Positions 1 through 51,415 of a DNA stretch of 51,415 bases are shown here, piece after piece. Source of the stretch: Campylobacterota bacterium (lineage in GTDB: Bacteria; Campylobacterota; Campylobacteria; Campylobacterales; Sulfurovaceae); contig VCAW01000040.1 of the NCBI GenBank assembly GCA_013607775.1, forward strand, positions 1 to 51,415, read 5' to 3'. The position numbers were made by a program, and so were the translations under genes. The notes under the pieces are model-generated. The model ran no database searches, was not told the origin of the DNA, and saw nothing but the letters and a program-made list of their open reading frames with translations. How positions within the stretch are numbered: the first letter of the stretch is position 1; every line of letters starts with the position of its first letter.

Positions 1-101
1 ACCCATTTCCACTAATTAAATAATCTGTATAAAGTTCTATGTAGTCTGTTTGTTTTCTCATATGTTATTATACTATGTTTTTGTAAAGTCCGTAAGGTCA
101 G
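1..101 (-). mobile_element. End of an insertion sequence carrying the 5' part of a probable IS701-family transposase gene
   Basis: Minus-strand ATG at 61 reads MRKQTDYIELYTDYLISGNG off the window edge, resembling the LYxDYLI N-terminus I associate with IS701-type transposases. TATAAT at 67-72 just upstream. The segment starts abruptly (CTGACCTTACGG) and supplies the TGA stop of the TMEM43 gene. Confidence 0.65.
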
Positions 102-922
102 TTAAAAATTGTTTGTGCAGAGACACGTCCCTGTCTTGCAAAAATAAACTCTTTTCCATTTTCTGTTGTGTATGGAGCTAATGACTGAGAAATCTGTTTT
201 GCTGCAAAGGTATAGACACCTGCAGGGGCATAGGTATAGGTAATTTTAATATCACCAATATTTGGCTGGTTAGGGTCGAGTCCAAGATACAAAAAGGTCT
301 TATAATTCTTTGCTACACCCAAATTATCTGGCATCCCTGCCAAGCCATTATAAGGCAGAGAAGTACCTATATGACTCACCACATATTTATCTAAATAAAA
401 GTCTCCCAATTGAGCGTCTGTAGTAAAAGTATCACCATGACGTGTCATAAGAGGATTTTGATGACCTTCAGGATGTTTAAAATCTGCAGAATTATTTGAA
501 AAGGAAGACCACTCTTTTACATAGGTATAGGTAGTTACAGTCTCTGTTCCACCACCCAGTTTATCTTGGCTTTTGCTTTCAGTCTTCTCTTTCCATTGAT
601 ACATAGATACATTTTTATGTAAAATAAGACCATCACTTTTCACGGCAAACTCGGGGTCAACAAGTTCTGAGAGAGGTTTTACTGAACCTTGTAAAAGTAC
701 CGCCTTGCCATCATTCTTAGCATCATAACGTGTATCAGGCAGCGTAACTATATTTTTTTGCATCTCCTCAAGGGCTGTAGCCTGTGCAACACTTCTACCC
801 TCATTCCACCACAGTAAGATAATAGACCCTATGAGTAAAATCAACCCAACAAAAATACCCTTAAAAGAGTTTCCTATATTTTGTCCATAACTTGTATAAC
901 TTGTTTCTGTAAATTTATCCAT
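98..922 (-). pseudogene. TMEM43/LUMA (DUF1625) family membrane protein, C-terminally truncated
   Basis: N-terminal TM helix then LLWWNEGR and VSMYQWKE motifs typical of TMEM43. Stops at 274 aa where the family's C-terminal TM helices should begin; stop codon lies within the putative IS end. Confidence 0.8.
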
Positions 923-934
923 CTGTCATTCTCC

Positions 935-1967
935 CTAAAAATTAAATCTATCGTCCATAGCCAAATCACCTATCATGCCCAACGCCGAGCCTTCACCTTT
1001 ATCTGAGCCACCATACTGTGGAGCCGCTGCCAACATACGTCCAGCAAGTCTTGAGAACGGTAAAGACTGTATCCATACTTTTCCTGGGCCTCTGAGTTTT
1101 GCAAAAAAGAATCCTTCCCCACCAAAAAGCCCTGTCTTTATGCCTCCAGCCTGTTCTATCTCAAATTCTATATGCGGCTGCATTGCAACAAGACACCCAG
1201 TGTCAAGATGCATTGTTTCTCCTTCTTGAAGTTCAATCTCTTTTAGCATCCCTCCTGCATGGATAAATGCCATCCCATCACCTTCAAGCTTCTGCATAAT
1301 AAACCCCTCACCACCAAAAAGTCCAGTCAAAATTTTCTTTTGAAAATAGATACCTATAGAGACTCCTTTTGCAGCACATAAAAAAACAGTCTTTTTGGCA
1401 AATAAGTGTACCACCCATCTCTTCAAGATTCACAGGAATAATACGTCCAGGATAAGGAGCACCAAAAGCAACCGTTGCCTTATCTGTACCTGTATGGGTA
1501 AAAACTGTTGTAAATAGACTCTCACCCGTGACTAAACGCTTTCCTGCTCCCACAAGCTTATCAAACAATCCACCTGTATCCTCTTTGGAACCAGAACCAT
1601 CACCAAAAACTGTATCCATCATAATATGACTGTTTTTATACATCATTGCCCCAGCCTCAGAGATAGCACTCTCACCAGGGTCTAACTCTATCTCAACATA
1701 TTGGATGTCATTACCAAAAATAGTATAGTCTATCTCATCGGCAGCATTTAAGCTACTGCCTTGTGCACGTAATGGAGGAGAAAAAGTTGTATTGGTTGTC
1801 GTAGATGTTAATTCTGGTACTTCCACAATGGGCTTCCAAGCAGAAAACCCCTCTGTCCAGGCATATCCGTTGGCATTCTCTTGCACATACTGTAAAGCTT
1901 CAGCAGTCGATATAGAACCATATTTCTCACCACTGTCATACTCTAAAAACCATTGTGTACTCATCAT
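935..1967 (-). pseudogene. TIGR00266/AIM24 family protein with N-terminal GYF_2 (DUF4339)-like domain, split by a frameshift
   Basis: ORFs 1308..2015 and 935..1426 join if the A7 run at 1380-1386 loses one base, restoring QKDCFLCAAKGV. AIM24 motifs AEAGAMMY-like, GLFGGEGF, LRGPGKVWIQSLP. N-terminus has WFL...YG and AWTEGFSAWKPI. AAGGA RBS precedes ATGs at 1967/1964. Confidence 0.8.
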
Positions 1968-2022
1968 CACATCCTTCATATAATATTTATATATTATAAT
2001 CAGCATCCGTGTCAAAAATGTG

Positions 2023-2169
2023 TCAAATCAATGGATATAGTATCTTCAATTCTTCAATATCGTCTTTTCTAAAATATTTACCAAGTGTCTTAGTGATGAC
2101 AAGAGCAGCAACAAATGCAAGTAAAATCATCGCCACTGTATATCCAGCATGTAAAATATCTATCTTCAT
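2023..2169 (-). CDS. Small single-pass membrane protein (48 aa), not in the ORF track
   Basis: [48 protein letters not shown]; ATGA overlap with the ABC ATPase stop, AGAGG RBS, one hydrophobic helix followed by basic residues. Confidence 0.65.
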   Translation of the reverse strand: MKIDILHAGYTVAMILLAFVAALVITKTLGKYFRKDDIEELKILYPLI

Positions 2170-2816
2170 GCTTCCTCTTTTAAAACTTTGTCTTCAAGTC
2201 TATAGGTTTTGTCACAGCGTGTTGCCATGCTTGCATCATGTGTGACAAGTAAGAGGGCTGCACCTGTCTCTTTAGTGTAGTCCAAAAGCACATCCATCAC
2301 AAGTTCTGCTGTCTCTTTGTCGAGGTTACCTGTGGGCTCATCAGCAAAAATGATACGTGGTTTCTTACTAAGAACTCTAGCAATAGATACACGCTGTTGT
2401 TGTCCACCAGAGAGTTCCCCTACCTTTTTACTCATAAGCTCTTTGATTTCAAGTTTTTCCAAAATAGTATCTTCAATGACTTCACCACTTAACATACTTG
2501 CCACTTCAATGTTATCCATCGCAGACATCCCCTTAAACAGATAATGAAACTGAAAGATAATCCCCACATCATAACGACGTAAAGCCTCTATCTCATCATC
2601 ATCTAAAGTGTATAGATCTTTTCCAAAAAGTGTCACTTTCCCTTCGTCTGGCTTCATAAAAGTTGAAAAAATATGAAGTAAAGTAGATTTTCCAGAACCA
2701 CTACGACCCACAATCGCTGCACTCTCATATGCTGCCAAAGTAAAATCAATATCTGTAAAAAGTGTATAGTCAAAACTATGCGAAACGTCACTGGCTTCTA
2801 AAAGAAATTGAGACAT
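2166..2816 (-). CDS. ABC transporter ATP-binding protein (LolD/MacB-like stand-alone ATPase)
   Basis: Walker A GRSGSGKS, signature LSGGQQQR, Walker [14 protein letters not shown]-loop VTHD; no TM domain. Confidence 0.93.
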
Positions 2817-2926
2817 AATAAGCCTTAAAATAAATTAGGCATATTTTAACATAAAAAATACGTCATATGTATTTAAGAAGGATTATCCTATCATTTAGAA
2901 ATATTTTTCTGCAAGGGCATTCATAT

Positions 2927-4477
2927 ATGAAACTTAACATTGTTTTAAGCATACTTATGGGACTTATACCCCTCTATATATCAGCTGATTAATTACCATC
3001 TATCATTGAGAATGTACTTGATACAAACCCTATCGTTAAAGAGCGCTTATACTACTATGAAGTGACAAAATCCGAAATAGGCATTGCAAAATCAGGCTAT
3101 TATCCCAGTGTTGATTTAGAATCCTCAATTGGTAGAAAAACAACCGGTAGAGTAGATAATAATATTAGTAGCGAAACATACAATGTCTTTCAAAACTCTT
3201 TAAAGTTAAAACAAAATATTTTCAATGGTTTTTATACCAACGAAACTGTCAAGTATCAAAAAATGCGTACCCTCTCTGCCTCCTATAGCTATTTAAGTAA
3301 AGTCAATGATATAGCACTCAAAGTGGTAAACGCCTATATACAGGTTCAACAAGAAAAAGCATTATTGGAAAATAGTAAACTAAATGTTAAACATAATGAT
3401 ACTACATATAAAAGAGTTCAAAAAGCCTATAAGGCAGGACTTTCTACCTTTTCGGAAGTAAGCAAGATTCATGCTTCTTTATCTTTAGCAAAATCCAATC
3501 TTATGCTACAACAAAACAAACTTCTTGTAGCAAAACATCGATTTAGAAAAGTGGTAGGCAAAGAGATAGGTCCCGAAGCATTAGAAAAGCTCCCCTCAAA
3601 CTTAATACTTCCCGAAACACAAAAAAAAGCAGAAGACTACGCATTGGAATACAGTCCGACAATTCTCGCAGGGAAATACAATATTCAAGGAGCGAAGGCA
3701 CTATATCAGCAATGTAAAAGTGCTTTCTATCCTAAAGTTGATCTTGAATTAAGTCAAAACTATAATGAAAACTATAATGAATTTATCGGGGTTGATGATC
3801 GTACACAAGGCTTAGTTGTTCTTAGTTACAATCTCTACAATGGTGGTGCAGATGAGATAAAAAGAGTGCAGTCTCTTTCAAAGATAGATCAAGAAGTTTC
3901 ATTAACCAATGACCTTAAGAGAGAGGTAGTACTCAACGTTCAGTTGGCTTGGAGTTCTTACGAACTTGCACTGAATCAACTTCCATTTCTTAAAGAATAT
4001 CAAAGAGAAAGTCAAAAAACATTGACACTGCATAACAATGAATATCAATTGGGAAAACGCTCTCTTCTAGATCTCATTACTGCTGAAAATGATTTAAAAC
4101 GTGCCAACGATGAGATTATTTATGCAAGCTATGGTCTGATACAAGCGAAATACAGCATTATGCATGCTATGGGGCTAATTGTTATTGCGATTATGAACAA
4201 TGAAACACTCTATTACAGACGTGTAGGTATTGATACCTATACAAAACCTTCTCCTGCTAAAATGGCACAAAAAAAAGACTATAAAACCTTATCACTTGCA
4301 ATGGAAGAAGAAGCAGATAATTCTAAAAACAACCTAGATACACAGGAGATAGAAGAAAGAAAGCTGACAACTACAGCTATATCAAAACATATAGATAAAA
4401 AGCAGCATACAGAAGAACCATCTTCCCTTAGTCAAATGATCAAATCTCTTTCAACCATACACTGGAAATCAAGATAG
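2927..4477 (+). pseudogene. TolC-family outer-membrane channel (type I secretion, LapE/AggA-like) with a nonsense mutation
   Basis: ATG 2927 gives signal peptide MKLNIVLSILMGLIPLYISAD, then in-frame TAA at 2990-2992, then the same frame continues into ORF 3062..4477. OEP motifs SGYYPSVDL, SAFYPKVDL, YNLYNGG, GKRSLLDL. Confidence 0.85.
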
Positions 4478-7400
4478 CGATTCCGGTGTATTTAAAATAT
4501 CTACCAACAATGAACTACTTTGTGTACCATGATGCATCGTCTGAGAAGCTTTTGCTTTGTGTACAAGTTGACGACTTTTTGTACTTGCAAGATACGTAGT
4601 CATCTCTCTAGCGGGCAATGGCTTTGAGATAAAATACCCCTGCACAGCATCACAACCCAAATCACTTAATGTAGAGAGTTGAGTTTCATGTTCCACACCC
4701 TCACATACCACAGAAATATCTATATTATGACACAGACCGATTAAACCACTTACGATAGATACAGAATGAATATTGCTAGGAAAGTCAGCCATCAAAGAAC
4801 GATCAATTTTTATCAGACCAATAGGAAAATTTTGTAAATAAGATAGAGAAGAATAGCCTGTACCAAAATCATCTAATGCAATCATAAATCCTGCATTATG
4901 TAATCCATATATTGCCTCAGTAATATAAGTATATTTTTTTAATAAGGCTGTTTCTGTTAATTCAAAAACTATATCATGAGGAAAAAGACCTTCTTCTCTC
5001 ACTATTTTAACAATTTCATCTACAAGATTTTTTTCATAAAACTGAATAGCAGATAGATTAATCGATATTTTTAAGTTCGGATGTCCATTTTTTTGCCAAA
5101 TCCGTAATTGATGACATGATTTTTCTATCACCCATCGACCTATCTCTTTAATACTCCCTGCATGTTCAGCTATATTGACAAAAAGATCTGGCGATACAAG
5201 TCCTAACTCTGGATGTTTCCACCGTAAGAGTGTTTCTACTTTTTCAATGCTCCCTGTTTCCAAGGTAATATTATAGGCTGAAAATTTAGGTACAGTTCAT
5301 CTCTTTCCAATGCCAAATGTAACTGACTTTCCAACTGTAATGCTCTTTTAGCATTAATATTCATCTCTTTATTGTAAAAAAGAAATTCTCCTCTTCCTTT
5401 TTCTCGAGCATCAACCAATGCCATTTTTGCATGATTTAGTAAAGCATCAACTTCTTGGGCATCACTAGGATAGATACTTATACCTACATTTGCTGTCATA
5501 ACAATCTCATGTCCATCAATTTCTACAGGTATATTTAAGACTTGCATCATACGATATACCGCCCAAGTGATATCTGCATCATTTTGAATACTTGGAAGAA
5601 TAGAGATAAATTCACTGTCAGAAACGCGTGATAAACTAACCGCATTATTGGTATCTACCGAAGGAAGGACAGAGTCAGATAAACGGAAGGTTTCCATTAG
5701 ACGATCAGAAGCAATTTTTTTAAGTTTTCGTGCAATGTTATGCCCAAAGCATTATTTGTCATTTGAATTGTATCTATAAATATATTGAGTACAGCCAAAT
5801 GCCTTTTTTCTCTTTGTGCCAGTCTTTGTGCTTGTGTTAAACGGTCTAAGATAAGTGCATATTCAGAGTCTTCACAAATACCCAAATGATGTGTAGAATC
5901 TTCTTCCTTATCTTTCGTAGTTACTTGTTTTACAATTGAAGATACTGTTGTCTATCTTCTTTCACTTGGCATCATCTGTTTTGCATGAGAATCTATTTCT
6001 TCACTATTTTCATTATAGGCAATGACTCTATTTCGTCCTGTTTGCTTAGCTGTATAAAGTGCTTTATCTGCAAGATCTATCAGTTTATCTGCTTCCCATA
6101 CTTGATGCTCCTCAGTACAGGCAACACCAAAACTGGAAGTAACATTTAAGCCTTCATTAATCTTCCCAAAATCATAATTTTCAACTGCTACACGTATTTG
6201 TTCTGCTCTTTCAAGCGCTTTATTTAAATGAGTATTAGGAAATACTATTACAAATTCCTCACCACCATAACGACTTACAAGGTGATCTTGAGACACTTCA
6301 GATTGCAAAATATCTGCAAATGTACGTATAACCTTATCTCCTACACTATGTCCATATGTATCATTCACTGATTTAAAAAAGTCTATATCCAAAATAACAC
6401 AAGAGAGCGCACGTTCTTGTTCTCTTGCTTCACGCAATAACTGATGTAAACTTTGAAACAATGCACGTCTGTTTAATAAATTGGTTAAAGGATCATGCGT
6501 CGATAATTGTAATAGTTTTCCATTCTGACGCTCAATCTCCTCTTGACTCGTTTTTAATCGCTCCAAAATATGATTTAATTCTTTGTTTTTTCTCTCCAGT
6601 GTTGTCACATCGTCTATTGTAACAATCACACCTTTTAATTTTTGATTCGCTACTTTAATAGGTGCCACACTTATATCTAAAGTCAATATCGTATCTTGCT
6701 CTGTCTTCATTCTAAATGTTTTTGTATCAGGTATCTCTTTGGTCTCAAGTAAATAGTTCCATGGTAAACTATGTTCTCCCAATATTTTTTCTTCATTTTC
6801 ATCTTCCCAGGAGAGATGCGATAATTGTTTTCCCATTAAACGATCTTCAGATAAATGGACTTTTTCTTTAAATGCATCATTTACAAATACAATACGACCT
6901 TGCGTATCTATAATAACTAAACCTTCATTCAGAACATCTAGAGCAGACCGGACACGTTCAGGCACAACTGAACTCGGATCAAGTTCACTCAATGCCCGCT
7001 TTAAAAATAACCAATAAGCAATAAATCCAAATACTGAGATAAACAATAACATAGCCGAAAAAGATCGCGCCGTAAACATGTTACTCCAGATAGTTCCTAA
7101 AGGTACAAAACTTACTTCCAGTGTACCCCAACGTGCTGCTTTCGCATAGATAGGTACTTGTATATAATTTACAGTAGAACTATCATCTTTTTGACCTTCC
7201 CAATACATATCATGCTGACTACTTTTCATAATCACTTTATCTAACACTGTAATAAGTGCGATGGAGTTTATTTGTGTATTACGTTTTACAATAGCATCCA
7301 GTAGATGTACTGCTTGACTTAAACGTTTTTCTCTTACTTCCGCTGAAATTTGAATTGCCAATGATTCTGCCATTACTTTACGGGACTGAATCTCAGATTC

Positions 7401-7526
7401 ATTTTGGTTTGGAACAATGCCAAAAAGATCTCCCATAAGCAAAAGACTGATAGTTAACAACCATAGTCCTATAGTTATACGAAGTACAGGAGAAACTTTA
7501 GGTAAAAATCTATTCCATTTCATCAT
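4469..7526 (-). pseudogene. Membrane-bound PAS-GGDEF-(degenerate GGDEF)-EAL c-di-GMP enzyme, ~1,018 aa when repaired
   Basis: Two TM helices, PAS (ALDVLNEGLVIID), DPLTNLLNRR/DIDFFK/RYGGEEF, degenerate SDSEF domain, EAL domain (VETLLRW, FELTET, LDDFGTGYSSL, EGVE, QGY). Broken by in-frame TAG 5952-5954 and frameshifts at T7 5715-5721 and ~5265-5272. Confidence 0.88.
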
Positions 7527-8380
7527 GACTTCTCTACTTCAAAAATTTGTTCTATAGACTCATCTTCATGTGAAATCACTTCATCTTCATCTTCATCTTC
7601 ATCTGTAAATATTGCAACAGGGTCAAATTCTTTCCACATAGGCATCGTAGCAAACAAACTCGCAATCAAAGAGCCTGACCGGAACAACCAGGCAACAAAT
7701 CCGGCTGTCAAAGAAAGTGTTATTCCAGAAGCAACTTCTACAGAAAAATCATTTTCATACTGTGCTTTTTCAGCATTTTCATCCATTTCTTTATACATTT
7801 TGTCCAAATCATTATAAAAATTTTCAGATTCATGATTATTAAGTACAGAAAGGAGAGAACTATCTATATTTACAGAATCTAAAGATTCCAATTCTGCCAT
7901 GTATCGCTCAGGTAACTCACTGTATGGCTGCTGAATAACAAAAACATCATTAAGATTGTCTAAATCAATTGTATCATACTCATTAGAAACCTGCTGATCA
8001 TCTACAGCTAATTCTATATGGTCTTGTACATCCTCTTCCAATAAATCTACTGTATCTGGTCTATCTATATTGCTTCCAATACTGCTGTCAAACACTATTA
8101 TATTTTCATCAAGTGGCAGCACCTCAGAGTCTTCTCCCGATGTACCTGCTGAACTTGAAAGTGATGTCCTTACAACATCAATTGTCAAGGTCTCACTATC
8201 TATCAAGTTACCCGTACCAGAATCAGTAACAGTGACCGTCACAGCCAATAAAGAACCCGTGTAATCTGACGATGGACTCCATGTAACAATCCCTGTACTT
8301 GGGTCAATATGCATACCAGCAGCCAACGATGCACTATCAAGACTATAGGTGAGTGTATTCTCCGCACCATCAACATCTGT

Positions 8381-8743
8381 TGCAGTGGCTGTAAATGTGA
8401 GGGTAGAGAGTTCATCTACATTTTGGTTCCCAATAGGGTCAAGGATTGGCGAGGTGTTGATATCATTGACGGTAATGGTAAAGGTTTCTGAGTCTACCAG
8501 ATTGCCTGTACCAGAGTCTGTCACGGTAATGGTCACGGTTGGTGTTGTACCGCCGTCAGACTCTGTTGGTGTCCAGCTAAACACACCCGTATTGGCATCG
8601 ATACTCATCCCTGCTGCTAGAGATGTGGCATCCAAGGTGAAGGTTAAGGTATCGGCTGGGATATCTGCGTCACTTGCAGTGGCTGTAAATGTGAGGATAG
8701 AGAGTTCATCTACATTTTGGTTCCCAATAGGGTCAAGGATTGG
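8381..8743 (-). repeat. Tandem 294-bp (98-aa) Ig-like repeat units with a near-identical ~69-bp core
   Basis: 8381-8449 and 8675-8743 are almost identical and encode PILDPIGNQNVDELS[T/I]LTFTATA. Confidence 0.85.
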
Positions 8744-11249
8744 AGCATCATTCACCGGTGCTACTGCTATATCAACCACCACTTCATTTGAAGTTGTCCC
8801 AACCGAATCATCTATGGTATAGGTAAAACTATCAGAGGTAGTTTCAGAACCATCATGGGAGTAACTTACCGTCCCGTCTGCATTGACAACCAAAGAACCA
8901 TTACTCGGTCCTGAGACAATAGTAATAGATGAAACATCCAAGTCACCATTAACATCTGTATCATTTGCTGCAAGATCAAGTATATTACTCGAAGAACCTT
9001 CATCAACCGTAAAACTATCTGCCACTGCGACAGGAGGATTGTTATATGCTACAGCTAAACTCAGTGCATTGATATCTTCATTGGCAGTATCGAGTCCTAC
9101 TTCATTACCTTGCATCAATAAAACTGCATTTGCAGTAGCATTACCACTACCCGCTACTAGGGTTGTAGTAGAAACATCCAAATAAAAAACATCATTTTCT
9201 GTGACAGAAAGCGCACTGTCTCCAATACCACTTTCACTGTTGTTTAATGTCAACAATATATTACCCGATGCGAGAGATGCTCTTCCAATGACAGTATTGG
9301 ACTCTATAAGTTCCAACCCTTGTATCTGCGTACCGTTACCAATATCTGAACCTTGTATAAACAGTGTCTCTGTCCCAATAGTAGTACCTGTACCCACATC
9401 ACTGGCTTCATAGAGATAGATATTTTCATGTGAACCAGCACGGGCAGCAAGCAATGAACCTGCTGTGACTACAGTATCTCCTATGGTCGTATCTTGTTCC
9501 ACCAAAGTGAACGCATGAATCTTATCAGTACCAAAAGGATCATCTAGCAGTGTAGTAAATGTACCGCTACTGTAATCTCCTGAAACATCTGCCCTAAAGA
9601 CAACGATATCCGTGTTTTGACTCGACAGTGTACTGCTATCGCTACTGGTGAAAGTCTCATTATCCTGTGTTGCAAAGAGTATGTCTCCTGCTTGAAGATT
9701 AAATGTATTTGCACCACTTCCCATGGTGATACTTTCTGTCACATAATGCATTCCTCTGACATCTGCACTACCGTCTTGAGTAAAATCATTGAGAGAAAAA
9801 GAAATATTAAAATCACCCTCTGTAGTACCAGGTGTCGTACCTGTCTCAAAATCCAACGAAGCACCGCCAAAGCTTAAGATATTTCCAGATGTCCAGCTAT
9901 CTAAACCGTTTGCACCACTTGGAGAGTTGACATCTCCATCTGTAGATAACAATAGATCAGTATCTGTAATGGGTTTTAGCACATTGATGGTCATAGTACT
10001 GTCTGCTGCCGAATCAACCATTCCATCGTTGACACTGAAAGTAAAGCTATCATAATTACCTCCGGCAGCATCTGGTATCGGCGTAAAGGTAAGCAGACCA
10101 CTGTCGATATCGGCAGCAGTGATCACTTGATCAAGGGTCACATCGGTACCAGAAAGCTGTAATGTACCCACTGTTTCCAATGTTGTGATCTTCACGCTAT
10201 TGAGAGGATCGCCATCTACATCACTGTAATTAAAATCAGATGTCACAAAAATGTAGGTACTATTTTTTCCTATACTCAGTGTATTGTCTGTACTTGTGGG
10301 AGCATCATTTATCGCTACCATAGTAACAATAGAAACCAAATTTGGCGAAGAGGTATCAACACCACCATTAAGTGTACCACCACTATCTGTTATACTACTA
10401 ATTGTAAATACACGGTCTGAAGTCGTTGGGTTTTCACTACTGTTTCTATAATTAATACTTCCACCAAGGTTTGCTATATTAGCTGGTGTTGCACCAAGTG
10501 TTGTGAGGGTTATAGTTGCCGTTGTTCCTACAAGACTCACGCTATAGTCATACCCATTGGTTGCAGATGTACCACTAACCAAGTCGGCTAAAGTAAACGT
10601 AGTACCATCAAGAGTGACTAGTTCATAGTTTCCATCTGTCACATTACTCACAGTAAACACTAATTCATCTATGCTTTGCCCAGCTTCTATAGTATCAGGT
10701 GTAACAAAACCAAAAAGTTGTACATCTGCATCCCCTTCAGTAAAAGTAGGATTATGTGATAAAGCTGTCAATGTCGGTGCATCGTTTACAGGTGTAATAA
10801 TCACCGTTGTACTACCAGTCACAGACAATGCCCCACCAGAGCCTTGTGCACCACTGTTCCCATCATCAAACGTCCAGTCTATTTGTGCTGAAGTATCTGG
10901 AGCATCACTGCTATTTGCGTAGGCTAAAGATTGTAATGTCTCATTGACCAAAGCTTGGGTGGCATTGGTATTAAAAGTTAAAACCAATGTTCCTGCACTA
11001 TTTGTAGTGATTACACCTATGTCTGTACCAGATACAGTGAGGTTTCCATTTTCAGTAAGAGTTGCGAGGTTTCCTGTTGATGAAAATGTGTCATCACTGT
11101 TTGCTGTACCAGTACGTTCTAAAGTGAGTGTTGCGCCATAAAAATTATCTGCCGCACTTAGTTCAGCATCAAAAATAGTAACGTCACTATCTAAAACAAC
11201 GGGGCTACCACCTTCTATAAAGGTTGGAGTAGCATTCAGAAAATCTGAT

Positions 11250-12450
11250 TCAAAAGTAGTGTCTAAAGTTCCATCTACATTGTAACGAACTAGTACAAAG
11301 TCAAAATCGCCCTCAGTTTCACTAAAACCAGAAATAAGGTACTTCCCATCAGCTTGAATCGTAATATCATGAGCTTGTTCTACTCCAGTACCTACAGCAA
11401 GAGTTATGATTCCATCATCACTAAAGCTAGTATCGAGGGTACCATCACTGTTGTAACGGACTATTGCGAAGTCACCATCTGTTCCATTATTGCTTTTACC
11501 TACAAGTATAATTTTCCATCATCTTGTAGTACTGCACTATAAGCAGTGTCATTATTACCTATATTTGTAGTAAGTTTTCCATCACCACTAAAAGTAGTAT
11601 CTAAACTTCCATCTGTGTTGTATCGAAGTAACGCAAAATCATTATCGACTCCATTAAAACTTGTTCCAGATACAAGTATCTTTCCATCAGGTTGTACAAG
11701 AACTGTCTGTCCAATGTCATCTCCAATGCCAAAGTCTGTAGTTACTATTCCACTACCATTAAAGTCAGTATCTAATGTTCCATCTGTGTTATATCTAAGA
11801 AGAGCTATGTCCCAGTCTGTACCATTAGAAGCATAACCTGTTACTAAAATCTTATCATCAACTTGTAAGCTAAGAGATAGGGCTACATCACTATTTGCAC
11901 TGATATCTGTATTTACTATCCCATCGCTATCAAAACTACTGTCTAAGCTGCCATCACTATTGTAACGGATGAGAGCAAAATCGGTATTAGTGCCGTTAAA
12001 ACTATATCCAGCGAGAAGAATTTTTCCATCACTCTGTAACGCAATAGAGTAACTCTCATCATTACCTGCTGTAATATCGGTAGTTACTATACCATCACTA
12101 TCAAAACTACTGTCGAGAGTACCATCGCTGTTGTAACGCATAAGAAGAAATTCATCACTTGTACCATTAGAACTAAATCCAGAAACAAAAAATTTACCAT
12201 CTGTTTGTAACGTAATATCATAAGCTATATCATTATTTACTGTAATATCGGTAGTTACTATACCATTGGTTCCAAAACTTGTATCTAAGCTTCCATCTGT
12301 ATTGTAACGGGTAATAGCAACCTCGTTACTCGTACCATTAAAACTGTATCCAGAAACGAGAACCTTACCATCGTCTTGCAAAACAAGTGCGTAAGCGCTA
12401 TCTTCACTTGAACCAATATCTGTCGTAACTATCCCATCTCCTACACCAAA
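11250..12450 (-). repeat. About seven delta-60-type repeats (probable beta-propeller) in the adhesin
   Basis: Recurring LQxDGKILxxG...RYN[T/S]DG[S/T]LD[T/S][S/T]F...G units of ~55 aa. Confidence 0.85.
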
Positions 12451-15400
12451 CGTCGGTGCATCATTCACAGCATCTACTGTAATAGTAACCGTATCTGTAT
12501 CAACCCCCAGTGATGCATCCATAATCTCAGCTATTTCTGCTGCAGTTAATGCACTATCATAGACACGTGCATCATCTATCATACCATCGAAGAAAAATTG
12601 TGTTTCATCAGAGTCAGCATGACGACCAATAGTTGAGTTAGTTAGTGTTCCTCCTGCTATAGCAGGAGCGGTATAACTAATAGAGTTCGTCACTGTAGCA
12701 TTGGCAACTACCACACCATCTAAGTATAAAGTTTGTTCATTATTCGTGTCATCAAATGTATAAGCAACATGATGCCAACCTGTTCCAGATATCGCCGTAT
12801 TGCTCTGCAATGTAATCCAGTCAGTATCGTCCCCGTTGATATTTCCTTGATAAAATATCCCCTGCAATCCATCACTTGTATCCCAGTCACCTGCTCTTAA
12901 TATAACTGAATCACCTAATGAGATGACCTCACCTACTTCAGCACCGGTAAAGTTAATCCATGCAGACAGTGTGACATCGGTGGGTTCACCATATAGACCG
13001 TTTATTTCTACTCCGTCACTCAAGGTAGTATCATCAAAACTAAGTACATCCCCTCTCGTTACGTCATTGACCTGCGTTGCTCCTACTACAGTACCATCAT
13101 AAGAGATACCCGCACCGCTATCTTCCCCGAGATTGGTCAAGTTGTCAAATGTATAAGCACCTATAAGATTGGTGTCATCATGGGTCTCGATATGAAGTGA
13201 TACCGAACCATTAAAGTCTGCATCGGGAGTAAAACTCAAACCATCTAGCGCCGTGCTGATATCGGCTAAGGTACCTGTGAAAGTCATAGTACTACTTACG
13301 TTACTGCCACTGACAAACGTAAGTCCTGTCGTTCCCGATAAATTTAAAATACCATCATTGACACTAAGACTTGTTTCCAGCAGACCTACACCTACATCCG
13401 CATCGGAGATAGAGATAAGGTTTCCATTGGCTGTATTAAATACCAATGCAGTATCTTCATCTGTATGCTCTACAGGTGTATATGCAAGCTGCACATCATC
13501 AAAATCAACATTGGCGACACTTGCAGGGTCACCAATATTATAAAACTCTATAGTTAAGGCATCTCCGTAATTCGCAGAGTATGTTGCCAATGTAGAAGCA
13601 TCAAGGTTTAGTGTTGCTTCCACAAAAGAGTCATTGGCAGGGTCAAAATCCGCATTGGAGACAGAACCCAAAAGCTGACTTCCTCCATACAAACGCATCT
13701 CCCAACCACTGGCATCTTCTGCTAGAGATTCATCTCCTACCATAGCTGTAAGCGTATAGCTTCTGTCTGCTTCAAAGGTTTCTGTAAGTACCTGTGAAAT
13801 AGTTGCTCCAGCAGTACTTGCATCAATATAAGCAACATTTTCTCCATCAATGACTGAGGGATCACTATATGCAGGAGAGTCAATATTCCATACACCCGTA
13901 GAAGCAGTCGTTGTCCATCCACTAATGGTATCCATAGTCACATCACCATCAGCCAAAACATCTGCTTCAAAACTTGGGTTGGTGATGGCGACTGATACTG
14001 TTTGTTGCAACTGTATCTCCGGTGGTGTATCGGCTGCCTGAAGCTCCCATGCAAGTTCAAGACCATCTCCCCCAAGACCTTCTGTACTCCCTACTGCCGC
14101 AGTCACATCAAAAGTCAAGGTTGTATAGGTACCGTTCACCTGCACAGAGCCTGCAGCAGCACCAAGTGATGGGTCTGCATCTGCCTCACTCGTATTAGAA
14201 ACAACATCTCCAACCGTACGATAAAAACTGTCTGGTGTCACATTTAAATGACCCACACCTGCCAGTTGCGTTAAAGTAGCACCTGCTGTTGTCACTGTCC
14301 ATTCAGAAGAATTAGATAACCCACCCCCCAGATCCACCAAGTCTATCAATATGAAGAATAGGATTTACCACTGCGGTATCAAAAGTGAAAGTAACCGTAA
14401 CCGTTTGTGCATCATCTGAAGCTTCAGGGGTATCATCCCAAAGTATTTCCATGTAAACAGAGTCTGCACCCTGCACATAAGCATCAGAGAAAAATACATT
14501 GGTCGTCAGGTTGTCGGCAGTGACATTTTGTACAATTGTGCCTGCTGGCGCAGAAAATGACATATCGACCGTCACAGGTAAAATAGTTGCCGTGGTTGTA
14601 CTGCTATAAGGTTCCGTTGTCGTCCATGCTCCAGTAAGATTTTCAACCGTTAGAAGTTCATTCCATGCATTCTGAACCGCATCGGAGACTACTACAGAAG
14701 TGTCAATCACACCTACTGAATACTCTAAATCCCAATCTCCGTCTAAAAGTGCATTTCCTGTTTTATCTGTTGAGCTGGCGACATCAGCACCTGTCAAGGT
14801 TGCCAAAGTATCCGTTAAGGTTACCCCCATCACTATCTAAAGAGACATCACATCCATACAGTAAGATATCTGCATCTTCTGAAAGTGCATCTGACCAAGA
14901 AGATATGGCCTCACTGTTCTCTAAAATATCATCATTTTCCAACCATGTATCACCCAATGAAAAAGCGCCATCACTCCCATGGGAGATAACATGAATAGCA
15001 TCCAAATCCGTATAATTAGACAATATCTCTGAAACCTGTTCCACTCCATTCTCTTCGGCATCAAGTACTACCACTTCAATGGTTCTTGTCTCATCACTCG
15101 GCTCTAGCCCATCAATAAGTTCTTGGTAGTCTGTAACATCAGAATTTACCAAGACAAGTTCTGTACGTGGTTCATCTGTTGTGTCACTCACCTCTAATAA
15201 AGAAGTGTCATCTACAATGTCTATAGATGTTTCATCTTGCACAAGTACAACTTCATCAACGGTTAGCTCTATATCAGTTGTCTCTACAGTAGGAGTATTT
15301 TCTACTGTATCATCTTGAATCAGTACTGTATTTTCTCCCGAAAGTTCTGTATCTATGGTCTCTTCAGTTTCAGGTGTTTCATCTAAAACTTCAACTTCAG

Positions 15401-15723
15401 GGGATTCACTATCGTTTGCAGTAGTATTAGTCTTACTTTCAGTTCCTTCTGACTCTGGACTATCCTCAGTAGAAGCTGCATCTTCTGTCATTGATGTGGT
15501 TTCTGTGTCATTAGAGACATCTATTGTACTGTTTGCTGTCTCTTCTTCATACGTTGTCTGTGCATTTTCTACAAGGGTATCACCCTCTGCAGTAATGTCC
15601 TGTACATTATCTGTCGGGATAATCACATCTGCACCAGGAAGATCTGCTGCCATCATAAAACGTGGTTCCAATACTTCAATTAAAACTGAAGGTCGCTTTA
15701 ATTTTTTTGCAGGCAGAATCTTT

Positions 15724-16599
15724 TTAGTCATGGCGTGACGTTACTCCCTGCTTAGAAGATAATGCATCTTTTTCAGTGAACTTCAAATCACAACGCAAGC
15801 CTGCAGCTATTTTATACTCAGGGTTGGGTAAAAGCAAACGTACACCAAAGGTACCACTTGCTGCATCTATCACTTCATCTACCTGTGAAACTTTCACTTC
15901 CCAACCTTTGCCAGCATTTTTATCTGTACATACTCTAGCATGCATCCCTACTTTAATAGTATTTTTTTGTGCCACGGGTACGATGAGTTCAACATATAAA
16001 GGATCAAGCTGTGCTAAACGTATCACAGGATCATCATCTATATACTCACCTATAGTTTTAAAACGTTCCATCACAACACCATAAAAAGGTGCATGTATCG
16101 TTCTGTGTGCAAGTCTGGCTTTGGCTTGTTTTAACTTATTCTGGGCAAGCATCTGTTTTTCTTTAGCCTGCAAGAGTTTAATTTCTGCAAGCTGAGTAGT
16201 TACCTTGGCTTTGTCATAATCGTGAAGAGAAAACGCTTTGTCATCATATGCATGTTTGGCTCGATCTTCTTCTCTTTTGGCATAAGTAAGATTTACTTTT
16301 TATAACGATATTTCCGAAATATCTGACGCTTGTTTACTTGCTAAGGCAACAGTTGCCTGTTCAACCTCATCATCCAAGACAGCAATAACAGCACCTTTTT
16401 CAACAAAGTCATTACGGTCAACCATAATACGATGGATAACCCCGCGGTCATTAGACCCAAGATCTGCCACATTACTTGGTATGACAACACAATCAAACGT
16501 ATCTGTTGTCATATTCATATCAGCCATACTTAAAGAAGGTACGATGACTAACAATATAGCTATTTTACGATACAAACGTATTAAAAAAATCTTATGCAT
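15724..16599 (-). pseudogene. HlyD/RND-type periplasmic adaptor (membrane fusion protein) with a nonsense mutation
   Basis: ORFs 16300..16599 and 15724..16173 share a frame, separated by TAA at 16300-16302. Lipoyl half-motifs GVIHRIMVDRNDFVEKG and TIHAPFYGVV; DAASGTFGVRL. Confidence 0.87.
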
Positions 16600-16669
16600 T
16601 CTTTCCCTTATCTTTTTATATTCTATCTCATAGTATCTTTATCAAAAATAAATCATATATGTCTTATTT

Positions 16670-18808
16670 TCATTTATGATAAAAATGTCTCAAAAAGAGT
16701 TGATTAAAGCGCAATGCCAACTGTTTTGCTACAGATAATTTTCCATGATTTAAACGTACATACACGCGTCCACCAATCTGACTTTTATGTATATTTTTTG
16801 GCATGACCAAATCTATCTCAAAGACAGGTGTTAACAATTTTGTTGCACTTTTATCCCTTCGGTCTACAGGGAATATGCCTCCGCCAGCTGTACCCAGTAC
16901 GGCACTTGCCAAATGTCCTGTTGCTTGAGGGGTTTGACGGATAATCTCACTTCTATAGGTCTGCGATATGTCATTGGCAAACTTACAGTCAACCTCCGTC
17001 TCATAACTTTCTAACAACCCTATACGTGCTTGGGGTACCACTGCTTTGATCATGAGTTTCTTATCATTAATAATGTACCCTAAAGTATCCCCTTGATGCA
17101 CATATTGCCCTCTCATATCTTCTGTACTAGAGGCTATAAATTTTCCCTTACTCATACTTTTTATCTCTAAATCATTTATCTTCTGTTTCAACGCCTTATA
17201 TTGATCATTTGCTGCATCTATATCATCTTTAAGCATTGCGGCTTTCGTCCGATTCTTTCGCTCTTCAGAAAGATATTCTGCTTGCAACTCATTCAGATGA
17301 TATTTGAGTGCTTTATACTCCGACAACAAGGTATCATCATGTAGCTGAATTAAACTCTGATTTACATCAACTTGTGTATTGGAAGGAACAAATACTTTTT
17401 CGACAAAACCCGATGTGCCTGCAGTTACCTGTGCATCACCATCTGTCCAAACTACCCCTTCTGTATAGGTAATCAGCGACACCGGTATGGAAAGCAATAT
17501 AACGATAATAACACTCCCAAACAACACAACCCCAATAGCCCTTGCGCGATGCAAACTAAGTGATTCATTAAAGAGAAGGAATTTTATACCTTTAATCAAA
17601 GGTATAATCAACTGCATAGTCAACGTCCATGTCGCGAGTGCTACACCTATCACTAAAAAGTTATCTACCAAATAAAGTGCGATGCTAAACATAATCATAA
17701 AACGGTATACCGGTGCAGCAAAACCATAAAAAAGAAACCATTTCTATTCCCCCACTGCAGTAACCGGGCTTTGTACATTTGAGATCTTTAAAATATACTT
17801 CTGTATCAAGTAATAATAATAACGCTTGGCACGTGTAGCAAGATTGGGGATTTCCAACCAATCTTCAAAAACAAAATAACCATCATAACGCATGAGTGGA
17901 TTTCCATTAAACAACAGCGTAGAAAAAGTAGCAATAATAATAACATTAAGTGCCATATCCTTTACGATACCAGGTTCTACAGCCAACCATAAAAAAAGTG
18001 CCAACGAGGCAAGAAAAAGTTCTACAAAAATACCTGCTGCACCTACAGCCATGCGTCTCCACTTATTGCCAAAGGTATATGAATCTGTAGCATCTACATA
18101 AGGTACAGGCATAAATATCAGTAGATTAATGCCCATTTCACTAACTTCTCCACCCCAAGTTTTTAATGCAAGCCCATGACCAAGTTCATGCATTGCCTTA
18201 ATAAAAGGGTAGATTAACCACATTGCCAATAACTGTCCAGAAGAAATATCCAGTGACAACATTGCATTTTTCAATTCACCTGCATGTGTCAACCCTAGTA
18301 ACAGTGCAAGCATAAGAGTCAACGCCCAAATCCAAAGTCCCCACGTAGAAAAAAGTATTTTTCCTAAAGGGGCCAATGCATTTAACAACTTATCGGGATT
18401 TAATAAAGGAAGTTTAATTGAAAGTGGGTTCATATAGGAACGTTGACGTTTTTTCTTTTTTGAAGCTTTGTATTGATGAAACACATCTTGTGCATTCACC
18501 GGTAAACCACCTTTAAGGACTTCTGCAGCATCAAGTTGCCCCAATAGACCTATAACATCTTCTTGTGTAAAAGGATAGTCATTTTGTGTTTCATTCGCAT
18601 GATCAAGTATCTCTTCTAAAGTCAGGTCACCATCAAAACGTCCCAAGATTGCATACGCATGTTCATTAAATCGTAAATATTGTTTTGAGGAATGATCATG
18701 TAAGACATACCAACGCTCGCCACGATACACATGAGGGATAACCTCAACATGTCCACGTAATTGCGGTTTTAAATGTGCAACATACTGCCATAATGGATGT
18801 GTAGTCAT
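16670..18808 (-). pseudogene. M50 (site-2) metalloprotease fused to an N-terminal PqqD/RRE-like domain and a C-terminal HlyD-like adaptor, with a nonsense mutation
   Basis: HELGH zinc motif and NGNPLMRYDGY motif among TM helices. ORFs 17744..18808 and 16670..17698 share a frame, separated by TAG at 17744-17746. C-terminal half has lipoyl/coiled-coil adaptor pattern (SGFVEKV, GQYVHQGDTLG). Confidence 0.85.
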
Positions 18809-18818
18809 TTAAATACTC

Positions 18819-20638
18819 CTACAGTCCCAAAGACCAAAACCATAAACGGATACGATCCAATAGTGTATGAGACAGTACCCACAGCACATTTTCCTCACCT
18901 ACATTTACTTTAGCAATACCTTGCATACCTGGTTTAAGTTTTGTCTCATTGCCATCAGTAAGTTTGGCTTCAACTCGAAAATAGTTACCGCCATTGGCAA
19001 CAGTAGAAATAGGAATAATACGTGAAATAGATATATCCAATGCATCATATGGTAAACCTACCAAACGTAAAGAGCCTTCCTCTTTTACTGTCAATTTTGA
19101 GATATCTTCATCTTCCACATTCAAAATAACCCTATAATTACCAAGAGGAGAAACTTTAAAAAGTGCCTCTCCCTTCTCAACAGGTGCCCCCAAAGGCTGA
19201 CTCAAATCACCCGATACAACAATACCACTAAAAGGTGCTTTTATAGTACTTCTCTCCACCTTTTCCTCTACAAGGTCTATGCGTGCATTCACTTGAGAAA
19301 TTTGTGCAGAGAGTATACTTACTTTTGCACGTTCTCGCAGTGCCAATGCTTCTCTGTACTCCTTTTTGATCTTCCCACGTTCACTTACAAGCTTACGGTA
19401 TTCCAGTTTGAGATCATGGTCTGCCAACTGTACCATCACTTCTCCTGCATCAACCTTTCCACCTGCACGTACATTTGCCTTTTCAATAAATCCATCATAA
19501 GGTGCCACAATCACTTGCTGTATTGCACCTTCTAATGTAGATTTTGCATAGATATAATAAGGTATTTTCACAATAAGCAGTGTGATGAGCAGTGTCAATA
19601 TACTAGCTAAAAGAAGTTTGAACCTAAAATGCCCTTTCCCAAATAGCCATCGTAACTTCTGTTTTATATTTTGAAATACTTTTGTAAACAAAGTATCTTC
19701 CTCTTTTAGCTTAAAGGCTAAAACTGAACTTAACAACTCACTGCTTCGTTGGAGTACTTTATATTCATCATTTCTAAATGGTTTGTTTTTAGACCGCATC
19801 AATAAAAGTGTGGCAAAAACTGTTTCCTCTTTTTCTAAAGGAATCGTCATTATTGAAGCATCCTCATTAAGTCTAGACAATGTCTGATGTTTTTGTATCA
19901 CACAAGACGCTATATCATCTACTTTAGGATATATAATACTTTGTTTCTGATCAGAAGCTTCTTCCATAGCAAGCTCCATATCTCGTACCATAGAGGTACG
20001 CGAATCAAAACGAAGTTGATGAGAAAGTCCCAAAATATGTACATTTAAACCATCAACTTCACCCAGACCAACCCGTGTACAATGAAAATACTCCGCAAAA
20101 AAATTGGAAATGTGATACGCTGTCAACGCCATAGGTTCATCTTTCAAGCCTATTTCTATCATACTATGAATAAATTGATTTACATCTCCCATCTCTTCAG
20201 AGCTTGCTTCCAATGTAGACTCAAGCCAGGTAACACCCCACTGAAACAATTGTAAAACTGCTTTTTTCTGTTCTTCTGAACGTACTGCCTGTAAAAAACA
20301 ACCGCACCTATAACTTCGTTATTTTTATGTAAAGGTAGTGTAATAGTATCACATACCATAGCACTGCTATCTAATGTACACGTTAATTTTGATACCATAC
20401 TCTTACGACCAGACACGACATCTCGTGCCAGTTCATAAAGTTTAGTATCCATACCCTCCCAACTACTCTCAGAAGACCACTTTGTGACCATTTCTAAAAT
20501 ATCATCATTTTGTTCATTTTGTAAAAAAACTGCACTAATTCTCACATCAGAAATCATTTTACATTGCCATATAAGCCAACGAGATGCAACAGAAGAGAAA
20601 GAGTGTAATGAAATATCTTCAGAAGTAATTTATGACAT
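18819..20638 (-). pseudogene. HlyD-family adaptor with N-terminal cytoplasmic GAF-like domains, disrupted
   Basis: GAF-like segments (TITLPL...IGAVV; MEEASDQ...IMTIPL), TM helix, then VAPYDGFI and IKAPFSGIVVSGDL, KPGMQG. Frameshift at A6 20293-20298. Probable ATG at 20638 after AAGGA is followed by in-frame TAA at 20630-20632. Confidence 0.8.
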
Positions 20639-20962
20639 GATGTATCATTTCCTTAATATTTATTTCAAGATACAGTCTGCCATTAAAAGATTTATAGCAA
20701 CCTGGCAATCTTTATCTAAAGACCCATAGTTTAGCTTGAATATAAAAAGGTATTATAGCACATAAATGTTGTCCAAATGTTATTGTAAATCATTTACAAG
20801 TTTTAGGTTTTGTAGATATATGGATTATTATATGTAGAAGATACTCTACTAAATTGGAAGAAATTTATTTTGATGGGGTATGTGCAATGAGGAAGTTTAC
20901 TTCAAGTAAATGACTGAATGAAGTATACTTCATCCAATCAAATATAGAGTAAAATAGAAAAA

Positions 20963-22015
20963 CTAGTTCATTTGTGCAGCAACTTCTGCTGCGAAATCTT
21001 CTTCTTCCACTTCAATACCTTCACCCACTTCAAGTCTAACGAAGTTTGTGATTTCGGCTTTTCCACCTGATTTTTCTGCAAAGTGCTCAGCAACTGTTTT
21101 GCTGTCATCCATTACAAATTTTTGGTCAAGAAGACATTGCTCTTGATCAAGTGTTGTGTTGTCAGAGATAAATCTTGCGATTTTACCTGGAAGGATTCTG
21201 TCCCAGATTTTTTCTGGTTTACCTTCTGCTGCAAGTTCAGCTTTAAGTGCCACTTCTACCTCTGCCATAACTGTGTCAGTAATTTGACTCATAGAGATGT
21301 ACTTTGGTACATTTTTAAGAGGTTTACCAAGTCTTACAAGCTCTTCATTCTCTTTTTCGATAGCTACGATTCTACCTTTAGTCTCATCTGCTACATACTC
21401 AGCATCAAAGTCTTTGTAAGAAAGTGTTGTTGGGCTCATTGCTGCAGCGTGCATTGCGATCTCTTTAAGTACTGGAGTCATCGCTTCAGCAACATCTGCT
21501 GATTCACATTTTGCTTCAATAATTACACCATTTTGCTTGTTAGAGTGAACATAGCCGTTTACAGCTGTATTCTCATCTGCATCAATAAGCTCAGAACGTC
21601 TCACAACAAGTTTTTCACCGATAGTAGCTACTTGCTGAGAAAGGTACTCTGCAAATGGCTCACCATTGATAGTAGATGCATTGATTGCTTCTGCATCTGC
21701 AAGACTATTGTCAAATGCGTGGTTTACAACATCTGACATAAGTGCTACAAATTTGTCGTTTTGAGCAACAAAGTCTGTTTGAGAGTTAATCTCAACGATA
21801 ACAGCTTTTTTACCTTCAACTTTAACACCGATAGCACCTTCAGCAGCTACTTTACCAGCTTTTTTAGCTGCAGCACCCATACCTTTGTCACGTAACCAAG
21901 CTACTGCTTTATCCATGTCTCCATCAGACTCAGCAAGTGCTTTTTTACAATCCATCATTCCAGCATCAGTCATCTCTCTGAGTTTTTTAATGTCTTTAGG
22001 TCCGAAGTTTGCCAT
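20963..22015 (-). CDS. tsf: Translation elongation factor Ts
   Basis: IKKLREMTDAGMMDCKKAL, EINSQTDFVA, IGEKLVVRR, FVRLEVGEGI; directly downstream of rpsB. Confidence 0.98.
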   Translation of the reverse strand: MANFGPKDIKKLREMTDAGMMDCKKALAESDGDMDKAVAWLRDKGMGAAAKKAGKVAAEGAIGVKVEGKKAVIVEINSQTDFVAQNDKFVALMSDVVNHAFDNSLADAEAINASTINGEPFAEYLSQQVATIGEKLVVRRSELIDADENTAVNGYVHSNKQNGVIIEAKCESADVAEAMTPVLKEIAMHAAAMSPTTLSYKDFDAEYVADETKGRIVAIEKENEELVRLGKPLKNVPKYISMSQITDTVMAEVEVALKAELAAEGKPEKIWDRILPGKIARFISDNTTLDQEQCLLDQKFVMDDSKTVAEHFAEKSGGKAEITNFVRLEVGEGIEVEEEDFAAEVAAQMN

Positions 22016-22017
22016 AA

Positions 22018-23058
22018 TTACGCCTTTGCCAATTCTTTTGCAGATGCTACAGCGTCTTTGAAGTCGCCTTTGAAAGAGTATTTGTCTTCCATAACTTGAA
22101 TCTGTGCTTCTGTCATGTTTGCTACATCATCAAATGTGTAGAAACCTTCGTCATTGAGTTTTCCTTGGTATACTTTACCAACACCAACGATTTTAGTAAG
22201 GTCATCACCTTTTTTCTCTTCTTTTGCTGCTTTAGGTGCAGGAGCTGCTTTTTCTTCTACAAGTTTAGCTACTTCAGTTTCAGTTGCTGGTGCTGCTGCT
22301 TCTTCAGCCGCTGCTTCAGCCATTACAGCTTCCATTTCACCTGCTGCTACTTCTTCTGCATTATCACCGTTAGCTTCAGCGTATGCTGCTTTACCTTCGA
22401 TAATCGCTTCAGCCATCTCTTTACAGAAAAGGTTGATTGAACGGATTGCATCATCATTTCCTGGAATTGGGTAATCGATAACATCTGGGTCACAGTTAGT
22501 ATCAAGTGGTGCTACAACTTTCATTCCCATTCTTTTTGCTTCTTTTACTGCGATGTGTTCTTTAACAGCATCAACAACAAACATCAACTCTGGAAGTTTT
22601 TTCATGTGTCTGAAACCTTCTAGGTATGAAGAAAGTTTTTCTTTTTTTCTTAAAAGCATCAATGCTTCTTTTTTTGTAAGCATATCAAGTTGACCATTCT
22701 CTTCCATTTGCTCGATGATTTCGAGTTTTCTGATAGATTTTTTCATTGTTGGGTAGTTTGTTAACATTCCACCTAACCATCTTGTTGCAACGTAAGGCAT
22801 ACCACATCTCTCAGCGTGCTCTTTTACTGCTTGACGTGCTTGTTTTTTAGTTCCTACGAAAAGTACTGTTTGTCCTTCTGCAGCTGCGTCTCTTACTACG
22901 TTGTAAGTATATTTGAAGTATCTAAGTGTTTTTTGAAGGTCGATAATATAGATGTTTTTTCTTGCACCGAAAATGAATTTTTTCATTTTTGGATTCCATC
23001 TTCTAGTTTGGTGTCCGAAGTGTACTCCACACTCCAATAGGTCTTTCATTGTTACCAT
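22018..23058 (-). CDS. rpsB: 30S ribosomal protein S2 with a C-terminal Ala/Glu linker and HhH-like domain
   Basis: [49 protein letters not shown]. Confidence 0.98.
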
Positions 23059-23144
23059 TTTGTCTCCTTGACATTATAATCATAATAAAATTTTCCATGC
23101 ACATTATGCATAAAAATTTCGTTAAAAGCACATTGCTTCATCAC

Positions 23145-23262
23145 TAGGTTTAATCCGCTGTAGTCCTCAATGTTTATGCTATACAAGCATCACACAACCG
23201 TGCAAGGAATAACTACATGTGTATTTTCCATTACTCTCAAAAGAATAAGGAACGCGATTATA
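23145..23262 (-). promoter_or_regulatory. rpsB promoter -10 and structured S2 autoregulatory leader (t44-like)
   Basis: TATAAT at 23257-23262 (minus), then ACAC-ATGTAGTT...CGGTTG...GAGG-ACTACA...AAACC with pairing GTAGT/ACTAC arms, resembling rpsB leaders. Confidence 0.55.
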
Positions 23263-23308
23263 CCGAAATGTTTTTTAAGATTTTATAAAAGTGGAGGAAT
23301 TCAAGATA

Positions 23309-23536
23309 TTATTGGCGTTTTATAACCCGATAATATCTTGGTATACAAGAGATAATAAGCATATATACTGCTGCAAGCGCAGCAAATATTGTGACAAATT
23401 TAATCTTCAAAAGTGAGATTAAGAACACTACCAAGGCAAGCAGTATAATCTCTACGGCAAGATAAACTTTTGGTTTATTATTACGTCCTTTTTCTCTTCT
23501 GTCACGTTGACCGATACCTGTAATATGTGTAAACAT
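23309..23536 (-). CDS. Small hypothetical membrane protein (2 TM)
   Basis: AGGAG RBS, basic N-terminus, two hydrophobic helices. Confidence 0.7.
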   Translation of the reverse strand: MFTHITGIGQRDRREKGRNNKPKVYLAVEIILLALVVFLISLLKIKFVTIFAALAAVYMLIISCIPRYYRVIKRQ

Positions 23537-23574
23537 AGTAACTCCTTTAAAAGGTCCTTTATACTAGTATACCC

Positions 23575-24042
23575 TTATTTTTGTAACGTTTCAAGTTTTT
23601 CTTTAACATCCTCTACATGCCCTTTAACCCGTACCTTATCCCATGCTGCAGCTACTTTTCCTTCAGGATTGATGATAAATGTTGAACGAACCACACCCAT
23701 ATACTCTTTACCCATAAACTTTTTAAGTTGCCATACACCAAAGGCATTACAAAGCTCTTTATCTTCATCTGCAAGCAGTGTAATTTTAAGATCTTTTTTC
23801 TCTATAAAGTTTCTATGTTTTTTAGGAGAGTCAGGACTGACACCAAGTACGATGGCATCTAATCCCTCAAAATCAGGAAGTGCTGCTGTGAAATCACATG
23901 CTTCAGTTGTACATCCGGGGGTATTGTCTTTTGGATAAAAGTAGAGGACTACCCATCTGCCTTTAATATCTCTAAAACATATCTCTTCTTCATCTTGATT
24001 TGGCAGACAAAAGTCTGGTACTGCATCACCTACTTGTAACAT
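23575..24042 (-). CDS. bcp: Thioredoxin-dependent thiol peroxidase (BCP/PrxQ)
   Basis: VVLYFYPKDNTPGCTTEACDF active-site motif. Confidence 0.95.
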   Translation of the reverse strand: MLQVGDAVPDFCLPNQDEEEICFRDIKGRWVVLYFYPKDNTPGCTTEACDFTAALPDFEGLDAIVLGVSPDSPKKHRNFIEKKDLKITLLADEDKELCNAFGVWQLKKFMGKEYMGVVRSTFIINPEGKVAAAWDKVRVKGHVEDVKEKLETLQK

Positions 24043-24080
24043 TAACTATCCTTGTATAGATTTTTTGATAGTATAACAGA

Positions 24081-24296
24081 ATGAATATAGAAAATGAACA
24101 AAACAAAGAAAAATTACTTGCAGATATAGAGAAACTCATCGCTTATGGAAGAGATGAACCTACTATGAATCCTGCTCTTTTGGAATACCTCTCCATAGCA
24201 GACCTCACAAATACAAAAGCCAAACTTTTGGAACGTGTGGGGACGCTCAGTGAAGAAGACAAAGCATGGTTAGAGCAGTTTAAGAGGTATAAATAA
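24081..24296 (+). CDS. Hypothetical protein (71 aa), possibly leaderless
   Basis: Clean ORF divergent from bcp; a TATAAC -10-like hexamer sits just before the ATG, no RBS. Confidence 0.65.
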   Translation: MNIENEQNKEKLLADIEKLIAYGRDEPTMNPALLEYLSIADLTNTKAKLLERVGTLSEEDKAWLEQFKRYK

Positions 24297-24301
24297 ACAT
24301 A

Positions 24302-25765
24302 CTATTTCGTTTTACATACCTCTTCATTACCACGCAAATCGATAGATTTGTCAAACTCAATGTTATACTTTTTAAGAATATTACTCTGCTTGGCTTTTGC
24401 CTCTTCACGATTTATAATCACTTTGACCCCATCTTTATCTTCAAGAACCAAATACTTATCGGTAACGGCATTAACCTTTTCATAAAACTCTTTAAAGTTT
24501 TTGAATGTTTGTCCATTGACTTTATCTATGGGCCACATCCCAAAGTCATTGTCTCCTATACTCATATCTGAAGCCAATACCTTAAGAAGCACAACCACTT
24601 CACTCTTATCTTCCTCTTGCCATTTAGATGCCAAATACGAGAGTTTTAGACGATTTCTGCTTGTAGAGAGTATAAGATTTCTAGTCAACGGAGAAAAGAT
24701 ATAGCCACCCAATATAAAATAGGTAGGCATCGTATCATAACGTGTTGTTTTGACCAAATACATATCATCTGCTGTGTTTTTAAGAAGTGCCTCGACATGC
24801 ATAGGCTTTTTATCTCGTATAATATCGAGTCCAACACGCTGACCCATTTGATAGGCATCGATAAAATAATGAAAATACGTATACTCATGCTGTCTGAATT
24901 CTACTGTACCATCATCTTCTATGTTGTGTCCATCTACTGCTGTGAGAATATCACCTTCTTTGAGTATACCATTAAGCGTTGAGTTATGTACCACTTTATT
25001 GATGAGTTTTCCTGAGATATTATCGTCCAAGCCATAGTAACTTCGTATAGCAGGATTTTCAAGTTTTTGTGTACCTAAGCCGATATCTGCCATACCATCA
25101 TAACGACCATCTTTCATATCATCAATAAAATGTTTCACCATACTCACAGGCACCAAATAGCCAATATTTTGTGACTTCGTAATCACTTGCATCACCACAC
25201 CTACTATCTTACCGTTTGAAAGTGCTGGACCTCCAGAGTTTCCAGGGTTTACTGCGGCATCTACCTGCACAGCTAAAAAAGATTCACCACTGTGTGCATA
25301 GACATGATGTTCCACACGTGAAACTACTCCGATGGTAGCAGAAAGTGTAGAACCTCCCATAGGGTAACCATAGACAACTATCTTCTGTTCTACTTCAGGC
25401 AGAGAACCAAAGGTTAAAGGTGTTACCCCCTTAAAGAATGCCTCCTCTTCTACTTTAAGCAGTGCCAAGTCTGCTTGGTGTGATACCGCATAGACTTTAG
25501 CGATATAGCGTTTTCTCTGTCCGTAACGCTGTACTTCTATAAAGGCTTGATTGGCAACCACATGGGCATTGGTTAAGATGTACCCACCTTCTATAATGGC
25601 ACCAGACCCTGTACTGCTTCGCATAGAGCTAGACCATGGAGCTTGGTAGTTGGGTAGTTGTGCGGTGGTATATATCTTGACGATGGCCTGTTTGGTGCTA
25701 TCTTCAGAGTGCGTTTGCGCAGTTAAAAAAAGTGTACTTAATAATAGTGTCAATAATAACTTCAT
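24302..25765 (-). CDS. Secreted trypsin-like Deg/HtrA serine protease with PDZ domains (Deg2-like)
   Basis: Signal peptide; ILTNAHVV, ADLALL, DAAVNPGNSGGP catalytic motifs; C-terminal PDZ-like region. Confidence 0.92.
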   Translation of the reverse strand: MKLLLTLLLSTLFLTAQTHSEDSTKQAIVKIYTTAQLPNYQAPWSSSMRSSTGSGAIIEGGYILTNAHVVANQAFIEVQRYGQRKRYIAKVYAVSHQADLALLKVEEEAFFKGVTPLTFGSLPEVEQKIVVYGYPMGGSTLSATIGVVSRVEHHVYAHSGESFLAVQVDAAVNPGNSGGPALSNGKIVGVVMQVITKSQNIGYLVPVSMVKHFIDDMKDGRYDGMADIGLGTQKLENPAIRSYYGLDDNISGKLINKVVHNSTLNGILKEGDILTAVDGHNIEDDGTVEFRQHEYTYFHYFIDAYQMGQRVGLDIIRDKKPMHVEALLKNTADDMYLVKTTRYDTMPTYFILGGYIFSPLTRNLILSTSRNRLKLSYLASKWQEEDKSEVVVLLKVLASDMSIGDNDFGMWPIDKVNGQTFKNFKEFYEKVNAVTDKYLVLEDKDGVKVIINREEAKAKQSNILKKYNIEFDKSIDLRGNEEVCKTK

Positions 25766-26205
25766 GTGGATTCCTTATACTTCTCTGCATCTATGCAAGA
25801 TATATTACGTTTTTTTGCTTCTTTCATCATAAGACCAGCTTCTTGCGAGGAGAGTAGATTTTTCTCTTCATCATAGAGTTTCGCTGAACATACACCACAA
25901 GAAGGGCTTCTGTCTTTTCCTATCACTAGGTCAATATCTGGATGTGCATCAAAAAATGTATGGGCATAGTCTATCACAGGCTTGGACAAATCTTCCCCTG
26001 TTTCATTGGAAATCGCTTTATCACCATGGGAAGTACGTATGAGATCCATGGTAAGACGTGGCGTTCCAAAAGCATACTCTTCTGGACAAAAAGGGATAAG
26101 TCTATCCCCTTGTAGTTGCGCTATAAGCATATCATTTTTATTATCAGTTGCATCATAACGGCATTTTTCACCTAAAAGGCAGGCAGAGATTGCAATTGTT
26201 TTCAT
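25762..26205 (-). CDS. DUF523 (2-thiouracil desulfurase-like) family protein
   Basis: ISACLLGEKCRYD, PFCPEE, KDRSPSCG; true start probably ATG 26205, coupled to the upstream stop. Confidence 0.88.
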   Translation of the reverse strand: MKTIAISACLLGEKCRYDATDNKNDMLIAQLQGDRLIPFCPEEYAFGTPRLTMDLIRTSHGDKAISNETGEDLSKPVIDYAHTFFDAHPDIDLVIGKDRSPSCGVCSAKLYDEEKNLLSSQEAGLMMKEAKKRNISCIDAEKYKEST

Positions 26206-26684
26206 TACACCATAAAGAGTAAAATATAGACCCAAATACCAGTAATTGCAGTCGCCACTATCCATATAAAAGCACGTACCCCTGCTTTTCTGTGTGCTTT
26301 TGAGTAGAGTCCTGGGAGGGTATGGGCTTTACTGTCTTTTCTCGCAGTAATGAGGGTATGTGTCCAAACAATAAAGCCGATAATAGCTACAGCGATATGA
26401 AAAATAAGTACATAAAAAGCATAGTTATGTGAAACAGAAGAGCCTTGAACAAAACCTTCATATCCACCACCCAAACGCACACCATACTCAAAATACCCTA
26501 CAACAATCACTGCAACCACATAAATAAATGTTTGCGTAAAGGCGTGGGCACGATAGTTTCTCTTTTTAGCAAATGAGATAGCTATCGCTACAAGCAGTGG
26601 TAAAAGTGCCACCATAATCATGACAAAATCCATAAAAAATGGTGCTCTTGTACCTAAAAATCCTGGTTGAAACATATAATCCAT
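26205..26684 (-). CDS. DUF420 family membrane protein
   Basis: Four TM helices with His at helix ends (AHAF, IFHI, AHRKAG) and TGIWVY. Confidence 0.8.
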   Translation of the reverse strand: MDYMFQPGFLGTRAPFFMDFVMIMVALLPLLVAIAISFAKKRNYRAHAFTQTFIYVVAVIVVGYFEYGVRLGGGYEGFVQGSSVSHNYAFYVLIFHIAVAIIGFIVWTHTLITARKDSKAHTLPGLYSKAHRKAGVRAFIWIVATAITGIWVYILLFMV

Positions 26685-26746
26685 GAGACAATCTCCCTAC
26701 AAAATAATTGTAACACTATAGCAAAGCTATATAAAAATTACATATT

Positions 26747-28195
26747 TTAACAAATAACAATAGATTTTACTTCAGTAAACTCTTCAAGTGCCCATTTAGG
26801 ACCTTCACGCCCTACACCAGAGAGCTTTGAACCACCATAAGGTTGTACATCAAAACGCAATGTTGGTATGTCATTAATGACGACACCACCACACTGGGCA
26901 TCATCTATAAATGCCTGAGTCATACGCAAGTCATTTGTAAAGATAGAGAACTGCAACCCATACGGAGAGTCATTCATCTTTTCTACAGCTACTTCATAAC
27001 TTGGTACAGAGACTAAAGATACGATAGGTGCAAAGACCTCTTCACAGATGATTTTCATCTCATCTGTCACATCTGCCATAACTGTAGGAGCGAAGATACC
27101 ATCTATCTCTTTACCTCCTGCTATCACTCTTGCACCTTCATTTTGTGCCGAGGCTACCCATGTTTTTGCTCTGTTTTTAGACTCTTCATCGATGAGAGGT
27201 CCCATAAACGTCTCTTCCTCATAAGGAGAACCCACCTTAAGCAGCGTTGTCTCTTTGGCAATGAGTTCTGCAAACTCCTCATACACCTCTTCATTCACAT
27301 AAATACGCTGTAGTGAAATACAAACTTGTCCAGAGTTATAAAATGCCCCAAAAGCACAACGTTTTGCTGCAACTGCAAGGTCAGCACTTTTGTCTATGAA
27401 TGTTGCTGCATTCCCACCAAGTTCAAGACTCACTTTTTTAATACCTGCTTGTTTGGTAATGATATTTCCTACAGGTACAGACCCCGTAAATGAAATGACT
27501 CTAGGAATGTCAGATTTCACCAAAGTAGATCCTACTTCAGCATCACCGTAGACTACAGAGAGAGCATCTTTGATGGCATACTCAGAGTCTACAAAAAGTT
27601 TGGCAAACATATACGCTACCATCGGTGCCTCTGGTGTTGGTTTAAGCACCACAGTATTCCCTGCACCAAGCGCTGGGGCTATTTTATGTGCAACAAGATT
27701 CAGTGGAAAGTTAAAAGGAGTAATACACGCTACAACACCCACAGGTTCACGTCTATAATATGCCAATGTTTTTTTACCACTTGGCATGATATCTGTAGGA
27801 ATGGTCTCTCCATGAAGGTTGGCAAGTTCCATTGCAGTAACTCTTATAGTCTCCACACAACGCTCTACTTCGATACGCGAAAAAGCAATAGGTTTTGCCA
27901 CTTCACGTGCCAACATCATCGCAAACGACTCTTTCTCCTCAGCCAATCTTTTCGCTACATTTTCAAGCCATAAGATACGCTGAGATAAAGGGGATTTTGC
28001 TGCTTCTTTGGCAACACGCTTTGCAATGTGCAGTGCCATGATAGTATCATCTGCATCACATACAGGAGCTGTACTTACTACTGTACCATCAAATGGACTT
28101 CTGCGTTCCTGTAACTTCTCTTTTGTCTCTTCATTTGAGCCAAAAAATATCTTAGCCTCTGCTACGTCTGATGTGTTGTCAAATATTCGAAACAT
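26747..28195 (-). CDS. Aldehyde dehydrogenase family protein
   Basis: ITPFNFP, SFTGS, LELGGN, SGQVCIS, EEVFAP, PYGGSKLSGVGREG. Confidence 0.95.
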   Translation of the reverse strand: MFRIFDNTSDVAEAKIFFGSNEETKEKLQERRSPFDGTVVSTAPVCDADDTIMALHIAKRVAKEAAKSPLSQRILWLENVAKRLAEEKESFAMMLAREVAKPIAFSRIEVERCVETIRVTAMELANLHGETIPTDIMPSGKKTLAYYRREPVGVVACITPFNFPLNLVAHKIAPALGAGNTVVLKPTPEAPMVAYMFAKLFVDSEYAIKDALSVVYGDAEVGSTLVKSDIPRVISFTGSVPVGNIITKQAGIKKVSLELGGNAATFIDKSADLAVAAKRCAFGAFYNSGQVCISLQRIYVNEEVYEEFAELIAKETTLLKVGSPYEEETFMGPLIDEESKNRAKTWVASAQNEGARVIAGGKEIDGIFAPTVMADVTDEMKIICEEVFAPIVSLVSVPSYEVAVEKMNDSPYGLQFSIFTNDLRMTQAFIDDAQCGGVVINDIPTLRFDVQPYGGSKLSGVGREGPKWALEEFTEVKSIVIC

Positions 28196-28342
28196 GTGTG
28201 CCCTTATTAGTTTTATAATTATAATGATTATAACAAATTGAGGGTATATCTTTTATGAAGTAATTTTAAAAATGTAAATTATGAGAAAGAAGTGTTCAGA
28301 AAGAAGCAATCCTTCTTGAGGATTGCTTGATATTAAGTCATT

Positions 28343-29164
28343 TTATTTTGAAATTGTTTTTACTGAATCATTTGTATTTGTAGCTACAGAGTTTACTGAA
28401 TCAGATGTACTTATTGAAACTGATTTAACAGATGTCGAAGCATTGTCATTTACTGATTTTACAGATTTGCTTGTGTCATTTGAAACTGTTTTAACAGAGT
28501 CATTTGCATTTGTTGCTACTGATTTTACAGAGTCAGCTGAGTTATTTGAAACAGACTTTACAGAATCTTTTGAATCGTTAGATACAGTTTTTACAGAATC
28601 AGCAGAATCATTTGATACAGTACTTACAGTACTATTTAAATCATTTGATACATGTTTTACAGAATCTCTTGAGTCATTAGAAACAGTTTTTACTGTGTCA
28701 GATGTGTCTTTAGAGACAGCCACTGCAGAATCTTTCATCTCTTTAGAAGCGATTGTTGCAGAATCTTTAAGATCTTTTGTTGTGTTAGTCATCGCATCTT
28801 TTGTATCTGTAGATACAGAAACTACAGTGTCTCTAGAGTCAGTTGATGTTGCTACTTCAGATGTTTTAAGATCATCAGACACTTTTACAGAAACATCTTT
28901 ACCATCTTTACTTACTGTAGTCACAGTTCTTTCAGCTGATTTAGTTGTTTCAACTGCACCATCTTTAAGCCCAGTAAGTGTATCTTTAGCATCTTTACTC
29001 ATGCTAATGATTGTATCTTTAAAATTTTTAACCATTGAGTTAAAATCACCATCATTTTTTACGCTCTCAGTTACTGCTTTAGTCTCTACTTTTGGCGCTT
29101 CTTCGGCGTGAATGCTTGTCAATAATGCAGCTACTGCTACAGAAGTTGTAATAATTTTGTTCAT
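28343..29164 (-). CDS. Secreted low-complexity protein built from 11-residue repeats (273 aa)
   Basis: RBS and ATG at 29164, signal peptide MNKIITTSVAVAALLTSIHA, repeats such as SADSVKTVSND, SKDSVKSVSNN, SRDSVKHVSND. Confidence 0.8.
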   Translation of the reverse strand: MNKIITTSVAVAALLTSIHAEEAPKVETKAVTESVKNDGDFNSMVKNFKDTIISMSKDAKDTLTGLKDGAVETTKSAERTVTTVSKDGKDVSVKVSDDLKTSEVATSTDSRDTVVSVSTDTKDAMTNTTKDLKDSATIASKEMKDSAVAVSKDTSDTVKTVSNDSRDSVKHVSNDLNSTVSTVSNDSADSVKTVSNDSKDSVKSVSNNSADSVKSVATNANDSVKTVSNDTSKSVKSVNDNASTSVKSVSISTSDSVNSVATNTNDSVKTISK

Positions 29165-29257
29165 GTTTGTATCCCTTTTGTTTTTTGAATATGTAATAAT
29201 AACCAAAAAGGGTTAATTAATAACTTAAACTTATTATATTAAATACTTTTACTTATG

Positions 29258-30004
29258 TTATTTAAATACTAGATTATCAAAACCTTCATATTTTGAAAAA
29301 GAAAGTTGATACAAACTCGCTAGTAAATTTGGAGAAATCATACTTAATTCTTCAAAAACACTATTTTGTATGGATGTTTGTTCTAAAGTACTTATTACAT
29401 CATCTAAAACCTTTGGCAAAGATTCACAAAGTAACTTAAATGCCATACTCTCACCAGTGACAATTTCATAAAACTTGTCTATAGAGGCACGTCTAATATA
29501 TTCATGTTTACGAGACAGACCATCCAATGAAACCTGCCAAGGTATATTTTGACTCTTTTTCGCAATAATTTCTACTAACATACATCTATTCTGTGCATCA
29601 TCAAGTAACATACCTTGCATTTTCATATAGGTTTTTTGCGAAGAGGAGGAGTTCATCGTATTATGTTTATTTTTCATCTCTACATAAATTTTTTCTTTTT
29701 TATTTATAAGATCAAAACCATAATCTGGCACTTCCCAATCACTATCAATATACTTAAAAATATTTTGATGAAAATAGCCAATATGATTTGTATTGGATTT
29801 ATCCATCTGGCGGATAATTTCAAGTTCGATAGTTTCTTCCAAGCTTTTCCCATAAATTTTACTATCAAACGTAAGCTTTATAGGGTCAATCAAGTTTTTA
29901 TTAAACTTTTTCAAATCAATAGTAAAACGATATTTTTCTACTGTCTCTTTAACATGCGTAAACAGATCCTCATCACCAATAAAACCTAAATTATATTTTG
30001 GCAT
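29258..30004 (-). CDS. Type II restriction endonuclease, Eco47II family
   Basis: IDPIKLTFD, NHIGYFHQ, PD-(D/E)xK-like GFDL...YVEMKNKHNTMNSSS; overlaps the MTase stop. Confidence 0.85.
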   Translation of the reverse strand: MPKYNLGFIGDEDLFTHVKETVEKYRFTIDLKKFNKNLIDPIKLTFDSKIYGKSLEETIELEIIRQMDKSNTNHIGYFHQNIFKYIDSDWEVPDYGFDLINKKEKIYVEMKNKHNTMNSSSSQKTYMKMQGMLLDDAQNRCMLVEIIAKKSQNIPWQVSLDGLSRKHEYIRRASIDKFYEIVTGESMAFKLLCESLPKVLDDVISTLEQTSIQNSVFEELSMISPNLLASLYQLSFSKYEGFDNLVFK

Positions 30005-31088
30005 TTTCTAACTTTTCAATTTGATTGAGTGCTTTTATAAGCGAAGTACCTAGTGCAAAAGCCAAATTTACAGGAACTGCATTGCCTATCTGCTTGTATT
30101 GCTGTGTCATTGAACCTTCAAATATCCACTCATCAGGAAATGTTTGTATTCTCGCATATTCACGTACTTGAAACGGACGTGTTTCTTCAGGATGACAACG
30201 TTCAGTTTGTTTCTGTGCGGGGGAACAAGTAAGCGTAAGACATGCTTCATCCCATGCTATGCGCCTAGCAATACCTGTCTTTCCTCCACCCAAATAAAAA
30301 CTTTTCATCATATACTCTTTTTGAAGCTTCAAAGGTAAATCTCTCCAATACCCACCAGCAGGTACAAGATCAAGTACTTTTTTCTTTTTTTCAGGATACT
30401 CTTGTCCTTGTGACAGAGGAACATCACAAGTAAAAAGTTCCCCTTTTTTGAGTGCATCTTTTAAAGTATATAACTTTTCACTGGCTGTTGGCCATTCAAA
30501 TGTTACTTTGGAGGCATACTCTTTTTTAATACCTACAATAAACACTCTTTCGCGCTTTTGTGGCACATGATAATGAATTGCTTTAAGGACTCTAGGCTCT
30601 AATACTTTATAGCCCATAGACTCAAAAACCTCAACCATCGTTTGTAAGGTACGCCCTTTATCGTGTGAAAAAAGACCTTTTACATTTTCTGCTAAAAAGA
30701 GTTTAGGTTCACTCTCTTTAAGCGCACGTGCAAACTCATAAAAAAGTGTTCCACGGGTATCTTCCATCCCCATCTTTTTACCTGCATAAGAAAATGTCTG
30801 ACATGGAAACCCTCCTGTAAGTACATCTACTTTGCCTCTATAGGGTTTAAAATCAATCTGACCTACATCACCATGTATGACATCCCAATGTGGTCTGTTC
30901 TTTTTGAGTGTTTGCGTGGCATAACGGTCAAAATCATTGAGTAAAAGATGATGCAACCCAGCTTTTTCCATGCCTAGAGCCATACCGCCTGCACCTGCAA
31001 AGAGTTCTATGCTTTGGTATACACGTAAAGGTTGCATGAGTGATACCAAATGGTTTGATAGTTCTATAGTAGATTGTGACTCACCCAT
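29991..31088 (-). CDS. DNA (cytosine-5) methyltransferase
   Basis: C5-MTase motifs ELFAGAGG, GGFPCQTFS, ENVKG, QKRER, YKQIGNAVP. Confidence 0.96.
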   Translation of the reverse strand: MGESQSTIELSNHLVSLMQPLRVYQSIELFAGAGGMALGMEKAGLHHLLLNDFDRYATQTLKKNRPHWDVIHGDVGQIDFKPYRGKVDVLTGGFPCQTFSYAGKKMGMEDTRGTLFYEFARALKESEPKLFLAENVKGLFSHDKGRTLQTMVEVFESMGYKVLEPRVLKAIHYHVPQKRERVFIVGIKKEYASKVTFEWPTASEKLYTLKDALKKGELFTCDVPLSQGQEYPEKKKKVLDLVPAGGYWRDLPLKLQKEYMMKSFYLGGGKTGIARRIAWDEACLTLTCSPAQKQTERCHPEETRPFQVREYARIQTFPDEWIFEGSMTQQYKQIGNAVPVNLAFALGTSLIKALNQIEKLENAKI

Positions 31089-31169
31089 AATATCCCTTTT
31101 TTAATTTAACATATTATACACAGTAAGTCGTTATAAGACAATTTTTATTGCAAATTGACATATTTTTTA

Positions 31170-31409
31170 TTATTTTTTACGAGAAGAGGAGCAAGACCCA
31201 CCCTCACAATAACTCTTTTTTAATACAAATTTATAGACCAAGTCTTTCACAAATAGAATCAGACAAAATACCCATAAAATATTCATAATAATATTGTCTT
31301 TGTAGTCTAGCCCGAATCGAAGTAGAGGCCATCCGAAGAGGATGATGTATTTCATGTAGTAGAAAAAGAGTATCCCTACTCCATAAATTTCTTTAATAAA
31401 CTTAGGCAT
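31170..31409 (-). CDS. Small hypothetical membrane protein at the end of the nap operon
   Basis: Probable start ATG 31409 overlapping the upstream stop; two hydrophobic stretches; C-terminal CEGGSC. Confidence 0.6.
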   Translation of the reverse strand: MPKFIKEIYGVGILFFYYMKYIILFGWPLLRFGLDYKDNIIMNILWVFCLILFVKDLVYKFVLKKSYCEGGSCSSSRKK

Positions 31410-31719
31410 TAAAATTCGGGGTACCATCTGGCATATGTGTGGCATTCTCTTTTTGTGCTTCAAGTTCGGCTTCATATGCCATAATCTGCATACGCACTTC
31501 GTTTATCTGTTCTGGCGTGACATTGTCTTCTGTTGACCATGTTACTTCAACCTCACCACCATACTCTTCACCCATCATCTCTATTTTTTGTGCATATTCA
31601 TTGATGTCAAGACAAATCACCCGTGCATTCTCTTCACTGTCTTCTTTCATCATATCAGAAAGCTCTATATACCAACGTCCCATTGGGTTTGACTTTATAA
31701 CTGACTCTATCACTACCAT
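31402..31719 (-). CDS. Acidic hypothetical protein (105 aa)
   Basis: Abuts the napD stop; clean ORF. Confidence 0.75.
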   Translation of the reverse strand: MVVIESVIKSNPMGRWYIELSDMMKEDSEENARVICLDINEYAQKIEMMGEEYGGEVEVTWSTEDNVTPEQINEVRMQIMAYEAELEAQKENATHMPDGTPNFNA

Positions 31720-32088
31720 CTACACACCACCCATAAAGTCTTTTTTCTTCAAGTCACCATTGTACTTAATATCACGGATGTCTATGTTTTCATCTGCAAG
31801 GACTTCAGGTACAGCATCAGCAGCATTCAGCTCTTTAATAGCATCATCCAACTCTTCTTGATACGTCTGCATCATGTCTGCCGCGAGTACACCTTTTGTT
31901 GTTTGAATGCGTACGAGTTTTTTAATCTCTTCTTCTACACCTGCACCTTCTACCGTGACTATCATCTTTCCTTTTTCTTTCTCTCCAAAGTGGTAATCAC
32001 ACACACCTGACGCCTCTAACTCTTCTTTCACCGCATCATAATTTTCTGGTTTTACTTGTACTACTATACTTGATATATTCATTTTCAT
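31720..32088 (-). CDS. napD: NapA chaperone NapD
   Basis: MNISSIVV...GKMIVTVEG...GVLAADM pattern; position in the nap operon. Confidence 0.9.
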   Translation of the reverse strand: MKMNISSIVVQVKPENYDAVKEELEASGVCDYHFGEKEKGKMIVTVEGAGVEEEIKKLVRIQTTKGVLAADMMQTYQEELDDAIKELNAADAVPEVLADENIDIRDIKYNGDLKKKDFMGGV

Positions 32089-32112
32089 TTCCTCTTATTT
32101 AATTGCAAAGGT

Positions 32113-32196
32113 AACCTATGTGCAAAATATACAGGATGCACCCTATCCTCGAAGAGGACGCTTGCGTTTGCATCCTGTATATTTTGTGCATAGGTT
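32113..32196. repeat. Long intergenic palindrome (REP/MITE-like) between napL and napD
   Basis: 28-bp arms aacctatgtgcaaaatatacaggatgca / tgcatcctgtatattttgtgcataggtt (2 mismatches) around an inner hairpin tcctcgaagagga. Confidence 0.8.
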
Positions 32197-32203
32197 GACT
32201 CCA

Positions 32204-33160
32204 TTATGATAACTTCCACATCATCACTACACTATTATTACTTGAAGCGAACACAGTCTGTTCATCTTCAAATATTATACTATTTAATGTACTATGTTGC
32301 CCTTTAAGTTCTGCTATTTTTGACTTGTCATTTCTGTTGTATAAGGTAATAGTATTCTCTTCATTCATTGTAAATGCCACCTTTTTTGTACTAGGACTAA
32401 GCCCTGTAGCATAGATGAAAAAGTCACTCGATATATAACTTCCTTTTCCTGTATTGACATCATATAGTGCTGCTCGTCTGTCTTGTCCAGCTGCACTGAC
32501 AGTATCTTTTTTAAAGTCTACCATATGTACATTGTCCAAGTTTTGCCCCTGAAGTACTTTAACCACATGCCCCGTCAAAACATCTACAACATTCAACACA
32601 CCACTTTCACAGGCAAAAACTACTTGCTTCTTCGTTTCATTCAATGCAAAATCAGAAAACTTAGATTCACTCAACTGTACACGGTAAAGCTCTTTTGATT
32701 TTTTTAAATCATAGAGTGCTACTTCATTACTTAAATACCCAAATAACAGATGTGTACTATCTATAAAGCGTACTTTTACTATCACTTTTTTATCTTTGGC
32801 TGAAATGATTTGAGTTGTTTTTCCATCTTCATCTATCCACACATTAACATAGCCACCTTCCCCACTGTCACTCAAAAGTACATATTTATTCTCTATAGTA
32901 TCTACAGAAAAAACTTTAGGAGGCATCAAATCGCCCATAAAATCTTTCACTTTTGGTAAAGCAATCGTTTTTGTAAATTTTTGTTCTTTCAGATTATAGA
33001 CCTTTAATGTACCATTGTCTGTACCTATCACTAGAGTACCCTCGTGCAGAACCATATCTTTCACACTGGCATTGACATCCAACTGCCATGTAGGAGTCAA
33101 TACAGGCGTAGCATAGACAAAGTGTACACTTAGCAGTAAAAGTATAAGATATTTTATCAT
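32204..33160 (-). CDS. napL: Periplasmic WD40-like nitrate reductase accessory protein NapL
   Basis: Signal peptide, beta-propeller/WD-like repeats, position before napD as in Campylobacterota nap operons. Confidence 0.82.
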   Translation of the reverse strand: MIKYLILLLLSVHFVYATPVLTPTWQLDVNASVKDMVLHEGTLVIGTDNGTLKVYNLKEQKFTKTIALPKVKDFMGDLMPPKVFSVDTIENKYVLLSDSGEGGYVNVWIDEDGKTTQIISAKDKKVIVKVRFIDSTHLLFGYLSNEVALYDLKKSKELYRVQLSESKFSDFALNETKKQVVFACESGVLNVVDVLTGHVVKVLQGQNLDNVHMVDFKKDTVSAAGQDRRAALYDVNTGKGSYISSDFFIYATGLSPSTKKVAFTMNEENTITLYNRNDKSKIAELKGQHSTLNSIIFEDEQTVFASSNNSVVMMWKLS

Positions 33161-33501
33161 GCTAACACACTTTCTACCGTTTCTAGAACCATTTTTTCAA
33201 TTGCTTCATCCTCTAAATCTGTCTGAATACCGTACAAATCAACCTCAGAAAGATAAAAAAGTGCTATATCTTTATGGGCTTCAAGTTGCTTAATAAACGC
33301 TACCATAAGCTTCTCTCCCATAACATCTTGTAATCTCTCAGTAATATACACCAAATAATTATAATCTTCAGGATCTATGGCATCAAATTCGTCTGAGTCT
33401 ACATCATTGAAATTTTTATCTACTACTACCAGGTATCGTACTTCATCTACCTCTTCTGAAAGTTTTGAGAAGAGTTGAGGGTACTGTGTTTTTAAATTCA
33501 A
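33157..33501 (-). CDS. Acidic hypothetical protein within the nap operon
   Basis: TTG start overlaps the napF stop; its own stop overlaps the napL start. Confidence 0.72.
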   Translation of the reverse strand: MNLKTQYPQLFSKLSEEVDEVRYLVVVDKNFNDVDSDEFDAIDPEDYNYLVYITERLQDVMGEKLMVAFIKQLEAHKDIALFYLSEVDLYGIQTDLEDEAIEKMVLETVESVLA

Positions 33502-34046
33502 GAAAGTTCCTTATTTGTTATTATTTCTATGGGTGTAAAATCTATGGCAAGCGTAGGGCATCTGCCCAAACAAAATCCACAGCCTGTACATTTATCCATG
33601 TCTATGACAGGATTAAACATGCCATTAAAGAGTATAGCATCATCAATACAAGGTTCTTTGCATGAAAAGCATATCACTCCGTTATGTGCCACACATCCCT
33701 CTGTAGAGATACGAAATGTAGCATTGAGTTTCTCAGCTGTATGCGTATGATTTAAACTTAGAACATTAGGTTCACATACATGAGCACACTCTTCACAAAA
33801 AGTACATCCACTTTTTACGAAGTTAAGCATAGGCGTACCATCTGCCTGTATCACGATAATCTGTTCATCACAAGAAGCCACACATGCTTTACTTTCACAT
33901 GTTACGCACTCACTCTGAAAAAGAGATTCGGCTAATCCATAAGGAGGTCTCACCACTAAAGGTGAGTTTTCCTTATTTTGCTGTAAAGGTTTTCTTAGTG
34001 TAGTAAAAAAATTCCTACGCCCTGCTTCCACAGCCTTTTTTTGCAC
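33498..34046 (-). CDS. napF: Ferredoxin-type protein NapF
   Basis: RRNFF, VRPP, several CxxCxxC/CP Fe-S motifs. Confidence 0.88.
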   Translation of the reverse strand: MQKKAVEAGRRNFFTTLRKPLQQNKENSPLVVRPPYGLAESLFQSECVTCESKACVASCDEQIIVIQADGTPMLNFVKSGCTFCEECAHVCEPNVLSLNHTHTAEKLNATFRISTEGCVAHNGVICFSCKEPCIDDAILFNGMFNPVIDMDKCTGCGFCLGRCPTLAIDFTPIEIITNKELS

Positions 34047-35011
34047 TATTCAACACCTTCATTCATGGCATCTGCCAAATTTGAGTGTGCTTTAAATTTA
34101 TTGTCACCAAAGTCTGGTTTAAATGTATTTGCCACATCTGTTTTTGTTTTAGATTGTGGTGCATGACATTGTGTACAGTTGAAACGACCTTGATACAAGG
34201 TATCAGATTTTTTTGCTTTGGCTATTTTGATATCTGATGTATTTTGTATATCATAACCAAGTACTTCTCCACCCTTAACTACATAACCATCATTCATTGC
34301 AGTCAATGGTCTATAATTTGTAAAGTGTGACACAGGAATAGGTGTTGCACCCATACTTTTAGCTACTTCAGGCAAGTGACAACCAAGACATTGATTGTTC
34401 TCTCTGGTAACTGGTAATAATCCATCCACAGAATGAGGAATCATCGGTGGCGCATCTTTATAGGCTCTTTCAAATTTTGTTGAACTTCCCGGAGCTGGTC
34501 TACTGTAATCAGTTTTTACACCCGTAATTTTATCTTCATTATAAAGGTCAGATTTTCTAAGCCCCAATGCTTTTTCTGATACCGCCGAACGGTTACCTAA
34601 ATCTTCCTGCTCAATACGGACATCGTCCGAAGCATCTGCATTAAGGTCAATGTATGAGCCTCCTGCTGCTGCGACTGCTGCTGCTGCTGCATGTGTAGTA
34701 GCTTTTTCGGTTTGTGTTCCATGTTCGATTTTCATCAGCAAAGAGAGTGCCTCGATATCTGAATCTTTCAAATCTTTCACTTGGTTAACCATAATCTGCT
34801 TCATCGCACCACCATAAGTACCTGCTTTGTAGCCTTTAAACGCCTTCACAATATCTTTCAGTGACATATCTTTCACAATCTTCGATTTGCCCAGTGCTGC
34901 TTTTTCAAAATACTGTCCATGACATCCTGCACATGCAGCAGTACCTACAGCATACGCACTTGTTGAAGCCAATAATGCCCCAATTGCTACTGTTTTTACT
35001 ATTTTTCTCAT
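34046..35011 (-). CDS. napB: NapB with an extra N-terminal monoheme cytochrome c domain
   Basis: RAYKDAPPMIPHS, NQCLGCH, RFNCTQCHAPQ plus N-terminal CAGCH...GGAM domain. Confidence 0.92.
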   Translation of the reverse strand: MRKIVKTVAIGALLASTSAYAVGTAACAGCHGQYFEKAALGKSKIVKDMSLKDIVKAFKGYKAGTYGGAMKQIMVNQVKDLKDSDIEALSLLMKIEHGTQTEKATTHAAAAAVAAAGGSYIDLNADASDDVRIEQEDLGNRSAVSEKALGLRKSDLYNEDKITGVKTDYSRPAPGSSTKFERAYKDAPPMIPHSVDGLLPVTRENNQCLGCHLPEVAKSMGATPIPVSHFTNYRPLTAMNDGYVVKGGEVLGYDIQNTSDIKIAKAKKSDTLYQGRFNCTQCHAPQSKTKTDVANTFKPDFGDNKFKAHSNLADAMNEGVE

Positions 35012-35844
35012 CTATTTCCTCCTATAATTTTTGTTTCATGACTCTGTTTCGTAAAACTTCTAATTCCAAATTCCAATGCATCATCATTGCACACATCTAC
35101 ACATCTACCACAGTTAGTACATTCACCATCGGTTACAGCAATGCTTGACTTATTGATCATATGTAAAACCTGATTTTCAGGACACACAACTTTACAGTCC
35201 ATACAGTTGGTACAGTTCTCATGGTTATGTTTTACTCTTACAAGGCTTTTACTTCCTATTACAGAGTACGCAGCACCTAAAGGACACAAATGTCCACACC
35301 ATCCATTTTTAACCCCAAAGAGATCAAAAAGAAAAATGGCTAGTACCACAGCACCTCCCATTCCAAAACCAAAGACTATCCCTCTTTGCATAATAGTAAT
35401 GGGAGAGAACACTTCAAACGCTGCCACACCTACAAGTGCTGAAACAATAAGACCTACTACCATAAGCCAATACCTAGCACTTCGTTTTAAAAAACGGTAA
35501 TTCACCTCTTCTTTATCAAGGTTAAATTTACGTCTAAGCCAGTTTGCCAAGTCTGTCACCATGTTGATAGGACAGACCCAAGAACAAAATGCGCGACCAC
35601 CTACCACAAAGTAAAACAGTGTGATAATCGCTGCACCTAAAAGTACATCCGACCCTAAAACAAACCCCGTTGCCAATACCTGCAAGGTATTGTATGGATC
35701 TGCCAAAGGTATAATACCAAAGAGCATAGAAGTACCAAAGGTTCCTTCTAAAATATGCCAACCATACGCATTGGCAGCGAAGTATAAAAACAAGATACCT
35801 ATCTGTGTTGTCCGTCTAAGGAGCAGATACTTCATATTTTTCAT
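35008..35844 (-). CDS. napH: Quinol dehydrogenase membrane subunit NapH
   Basis: GRAFCSWVCP, WCGHLCPLG, two C-terminal 4Fe-4S motifs. Confidence 0.95.
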   Translation of the reverse strand: MKNMKYLLLRRTTQIGILFLYFAANAYGWHILEGTFGTSMLFGIIPLADPYNTLQVLATGFVLGSDVLLGAAIITLFYFVVGGRAFCSWVCPINMVTDLANWLRRKFNLDKEEVNYRFLKRSARYWLMVVGLIVSALVGVAAFEVFSPITIMQRGIVFGFGMGGAVVLAIFLFDLFGVKNGWCGHLCPLGAAYSVIGSKSLVRVKHNHENCTNCMDCKVVCPENQVLHMINKSSIAVTDGECTNCGRCVDVCNDDALEFGIRSFTKQSHETKIIGGNR

Positions 35845-36668
35845 TAGTACTCTACCTCCATGTTAAGATAATCAGAAGCTTCTTGTGCACTTCGCTCTGT
35901 TTGTGTATGTATCTCTTTTGCGTTACCTACACGTTCTTGGTCTTTTGCATCCCAACCTTTGACATAATGATCACCGGCTTTACCTTTGGCAACCTCATTT
36001 GGCAACACAAAAATAGCTGGTTTTTCAGTCACACACGCTTTCTCACAAAGACCACAGCCTGTACAAATATCATCATGTACTATCGGCAACAAATAGGCAT
36101 GCTTACCTGTTCTATCATTCTTTTGATACTCAATTGTAATAGCACTGTCTAACAATGGACACGCTCTATAACATGCATCACACTGTATACCCCAAAAAGA
36201 GATACAAGACTCTTTATGCACCACAGCCAAGCCCATAGATGCTTTGTTAATGTCTAGCTCTTTTTTTTCATTCAATAAACTAGGCATATCTAAAGCACCT
36301 GACGGACAGACAGGCACACAAGGGATGTCCTCACACATATAACATGGCACATCAAGAGGCTCAAAAAATGGTGTACCTATCAGCACGGAGTCTCCTCCCT
36401 TTGCCATCTTCAGCGTACCTTCTCTTTGCTCTCCTGTTTGTGTATCTCTGTTAGTATCTCTGTTTACACAGGCTTCAACACACAAACCACACTTGATACA
36501 TGCCGTCAAAAAATCCTTCTCAGGCAATGCACCAGGTGGTCTTAGTACCAATGGTGATGCTTTCACAGAATCTGTGTACCCACTCCACAACATTCCACCA
36601 AGTGCAGCAAGCCCTACGCTTTGTAAGGTTGTTGCCATAAAGTTTCTTCTGCCGTTAGAGTGTGCCAT
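35844..36668 (-). CDS. napG: Ferredoxin-type protein NapG
   Basis: Tat-like RRNF, LRPPGA, CIKCGLC, PCYMCEDIPCVPVCP. Confidence 0.95.
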   Translation of the reverse strand: MAHSNGRRNFMATTLQSVGLAALGGMLWSGYTDSVKASPLVLRPPGALPEKDFLTACIKCGLCVEACVNRDTNRDTQTGEQREGTLKMAKGGDSVLIGTPFFEPLDVPCYMCEDIPCVPVCPSGALDMPSLLNEKKELDINKASMGLAVVHKESCISFWGIQCDACYRACPLLDSAITIEYQKNDRTGKHAYLLPIVHDDICTGCGLCEKACVTEKPAIFVLPNEVAKGKAGDHYVKGWDAKDQERVGNAKEIHTQTERSAQEASDYLNMEVEY

Positions 36669-36673
36669 ATCTG

Positions 36674-39511
36674 TTATGCCTTATAGAGTTTGACTGCACA
36701 TTTTTTGTAGTCAGTTTGTTTAGACATTGGACATGTCGCATCGAGACATACTTTGTTGATAAAGACTTTTTCATCAAACCAAGGTACAAATACAAGCCCT
36801 TGAGGTGGTCTGTTACGTCCACGTGTCTCTACTCTTGCTTTTACTTTACCACGACGTGAATCAACCCAAATCAAGCTACCTTGTTTGAAGCCTTTTTCTT
36901 TGGCATCTTTAGGGTTCATGTAACAAAGAGCCTCTGGTACCGCACGGAAGAGTTCTGGAACTCTCATCGTCATCGTACCTGAGTGCCAGTGCTCAAGTAC
37001 ACGCCCTGTACAAAGCCATGTATCGTACTCTTTATCTGGAGTTTCAGGTGGCTCCATATATGGTCTAGCATAGATTTTGGCTTTATTTTTAAGAGACTTT
37101 TTGTTTTTGTCCTTGATGCCTTTAAGATCACCTTGAGCCAATGCTTTAGCCAATGGTCCATAGAATGCAAAGTCTTTTAAGCCAGCTTCTTTAGCTGCTT
37201 TTGCTGCATAAGGGTCATATTTAACATTAAATCTCCAGTGCGTCTCTTTACCATCAACAACCGGCCACTTGAGTCCTCTTACTTTATGGTATACATCAAA
37301 TGGTGCAAGGTCATGTCCATGTCCTCTACCAAAACTTGCATACTCTTCAAAGAGGTACTCATGAATCATAAATCCATACCCTTTAAATACTTTACCATCT
37401 GAGCCTTTAACATTTCTAGCATCGCCAAGACACTCAGAGTTATCATAACCTGCTTGTGGGAATTTTTTCATATCAATTTTGTAAGATTTTGCTTTTTTGT
37501 TAGCAAATAAAATCTCATACATTGTTGTATTTTCATTGTATCCCATTTTCTTCGCATCTTTAAGTACATTAGGAAGCTTTTTACCATTACGTAACGTATA
37601 CTCACCCCATAAGTCTTTGACTGTAAAACGCTTAGAGAGTTCTACCCATTGCCATGTATCAGACATCGCATCACCTACAGGAAGGACTTGTTGTCTCCAG
37701 TGCTGTGTACGACGCTCTGCATTTCCATAGGCACCCCATTTTTCATAAATCATCGCTGATGGGAGTACAAGGTCAGAAACTTTTGCCGAAATACCAGGGT
37801 ATCCATCAGAAGTAACAATAAAGTTATCCATCTCACGCGCTGCTTTAATCCAGTGTGATGCTGACGCAGAATCTTGGTACGCATTACATACATTTACCCA
37901 TGCAAATTTAATGACACCATCTTCGATATCTCTATGGATTTTCATGATATGTTGGTTACCAACAGGGTTGAGCGTACCTTCTGGGATTGACCATTTTTTC
38001 TCTGCTATTTTTCTATGTTTAGGGTTTTTCACCATCAAGTCAGCAGGAAGTCTGTGACAGAATGTTCCTACTTCTCTGGCTGTACCACACGCTGATGGTT
38101 GACCAGTAAGCGAGAATGCTCCAGAACCTGGTTTAGCTTGTTTATTTAACATAAAGTGAACATTGTAAGAAAGTGTATTTACCCAAGTACCACGTGTATG
38201 TTGGTTCATACCCATAGTCCAGAATGAAACCACTTTTCTATGTTTCTCTATGTAAAGGTCTGCAAGTGCTTGAAGTTTTTTCTTAAAGACTTCGATGTCT
38301 TCATTCGGATCACCTTTGGCTACTTTGGCAGTATACTCAAGCGTATATGGTTCTAAAGACTTTTTATACTCTTCAAAAGAGATTTCCCAGTGCTTGAGTG
38401 TACCTGCTGTGTGTTTCATAGTCTCACCAGCTTTGTAACCATACGGCTCAAGTGCTTTTCCTTCATTTTCGGTAAGTACTTTAGACATCTCTTTATTGAT
38501 AGTTTGCATCTCTAGTGCTGAGTATTTACCAGCAGAACCATCTTTGTTTACAGGGGTGATAGACTTCTCACCTTTTCTTCTCATACCATATCCGATATTC
38601 GCAGGACCTGTTGCAAAGACCATATGCTCTTTTACAAAATCCCAATCGATAATTTTCTCTTTATCATCTCGCATAACAATTTCACGTGCAAGATAGTTCC
38701 ATAAGACCAAGTCTGTATTTGGCGTAAAGATAATCTCAATATCTGCAATATCAGATGTTCTATGTCTATACGTAGAGATATTCACCACTTTTACTTTGTC
38801 TGGGTTAGAGAGTTTTCTATCTGTTACCCTTGACCATAAAATAGGGTGCATCTCTGCCATATTTGAACCCCAAGATACGATAGTATCTGTCAATTCAATA
38901 TCATCATAACATCCTGACGGTTCATCAATACCAAAGGTTTGGTAGAAACCAACAACCGCAGATGCCATACAGTGTCTTGCATTTGGATCAATCGCATTAG
39001 AACGGAAACCTGCTTTCATCATTTTCTGCGCAGCATACCCTTCCATTACAGTGTATTGACCTGAGGCAAAGACACCAACACCTTCAGGACCAGAAGCCTT
39101 AAGTGCTTTTCTAATGTTAAGTTCCATCTCATCAAAAGCACGCTTCCAGCTTACTGGTTTAAACTTACCTTTTTTATCGAATTCACCTTTATCATTCATA
39201 CGAAGCAGTGGTGTTTTAAGTCTATCTGCTCCATACATAATCTTCGCATTAAAGTAACCCTTAATACAGTTCAATCCTCTATTTACTGGAGCTGCCGGAT
39301 CACCTTTTACTGCAACGATTCTACCATTCTTCGTCGCAAGCATAATCCCACAACCAGTACCACAGAAACGACAAGCCGCCTTGTCCCATCTCCATTTAGA
39401 TTCAGCTTGTTTTGCTGCTGCCTCAGCTTCTTGGGGGACAGTAATACCTACCGCACCTGCTGCTGCCACTGCTGCTGAATTTTTCAAAAAATCACGTCTA
39501 TTTAATGACAT
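36674..39511 (-). CDS. napA: Periplasmic nitrate reductase catalytic subunit
   Basis: Tat signal [46 protein letters not shown]. Confidence 0.99.
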
Positions 39512-39569
39512 TGTTCCTCCTTTAGATTTATCTACATATCTAGAGTATCACTATAAAGGAGTGTAATTA

Positions 39570-39583
39570 TTGACACATATCAA
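39570..39583. promoter_or_regulatory. Fnr/DNR/NssR-type box upstream of napA
   Basis: TTGACacatATCAA. Confidence 0.75.
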
Positions 39584-39689
39584 TTATTAGAGATTTATAT
39601 AAAAATGATTTGTAAGAATGATAATTCTTAGAGAAAATGACGATTTAAATCATAAGTTAAACTATCTAAAAACATCAATATAATTGATG

Positions 39690-40343
39690 CTAATTTCTTA
39701 TACAATTTGTTTCTACGATATGACGTAGTGCATTTTCATTCAAAATTGTTACAACATGCTCTTTAATTGTAATGATTTCTTCTTTTTTCATTTTCGTCAA
39801 TATACGGGAAAGTGTCTCTGGTGTCATGTTTAAAATAGAGGCTATTTCATTGTTTTTAAGACGTTCGAATACTGCAGAATTATTTAGTACAAGGTCTGCA
39901 ATTTTAGCTTCAGTGGAATAGATGGTTTCTTTATGTAAAAGGTTGGCAAGGAGTTTCATACGCTTAGAAAGAGCAGAAACCAAAGAGATAGAGAAATCAA
40001 CATTCTTCATACAATCATAAATTTTGCTCAGTGGAAGAAGCCCTACTGTACCCTCACCTAAAAACTCACAAGTCGCGGGAAAAGGTATCTGTTCAAATGC
40101 TGCAAACAGCGCTATGATCTCCGGTGCTGCAAAGTTATGCATATGTACCTGTGTACCCTTTGGTGCTGTTTTGTATAATCTCACTACACCATCAAGTAAA
40201 ATGTGCAAATATTCACTCTCATCCCCTTCATAAAAGACAATACTATCTTTTTCATAATGATGGATATGCATCTGTCCTTGCAGTTCATCTAACTGTCTTG
40301 TACTAAGTTTTGAAAAAAGGGGGATATCTTTGAGTTCCAGCAT
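39690..40343 (-). CDS. Crp/Fnr family transcriptional regulator (DNR/NssR-like)
   Basis: cNMP-type domain (FYEGD...GVVRLY) and HTH EIASILNMTPETLSR; no N-terminal FNR cysteines. Confidence 0.92.
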   Translation of the reverse strand: MLELKDIPLFSKLSTRQLDELQGQMHIHHYEKDSIVFYEGDESEYLHILLDGVVRLYKTAPKGTQVHMHNFAAPEIIALFAAFEQIPFPATCEFLGEGTVGLLPLSKIYDCMKNVDFSISLVSALSKRMKLLANLLHKETIYSTEAKIADLVLNNSAVFERLKNNEIASILNMTPETLSRILTKMKKEEIITIKEHVVTILNENALRHIVETNCIRN

Positions 40344-40353
40344 TCACACTTCC

Positions 40354-40367
40354 TTGACTTAAATCAA
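40354..40367. promoter_or_regulatory. Fnr/DNR-type box just upstream of the Crp/Fnr gene (possible autoregulation)
   Basis: TTGACttaaATCAA, 10 bp from the ATG. Confidence 0.72.
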
Positions 40368-40391
40368 GAAAAGTATACCATAGGAACCTAA

Positions 40392-40659
40392 AGGGCACCT
40401 CTTACAATAGGTAATACCCACAATGAGCTTTGCAAATGTGAGATTGTGCAAGAGATTTATGAGTCCTAGCCATAGCTAAGACGAAGTAAATATCTTGTGC
40501 AAGATTGCGTTTGCAAAGCTCACCCTTCGGGCATCACTAGCTTTCGCCTATGCGTCGTTACTCATTTTTGACTTAGCTACGGCTAGGACTGAAAACGAGT
40601 GCCTAGCCTAGACAAAAGCTAGAGATGTTGTGGGTATCACCTATTGTTAGAGTTGCCCT
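40392..40659. mobile_element. MITE-like non-autonomous element (~268 bp)
   Basis: ~32-bp imperfect terminal inverted repeats agggcacctcttacaataggtaatacc / gggtatcacctattgttagagttgccct; nested internal stems; no long ORF; more GC-rich than flanks. Confidence 0.78.
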
Positions 40660-40690
40660 AGACTATTGCTAGATAGTGTGTTACGCGGTT

Positions 40691-40719
40691 TGTATAAGGC
40701 ACATAGAGTGCCTTATACA
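40691..40719. terminator. Hairpin after the porin-like gene (likely terminator)
   Basis: tgtataaggcac-ataga-gtgccttataca, perfect 12-bp stem 15 bp past the stop. Confidence 0.6.
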
Positions 40720-40734
40720 TTTTTAAAAGATTGT

Positions 40735-41988
40735 CTAAAATTTATAATCTAACATAACCCAGTATTTTGTTGTATCTACTTTGTATGCATCAGCGCTATA
40801 GAATGATGCTTTTAACATACCTGAGAGTCCTTTGACTGCAGAAATTTTGTTTTTATACAATACATCTGTCTCCGTACCATAATCTGTGTTTCCTCTGTCA
40901 CTAGAGAAATCATGGTAGACTATTTTAGCTACACCAAATCCTTTGGCTTTGTATCCGATCATACCATTCACATCTACAAGACCATCATCTGGTGTCCCTA
41001 AGAACATATCTGCCCAACCATTTTGTCCGTGTAGTGTCGCAAGTGGTGTACTAAAGGCTGCATTGCCACCATTACCAGCACCAAGTACTTCATATCTTGC
41101 ACCTGCAAGGAAGCCACTCATGTTTAGTGTTGCTTCAACGTTAATGTAGTCAGCATCTGCTGTTTTATTTGTAGTAAGATCTTCAAATGATGGATCTGTT
41201 TGAGATGCATACTCTGCACGGTAAGATAACCCTGTACCTGCACCTAGTGCAAACTTACCAGTCGCTGCGATACCATAAGTATCATGTATGTCTTCAATCA
41301 TATACGCATACCCAGTTAATGTAAGGGCATCCATCATTTTATAGCTAGCATGTAAGAGTACTGTACCTGTGTCGAAACCGTCACCTACTGGTTTAACTGT
41401 ATCTTCATCAAAGATTGTATTCACGTGCCATACATATGCTGCAAGTAACGAGAGGTTTTCAACACTGTTGTTGATAACCGCTGCTGCATCATACGTTTGT
41501 GGCATTTGTCTCCAGTTTACTGTACCGATAAAACGTTGGTTATCCAAGTTTACACCTTGACGACCTGCTCTTATAAGTGTTTTACCAGAAGCATAATCAA
41601 TATATGCTTGTGTAATACGTGTTTGTGAAGGATCAGCTACTACGTTGTATACACCTTTATCGCCAATATCACCATTGGAAAGATCCCAGTAGTCACCAGA
41701 ACCAGACACATTTGTAGCTTCTAAATACGTAGATAATCCATCTACCTGAAATAAATCTGCACTGATTCCCAATGTAAGTCTGTTTGTAAATGCACTTGCA
41801 TTTCTCACCGCATCATCTGTATCTACAAATTCATATCTTGGACGAATCTCACCTTTTGCTGTTACATTATTGAAAAATGTAAATGCCTCTGCTGTTGGTG
41901 CTACTGCTTCTACTTCAACAGGTGCAATATCTCCCCCCGCTAAGATAAGACTTGATGTTACTACTGAAAGCATCATAATTCTTTTCAT
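40735..41988 (-). CDS. Outer-membrane beta-barrel porin (alginate-export/AlgE-like family)
   Basis: Signal peptide, GEIRPRYE, RAGRQ, QRFIG, LATLHGQNGWADMF, C-terminal aromatic DYKF. Confidence 0.85.
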   Translation of the reverse strand: MKRIMMLSVVTSSLILAGGDIAPVEVEAVAPTAEAFTFFNNVTAKGEIRPRYEFVDTDDAVRNASAFTNRLTLGISADLFQVDGLSTYLEATNVSGSGDYWDLSNGDIGDKGVYNVVADPSQTRITQAYIDYASGKTLIRAGRQGVNLDNQRFIGTVNWRQMPQTYDAAAVINNSVENLSLLAAYVWHVNTIFDEDTVKPVGDGFDTGTVLLHASYKMMDALTLTGYAYMIEDIHDTYGIAATGKFALGAGTGLSYRAEYASQTDPSFEDLTTNKTADADYINVEATLNMSGFLAGARYEVLGAGNGGNAAFSTPLATLHGQNGWADMFLGTPDDGLVDVNGMIGYKAKGFGVAKIVYHDFSSDRGNTDYGTETDVLYKNKISAVKGLSGMLKASFYSADAYKVDTTKYWVMLDYKF

Positions 41989-42182
41989 CTTTTTACTCCT
42001 TTTTTTTACTTTTATTTTTCATATACATTTAATGAACATATTATATGCCCATCAAATATATCACCTCATCCAATGTCCATTACTCTACGCCATTCCCATT
42101 TTTCAATGTTTGAAATGTCGTCCCTGTATCAGTTTATTTACTTCTACATGTTTTAGAATATCATCATCAATAATCCTAATGA

Positions 42183-42196
42183 TTGATATAAATCAA
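42183..42196. promoter_or_regulatory. Fnr/DNR-type box upstream of the porin gene
   Basis: TTGATataaATCAA, perfect consensus. Confidence 0.78.
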
Positions 42197-42320
42197 TTAT
42201 TTCAGATAATAATATAATTAAGTAGATAAAATAATTAAAAATATATTTTTGATGCTTTAATGTATCTTTTTAGACATCTAAAGTACATCAAATATTTTGA
42301 TGTACTCTCTGTTTATACAA

Positions 42321-42644
42321 CTACATGCCACCTAAAGCTTTTTTTACATTCTCATCTGCCATAGAGATATTCCATGCTGGTTCCCACACTACTTCTATCT
42401 CTATAGTACCGACACCTTCGAGTTTAGCCACAGCTTCTTCTACCCATTGTTTTATCATTTGATGCAAAGGGCATCCTTGCGTAGAGAGTGTCATGATTAC
42501 ATGCACATTGCACGTATCATCAACAATCGCATCATATATGAGTCCCATTTCTACAAGGTTAAACCCAACTTCAGGGTCAATGACAGTACTAATAGCTTCA
42601 AATACTTTTTCTTTCGTTATATTACACATATTTTTATCCTTCAA
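42321..42644 (-). CDS. Metal-sulfur cluster assembly factor (DUF59/SufT family)
   Basis: VIDPEVGFNLVEMGLIY, MTLSTQGCP, VWEPAW; start may be 42629. Confidence 0.92.
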   Translation of the reverse strand: MKDKNMCNITKEKVFEAISTVIDPEVGFNLVEMGLIYDAIVDDTCNVHVIMTLSTQGCPLHQMIKQWVEEAVAKLEGVGTIEIEVVWEPAWNISMADENVKKALGGM

Positions 42645-43887
42645 TTATTTTATGGGCACCATACGCTAACATCTTACGCATAGTGATGAAAAGAAATATT
42701 GCACTAAAGAGAAGGAAACTTCCTCCTGTTTTAAAAAACATGTCACTTTCAAACAGTAATCCTACACCACCTAAAAGTACTCCTGATGCGGTAAACCAAA
42801 ACATCATACTTGCACCCTCTTTAGAGTACATCTCATGAAGCATAGGTACTTTCTCTTTTCCTACTAGCGGAGCAAAACGTTCAAACCAAACTAAAAATGG
42901 TACGATTTTGTACAAATGTCCCGTAATAAATGACGAGACAAACCCTAAAAGTAAGAACCACACTGAAGCATGTAAAACAGTTTCTACCTCTGTTAAAAAA
43001 TAGAACAGACCCAATGTCATAGAGAGTATCAAGGAGACAAAAGCAAATATCATCGACTTTGCCCATACATCCATCTCTTTACGTACAGTGAGTTTATAGA
43101 TAATATAAATTTGCCACAGGTAAAAAACCAACCCTGCAAAACTCACAGTGTATCCTACAAACATCAACCATTCAAAACCAATCAATGCACCTATAAACAC
43201 TAGAGCGACACCAACTATAACCAAAGTAAAAGCACGTTCTACTGCTTTTTGTTCAAATCCATGTGCCAACGAAAACATAGGGATAAGTGTTAAAGACAAT
43301 CCCATAATAGTAAGTACCACATACCCTGCAAGTACAGCATAGACATGTGCTTTTAACATCAAAGAGATGTCAATACCCAAATGCCCTGCAAGCCCAAGGG
43401 AAAGGGCAAATCCAGTAAGGATACCTAAGAGTAAATAACCGTTACTCCACGCCACTGTTTTTACTGTTAGTGTTCTAAGTTCTGTCTTTTTAAGTGTCGC
43501 TATGTTCTCAATAGCAAATATAATCATGGCAACAAGTACCAGTAAGCCCCCATAAGGTAACAATGCAGGCATCAACCAAAATCCAACAACCATCATAGAA
43601 GCACCCACACCCAGCAGAGGTAAGATGACATAATAGACATCGACAACGGCATGCCCCACTTCAAGTACTACAGGAATAAGTTGTGCCATAGCTCCAAAGA
43701 TAATCATCATGACAAACCCTAGTAGAAAAAGGTGGAGCCAACCTGCCACACTCATTTGCTGATAAGAAAAGTTTGGTTCAAAGAAGAGCAGTGCCAGCAT
43801 TGCTAAAACATAAAAAACCACACCCCATCTAAAAAAGGGTGCAATCAGTTTTAACGGTGGCGCGAAATCTCTAGAGATAGGGGTCAT
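42634..43887 (-). CDS. Polytopic membrane protein (~12 TM) with intramembrane His residues
   Basis: HLFLLGF...GAMAQLIP, HVYAVLAG, GHLYKIVPFLVW; resembles NnrS/heme-copper-oxidase-like membrane proteins found beside DUF59 genes. Confidence 0.75.
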   Translation of the reverse strand: MTPISRDFAPPLKLIAPFFRWGVVFYVLAMLALLFFEPNFSYQQMSVAGWLHLFLLGFVMMIIFGAMAQLIPVVLEVGHAVVDVYYVILPLLGVGASMMVVGFWLMPALLPYGGLLVLVAMIIFAIENIATLKKTELRTLTVKTVAWSNGYLLLGILTGFALSLGLAGHLGIDISLMLKAHVYAVLAGYVVLTIMGLSLTLIPMFSLAHGFEQKAVERAFTLVIVGVALVFIGALIGFEWLMFVGYTVSFAGLVFYLWQIYIIYKLTVRKEMDVWAKSMIFAFVSLILSMTLGLFYFLTEVETVLHASVWFLLLGFVSSFITGHLYKIVPFLVWFERFAPLVGKEKVPMLHEMYSKEGASMMFWFTASGVLLGGVGLLFESDMFFKTGGSFLLFSAIFLFITMRKMLAYGAHKIIEG

Positions 43888-43893
43888 AGATGC

Positions 43894-44232
43894 TTACCCG
43901 GCACAAGAGTTTTCACTCAAGTCAGCTTTTTCACTCTCTCCTGCTTTGTAAGAAAATACAAGTTTTACACGACCATCTTCAAGTTTTTCACTCTCAATCT
44001 CGTAATTCTCACCTATTTTATTTAAAAGACCACCCGGTTTTTTATGATTGATCATTGCGAGTTTGGTATTTTCATCCACAAGTTTCAATCCAGCCATAGC
44101 ATTAACCATCGGCTCTGGAGGACCACACTTAGATGTATCAAACTCAATATATTGTGTTTCACCCATTTTGTAGCTATAAAAAGGAACCGTTGCTCCCTCT
44201 ACTTCTAAAGTTTCTTTTACTAATTCAGACAT
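43894..44232 (-). CDS. Hypothetical protein, TusA/DUF2249-like
   Basis: FDTSKCGPPEPMVNAM...MINHKKP...L motif. Confidence 0.65.
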   Translation of the reverse strand: MSELVKETLEVEGATVPFYSYKMGETQYIEFDTSKCGPPEPMVNAMAGLKLVDENTKLAMINHKKPGGLLNKIGENYEIESEKLEDGRVKLVFSYKAGESEKADLSENSCAG

Positions 44233-44285
44233 AATAACTCCTAATTTGATTTTATGAATTATAATCTCTTATTAAAATGTTTTGA

Positions 44286-44299
44286 TTGACTTATATCAA
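44286..44299. promoter_or_regulatory. Fnr/DNR-type box upstream of the 44232-42321 operon
   Basis: TTGACttatATCAA, overlapping the upstream gene's stop. Confidence 0.72.
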
Positions 44300-44865
44300 G
44301 ATTTGAAATTTTTATCAAAATATGCTTTGACTAAATTGTCAAAGTACTGCATCCGCTCTTTTCCTTTAGGCATGGTAGAACGTAAATCTTTCATCTTTTG
44401 TAAAAATGCCCCCACAGAATCTGGAATAATTTTTTCAAAATGTTGGCGTATCTGTTTAGCAAAAGCAGGTGATGTACCTCCCGTAGAAAATGCTATAGTC
44501 AATGCCTCTTTTTTTACATACGAAGGAAAGATAAAGTCACAATACTCAGTATTGTCCACCGAATTGACGAGAATTCTACTACCCCTGCTTTCTTCATAGA
44601 TTTCTTTATGCAAATCCACCGTATCTGTTGCAACAATGACAATATCAAATCCTTCAATATCACCCTTATGATAAGCCCTTTGTGCCAATGCTAAATGATG
44701 TACATCTATGAGTGCCTGTGCCTCTTCTTCAACACGCAATGCGATGACACTTATCTCAGTAGTAAAATCTAGTAACTTTTCCAGCTTCTCTGTAGCGATA
44801 TAACCGCCACCTACTACCAAAACTTTTAAATTGTTCATATCCATAAACATAGGAAAATATGCCAT
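44296..44865 (-). CDS. Precorrin-2 dehydrogenase/sirohydrochlorin ferrochelatase (SirC/Met8/CysG-N type)
   Basis: VLVVGGGYIA, IVATD, VNSVD...CDFIFP, STGGTSPAFA. Confidence 0.92.
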   Translation of the reverse strand: MAYFPMFMDMNNLKVLVVGGGYIATEKLEKLLDFTTEISVIALRVEEEAQALIDVHHLALAQRAYHKGDIEGFDIVIVATDTVDLHKEIYEESRGSRILVNSVDNTEYCDFIFPSYVKKEALTIAFSTGGTSPAFAKQIRQHFEKIIPDSVGAFLQKMKDLRSTMPKGKERMQYFDNLVKAYFDKNFKS

Positions 44866-44931
44866 TGCTGTCCTTTATAAGGTATTAGAGATGCTCTATA
44901 GTTAATTTAACAGAAGTTTAGCATAATTGCT

Positions 44932-44945
44932 TTGATGTGCATCAA
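44932..44945. promoter_or_regulatory. Fnr/DNR-type box between divergent siroheme synthesis and siroheme decarboxylase genes
   Basis: TTGATgtgcATCAA, perfect consensus. Confidence 0.78.
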
Positions 44946-45003
44946 CCTTTATCTCTCCAATATTACATATAATTAAATATTATTTTAATCAGGGAGTCAG
45001 AAG

Positions 45004-46026
45004 ATGGAAAATGAGAAACTAGAAAATGAACTACTCTTTCAAATGCAAAACAGCTTTCCTATGGTTGAAAAACCTTTTGAGGTTATTGCCGATGCACTAG
45101 ACGTAACAGAAGAAGAAGTACTTTCTACTGTACGTAAATTAAAAGAGGAAAAAATTATCCGACAGACCTCTGCCATCTTTGATACCAAACGTCTTGGATA
45201 TAAGTCTTCTCTTGTAGCTTTTAAAGTTGACGAAGACAAAGTAGATGAAGCTGCCAAAATCATCAATGCTCATCCTGGTGTTAGCCACAACTACCTAAGA
45301 AACCATGATTATAACATCTGGTTTACCATGGCAGCGACACCTGATTCTAAATTGGGTCTTGAAAAAACTATAGAGATTTTAAAAATGCGCACTGGGGCAG
45401 TAGATGCCATTATACTTCCTACACTTAAAATGTTTAAAATCTCTGTCAAGATGGACACTACAGGCAAGCGTGCCAAAAAAGAAAAACTCAAAAAACTAGC
45501 CCATAAAGAGCTTAACCTTACGGCAAAGCATGTTGCTGTCATTAAGGCACTTCAACAAGATATCGAAGTAGTCTCTGAACCATTCAAAAAAGCTATCAAG
45601 CGCGTGGGACTTAGTCCTGAAACATTTTTTGAGATTGCTCATGAACTTAAAAACAGTGGTATCATGCGTCGTTTTGCCACTATTTTGAACCACAGAAAAG
45701 CAGGTTTTGGTGCGAATGCAATGTCTGTATGGGCAGTACCTGAAGAGCAGGGTGAGACCATAGGTAAAGAGATGGCAGAGTTTTCAGCGGTGAGTCACTG
45801 TTATCTCAGACCCTCTTATCCTAACTGGCCCTACAATCTTTTTGCTATGGTGCATGCCAAAACACAAGAAGAGTGTGACACACTCATAGAAGAGATGGCA
45901 AAAGAGAGTGGATTGACAGAGTATAGTAAACTTTACTCCACCATAGAATTTAAAAAACAACGACTTGTCTATTTTGATACTGCTTTTGAGGCATGGGAAG
46001 AAGAAGCTTTAATGCAAAGTGCATAG
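45004..46026 (+). CDS. Fused siroheme decarboxylase (NirDL/NirGH, AhbAB-like; two AsnC-like halves)
   Basis: HPGVSHNYLR...YNIWF and AVSHCYLR...WPYNLFAMVH motifs in tandem. Confidence 0.9.
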   Translation: MENEKLENELLFQMQNSFPMVEKPFEVIADALDVTEEEVLSTVRKLKEEKIIRQTSAIFDTKRLGYKSSLVAFKVDEDKVDEAAKIINAHPGVSHNYLRNHDYNIWFTMAATPDSKLGLEKTIEILKMRTGAVDAIILPTLKMFKISVKMDTTGKRAKKEKLKKLAHKELNLTAKHVAVIKALQQDIEVVSEPFKKAIKRVGLSPETFFEIAHELKNSGIMRRFATILNHRKAGFGANAMSVWAVPEEQGETIGKEMAEFSAVSHCYLRPSYPNWPYNLFAMVHAKTQEECDTLIEEMAKESGLTEYSKLYSTIEFKKQRLVYFDTAFEAWEEEALMQSA

Positions 46027-46041
46027 TAGTCTGTCAGACTC

Positions 46042-46743
46042 CTAGTCTTTATATCCTATCTGCTCTTTAAAGTGTGCGATACAGTTGGTACACTCTTTCA
46101 TCGTGTTGGTCTCTACAATACCATATAGAGCATCTTCATTTAAAACTTTCAAAGTATGATTATCTACTGAAATAATATCTTCTTTTTTAAACTTGGTTAA
46201 GATGCGAGAAAATGTTTCAGGTGTTAAGTTAAGTATAGAAGCAATCTCATTGTTTTTCAAACGGTTAAAGACAGCAATTTTTTTTATCATAAGATCTGCT
46301 ACTTTTGCTTCAGATGAAAGTATGGTCTCTTTATGTACCAGTGCCGAAAGTGTCATTACTTTACCTGTTAGAGACTTGATAAGTTCTAGAGAAAATTCTG
46401 GCTGATGTAAATACTCGTAAAGTTTGTCAAAATGTAAAAGTCCTATGGCACCTTCTGTGACAAATTCGCATGTAGCAGGGAAAACTTCTTTTTCAAAACA
46501 AGCAAACTCTGCGATGAGACTAGGAGCAGCAAAACGATTAATCTGTATTTGTGAACCTTTGGGAGAAGTTTTATACAGTTTTACATCACCTTCCATCAGT
46601 ATATGCAGATACTCACTCTCATCACCTTCATAAAAAACAATGCTGTCTTTTGAAAAATGTTTGACATGTACTGCATTTTTAAGTTCAGAAATATACTTTT
46701 CTTCTAATGCAGAAAACATCGGTATCTCTTGTAGACTAATCAT
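46042..46743 (-). CDS. Second Crp/Fnr family regulator with a C-terminal CxxCxxH tail
   Basis: Close paralogue of 39690..40343; HTH EIASILNLTPETFSR; tail ECTNCIAHF. Confidence 0.92.
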   Translation of the reverse strand: MISLQEIPMFSALEEKYISELKNAVHVKHFSKDSIVFYEGDESEYLHILMEGDVKLYKTSPKGSQIQINRFAAPSLIAEFACFEKEVFPATCEFVTEGAIGLLHFDKLYEYLHQPEFSLELIKSLTGKVMTLSALVHKETILSSEAKVADLMIKKIAVFNRLKNNEIASILNLTPETFSRILTKFKKEDIISVDNHTLKVLNEDALYGIVETNTMKECTNCIAHFKEQIGYKD

Positions 46744-46875
46744 TACACATCCCTTTTGCTATCATAAATAAGATTTACACTATACTGTAATATTTATAAA
46801 AAATATTACACAATAATTCATATTAACGACAATTAGAACAAAAAGAACTTAAAAATAAGAAAAACTTATAAAATA

Positions 46876-47607
46876 CTATTTTTCAAACCATGAAAGTTGA
46901 TGATGTAGTTTCACCACTTCACCCACAACAATGAGTGCAGGTGTAGGTAAATCTTTTGCTTTTTCATAAATATCTTCAAGGGTACCAATGACTGTTTTTT
47001 CATCTGGTCTTGTACCACGACTGATGACAGCTACAGGATGGTCTTTTGCTTTACCTATCTCCATCAGTTTTTTAGTGATTTTTTTGAGATTATGTAATCC
47101 CATGAGAAAGACTATCGTATCATCAGTTTTAAAGTTTTCCCAGTGAATTTGAGAATGTGCCTTTCGTGATTCGTGTCCTGTCACAACTCTAAAGGAGACT
47201 GTTACACCACGATGTGTCACAGGAATACCTGCATACTCTGGTACAGCTATGGCAGAGGTAATCCCAGGAATAAATTCAAACCTTATGTTACGTTCACGTA
47301 AATAAATCCCCTCTTCGCCACCACGCCCAAAGACCAGAGGGTCACCCCCTTTAAGCCGGACTACATTTTCATGTTTGAGTGCTGCTTGGTAGATGACTTC
47401 ATTGATTTCTTCTTGAGGAAGTGTATGATGAGAATCTTCTTTTCCTACATAGACAAACTCACAACCATCTTTCGCCTCTGCCAAAATGTCAGGGTTAGCA
47501 AGTCTGTCATAAATAATAACATCTGCCTCTCTTACCACACGTAATGCTTTTACAGTGAGGAGCTCAATATCCCCAGGCCCTGCACCCGTTAAATAGACTG
47601 TTCCCAT
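46876..47607 (-). CDS. cobA: Uroporphyrinogen-III C-methyltransferase (CobA/NirE)
   Basis: GAGPGDIELLT, RLKGGDP, FGRGGEE, PGITS, PVTHR. Confidence 0.95.
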   Translation of the reverse strand: MGTVYLTGAGPGDIELLTVKALRVVREADVIIYDRLANPDILAEAKDGCEFVYVGKEDSHHTLPQEEINEVIYQAALKHENVVRLKGGDPLVFGRGGEEGIYLRERNIRFEFIPGITSAIAVPEYAGIPVTHRGVTVSFRVVTGHESRKAHSQIHWENFKTDDTIVFLMGLHNLKKITKKLMEIGKAKDHPVAVISRGTRPDEKTVIGTLEDIYEKAKDLPTPALIVVGEVVKLHHQLSWFEK

Positions 47608-48737
47608 TATATTGCTCCCTTGGTTTGTTCATCTGTTAAATAACACGATGGATCTTCTGCCCATAAGTCTCCGTGTATTGCATAAGCACGACTCCTAGAC
47701 CCTCCGTTACAGATATTTATATACTGACATGTTTCACATTTTCCACCTAGTTTTCGTGGATGGACTCTTAACTGTTCCAACATAGCCGTTGGCTCATTTG
47801 TCCAGATATCTGAAAAATCCTGTCTTAAAATATTGCCTATTTTAAGAGGGAAGAATGGATCAGGTTTTACATATCCTTCTGAGTCAATATTCAGTAGTTT
47901 ACGCCCAGCAGAGTTCCCACCCCAGTCAATGAGTCTCTTTTTCATCTCATCCGCATATTCAGGATATTTTTTTACAAACCTATCATAAAAAAGTATGGCA
48001 TCCATCTCCATATTACCGGTGACTATCTCTATATCTCGTCCACTTTCATGGTATTCAAACGCTTTGTCTAAAATGTAATTGACCGCTGTTATACGCTGTT
48101 CTTTACTCAAGTCCATCTCTAAATTTTCTAAACCTCTACCTGAGTAAACAAGGTGTGAGATATAAATTTTAGGAATATTATGTGCCTCTGCCAGTTCAAA
48201 AATAAACTGCAAATCATCATAGGTATCTTTGGTAATAGTAAAACGTATACCTACTTTTGTTTTGCCATAAGAATTAAGTAAATCTACTGCCTTCATAGAC
48301 TCTCTAAAAGAACCTTCCAGTCCACGAAACTTGTCATGTACCTCTTCACTGCCATCAATACTGATACCAATATAATCAAAAGTGTCTAAAATCTGCTCCG
48401 CATTGGACTTTTTCACATACAGTCCATTGGTTGAAAGATAGGTTACTATCCCCAACACTTTACAGCGTGCAGCTATCTCATAGATATCTTTTCTAGTCAG
48501 TGGTTCACCACCTGAAAAGATAAGAAATTTTACCCCATTTGCTTTAAGCTTGGGCAAGGTATCCATAATGTCATCTGTAGTAAGGGTATCCACTGCATCC
48601 AAGTCAGCCTTGGAGTAACAGTGCAAACAAGAGAGATTACAACGATTGGTAAAATTCCAAATGGCTATACTTCCGTCAAGTACCCGCGCAGGCTTACCTG
48701 CAACCACGGAATTTAGTAGGTTAGATAGTCTAAACAT
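47607..48737 (-). CDS. nirJ: Radical SAM heme d1 biosynthesis protein NirJ
   Basis: MFRLS, IWNFTNRCNLSCLHCY, WGGNSAG, SPASM cysteines and DPSCY; context with nirE- and nirDL-like genes. Confidence 0.85.
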   Translation of the reverse strand: MFRLSNLLNSVVAGKPARVLDGSIAIWNFTNRCNLSCLHCYSKADLDAVDTLTTDDIMDTLPKLKANGVKFLIFSGGEPLTRKDIYEIAARCKVLGIVTYLSTNGLYVKKSNAEQILDTFDYIGISIDGSEEVHDKFRGLEGSFRESMKAVDLLNSYGKTKVGIRFTITKDTYDDLQFIFELAEAHNIPKIYISHLVYSGRGLENLEMDLSKEQRITAVNYILDKAFEYHESGRDIEIVTGNMEMDAILFYDRFVKKYPEYADEMKKRLIDWGGNSAGRKLLNIDSEGYVKPDPFFPLKIGNILRQDFSDIWTNEPTAMLEQLRVHPRKLGGKCETCQYINICNGGSRSRAYAIHGDLWAEDPSCYLTDEQTKGAI

Positions 48738-49135
48738 TAGTGTGTCTCCTTAGCCGTAGCAATATTGAGATACGGTTCTTCTATGATTGTTTTATTTTGC
48801 TCTTTTTTACTAGCATTGTCTTCATCACTAACATCTTTAAAAGATAAAATATACGTAGTTATCGCTTGAAGTTCTTCTGGGTTTAACTTGAGTGCAGGCA
48901 TTGCATTTCGTTTATAGCCGAAGACTTTAGAAACACCTTCGGGGTCAGTAATCATCGCCGCTATCTCTTGAGCTGTTCTTTTAGAAGCTATAGTAGTAAA
49001 AGAAGGTCCAAAAGCCATGGCAGTCTGATGATGACATCCCCAACAGTAGGTTTCAAAAACTTTTTTACCATTGTCCGCATGGCTACCCAATGTAAAAAGT
49101 AGAAAAAGCAAAAAAGAAGTAAACATTTTTTTCAT
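48737..49135 (-). CDS. Monoheme cytochrome c (NirC-like)
   Basis: Signal peptide, CWGCH, distal Met in NAMP; coupled to nirJ. Confidence 0.85.
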   Translation of the reverse strand: MKKMFTSFLLFLLFTLGSHADNGKKVFETYCWGCHHQTAMAFGPSFTTIASKRTAQEIAAMITDPEGVSKVFGYKRNAMPALKLNPEELQAITTYILSFKDVSDEDNASKKEQNKTIIEEPYLNIATAKETH

Positions 49136-49284
49136 CTCATATCCTTGTTTAAGTATAAAGATAATAACACTATTTTATAGACTATCGATTGATTTAGAAC
49201 AAGAAAAATACTAATTTTCCTCCATCCGTAAAGAAGTAGCAAATTATAGATAACTATGCCACGGCTATACTTTAATAAAGAATA

Positions 49285-49298
49285 TTGACTTAAATCAA
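49285..49298. promoter_or_regulatory. Fnr/DNR-type box upstream of the multiheme cytochrome (second imperfect box at 49189-49202)
   Basis: TTGACttaaATCAA, with TATAAT at 49321; also TTGATttagAACAA nearer the nirC-like gene. Confidence 0.75.
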
Positions 49299-49360
49299 GT
49301 CACATTTCCTCTTCTTTAAATATAATTCTTAATTATAATTATCAAAATAAAGGTTTATAT

Positions 49361-50503
49361 ATGAAAAAGATATTCTTCTCACTTTTTCTTCTAATGAGTA
49401 CACAGTGTAATGCCGCACCAGAAAACATTACCTGTAAAAAATGCCATCCCATCATTTATGCTGAGTATCAAAACTCTATGCATGCCAAAGCGTCGGTTTT
49501 TAAAGACCCTGTACACAAAGCTGTTTGGGACAAACATCCTGCCAAAGCTAAAAATAACTACAAATGTGCGAAATGTCATACTCCCTCAGACCATGACCTC
49601 ATCTCTGGGAAAAGCAAACTAGAAGACAATAAGATTCAACAAACTGAGCCTATTTCATGTCAAGCCTGTCATACCATCGAAAGCATAGAAAAACATACAA
49701 AAATAAATAAAAACAAGTTTACAAAAAAGAAAAAGTATTTCTTCTCGGCTGATAGTAAAAGAAAGGGTAAGAAAATCACATTTAAAGAGAAACATTCATT
49801 CTTTGGTCTCATGACGAAAACATCAGGCTCTCCTTATCATGATATAGATTACAGTAATGAAAATTTTTATGATGGAGGGATGTGTCTTGGATGCCATGAC
49901 CATAAACAAAATGGAAAAGGATTTTCCGTTTGTGATATGCAAATTAAGAAAAATGACTCTCTTGACAATAAAGATACATGCATCTCTTGTCACATGCCAA
50001 AAATAAAAGGTACTTTTGTAAATCTAAAAAATACCCATACCCATGCATTTCACGGCATTTCAATTCACACTATCAATACGTCACTACTTGCTAAACATAT
50101 TAAACTCTCACTCCAGAAAACTACGGATGGTTTTGAGGTTAGCATAGAGAACAAAGCCAACCATACCCTTTTTGCCCAACCCCTGAGACTGAACCAACTC
50201 CGTGTCAACATAGAAAGAGAAGGAAAGACTCTATCTCTTGAGCGAAAAAATTTCATACGTATCATAGGGAAAGATGGAAAACCTGCTATGCCATGGGTTG
50301 CAGACAGCGAACTTAAAAACACCCTCATCAAAGCACATGAGACACGTACAGTTGACTATGATACACCTTTGGAAAAAGGAGATACTGTAGTTATAGAGTT
50401 TGGATACTATCTGGTCAATCCGAAGGCTGCAAAAAAGCTAAATATTACCGATGAACTTGTGACTGAGTTTATTATATTAACGAGGAAGAGAGTAGAAATT
50501 TAA
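49361..50503 (+). CDS. Periplasmic pentaheme cytochrome c
   Basis: Signal peptide; CKKCH, CAKCH, CQACH, CLGCH, CISCH; heme-free C-terminal domain. Confidence 0.88.
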   Translation: MKKIFFSLFLLMSTQCNAAPENITCKKCHPIIYAEYQNSMHAKASVFKDPVHKAVWDKHPAKAKNNYKCAKCHTPSDHDLISGKSKLEDNKIQQTEPISCQACHTIESIEKHTKINKNKFTKKKKYFFSADSKRKGKKITFKEKHSFFGLMTKTSGSPYHDIDYSNENFYDGGMCLGCHDHKQNGKGFSVCDMQIKKNDSLDNKDTCISCHMPKIKGTFVNLKNTHTHAFHGISIHTINTSLLAKHIKLSLQKTTDGFEVSIENKANHTLFAQPLRLNQLRVNIEREGKTLSLERKNFIRIIGKDGKPAMPWVADSELKNTLIKAHETRTVDYDTPLEKGDTVVIEFGYYLVNPKAAKKLNITDELVTEFIILTRKRVEI

Positions 50504-50539
50504 CTTTTATAGTGTGTTGTCATGGAACAACACACTACA

Positions 50540-51392
50540 TCAATACTCTACCAATTTTCCATCCAAAGTTTTCAAAAATGCCACCATATCATCTATCTGT
50601 TCTTTATTGAACTCATCCCCTATTTGGTACTTACTCATGATGCGCACTGCTTCTTCAAGTTTTTCTACTGATCCATTATGAAAATAAGGGGCTGTTTTTA
50701 TGATGTTACGCAAAATGGGAACACGGAAGCGTAGATTATCATCACGTCCTAAAAAACCACCTTTGTTTTCAAAAGGGAAAGGACTCTCTTTGATGTCAAT
50801 ATCAGAAGAAAATAACAAACCTATATACTCAGAAAGATAAGAACGCAAGGGAAACTTCTGTATGCTCTGTCCACCCACACTCATACCTGTATGACAACCT
50901 TTACACCCTTTAGAGATAAACAGTGCCATGCCACGTTTTGCTGCTGGACTCATGGCTTCATCATTACCTTCTAGAAAATCGTCATAGGCACCACGTGTTA
51001 AAAGTGTGCGTTCATACGCACCAATGGCTTTTCGTACATTTTCAAAGGTTATACCTGTGCCAAATATATCTTGAAAAGTAGAGACATACTCTGGTACATT
51101 CTTAAGTCGTTCTTCTACCTCTTTGGGTGTCATATGCATCTCAAAAGGTGCCTGTACGGGGCCACCTGCTTGTTCTTCTACATCTTTTGCTCGTCCATTC
51201 CAAAACTGCGCTTTTGCCAAAGCCTCATTAAGTACCGTAGGTGAATTCAAGTGAAAAGGATTTGCTTGCCCCAAGTAGCCTATGGCAGTAGGAAGATTGT
51301 CATCGCCTCCTTCTTCTAGTGAGTGACAAGAAGCACAGGAAATCGTTTTGTCTTGAGAAAGCAAAGTATCAAAAAAGAGTTTTTTACCTAAA
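50540..51392 (-). pseudogene. Diheme cytochrome c peroxidase, 5' end cut off
   Basis: LGKKLFFD (upstream of the called TTG), CASCH, NSPTVLN, QFWNGRA, CKGCH, FRVPILRN, PYFHNG. Signal peptide missing; in-frame TGA at 51407-51409. Confidence 0.85.
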
Positions 51393-51415
51393 TGTTGGCG
51401 CCGGTCTCATTTGGA
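51393..51415. mobile_element. Possible IS terminal inverted repeat interrupting the peroxidase gene
   Basis: Abrupt GC-rich TGTTGGCGCCGGTCTCATTTGGA starting with TG, as IS3-family ends do; only 23 nt visible. Confidence 0.4.

What the first reader, a model, noticed from the sequence alone, without database searches (positions are those of the whole stretch)
2927..20638. Candidate undescribed export system: type I-like apparatus without an ABC ATPase, built on a site-2 protease, for a LEPR-XLL giant protein
Seen: one minus-strand operon GAF-HlyD > RRE-like/M50/HlyD > HlyD > giant protein > c-di-GMP enzyme, with short gaps or overlaps (8-nt overlap at 15724-15731, ATGA at 7523-7526), plus a convergent TolC. 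It has three different membrane-fusion proteins but no HlyB-type ABC or RND pump. The substrate has no Sec signal peptide and no RTX GGxGxD repeats. Established: T1SS needs an ABC transporter, one MFP and TolC and reads a C-terminal signal. Inference: the polytopic M50-MFP fusion takes the inner-membrane role, mixed MFPs bridge to TolC, and the LEPR-XLL protein is the cargo of a distinct pathway.
Basis: partly seen in the sequence, partly recalled or inferred. Interest (0 to 1): 0.92.

Follow-up and report, generated by a model that had tools for sequence, protein, structure and literature searches.

The report
Pump-less exporter for double-tagged giant adhesins
A gene island, broken in this genome but intact in relatives, encodes a membrane protease, three adaptor proteins and an outer-membrane channel but no ABC pump and no spare SecA motor, beside a giant surface-type protein with conserved tags at both ends; it is a motor-less variant of a module described from genomes in 2015, and it likely exports and tethers such giants by a route that is still untested.

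Summary
The anatomy is real, but all six genes are broken (11 breaks; reads show real decay). The island lies between tsf and an ABC ATPase that follows tsf directly in 5 of 5 congeners, so that ATPase is not its pump. The system is not undescribed: Kamneva et al. 2015 reported GAF-HlyD, M50-HlyD, HlyD and a second SecA without an ABC, and proposed M50 as the pore. This scan has also found the module at least 12 times on other DNA. New here: (1) a SecA-paralogue-free clade; 20 of 24 genomes with such loci hold only housekeeping SecA, and this genome has no type I ABC. (2) The M50's N-terminal domain has the fold of leader-binding RREs; the cargo's LEPR tag co-occurs with the M50 (28/56 versus 3/344 genomes) and resembles the daptide leader; predicted binding is weak (0.57, control 0.01). 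(3) An unnamed C-terminal hydrophobic tag (23/56 versus 0/344) lies at least 181 residues after the last Ig domain and is usually followed by a cognate c-di-GMP enzyme gene. Likely mechanism: N-terminus-first export with leader clipping and tail anchoring, inner-membrane step probably by housekeeping Sec. Untested.

The parts
18819..20638 (-). GAF-HlyD adaptor, one predicted membrane helix; stop at 20630-2 and frameshift near 20292
   Evidence: Pfam GAF_3, HlyD_3, HlyD_D23; intact 655-aa ORF in congener G003; breaks
16670..18808 (-). RRE + site-2 (M50) protease + HlyD fusion, about 712 aa; stop at 17744-6
   Evidence: Pfam PqqD, Peptidase_M50, HlyD; NF041824 159 bits; full-length allele P0028, 712 aa, 22 differences; model
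18506..18772 (-). RRE (leader-binding) domain, approximate limits
   Evidence: three strands then three helices; TbiB1 5v1u Z 10.0, rmsd 2.7, 83 aligned; 6jx3 Z 9.8 (model of the G003 homologue)
17882..18190 (-). zinc-site motifs HELGH (18190-18176) and NPLMRYD (17902-17882)
   Evidence: invariant columns in 104 sequences; HExxH and NxxPxxxxD in 107 of 107
15724..16599 (-). third adaptor (MFP) with N-terminal hydrophobic segment; stop at 16300-2
   Evidence: TIGR01730, HlyD_D23; sense codon in runs X2, X3
7523..15731 (-). giant adhesin-like cargo, about 2,735 aa: LEPR leader, DUF4347, HpiC1-like, laminin G, delta-60 propeller repeats, cadherin/Ig domains, linker, C-terminal tag; three frameshifts (near 14824, 14324, 11512)
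15642..15680 (-). LEPR-XLL leader motif (residues 18-30), behind a basic N-terminus
   Evidence: NF012209 17.4 bits, PF07595; alignment A3
7826..8170 (-). low-complexity acidic linker between the last Ig domain and the C-terminal tag, approximate
   Evidence: 179 residues from last strand to the tag's Trp; at least 181 in 31 of 31 homologues with a Pfam match
7574..7825 (-). unnamed C-terminal tag: polar helix, hydrophobic stretch with RxG, then PxW..DP and a short charged tail
   Evidence: alignments A5, A6; no Pfam or NCBIfam family shared by 2 of 38 members; one long helix in the model
4469..7526 (-). cognate membrane c-di-GMP enzyme TM-PAS-GGDEF-GGDEF(degenerate)-EAL, about 1,018 aa; stop 5952-4, frameshifts near 5742 and 5268
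   Evidence: same architecture intact in L034, L037
2927..4477 (+). TolC-family outer-membrane channel, convergent; stop at 2990-2
   Evidence: TIGR01844 223.5 bits on the shortened ORF, cut-off 225.15; orthologue beside the EAL end in G445, G003, G448, not found in G021, G033

Best explanation
This is a decayed island encoding a SecA-paralogue-free form of the M50/adaptor module, which in intact relatives likely exports the giant adhesin N-terminus first and likely leaves it anchored by its tail. Shown: gene content, decay, absence of an ABC pump and of a second SecA, the RRE fold and intact zinc site, and the co-occurrence of both cargo tags with the machine. Inferred steps: (1) the RRE binds the LEPR leader; (2) the site-2 protease clips it, by analogy with daptide leaders just after LEPR; (3) the unfolded chain crosses the inner membrane through housekeeping SecA-SecYEG, the role a dedicated SecA paralogue would share in the other form; (4) the three adaptors hand it to TolC, and folding of the Ig and propeller domains outside pulls it through; (5) the C-terminal hydrophobic helix stops in the inner membrane, the 130-150-residue linker spans the conduit, and the neighbouring c-di-GMP enzyme reads or controls the tethered state. 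The core claim (ABC-free, leader-guided handling of LEPR giants by this module) I put at about 0.7; the figure below is for the whole route including Sec.
For: Tag co-occurrence in an even draw of 400 Gammaproteobacteria: LEPR 28 of 56 M50-positive versus 3 of 344 negative at E <= 0.002, 34 versus 14 at the curated cut-off; C-terminal tag 23 of 56 versus 0 of 344. Five Granulosicoccaceae-type genomes have the machine without a giant beside it and 2-8 tagged giants elsewhere. RRE neighbours are lasso-leader binders; the protease part matches RseP, Z 9.5, rmsd 4.1, 164 aligned. The N-terminal half scores best on the daptide RRE-protease model, whose substrates carry ELExMEAP (bioRxiv 2023.03.08.531785, passages) against IEVLEPR here. 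Predicted M50(1-345)-leader complex: weak support, 0.57 against best control 0.01; that mark was reached by 116 of 157 solved and 2 of 215 mismatched pairs, but at 0.60 or under by only 18 of the 157 and by both mismatches; runs agree in at least 90% of contacts, partner pLDDT 53-57; similar RRE-leader complexes are solved, so likeness may explain it. For Sec: the only motor ever linked to the module is a SecA; LEPRxLL giants of Chlorobium chlorochromatii, a genome on Kamneva's list, are reported in the periplasm before transfer (bioRxiv 2026.03.19.712371 section 8); a C-terminal anchor is what the SecY lateral gate produces (established knowledge, recalled). Linker of at least 181 residues in 31 of 31; cognate GGDEF gene directly after the tag in 21 of 29 and 7 of 7 loci.
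Against: No experiment on any member was found in nine literature searches. The leader has no hydrophobic core, so it is no normal Sec signal. The tail is only marginally hydrophobic (KD maximum 1.26-2.17; 1.5 in the window) and was modelled alone. TolC lies in the fetched flanks of only 5 of 80 loci, three of them my queries. 22 of 56 M50-positive genomes have no LEPR hit over the cut-off and 33 of 56 no C-terminal tag; three strong LEPR genomes have no M50 fusion. The tag also occurs in 11 genomes that have the SecA paralogue, so it does not define the SecA-free form. 17 of 60 searched genomes carry an LssB-type ABC elsewhere. Kin are not independent, so the counts overstate significance. 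A periplasmic intermediate is hard to square with a closed adaptor-TolC tunnel.
Confidence: 0.45

Rival explanations
1. One-step, motor-free route: oligomeric M50-HlyD and GAF-HlyD form the inner-membrane channel themselves; the chain is fed co-translationally after leader capture and pulled by folding outside or by the proton gradient; the SecA paralogue is an optional booster.
For: M50-HlyD is polytopic and fused to a complete adaptor; 35 of 56 M50-positive genomes show no paralogue; the M50 protease EpeP is thought to do both cleavage and export (PMC10885120, passage); an N-terminal tag allows co-translational feeding.
Against: No pore was modelled or tested; site-2 proteases are not known as protein channels (recalled); a reported periplasmic pool of LEPRxLL giants fits two steps better.
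Confidence: 0.25
2. The module is a processing and surface-sensing device rather than the exporter: the giant reaches the envelope by another route, and M50 cuts the tail helix (not the leader) to release it or to signal to the c-di-GMP enzyme.
For: Marginal membrane helices with helix breakers are typical site-2 protease substrates (recalled); the tail tag is confined to M50-positive genomes and tied to the GGDEF gene; GAF domains suggest sensing.
Against: Three adaptors and a cognate TolC point to transport; many giants beside the module end without this tag, whereas the LEPR leader recurs in all layouts examined, including the distant TolC-MFP-giant-GAF-M50 form.
Confidence: 0.15
3. The machine borrows a canonical type I ABC transporter (or an MsbA-like or MacB-like pump) encoded elsewhere.
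For: 17 of 60 genomes have an LssB-type ABC over the cut-off and only 15 candidates per genome were scored, so this is a floor; 3 of 80 loci have an ABC exporter in the flanks; a LolD/MacB-like ATPase abuts the island.
Against: This genome has none: best scores 278.6 (LssB, cut-off 693), 207.6 (PrtD, 510), both hits MsbA-like; no HlyD over the cut-off. The abutting ATPase follows tsf in 5 of 5 congeners, four of which show no M50 fusion. The cargo has no RTX repeats. The genome is 97.6% complete and decaying, so loss is not excluded.
Confidence: 0.1
4. A chance cluster or an assembly artefact.
For: The genome is in 268 contigs and every gene of the locus is broken; one break is not in run X1.
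Against: Three runs of three studies cover the island in the same order; the order is conserved across phyla; intact alleles exist.
Confidence: 0.03

Closest known systems
Secondary SecA_DEAD / Peptidase_M50-HlyD / GAF-HlyD / HlyD (+/- OEP, SapC) locus of Kamneva, Poudel and Ward 2015 (PMC4452313)
   Same: Same three adaptor-bearing proteins in the same order, no ABC transporter, occasional TolC; the paper already proposes M50 as the pore.
   Different: No second SecA in the locus or the genome; the paper names no cargo, no RRE and no c-di-GMP partner (0 hits for adhesin, cadherin, PqqD in the main text) and has no experiment on function. Its M50 tree (S8 Fig) could not be read and may show homologues without a neighbouring SecA.
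Type I secretion systems for giant RTX adhesins (HlyB-HlyD-TolC; LapBCE with LapA, LapD, LapG)
   Same: TolC of the type I subfamily, adaptors, a giant Ig-rich adhesin, a c-di-GMP gene beside it, and probably retention at the surface.
   Different: No ABC, no RTX repeats, signal at the N-terminus, candidate anchor at the C-terminus; no LapG-family protease found in the genome. Lap mechanism partly recalled, partly from a passage.
RRE-fused site-2 proteases of peptide natural products (daptide MpaP; epipeptide EpeP)
   Same: RRE + HExxH protease architecture, best NCBIfam match (E 1.8e-46), similar leader motif.
   Different: Score 159 is below the cut-off of 300; fused to an adaptor; the putative substrate is a 2,700-residue protein, not a short precursor with a C-terminal Thr.
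Peptidase-containing ABC transporters (PCAT) with HlyD and TolC
   Same: Logic of reading and clipping an N-terminal leader during export (recalled).
   Different: No C39 peptidase-ABC fusion and no double-glycine leader; the protease is a membrane metalloprotease.

Membership tests
Kamneva 2015 secondary-SecA module | Peptidase_M50 protein fused to HlyD | tested here: met
Kamneva 2015 secondary-SecA module | GAF-HlyD protein and a further HlyD/biotin-lipoyl protein | tested here: met
Kamneva 2015 secondary-SecA module | No ABC transporter in the locus | tested here: met
Kamneva 2015 secondary-SecA module | Second, wingless SecA_DEAD protein in the locus or genome | tested here: not met
   one SecA only, 883-aa frame; genome 97.6% complete
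Canonical type I secretion system | HlyB/LssB/PrtD-type ABC transporter | tested here: not met
Canonical type I secretion system | HlyD-type adaptor over the TIGR01843 cut-off | tested here: not met
   best 37.7 bits against 208.65
Canonical type I secretion system | TolC-family channel | tested here: met
   OEP E 9.5e-52; TIGR01844 223.5 on a shortened ORF
Canonical type I secretion system | RTX GGxGxD repeats in the cargo | tested here: not met
   0 matches
Canonical type I secretion system | Uncleaved C-terminal secretion signal | not testable with these tools
   a conserved C-terminal tag exists but its role needs experiments
Lap-type retention and release | LapG-family (C93) protease | tested here: not met
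   0 matches in this genome; control rang in Caulobacter
Lap-type retention and release | N-terminal periplasmic retention module on the adhesin | not tested
   DUF4347 and the acidic N-terminal stretch were not folded
Daptide/epipeptide RRE-site-2 proteases | RRE fold fused to an HExxH...NxxPxxxxD protease | tested here: met
Daptide/epipeptide RRE-site-2 proteases | Score over the NF041824 cut-off and a short precursor peptide with modifying enzymes nearby | tested here: not met
   159 against 300 on the N-terminal half; no such enzymes among the locus genes
Daptide/epipeptide RRE-site-2 proteases | Binding and cleavage of the leader | tested here: inconclusive
   weak predicted support, 0.57 against 0.01; cleavage not testable
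PCAT | C39 peptidase-ABC fusion and double-glycine leader | tested here: not met
   no such domain in the locus; leader alignment has no GG

The most novel reading that the evidence does not exclude
A TolC secretion route with no dedicated ATPase that threads giant adhesins N-terminus first after an RRE-protease clips their LEPR leader, and leaves them tail-anchored in the inner membrane as a tether across both membranes that pulls on a cognate c-di-GMP enzyme: exporter, anchor and surface sensor in one, the mirror image of the Lap system.
Probability: 0.25. Interest if true: 0.9.

Novelty: new variant of a known kind. Interest (0 to 1): 0.66.

Why it matters
The module is common (at least 5,309 M50-HlyD proteins; 56 of 400 sampled Gammaproteobacteria) and no test of it was found in print. 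Its likely cargoes include the largest bacterial proteins: frames of 14,112 and 13,848 residues here, and the LEPRxLL giants of Chlorobium chlorochromatii, which leave the cell but have no known export signal. Showing that most sampled carriers have neither an ABC pump nor the spare SecA turns 'what powers it' into a sharp question. The two cargo tags, a predicted cut site and a cognate signalling gene give direct mutational tests. If the tether reading holds, it is a new way to export, anchor and sense surfaces. This copy itself is a pseudogene cluster and is useful only as a pointer.

Tried and rejected
Adjacent ABC ATPase as the pump: rejected. Breaks as sequencing error: rejected for 10 of 11. 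Expression: no RNA holder listed, no evidence either way. Promoter scan: 76 sites against 67.3 +/- 7.2 in shuffles, uninformative. Foldseek, the second-look alignment and the PDB sequence search on the full M50 model returned almost only adaptor matches; the wide search reached the RRE and protease parts. I expected the C-terminal tag to be a membrane hairpin; the model gives one long helix (residues 50-117, pTM 0.34), so the hairpin idea was dropped; that model was not searched against structures, and the tag has not been compared with the ESM Atlas. Leader and tail tags are unrelated. A first SecA cut-off of 1e-195 missed divergent paralogues; corrected, but the 0 of 24 among M50-negative genomes rests on the strict cut-off. 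Whether the Campylobacterota M50s form one clade: the test did not finish, so no donor or direction of transfer is claimed. Cargo size against SecA presence: frames over 10,000 residues occurred only in paralogue-positive genomes (G529, G588, G729), but paralogue-free ones reach 8,576 and 8,811 and many are cut by contig ends; not used. The first ORF clustering was confused by antisense frames in GC-rich loci and was redone with profiles. Literature searches that found no functional study. Earlier scan notes on the tail tag: none by sequence or by words.

Full report
Observation. The window is contig C27 of a 2.26-Mb, 37% GC genome in 268 contigs, 97.6% complete; its closest named M50 relatives are from Sulfurovum, so I infer a Sulfurovum-like organism. 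The c-di-GMP gene is one frame of about 1,018 codons (TM-PAS-GGDEF-degenerate GGDEF-EAL) from 7526 to 4469.

State of the locus. All six genes are broken, 11 breaks in all. Contigs of run X1 (mollusc metagenome by its record, possibly the source) match the window at 10; the stop at 20630-2 is not in X1. Run X2 (vent metagenome, over 99% alike) has open frames at 10 of the 11 sites but its own frameshifts in TolC (11 bases out at 3892) and M50 (1 base out at 18556) and a joint that skips 8459-12749. Run X3 (about 94% alike) is open at 8 sites shown; three sites are not settled because the tables were cut or the run does not cover them. So two sister strains appear to have lost the island separately. 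The 31 ORFs scanned in the rest of the window look largely whole, though RND genes elsewhere are split and simple coding density is 0.89 against 0.91-0.97 in six stretches of relatives.

Island, not operon with a pump. A LolD/MacB-like ATPase gene ends 110 nt from TolC. In 5 of 5 congeners it follows tsf directly, so 2.9-20.6 kb is an insertion between housekeeping genes. The M50 fusion was found in 1 of 36 congeners and 0 of 24 other genomes of the order, and in 3 of 400 drawn from the phylum. The genome has one SecA, no LssB, PrtD or HlyD over their cut-offs, its two ABC exporters being MsbA-like, and no LapG-family protease. The TolC has an orthologue next to the EAL end in G445, G003 and G448 and none in two closed congeners without the island.

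Prior art. Kamneva, Poudel and Ward 2015 (PMC4452313; I read parts 1-5 of 7 of the text and the text of S13 Fig, S1 and S2 Tables) describe GAF-HlyD, M50-HlyD, HlyD and a wingless second SecA, note that there is no ABC, and propose M50 as the pore. They name no cargo. Their M50 tree (S8 Fig) is a picture I could not read and may include SecA-less homologues. A 2026 preprint (10.64898/2026.03.19.712371; passages and section 8; supplements not seen) shows that two LEPRxLL giants of Chlorobium chlorochromatii, a genome on Kamneva's list, reach the partner cell, lack known signals and are reported in the periplasm beforehand; it has no hit for M50. Other papers seen as passages only: PMC10885120, PMC8277102 (first 300,000 of 747,818 characters held), PMC10868602, PMC13723633, PMC5313232, bioRxiv 2023.03.08.531785. 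Nine searches found no functional study; the library lacks most subscription papers. Earlier notes of this scan report the module at least 12 times, one without a pump; I had found the 2015 paper and stated the leader idea before reading them.

Two forms. Of the best 80 of 594 confirmed loci (the query came from this clade, so the set leans towards it), 52 have the SecA paralogue after M50, 20 have the third adaptor there (one labelled by hand), 6 end too soon and 2 were dropped for a short M50. Of 24 genomes with SecA-free loci, this one included, 20 hold only housekeeping SecA and 4 have a paralogue elsewhere; two positive controls rang (most are incomplete assemblies). In an even draw of 400 Gammaproteobacteria, 56 have the M50 fusion, the centre genome G451 included; 21 of the 56 have the paralogue and 35 show none, of which G644 gave no SecA at all and G724 has an unresolved fragment. 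On a quick tree of 108 M50 rows the window lies in a starred set of 29 rows (25 SecA-free, 4 unknown), among mostly gammaproteobacterial rows; the label changes 5 times, which cannot tell gain from loss. A distant form in the window's own order reads TolC-MFP-giant-GAF/HlyD-M50/HlyD, also with a LEPR-type leader and one SecA. ABC exporters lie in the flanks of 3 of 80 loci, RND pumps 0, TolC 5 (48 loci reach 15 kb). Against this reading: 17 of 60 genomes have an LssB-type ABC somewhere, a floor.

The protease. The intact congener protein models at pLDDT 88. Residues 18-104 match the lasso-leader RREs TbiB1 (Z 10.0, rmsd 2.7, 83 aligned) and 6jx3 (Z 9.8); 194-389 match RseP (Z 9.5, rmsd 4.1, 164 aligned, a middling score for helices); 445-700 match MacA/MexA/EmrA (Z 14-15). 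HExxH and NxxPxxxxD are present in 107 of 107 rows, so the site is kept as an active protease.

Tag 1, the leader. LEPR-XLL hits: 28 of 56 M50-positive against 3 of 344 negative genomes at E <= 0.002 (a threshold I chose after seeing the list), 34 against 14 at the curated cut-off; the three strong exceptions have no M50 fusion. The consensus is basic N-terminus, then (I/F)ExLEPRxLxSA; those rows were picked by a pattern, so their invariance is partly built in. The best NCBIfam match of the M50's N-terminal half is the daptide RRE-protease, whose precursors carry ELExMEAP ending at position -1 (binding was shown there for the other RRE, MpaB; removal by MpaP is stated in the discussion). Aligned, that puts the cut after LEPR (inference). 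The predicted complex gave weak support only: 0.57 against 0.01, with the counts and caveats given under evidence.

Tag 2, the tail. The giant ends in a motif that no Pfam or NCBIfam family covers. A five-sequence profile (G451's included) hit 23 of 56 M50-positive and 0 of 344 negative genomes; 12 without and 11 with the paralogue. A gene of the same TM-PAS-GGDEF family follows it directly in 21 of 29 loci of that draw and 7 of 7 in near relatives, but 0 of 10 in Granulosicoccaceae-type genomes, where that gene follows the third adaptor and 2-8 tagged giants lie elsewhere, many with both tags in one frame. In 31 of 34 tails with a Pfam match the nearest matched domain ends at least 181 residues before the tag's Trp, 17 of them at 181-236; only best stretches are listed, so the longer values may hide domains. 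The stretch is low-complexity, long enough to span an adaptor-TolC conduit of roughly 30 nm (recalled). Many giants upstream of SecA-positive loci end without this tag.

Mechanism and verdict. The most economical reading is leader-guided, N-terminus-first export with tail anchoring; housekeeping Sec is my pick for the inner-membrane step (0.45 overall), ahead of an M50-built channel (0.25), a processing/sensing role (0.15) and a borrowed ABC (0.10). It works like a hybrid of a peptidase-containing exporter and a retained-adhesin system; it is not a type I system, and it fails the defining SecA feature of the 2015 module, so I file it as a new variant. Interest 0.66: the core is in print and this copy is dead, but the motor-free clade, two cargo tags and the cognate c-di-GMP gene make an open question testable.

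Noticed in passing
window 935-2015 (-) and 98-922 (-): A GYF_2/AIM24 (TIGR00266) gene split over two frames, followed by a TMEM43-family gene, just beyond the ABC ATPase.
   Followed up: no
window 28343-31088 (-): Low-GC stretch (31-34%) with a C5 methylase and an Eco47II-like endonuclease plus an unassigned 287-aa ORF: a likely type II restriction-modification insertion.
   Followed up: no
window 31720-39511 (-): Periplasmic nitrate reductase cluster; the NapB-like protein (34046-35011, 321 aa) has an extra N-terminal cytochrome c domain.
   Followed up: no
window 40735-51364: Crp-type regulators, NirDL-like, tetrapyrrole methylase, radical SAM, cytochromes c and a di-haem peroxidase: probably haem d1/denitrification genes.
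   Followed up: no
window 13486-13995 (-), within the giant: A strong HpiC1-cyclase-like Pfam match (E 7.6e-29) inside the adhesin, more likely a ligand-binding beta-sandwich than an enzyme (inference).
   Followed up: no
window 4717, 10656-10663, 19771: Run X1 shows the same 25-base loose end at three places in the island, as if one mobile element sits there in part of the population.
   Followed up: no
G000 contigs C6, C9, C142: Several RND transporter genes are split or carry stops, suggesting wider decay of envelope genes in this genome.
   Followed up: partly
L015:12378-14219, L019, L022, L064, L065: The third adaptor carries a C-terminal SPOR (peptidoglycan-binding) domain in several gammaproteobacterial loci.
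   Followed up: no
L101-L106 (G425, G181, G418): Distant form of the module in the window's own order: TolC, MFP, LEPR-type giant, short GAF-HlyD, M50-HlyD, with housekeeping SecA only.
   Followed up: partly
L014 and L015 (one genome): Two copies of the SecA-free module, one intact and one broken in several genes.
   Followed up: no
L051:9087-9953, L074, L077, L089, L090: SapC-family genes inserted in SecA-positive loci, as in the 2015 paper; none was seen in the SecA-free loci except a truncated one.
   Followed up: partly
G729:C84, G529:C1, G588:C1: LEPR-tagged open frames of 14,112, 13,848 and 12,249 residues.
   Followed up: no

What the first reader, a model, noticed from the sequence alone, without database searches (positions are those of the whole stretch)
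18510..18808. PqqD/RRE-like domain on the M50 protease: RiPP-style leader recognition applied to a giant protein?
Seen: the first ~100 aa (WYVLHDHSSKQYLRFNEHAYAILGRFDGDLTLEEILD...QEDVIGLLGQL) show the three-strand/three-helix pattern of PqqD-family domains, ahead of HELGH and NPLMRYDG. Established: RiPP recognition elements bind leader peptides by beta-augmentation. Inference: with no small precursor peptide visible in the locus, the likely ligand is the adhesin's N-terminal LEPR-XLL leader.
Basis: partly seen in the sequence, partly recalled or inferred. Interest (0 to 1): 0.82.

Follow-up and report, generated by a model that had tools for sequence, protein, structure and literature searches.

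The report
Leader-reading protease for giant-protein export
This stretch encodes a small domain, predicted to have the fold that peptide-antibiotic pathways use to grip leader peptides and fused to a membrane protease, which likely reads a short tag at the start of giant surface proteins so that they would be trimmed and exported; in this strain the gene and its four operon neighbours are all broken by stops or frameshifts.

Summary
Residues 1-99 of the minus-strand M50 gene model as three strands and three helices, and the best structural matches are lasso-peptide RREs (Z 10.4, 10.2). The gene is an RRE-M50-HlyD fusion in the operon GAF-HlyD, RRE-M50-HlyD, HlyD, LEPR-leader giant protein, GGDEF-EAL. 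The ligand claim rests on genomic evidence: protease and leader co-occur in 53 of 301 genomes, leader alone in 5; leader subtype follows protease clade; the leader has the spacing of the daptide leader motif. No binding or cleavage experiment exists. The transport cassette is in print (Kamneva 2015) without the RRE or a substrate. New here: its SecA paralogue is dispensable, and the giant's DUF4347 has a caspase-like fold, a rival cutter. This scan reached the same reading on other genomes (19 notes). Verdict: new variant of a known kind.

The parts
18497..18790 (-). PqqD/RRE-like domain (residues 7-104; core strands 21-48, helices 49-94)
   Evidence: Model; VIA-align range 7-104, 5v1u Z 10.4; Pfam PqqD E 3.3e-4; P15, R29, W33, D38, R46, G60, L92 invariant in 100 of 100 rows
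16670..18808 (-). Whole RRE-M50-HlyD gene, 712 codons, interrupted once
   Evidence: One frame with 1 TAG, 97% identical to the intact 712-aa P0028; intact 715-aa orthologue in G003
18176..18190 (-). HELGH zinc-binding motif of the M50 core
   Evidence: HExxH in 120 of 120 homologues
17879..17902 (-). NPLMRYDG motif (third zinc ligand in site-2 proteases; role recalled)
   Evidence: NPxxxxDG in 117 of 120 homologues
17744..17746 (-). In-frame TAG at codon 355, cutting off further membrane segments and the HlyD part
   Evidence: Present in run X1 (depth about 1,000); sense codon in X2, X3, X4
16670..17743 (-). C-terminal half: membrane segments plus HlyD-type periplasmic adaptor
   Evidence: Pfam HlyD_D23 E 2.7e-6, HlyD_3 E 8.2e-5
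18819..20638 (-). GAF-HlyD gene; broken by TAA at codon 3 (20630-20632) and a frameshift near 20292
   Evidence: Pfam GAF_3, HlyD_3; two frames against the G003 protein; the frameshift is shared by X1 and absent in X2-X4; the codon-3 stop is absent in X1, X2, X3 and may be peculiar to the assembly
15724..16599 (-). Third HlyD-type adaptor with a hydrophobic N-terminus; broken by TAA at 16300-16302
   Evidence: Pfam HlyD_D23 E 4.4e-16; stop in X1, absent in X2-X4; hydropathy
15642..15731 (-). N-terminal leader of the giant protein: basic residues 1-17, then IEVLEPRFMMAAD (18-30); candidate ligand
   Evidence: NF012209; E22 and R24 invariant in 62 of 62 leaders; no signal-peptide h-region, best 19-residue hydropathy 0.97
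14651..15158 (-). DUF4347 domain, split by the frameshift near 14824; caspase/CHAT-like fold with invariant His-Gly and Cys in relatives
   Evidence: Pfam; alignment of 16 relatives; model of the L012 domain and Foldseek
7523..15731 (-). Giant adhesin-like gene (about 2,736 codons if whole): DUF4347, HpiC1-like, LamG, delta-60 repeats, cadherin/Ig repeats; frameshifts near 14824, 14324, 11512
   Evidence: all three breaks in X1; open in X3/X4 where covered; X2 shares only 11512
7616..7741 (-). Conserved hydrophobic segment near the C-terminus of the giant protein
   Evidence: Best 19-residue hydropathy 1.5; similar stretch in L012, L019, L026
4469..7526 (-). Membrane PAS-GGDEF-GGDEF-EAL gene, start overlapping the giant gene's stop; broken by TAG at 5952-5954 and indels near 5742 and 5268
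   Evidence: Pfam; 1,077-aa intact relative L043
3062..4477 (+). TolC-family gene, convergent on the operon; membership uncertain
   Evidence: TIGR01844 223.5 bits against cut-off 225.15; no tblastn hit to it in 80 related loci

Best explanation
The stretch is the N-terminal domain of an RRE-M50-HlyD fusion, predicted to have the leader-binding RRE fold, which in intact relatives likely binds the LEPR leader of giant proteins and would hand it to the fused site-2 protease for removal during export; in this strain the gene is interrupted by a stop and the whole operon is broken. Steps: (1) shown: fold match, intact zinc motifs, fusion to an HlyD adaptor, operon with two more adaptors and the leader-bearing gene. 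(2) Inferred: the cytoplasmic RRE grips the hydrophobic-E-x-L-E-P-R stretch as an added strand. (3) Inferred by analogy with the daptide peptidase MpaP: the cut falls just after this stretch (R24/F25 here) or in the following hydrophobic residues. (4) Inferred: the three adaptors and a TolC-type pore carry the giant chain out N-terminus first, with the M50 membrane domain in the place of an ABC transporter. The energy source is unresolved: a SecA paralogue where present, otherwise housekeeping SecA or ion gradient. (5) Shown: this copy is decaying as a unit.
For: Fold. The domain is as conserved as the protease (57% against 60% mean identity; adaptor 40%; 119-120 of 120 homologues). The M50 part matches the daptide RRE-peptidase model (E 7.5e-42), whose role in leader removal is stated in bioRxiv 2023.03.08.531785 (passages); that leader motif, ELExMEAP, has the same hydrophobic-E-x-[LM]-E spacing. 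Co-occurrence: order-level sample of 301 genomes, both 53, protease only 26, leader only 5 (weak hits), neither 217; planctomycete phylum sample of 81, leader 8, all 8 among the 17 with the protease, 0 of 64 without; own genus, leader over cut-off in 3 of 116, all 3 among the 4 with a close protease; 42 of 50 protease-bearing genomes carry the leader. In 5 of 8 'protease only' genomes examined, a divergent leader missed by the HMM sits on the adjacent giant gene. Leader subtype follows protease clade: 13 of 13 D[GA]A-type leaders go with one clade, 0 of 32 with the other. All five genes decay together in a genome of ordinary coding density (88.6%).
Against: The fold is shared by non-RiPP proteins at the same Z (8hkr 10.1, 9s2t 8.6, 2xdv 8.4), and PMC7470986 (passages) notes helix-turn-helix look-alikes and vestigial RREs. 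Co-occurrence ties the leader to the cassette, not to this domain; genomes are kin and cassettes move as blocks, so the odds ratio (88) overstates. The subtype match is one deep split, and that clade was picked by low score. The daptide likeness is carried by the M50 part, not the RRE, and the daptide leader mutants were tested on MpaB, not the peptidase. A second candidate protease, DUF4347, follows the leader in many giants. For the LEPRxLL giants of Chlorobium, bioRxiv 2026.03.19.712371 proposes C-terminus-first export by SapC/TolC/HlyD (passages). Two weak PF07595 hits occur in protease-negative planctomycetes. No ATPase belongs to this operon.
Confidence: 0.55

Rival explanations
1. The cassette exports LEPR proteins, but another part reads the leader (the M50 core, the GAF domains or SecA); the RRE-like domain is a structural or partner-binding winged helix.
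For: Non-RRE winged helices match equally well; sub-threshold Pfam score; 4 of 8 N-terminal domains from this family gave no PqqD-type NCBIfam hit counting the M50-only control, 3 of 7 true N-terminal domains; all genomic evidence is at cassette level.
Against: The two best matches are leader-bound RREs; the same architecture is a leader peptidase in daptides; surface-type residues D38 and R46 are kept across both clades (D38 30 of 32 and 13 of 13).
Confidence: 0.2
2. The giant protein removes its own leader with its DUF4347 domain; the fusion recognises or channels the substrate but its M50 site cuts something else or nothing.
For: DUF4347 follows the leader, has His-Gly and Cys invariant in 16 of 16 and matches SAVED-CHAT (TM 0.54, E 1.8e-4), legumain, a C11 protease and caspases. 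Several such proteases cut after Arg (recalled).
Against: DUF4347 was found in 11 of 80 loci while the leader was seen in 18; the L060 giant has none in 2,805 residues; HExxH is kept in 120 of 120 homologues. Flavodoxins also appear among the Foldseek hits.
Confidence: 0.1
3. The fusion is a signalling protease: it cuts a membrane segment (the giant's C-terminal hydrophobic stretch or the GGDEF-EAL sensor) to control c-di-GMP, and export goes by another route.
For: The GGDEF-EAL gene is translationally coupled here and follows the cassette in L012, L019, L043, L066, in the last two without a giant gene between; conserved hydrophobic C-terminal stretch; GAF domains in the operon.
Against: GGDEF hits in only 5 of 80 loci, the C-terminal stretch in 2-3; three HlyD adaptors and OEP neighbours (L060, L155, L199) point to transport; it does not explain the tie to the N-terminal leader.
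Confidence: 0.1
4. It is a true RiPP peptidase-exporter for a small precursor peptide that was overlooked.
For: Best NCBIfam hits are RiPP peptidases (NF041824, NF058609); halogenase, radical SAM and 2OG-oxygenase genes occur in 3-5 of 80 loci. ORFs under 70-90 aa were not clustered.
Against: Both hits are far below cut-off (159 of 300; 43 of 225); no modifying enzyme is conserved; this operon has no room for a precursor between its genes except short spacers; a genome-wide scan for the motif gave 6 hits, only the giant's near the locus.
Confidence: 0.04

Closest known systems
Secondary SecA_DEAD / Peptidase_M50-HlyD / GAF-HlyD / HlyD (+/- OEP) locus of Kamneva et al. 2015 (PMC4452313)
   Same: Same three adaptor-bearing genes; no ABC transporter; M50 proposed there as the membrane pore (section 17 read).
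   Different: No SecA paralogue in this genome; the paper's main text has no PqqD or LEPR (0 occurrences) and names no substrate. Its supplements were not read.
Daptide leader peptidase MpaP/DapP (NF041824; bioRxiv 2023.03.08.531785)
   Same: RRE fused N-terminally to an intramembrane site-2 protease; similar leader spacing.
   Different: Score 159 against cut-off 300; extra membrane segments and an HlyD adaptor; candidate substrate about 2,700 residues, not a short peptide; no modifying enzymes.
Lasso-peptide RREs TbiB1 (5v1u), 6jx3; PqqD (5sxy)
   Same: Three-strand, three-helix fold, Z 10.4, 10.2, 8.5.
   Different: 18-22% identity; fused to a membrane protease-adaptor; no RiPP cluster.
Peptidase-containing ABC transporters with HlyD and TolC (recalled)
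   Same: Logic of N-terminal leader recognition and removal coupled to tripartite export.
   Different: No ABC domain, no C39 peptidase, no double-glycine leader; a zinc protease in the membrane instead.
LEPR-XLL domain (NF012209) and PF07595
   Same: The giant's N-terminus matches both (17.4 bits; PF07595 E 0.0054).
   Different: These are annotations of the motif; the papers found that name it were not seen to assign it a receptor (one read in passages, four in listing only).

Membership tests
RRE / PqqD superfamily | Three-strand, three-helix winged-helix fold | tested here: met
   (Z 10.4, rmsd 2.5, 83 of 84 residues)
RRE / PqqD superfamily | Pfam PF05402 gathering score | tested here: not met
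   21.4 bits against 23.4; P0028 20.3 bits
RRE / PqqD superfamily | Binds a leader peptide as an added beta-strand | not testable with these tools
   Needs a binding assay or a structure
RRE / PqqD superfamily | RiPP precursor and modifying enzymes in the cluster | tested here: not met
   None in this operon; none conserved among ORFs of 90 aa or more in 80 loci
Daptide peptidase MpaP (NF041824) | RRE N-terminal to a site-2 protease | tested here: met
Daptide peptidase MpaP (NF041824) | Curated score cut-off | tested here: not met
   159 against 300
Daptide peptidase MpaP (NF041824) | Short precursors and MpaBCDM-type enzymes nearby | tested here: not met
Peptidase M50 / site-2 protease | HExxH and NPxxxxDG motifs in a membrane domain with the S2P fold | tested here: met
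   RseP Z 9.9, SpoIVFB Z 9.7, 3b4r Z 9.0
Peptidase M50 / site-2 protease | Proteolytic activity | not testable with these tools
   Needs an assay
Kamneva 2015 SecA_DEAD-associated module | M50-HlyD, GAF-HlyD and HlyD genes together | tested here: met
Kamneva 2015 SecA_DEAD-associated module | Secondary SecA_DEAD protein | tested here: not met
   One SecA_DEAD match, the 883-aa housekeeping type, in a genome 97.6% complete; one in each of 4 congeners
Type I secretion / peptidase-containing ABC transporter | ABC transporter in the operon | tested here: not met
   None in the operon; ABC ATPase hits anywhere in the flanks of 7 of 80 loci
Type I secretion / peptidase-containing ABC transporter | Membrane fusion protein and TolC-type pore | tested here: inconclusive
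   Three adaptors met; TolC nearby but convergent and not shown to belong
Type I secretion / peptidase-containing ABC transporter | RTX nonapeptide repeats or double-glycine leader on the substrate | tested here: not met
   0 GGxGxD repeats in the four pieces; leader has no GG site
LEPR-XLL domain protein (NF012209) | Motif over cut-off near the N-terminus of a large repeat protein | tested here: met
   Residues 17-32, 17.4 bits against 17; 20.1 bits

The most novel reading that the evidence does not exclude
The RRE-M50-HlyD fusion is the receptor, leader peptidase and inner-membrane core of a separate secretion system for giant proteins, spread over several phyla, in which LEPR-XLL is the export signal, a RiPP recognition module works on proteins of thousands of residues, and no dedicated ATPase is required because the SecA paralogue is an optional accessory.
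Probability: 0.4. Interest if true: 0.88.

Novelty: new variant of a known kind. Interest (0 to 1): 0.66.

Why it matters
How bacteria export proteins of 2,000 to over 15,000 residues that lack signal peptides and RTX repeats is an open question, and LEPR-XLL is an annotated motif with no receptor found in my searches. A leader-RRE pair makes it testable with a 30-residue peptide and a 100-residue domain. It would also extend RREs, used as markers of small peptide natural products, to protein secretion. The SecA-free forms found here bear directly on the energy source proposed in 2015. This particular copy is a pseudogene, so work should use an intact relative such as P0028 or the cultured hosts of L012 or L019.

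Tried and rejected
Complex prediction of residues 1-110 (alignment A1) with leader residues 6-38 (A2): no answer, scores 0.23 and 0.20 against a mark of 0.32, controls not folded; neither for nor against. Foldseek of the 354-residue model gave no match at E 0.001; weaker rows were site-2 proteases and RREs. Sequencing-run search: no RNA holder listed. Genuine split gene or stop-codon readthrough: rejected; the family is one 707-727-aa protein, three runs have a sense codon there, and the other breaks are TAA stops and frameshifts. Assembly error: rejected for the breaks that X1 shares, although X1 may be the source sample; not rejected for the codon-3 stop of the GAF-HlyD gene. Genome-wide decay: coding density 88.6% (crude ORF count). 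Secondary SecA elsewhere in this genome: not found. PF07595 in planctomycetes: 1 of 81 at E 1e-4 and 5 of 81 at E 0.005, too insensitive to decide. The ESM Atlas gave no answer for the giant's C-terminus. A Pfam scan of all 100 rows of A1 was not obtained, so the share of members with a PqqD hit is not known. L077's motif hit was dropped as a chance match in a short antisense frame (19 rows to 18). Left out of the tree: L156, L169, L170, L179, L190-L192 and three adjacent-leader loci whose protease ORF was not in the main cluster. Paper searches that found no link between RRE, M50-HlyD and LEPR; subscription journals are largely outside the library.

Full report
The observation. Pfam gives PqqD at residues 34-97 (E 3.3e-4, under cut-off) and Peptidase_M50 at 205-306. 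An AlphaFold2 model from 100 aligned sequences has three strands (21-28, 31-38, 43-48) and three helices (49-55, 64-73, 82-94). Among 48,161 solved chains the best matches are the leader-bound lasso RREs 5v1u (Z 10.4, rmsd 2.5, 83 of 84) and 6jx3 (Z 10.2); nine or more further RRE-bearing RiPP enzymes follow, but so do non-RiPP winged helices (8hkr Z 10.1, 9s2t 8.6, 2xdv 8.4). The membrane part matches RseP, SpoIVFB and the archaeal site-2 protease (Z 9.0-9.9). The fold is therefore real and RRE-like; fold alone does not give function (PMC7470986, passages).

The gene and operon. The 354-aa ORF and the next 342-aa ORF are one 712-codon frame with a TAG at codon 355. A search with the intact G003 orthologue returned 5,314 relatives among 7,997 candidates; of the best 120, all have HExxH, 117 have NPxxxxDG, and P0028 is 97% identical and whole. 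Mean identity to the window's protein is 57% for the RRE, 60% for the M50 core and 40% for the HlyD part. The minus-strand operon is GAF-HlyD, RRE-M50-HlyD, a third HlyD adaptor, a giant gene (leader, DUF4347, LamG, delta-60, cadherin/Ig repeats, hydrophobic C-terminal stretch) and a PAS-GGDEF-EAL gene, with overlapping stops and starts; a TolC gene converges on it. The nearest titled relatives are Sulfurovum. The gene is rare in the genus: close copies in 4 of 116 genomes.

This copy is broken. Run X1 (labelled mollusc metagenome, depth about 600-1,000, possibly the source) agrees with the window at the M50 TAG, the TAA in the third adaptor, the frameshifts near 20292, 14824, 14324 and 11512 and the breaks in the GGDEF-EAL gene. 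X3 and X4 (one study, about 94% alike) are open at these places where they cover them and the tables show them. X2 (another study, over 99% alike) lacks most breaks, shares 11512 and has its own one-base deletion at 18556, codon 85, inside the RRE. One further stop (codon 3 of GAF-HlyD) is in none of the three runs covering it. Crude coding density is 88.6%, so the operon is decaying as a unit, partly independently in two sister populations. The truncated protein would keep RRE and both zinc motifs, but its partners and substrate are broken too.

Neighbourhoods. In the best 80 of 574 loci from genome contigs, GAF-HlyD was found in 79, a SecA-like gene in 61, the third adaptor in 53, DUF4347 in 11, an ABC ATPase in 7 and GGDEF in 5; a leader-bearing large ORF was in view in 18 (many contigs are short). 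Twelve loci lack SecA with at least 1 kb in view downstream, 7 are too short to tell. Of the 11 genomes behind those twelve, 7 have only housekeeping SecA and 4 have the paralogue elsewhere; controls with the paralogue in the locus were detected (completeness not given; G061 may duplicate a genus genome and is not independent). This genome (97.6% complete), 4 congeners and 6 genomes of a distant clade also have none. The SecA paralogue is thus accessory.

Is the leader the ligand? The giant's N-terminus is the only NF012209 hit in the genome. Sixty-two leaders share a basic region of variable length, then hydrophobic-E-x-L-E-P-R-x-L-L-S-A-D, with E22 and R24 invariant; there is no h-region and no RTX repeat. 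NF012209 rang in 0 of 14 control genomes at these thresholds and in 42 of 50 protease-bearing genomes (50 of 79 handles given). In 301 genomes of the order of G064: both 53, protease only 26, leader only 5, neither 217; close-clade proteases 36 of 42, distant 17 of 37. Of 8 'protease only' genomes examined, 5 had a divergent leader on the adjacent giant gene and 3 had no giant N-terminus in view. In 81 planctomycete-phylum genomes the 8 with the leader are all among the 17 with the protease. In the genus the 3 with the leader are among the 4 with a close protease; the fourth contig ends before the giant gene. Kin and block transfer inflate these counts. Leaders fall into two subtypes, and the D[GA]A subtype goes with one protease clade (13 of 13; 0 of 32 in the other) in trees of RRE, M50 and HlyD parts alike; this is a single split and that clade was picked by score, so it is consistent with coupling, no more.

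Mechanism. The closest characterised architecture is the daptide peptidase: an RRE fused to a site-2 protease that removes a leader with the motif ELExMEAP, in which Leu(-7) and Met(-4) are required by the RRE of MpaB (bioRxiv 2023.03.08.531785, passages; supplements not seen). The LEPR leader has hydrophobic residues at the same spacing (I18, L21). NF041824 matches residues 16-337 (E 1.8e-46, below cut-off), mostly through the M50 part. I infer that the RRE grips this stretch as an added strand (mode recalled from RRE structures), that the protease cuts at or just after R24, and that the adaptors and a TolC pore carry the chain out. None of these steps was shown. Rivals: another part reads the leader; DUF4347, whose model matches SAVED-CHAT, legumain, a C11 protease and caspases and which keeps His-Gly and Cys in 16 of 16, cuts it, though many leader-bearing giants show no DUF4347; or the protease serves c-di-GMP signalling.

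What is known. PMC4452313 (methods part, section 17 and passages read; supplements not read) describes the M50-HlyD, GAF-HlyD, HlyD and SecA_DEAD locus as type I secretion-like and proposes M50 as the pore, with no mention of PqqD or LEPR and no substrate. bioRxiv 2026.03.19.712371 (passages) notes LEPRxLL on two Chlorobium giants, says they lack known transport signals, proposes C-terminus-first export, and has 0 occurrences of M50. PMC10885120 (passages) lists M50 RiPP peptidases; PMC13723633 (passages) mentions DUF4347 without a protease role. Eight searches found no paper linking the three. This scan's earlier notes reach the same reading on other genomes (19 notes, 8 shown); they are not independent evidence, and several treat the SecA paralogue as core, which my counts do not support.

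Verdict. Observation confirmed; interpretation partly supported. It works like a leader peptidase-coupled tripartite exporter, but is not a member of the daptide, PCAT or RTX type I families, and lacks the SecA of the 2015 module. New variant of a known kind; best explanation 0.55; interest 0.66.

Noticed in passing
window 14651-15158; L012:13866-14399: DUF4347 models as a caspase/CHAT-like fold with an invariant His-Gly and Cys: a candidate cysteine protease inside many giant adhesin-like proteins.
   Followed up: partly
L155-L170, L193-L204: A distant clade of the cassette (TolC, adaptor, shorter GAF-like adaptor, RRE-M50-HlyD) with D[GA]A-type leaders and no SecA paralogue in 6 of 6 genomes tested; NF012209 misses several of its leaders.
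   Followed up: partly
L193:9101-11826, L194-L197, L201: A GNAT acetyltransferase, two or three phage tail-collar proteins and DUF6916 sit between the protease and the giant gene.
   Followed up: no
L008:12354-14195, L010:7590-9098, L012:12168-13565: In several SecA-free loci the third adaptor carries a C-terminal SPOR (peptidoglycan-binding) domain, absent from the window's copy.
   Followed up: no
window 7616-7741; L012, L019, L026: Conserved hydrophobic C-terminal stretch of mid-sized LEPR-DUF4347 proteins, followed by an acidic tail and, in the window, L012 and L019, by a membrane GGDEF gene; no Pfam or NCBIfam hit.
   Followed up: partly
L043:13257-16487, L066:13096-16410: The cassette is followed directly by the PAS-GGDEF-EAL gene with no giant gene between; G068 has leader hits elsewhere.
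   Followed up: no
loci L014-L085 (clusters 5, 8, 11, 14, 15): SapC (12 loci), DUF3467 (6), tryptophan halogenase-like (5), radical SAM (3) and 2OG-Fe oxygenase (3) recur near SecA-bearing cassettes.
   Followed up: no
window 935-2015 and 98-922: Two overlapping minus-strand ORFs look like one frameshifted gene, outside the operon; the ORF after them may be truncated.
   Followed up: no
window 8459-12749, 4717-4931, 10656-10663, 19742-19771: Run X2 has a joint skipping about 4.3 kb of the giant gene, and X1 and X2 show the same 25-base loose end at several places in the operon, as from an insertion element in part of the population.
   Followed up: no
L171:377-15578 (G178): The congener's giant gene is also in many frames; decay or assembly error was not told apart.
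   Followed up: no
G089, G531, G551: Some planctomycete genomes carry 9-21 leader-bearing proteins of ordinary size with one protease gene, as expected of a general export signal.
   Followed up: no
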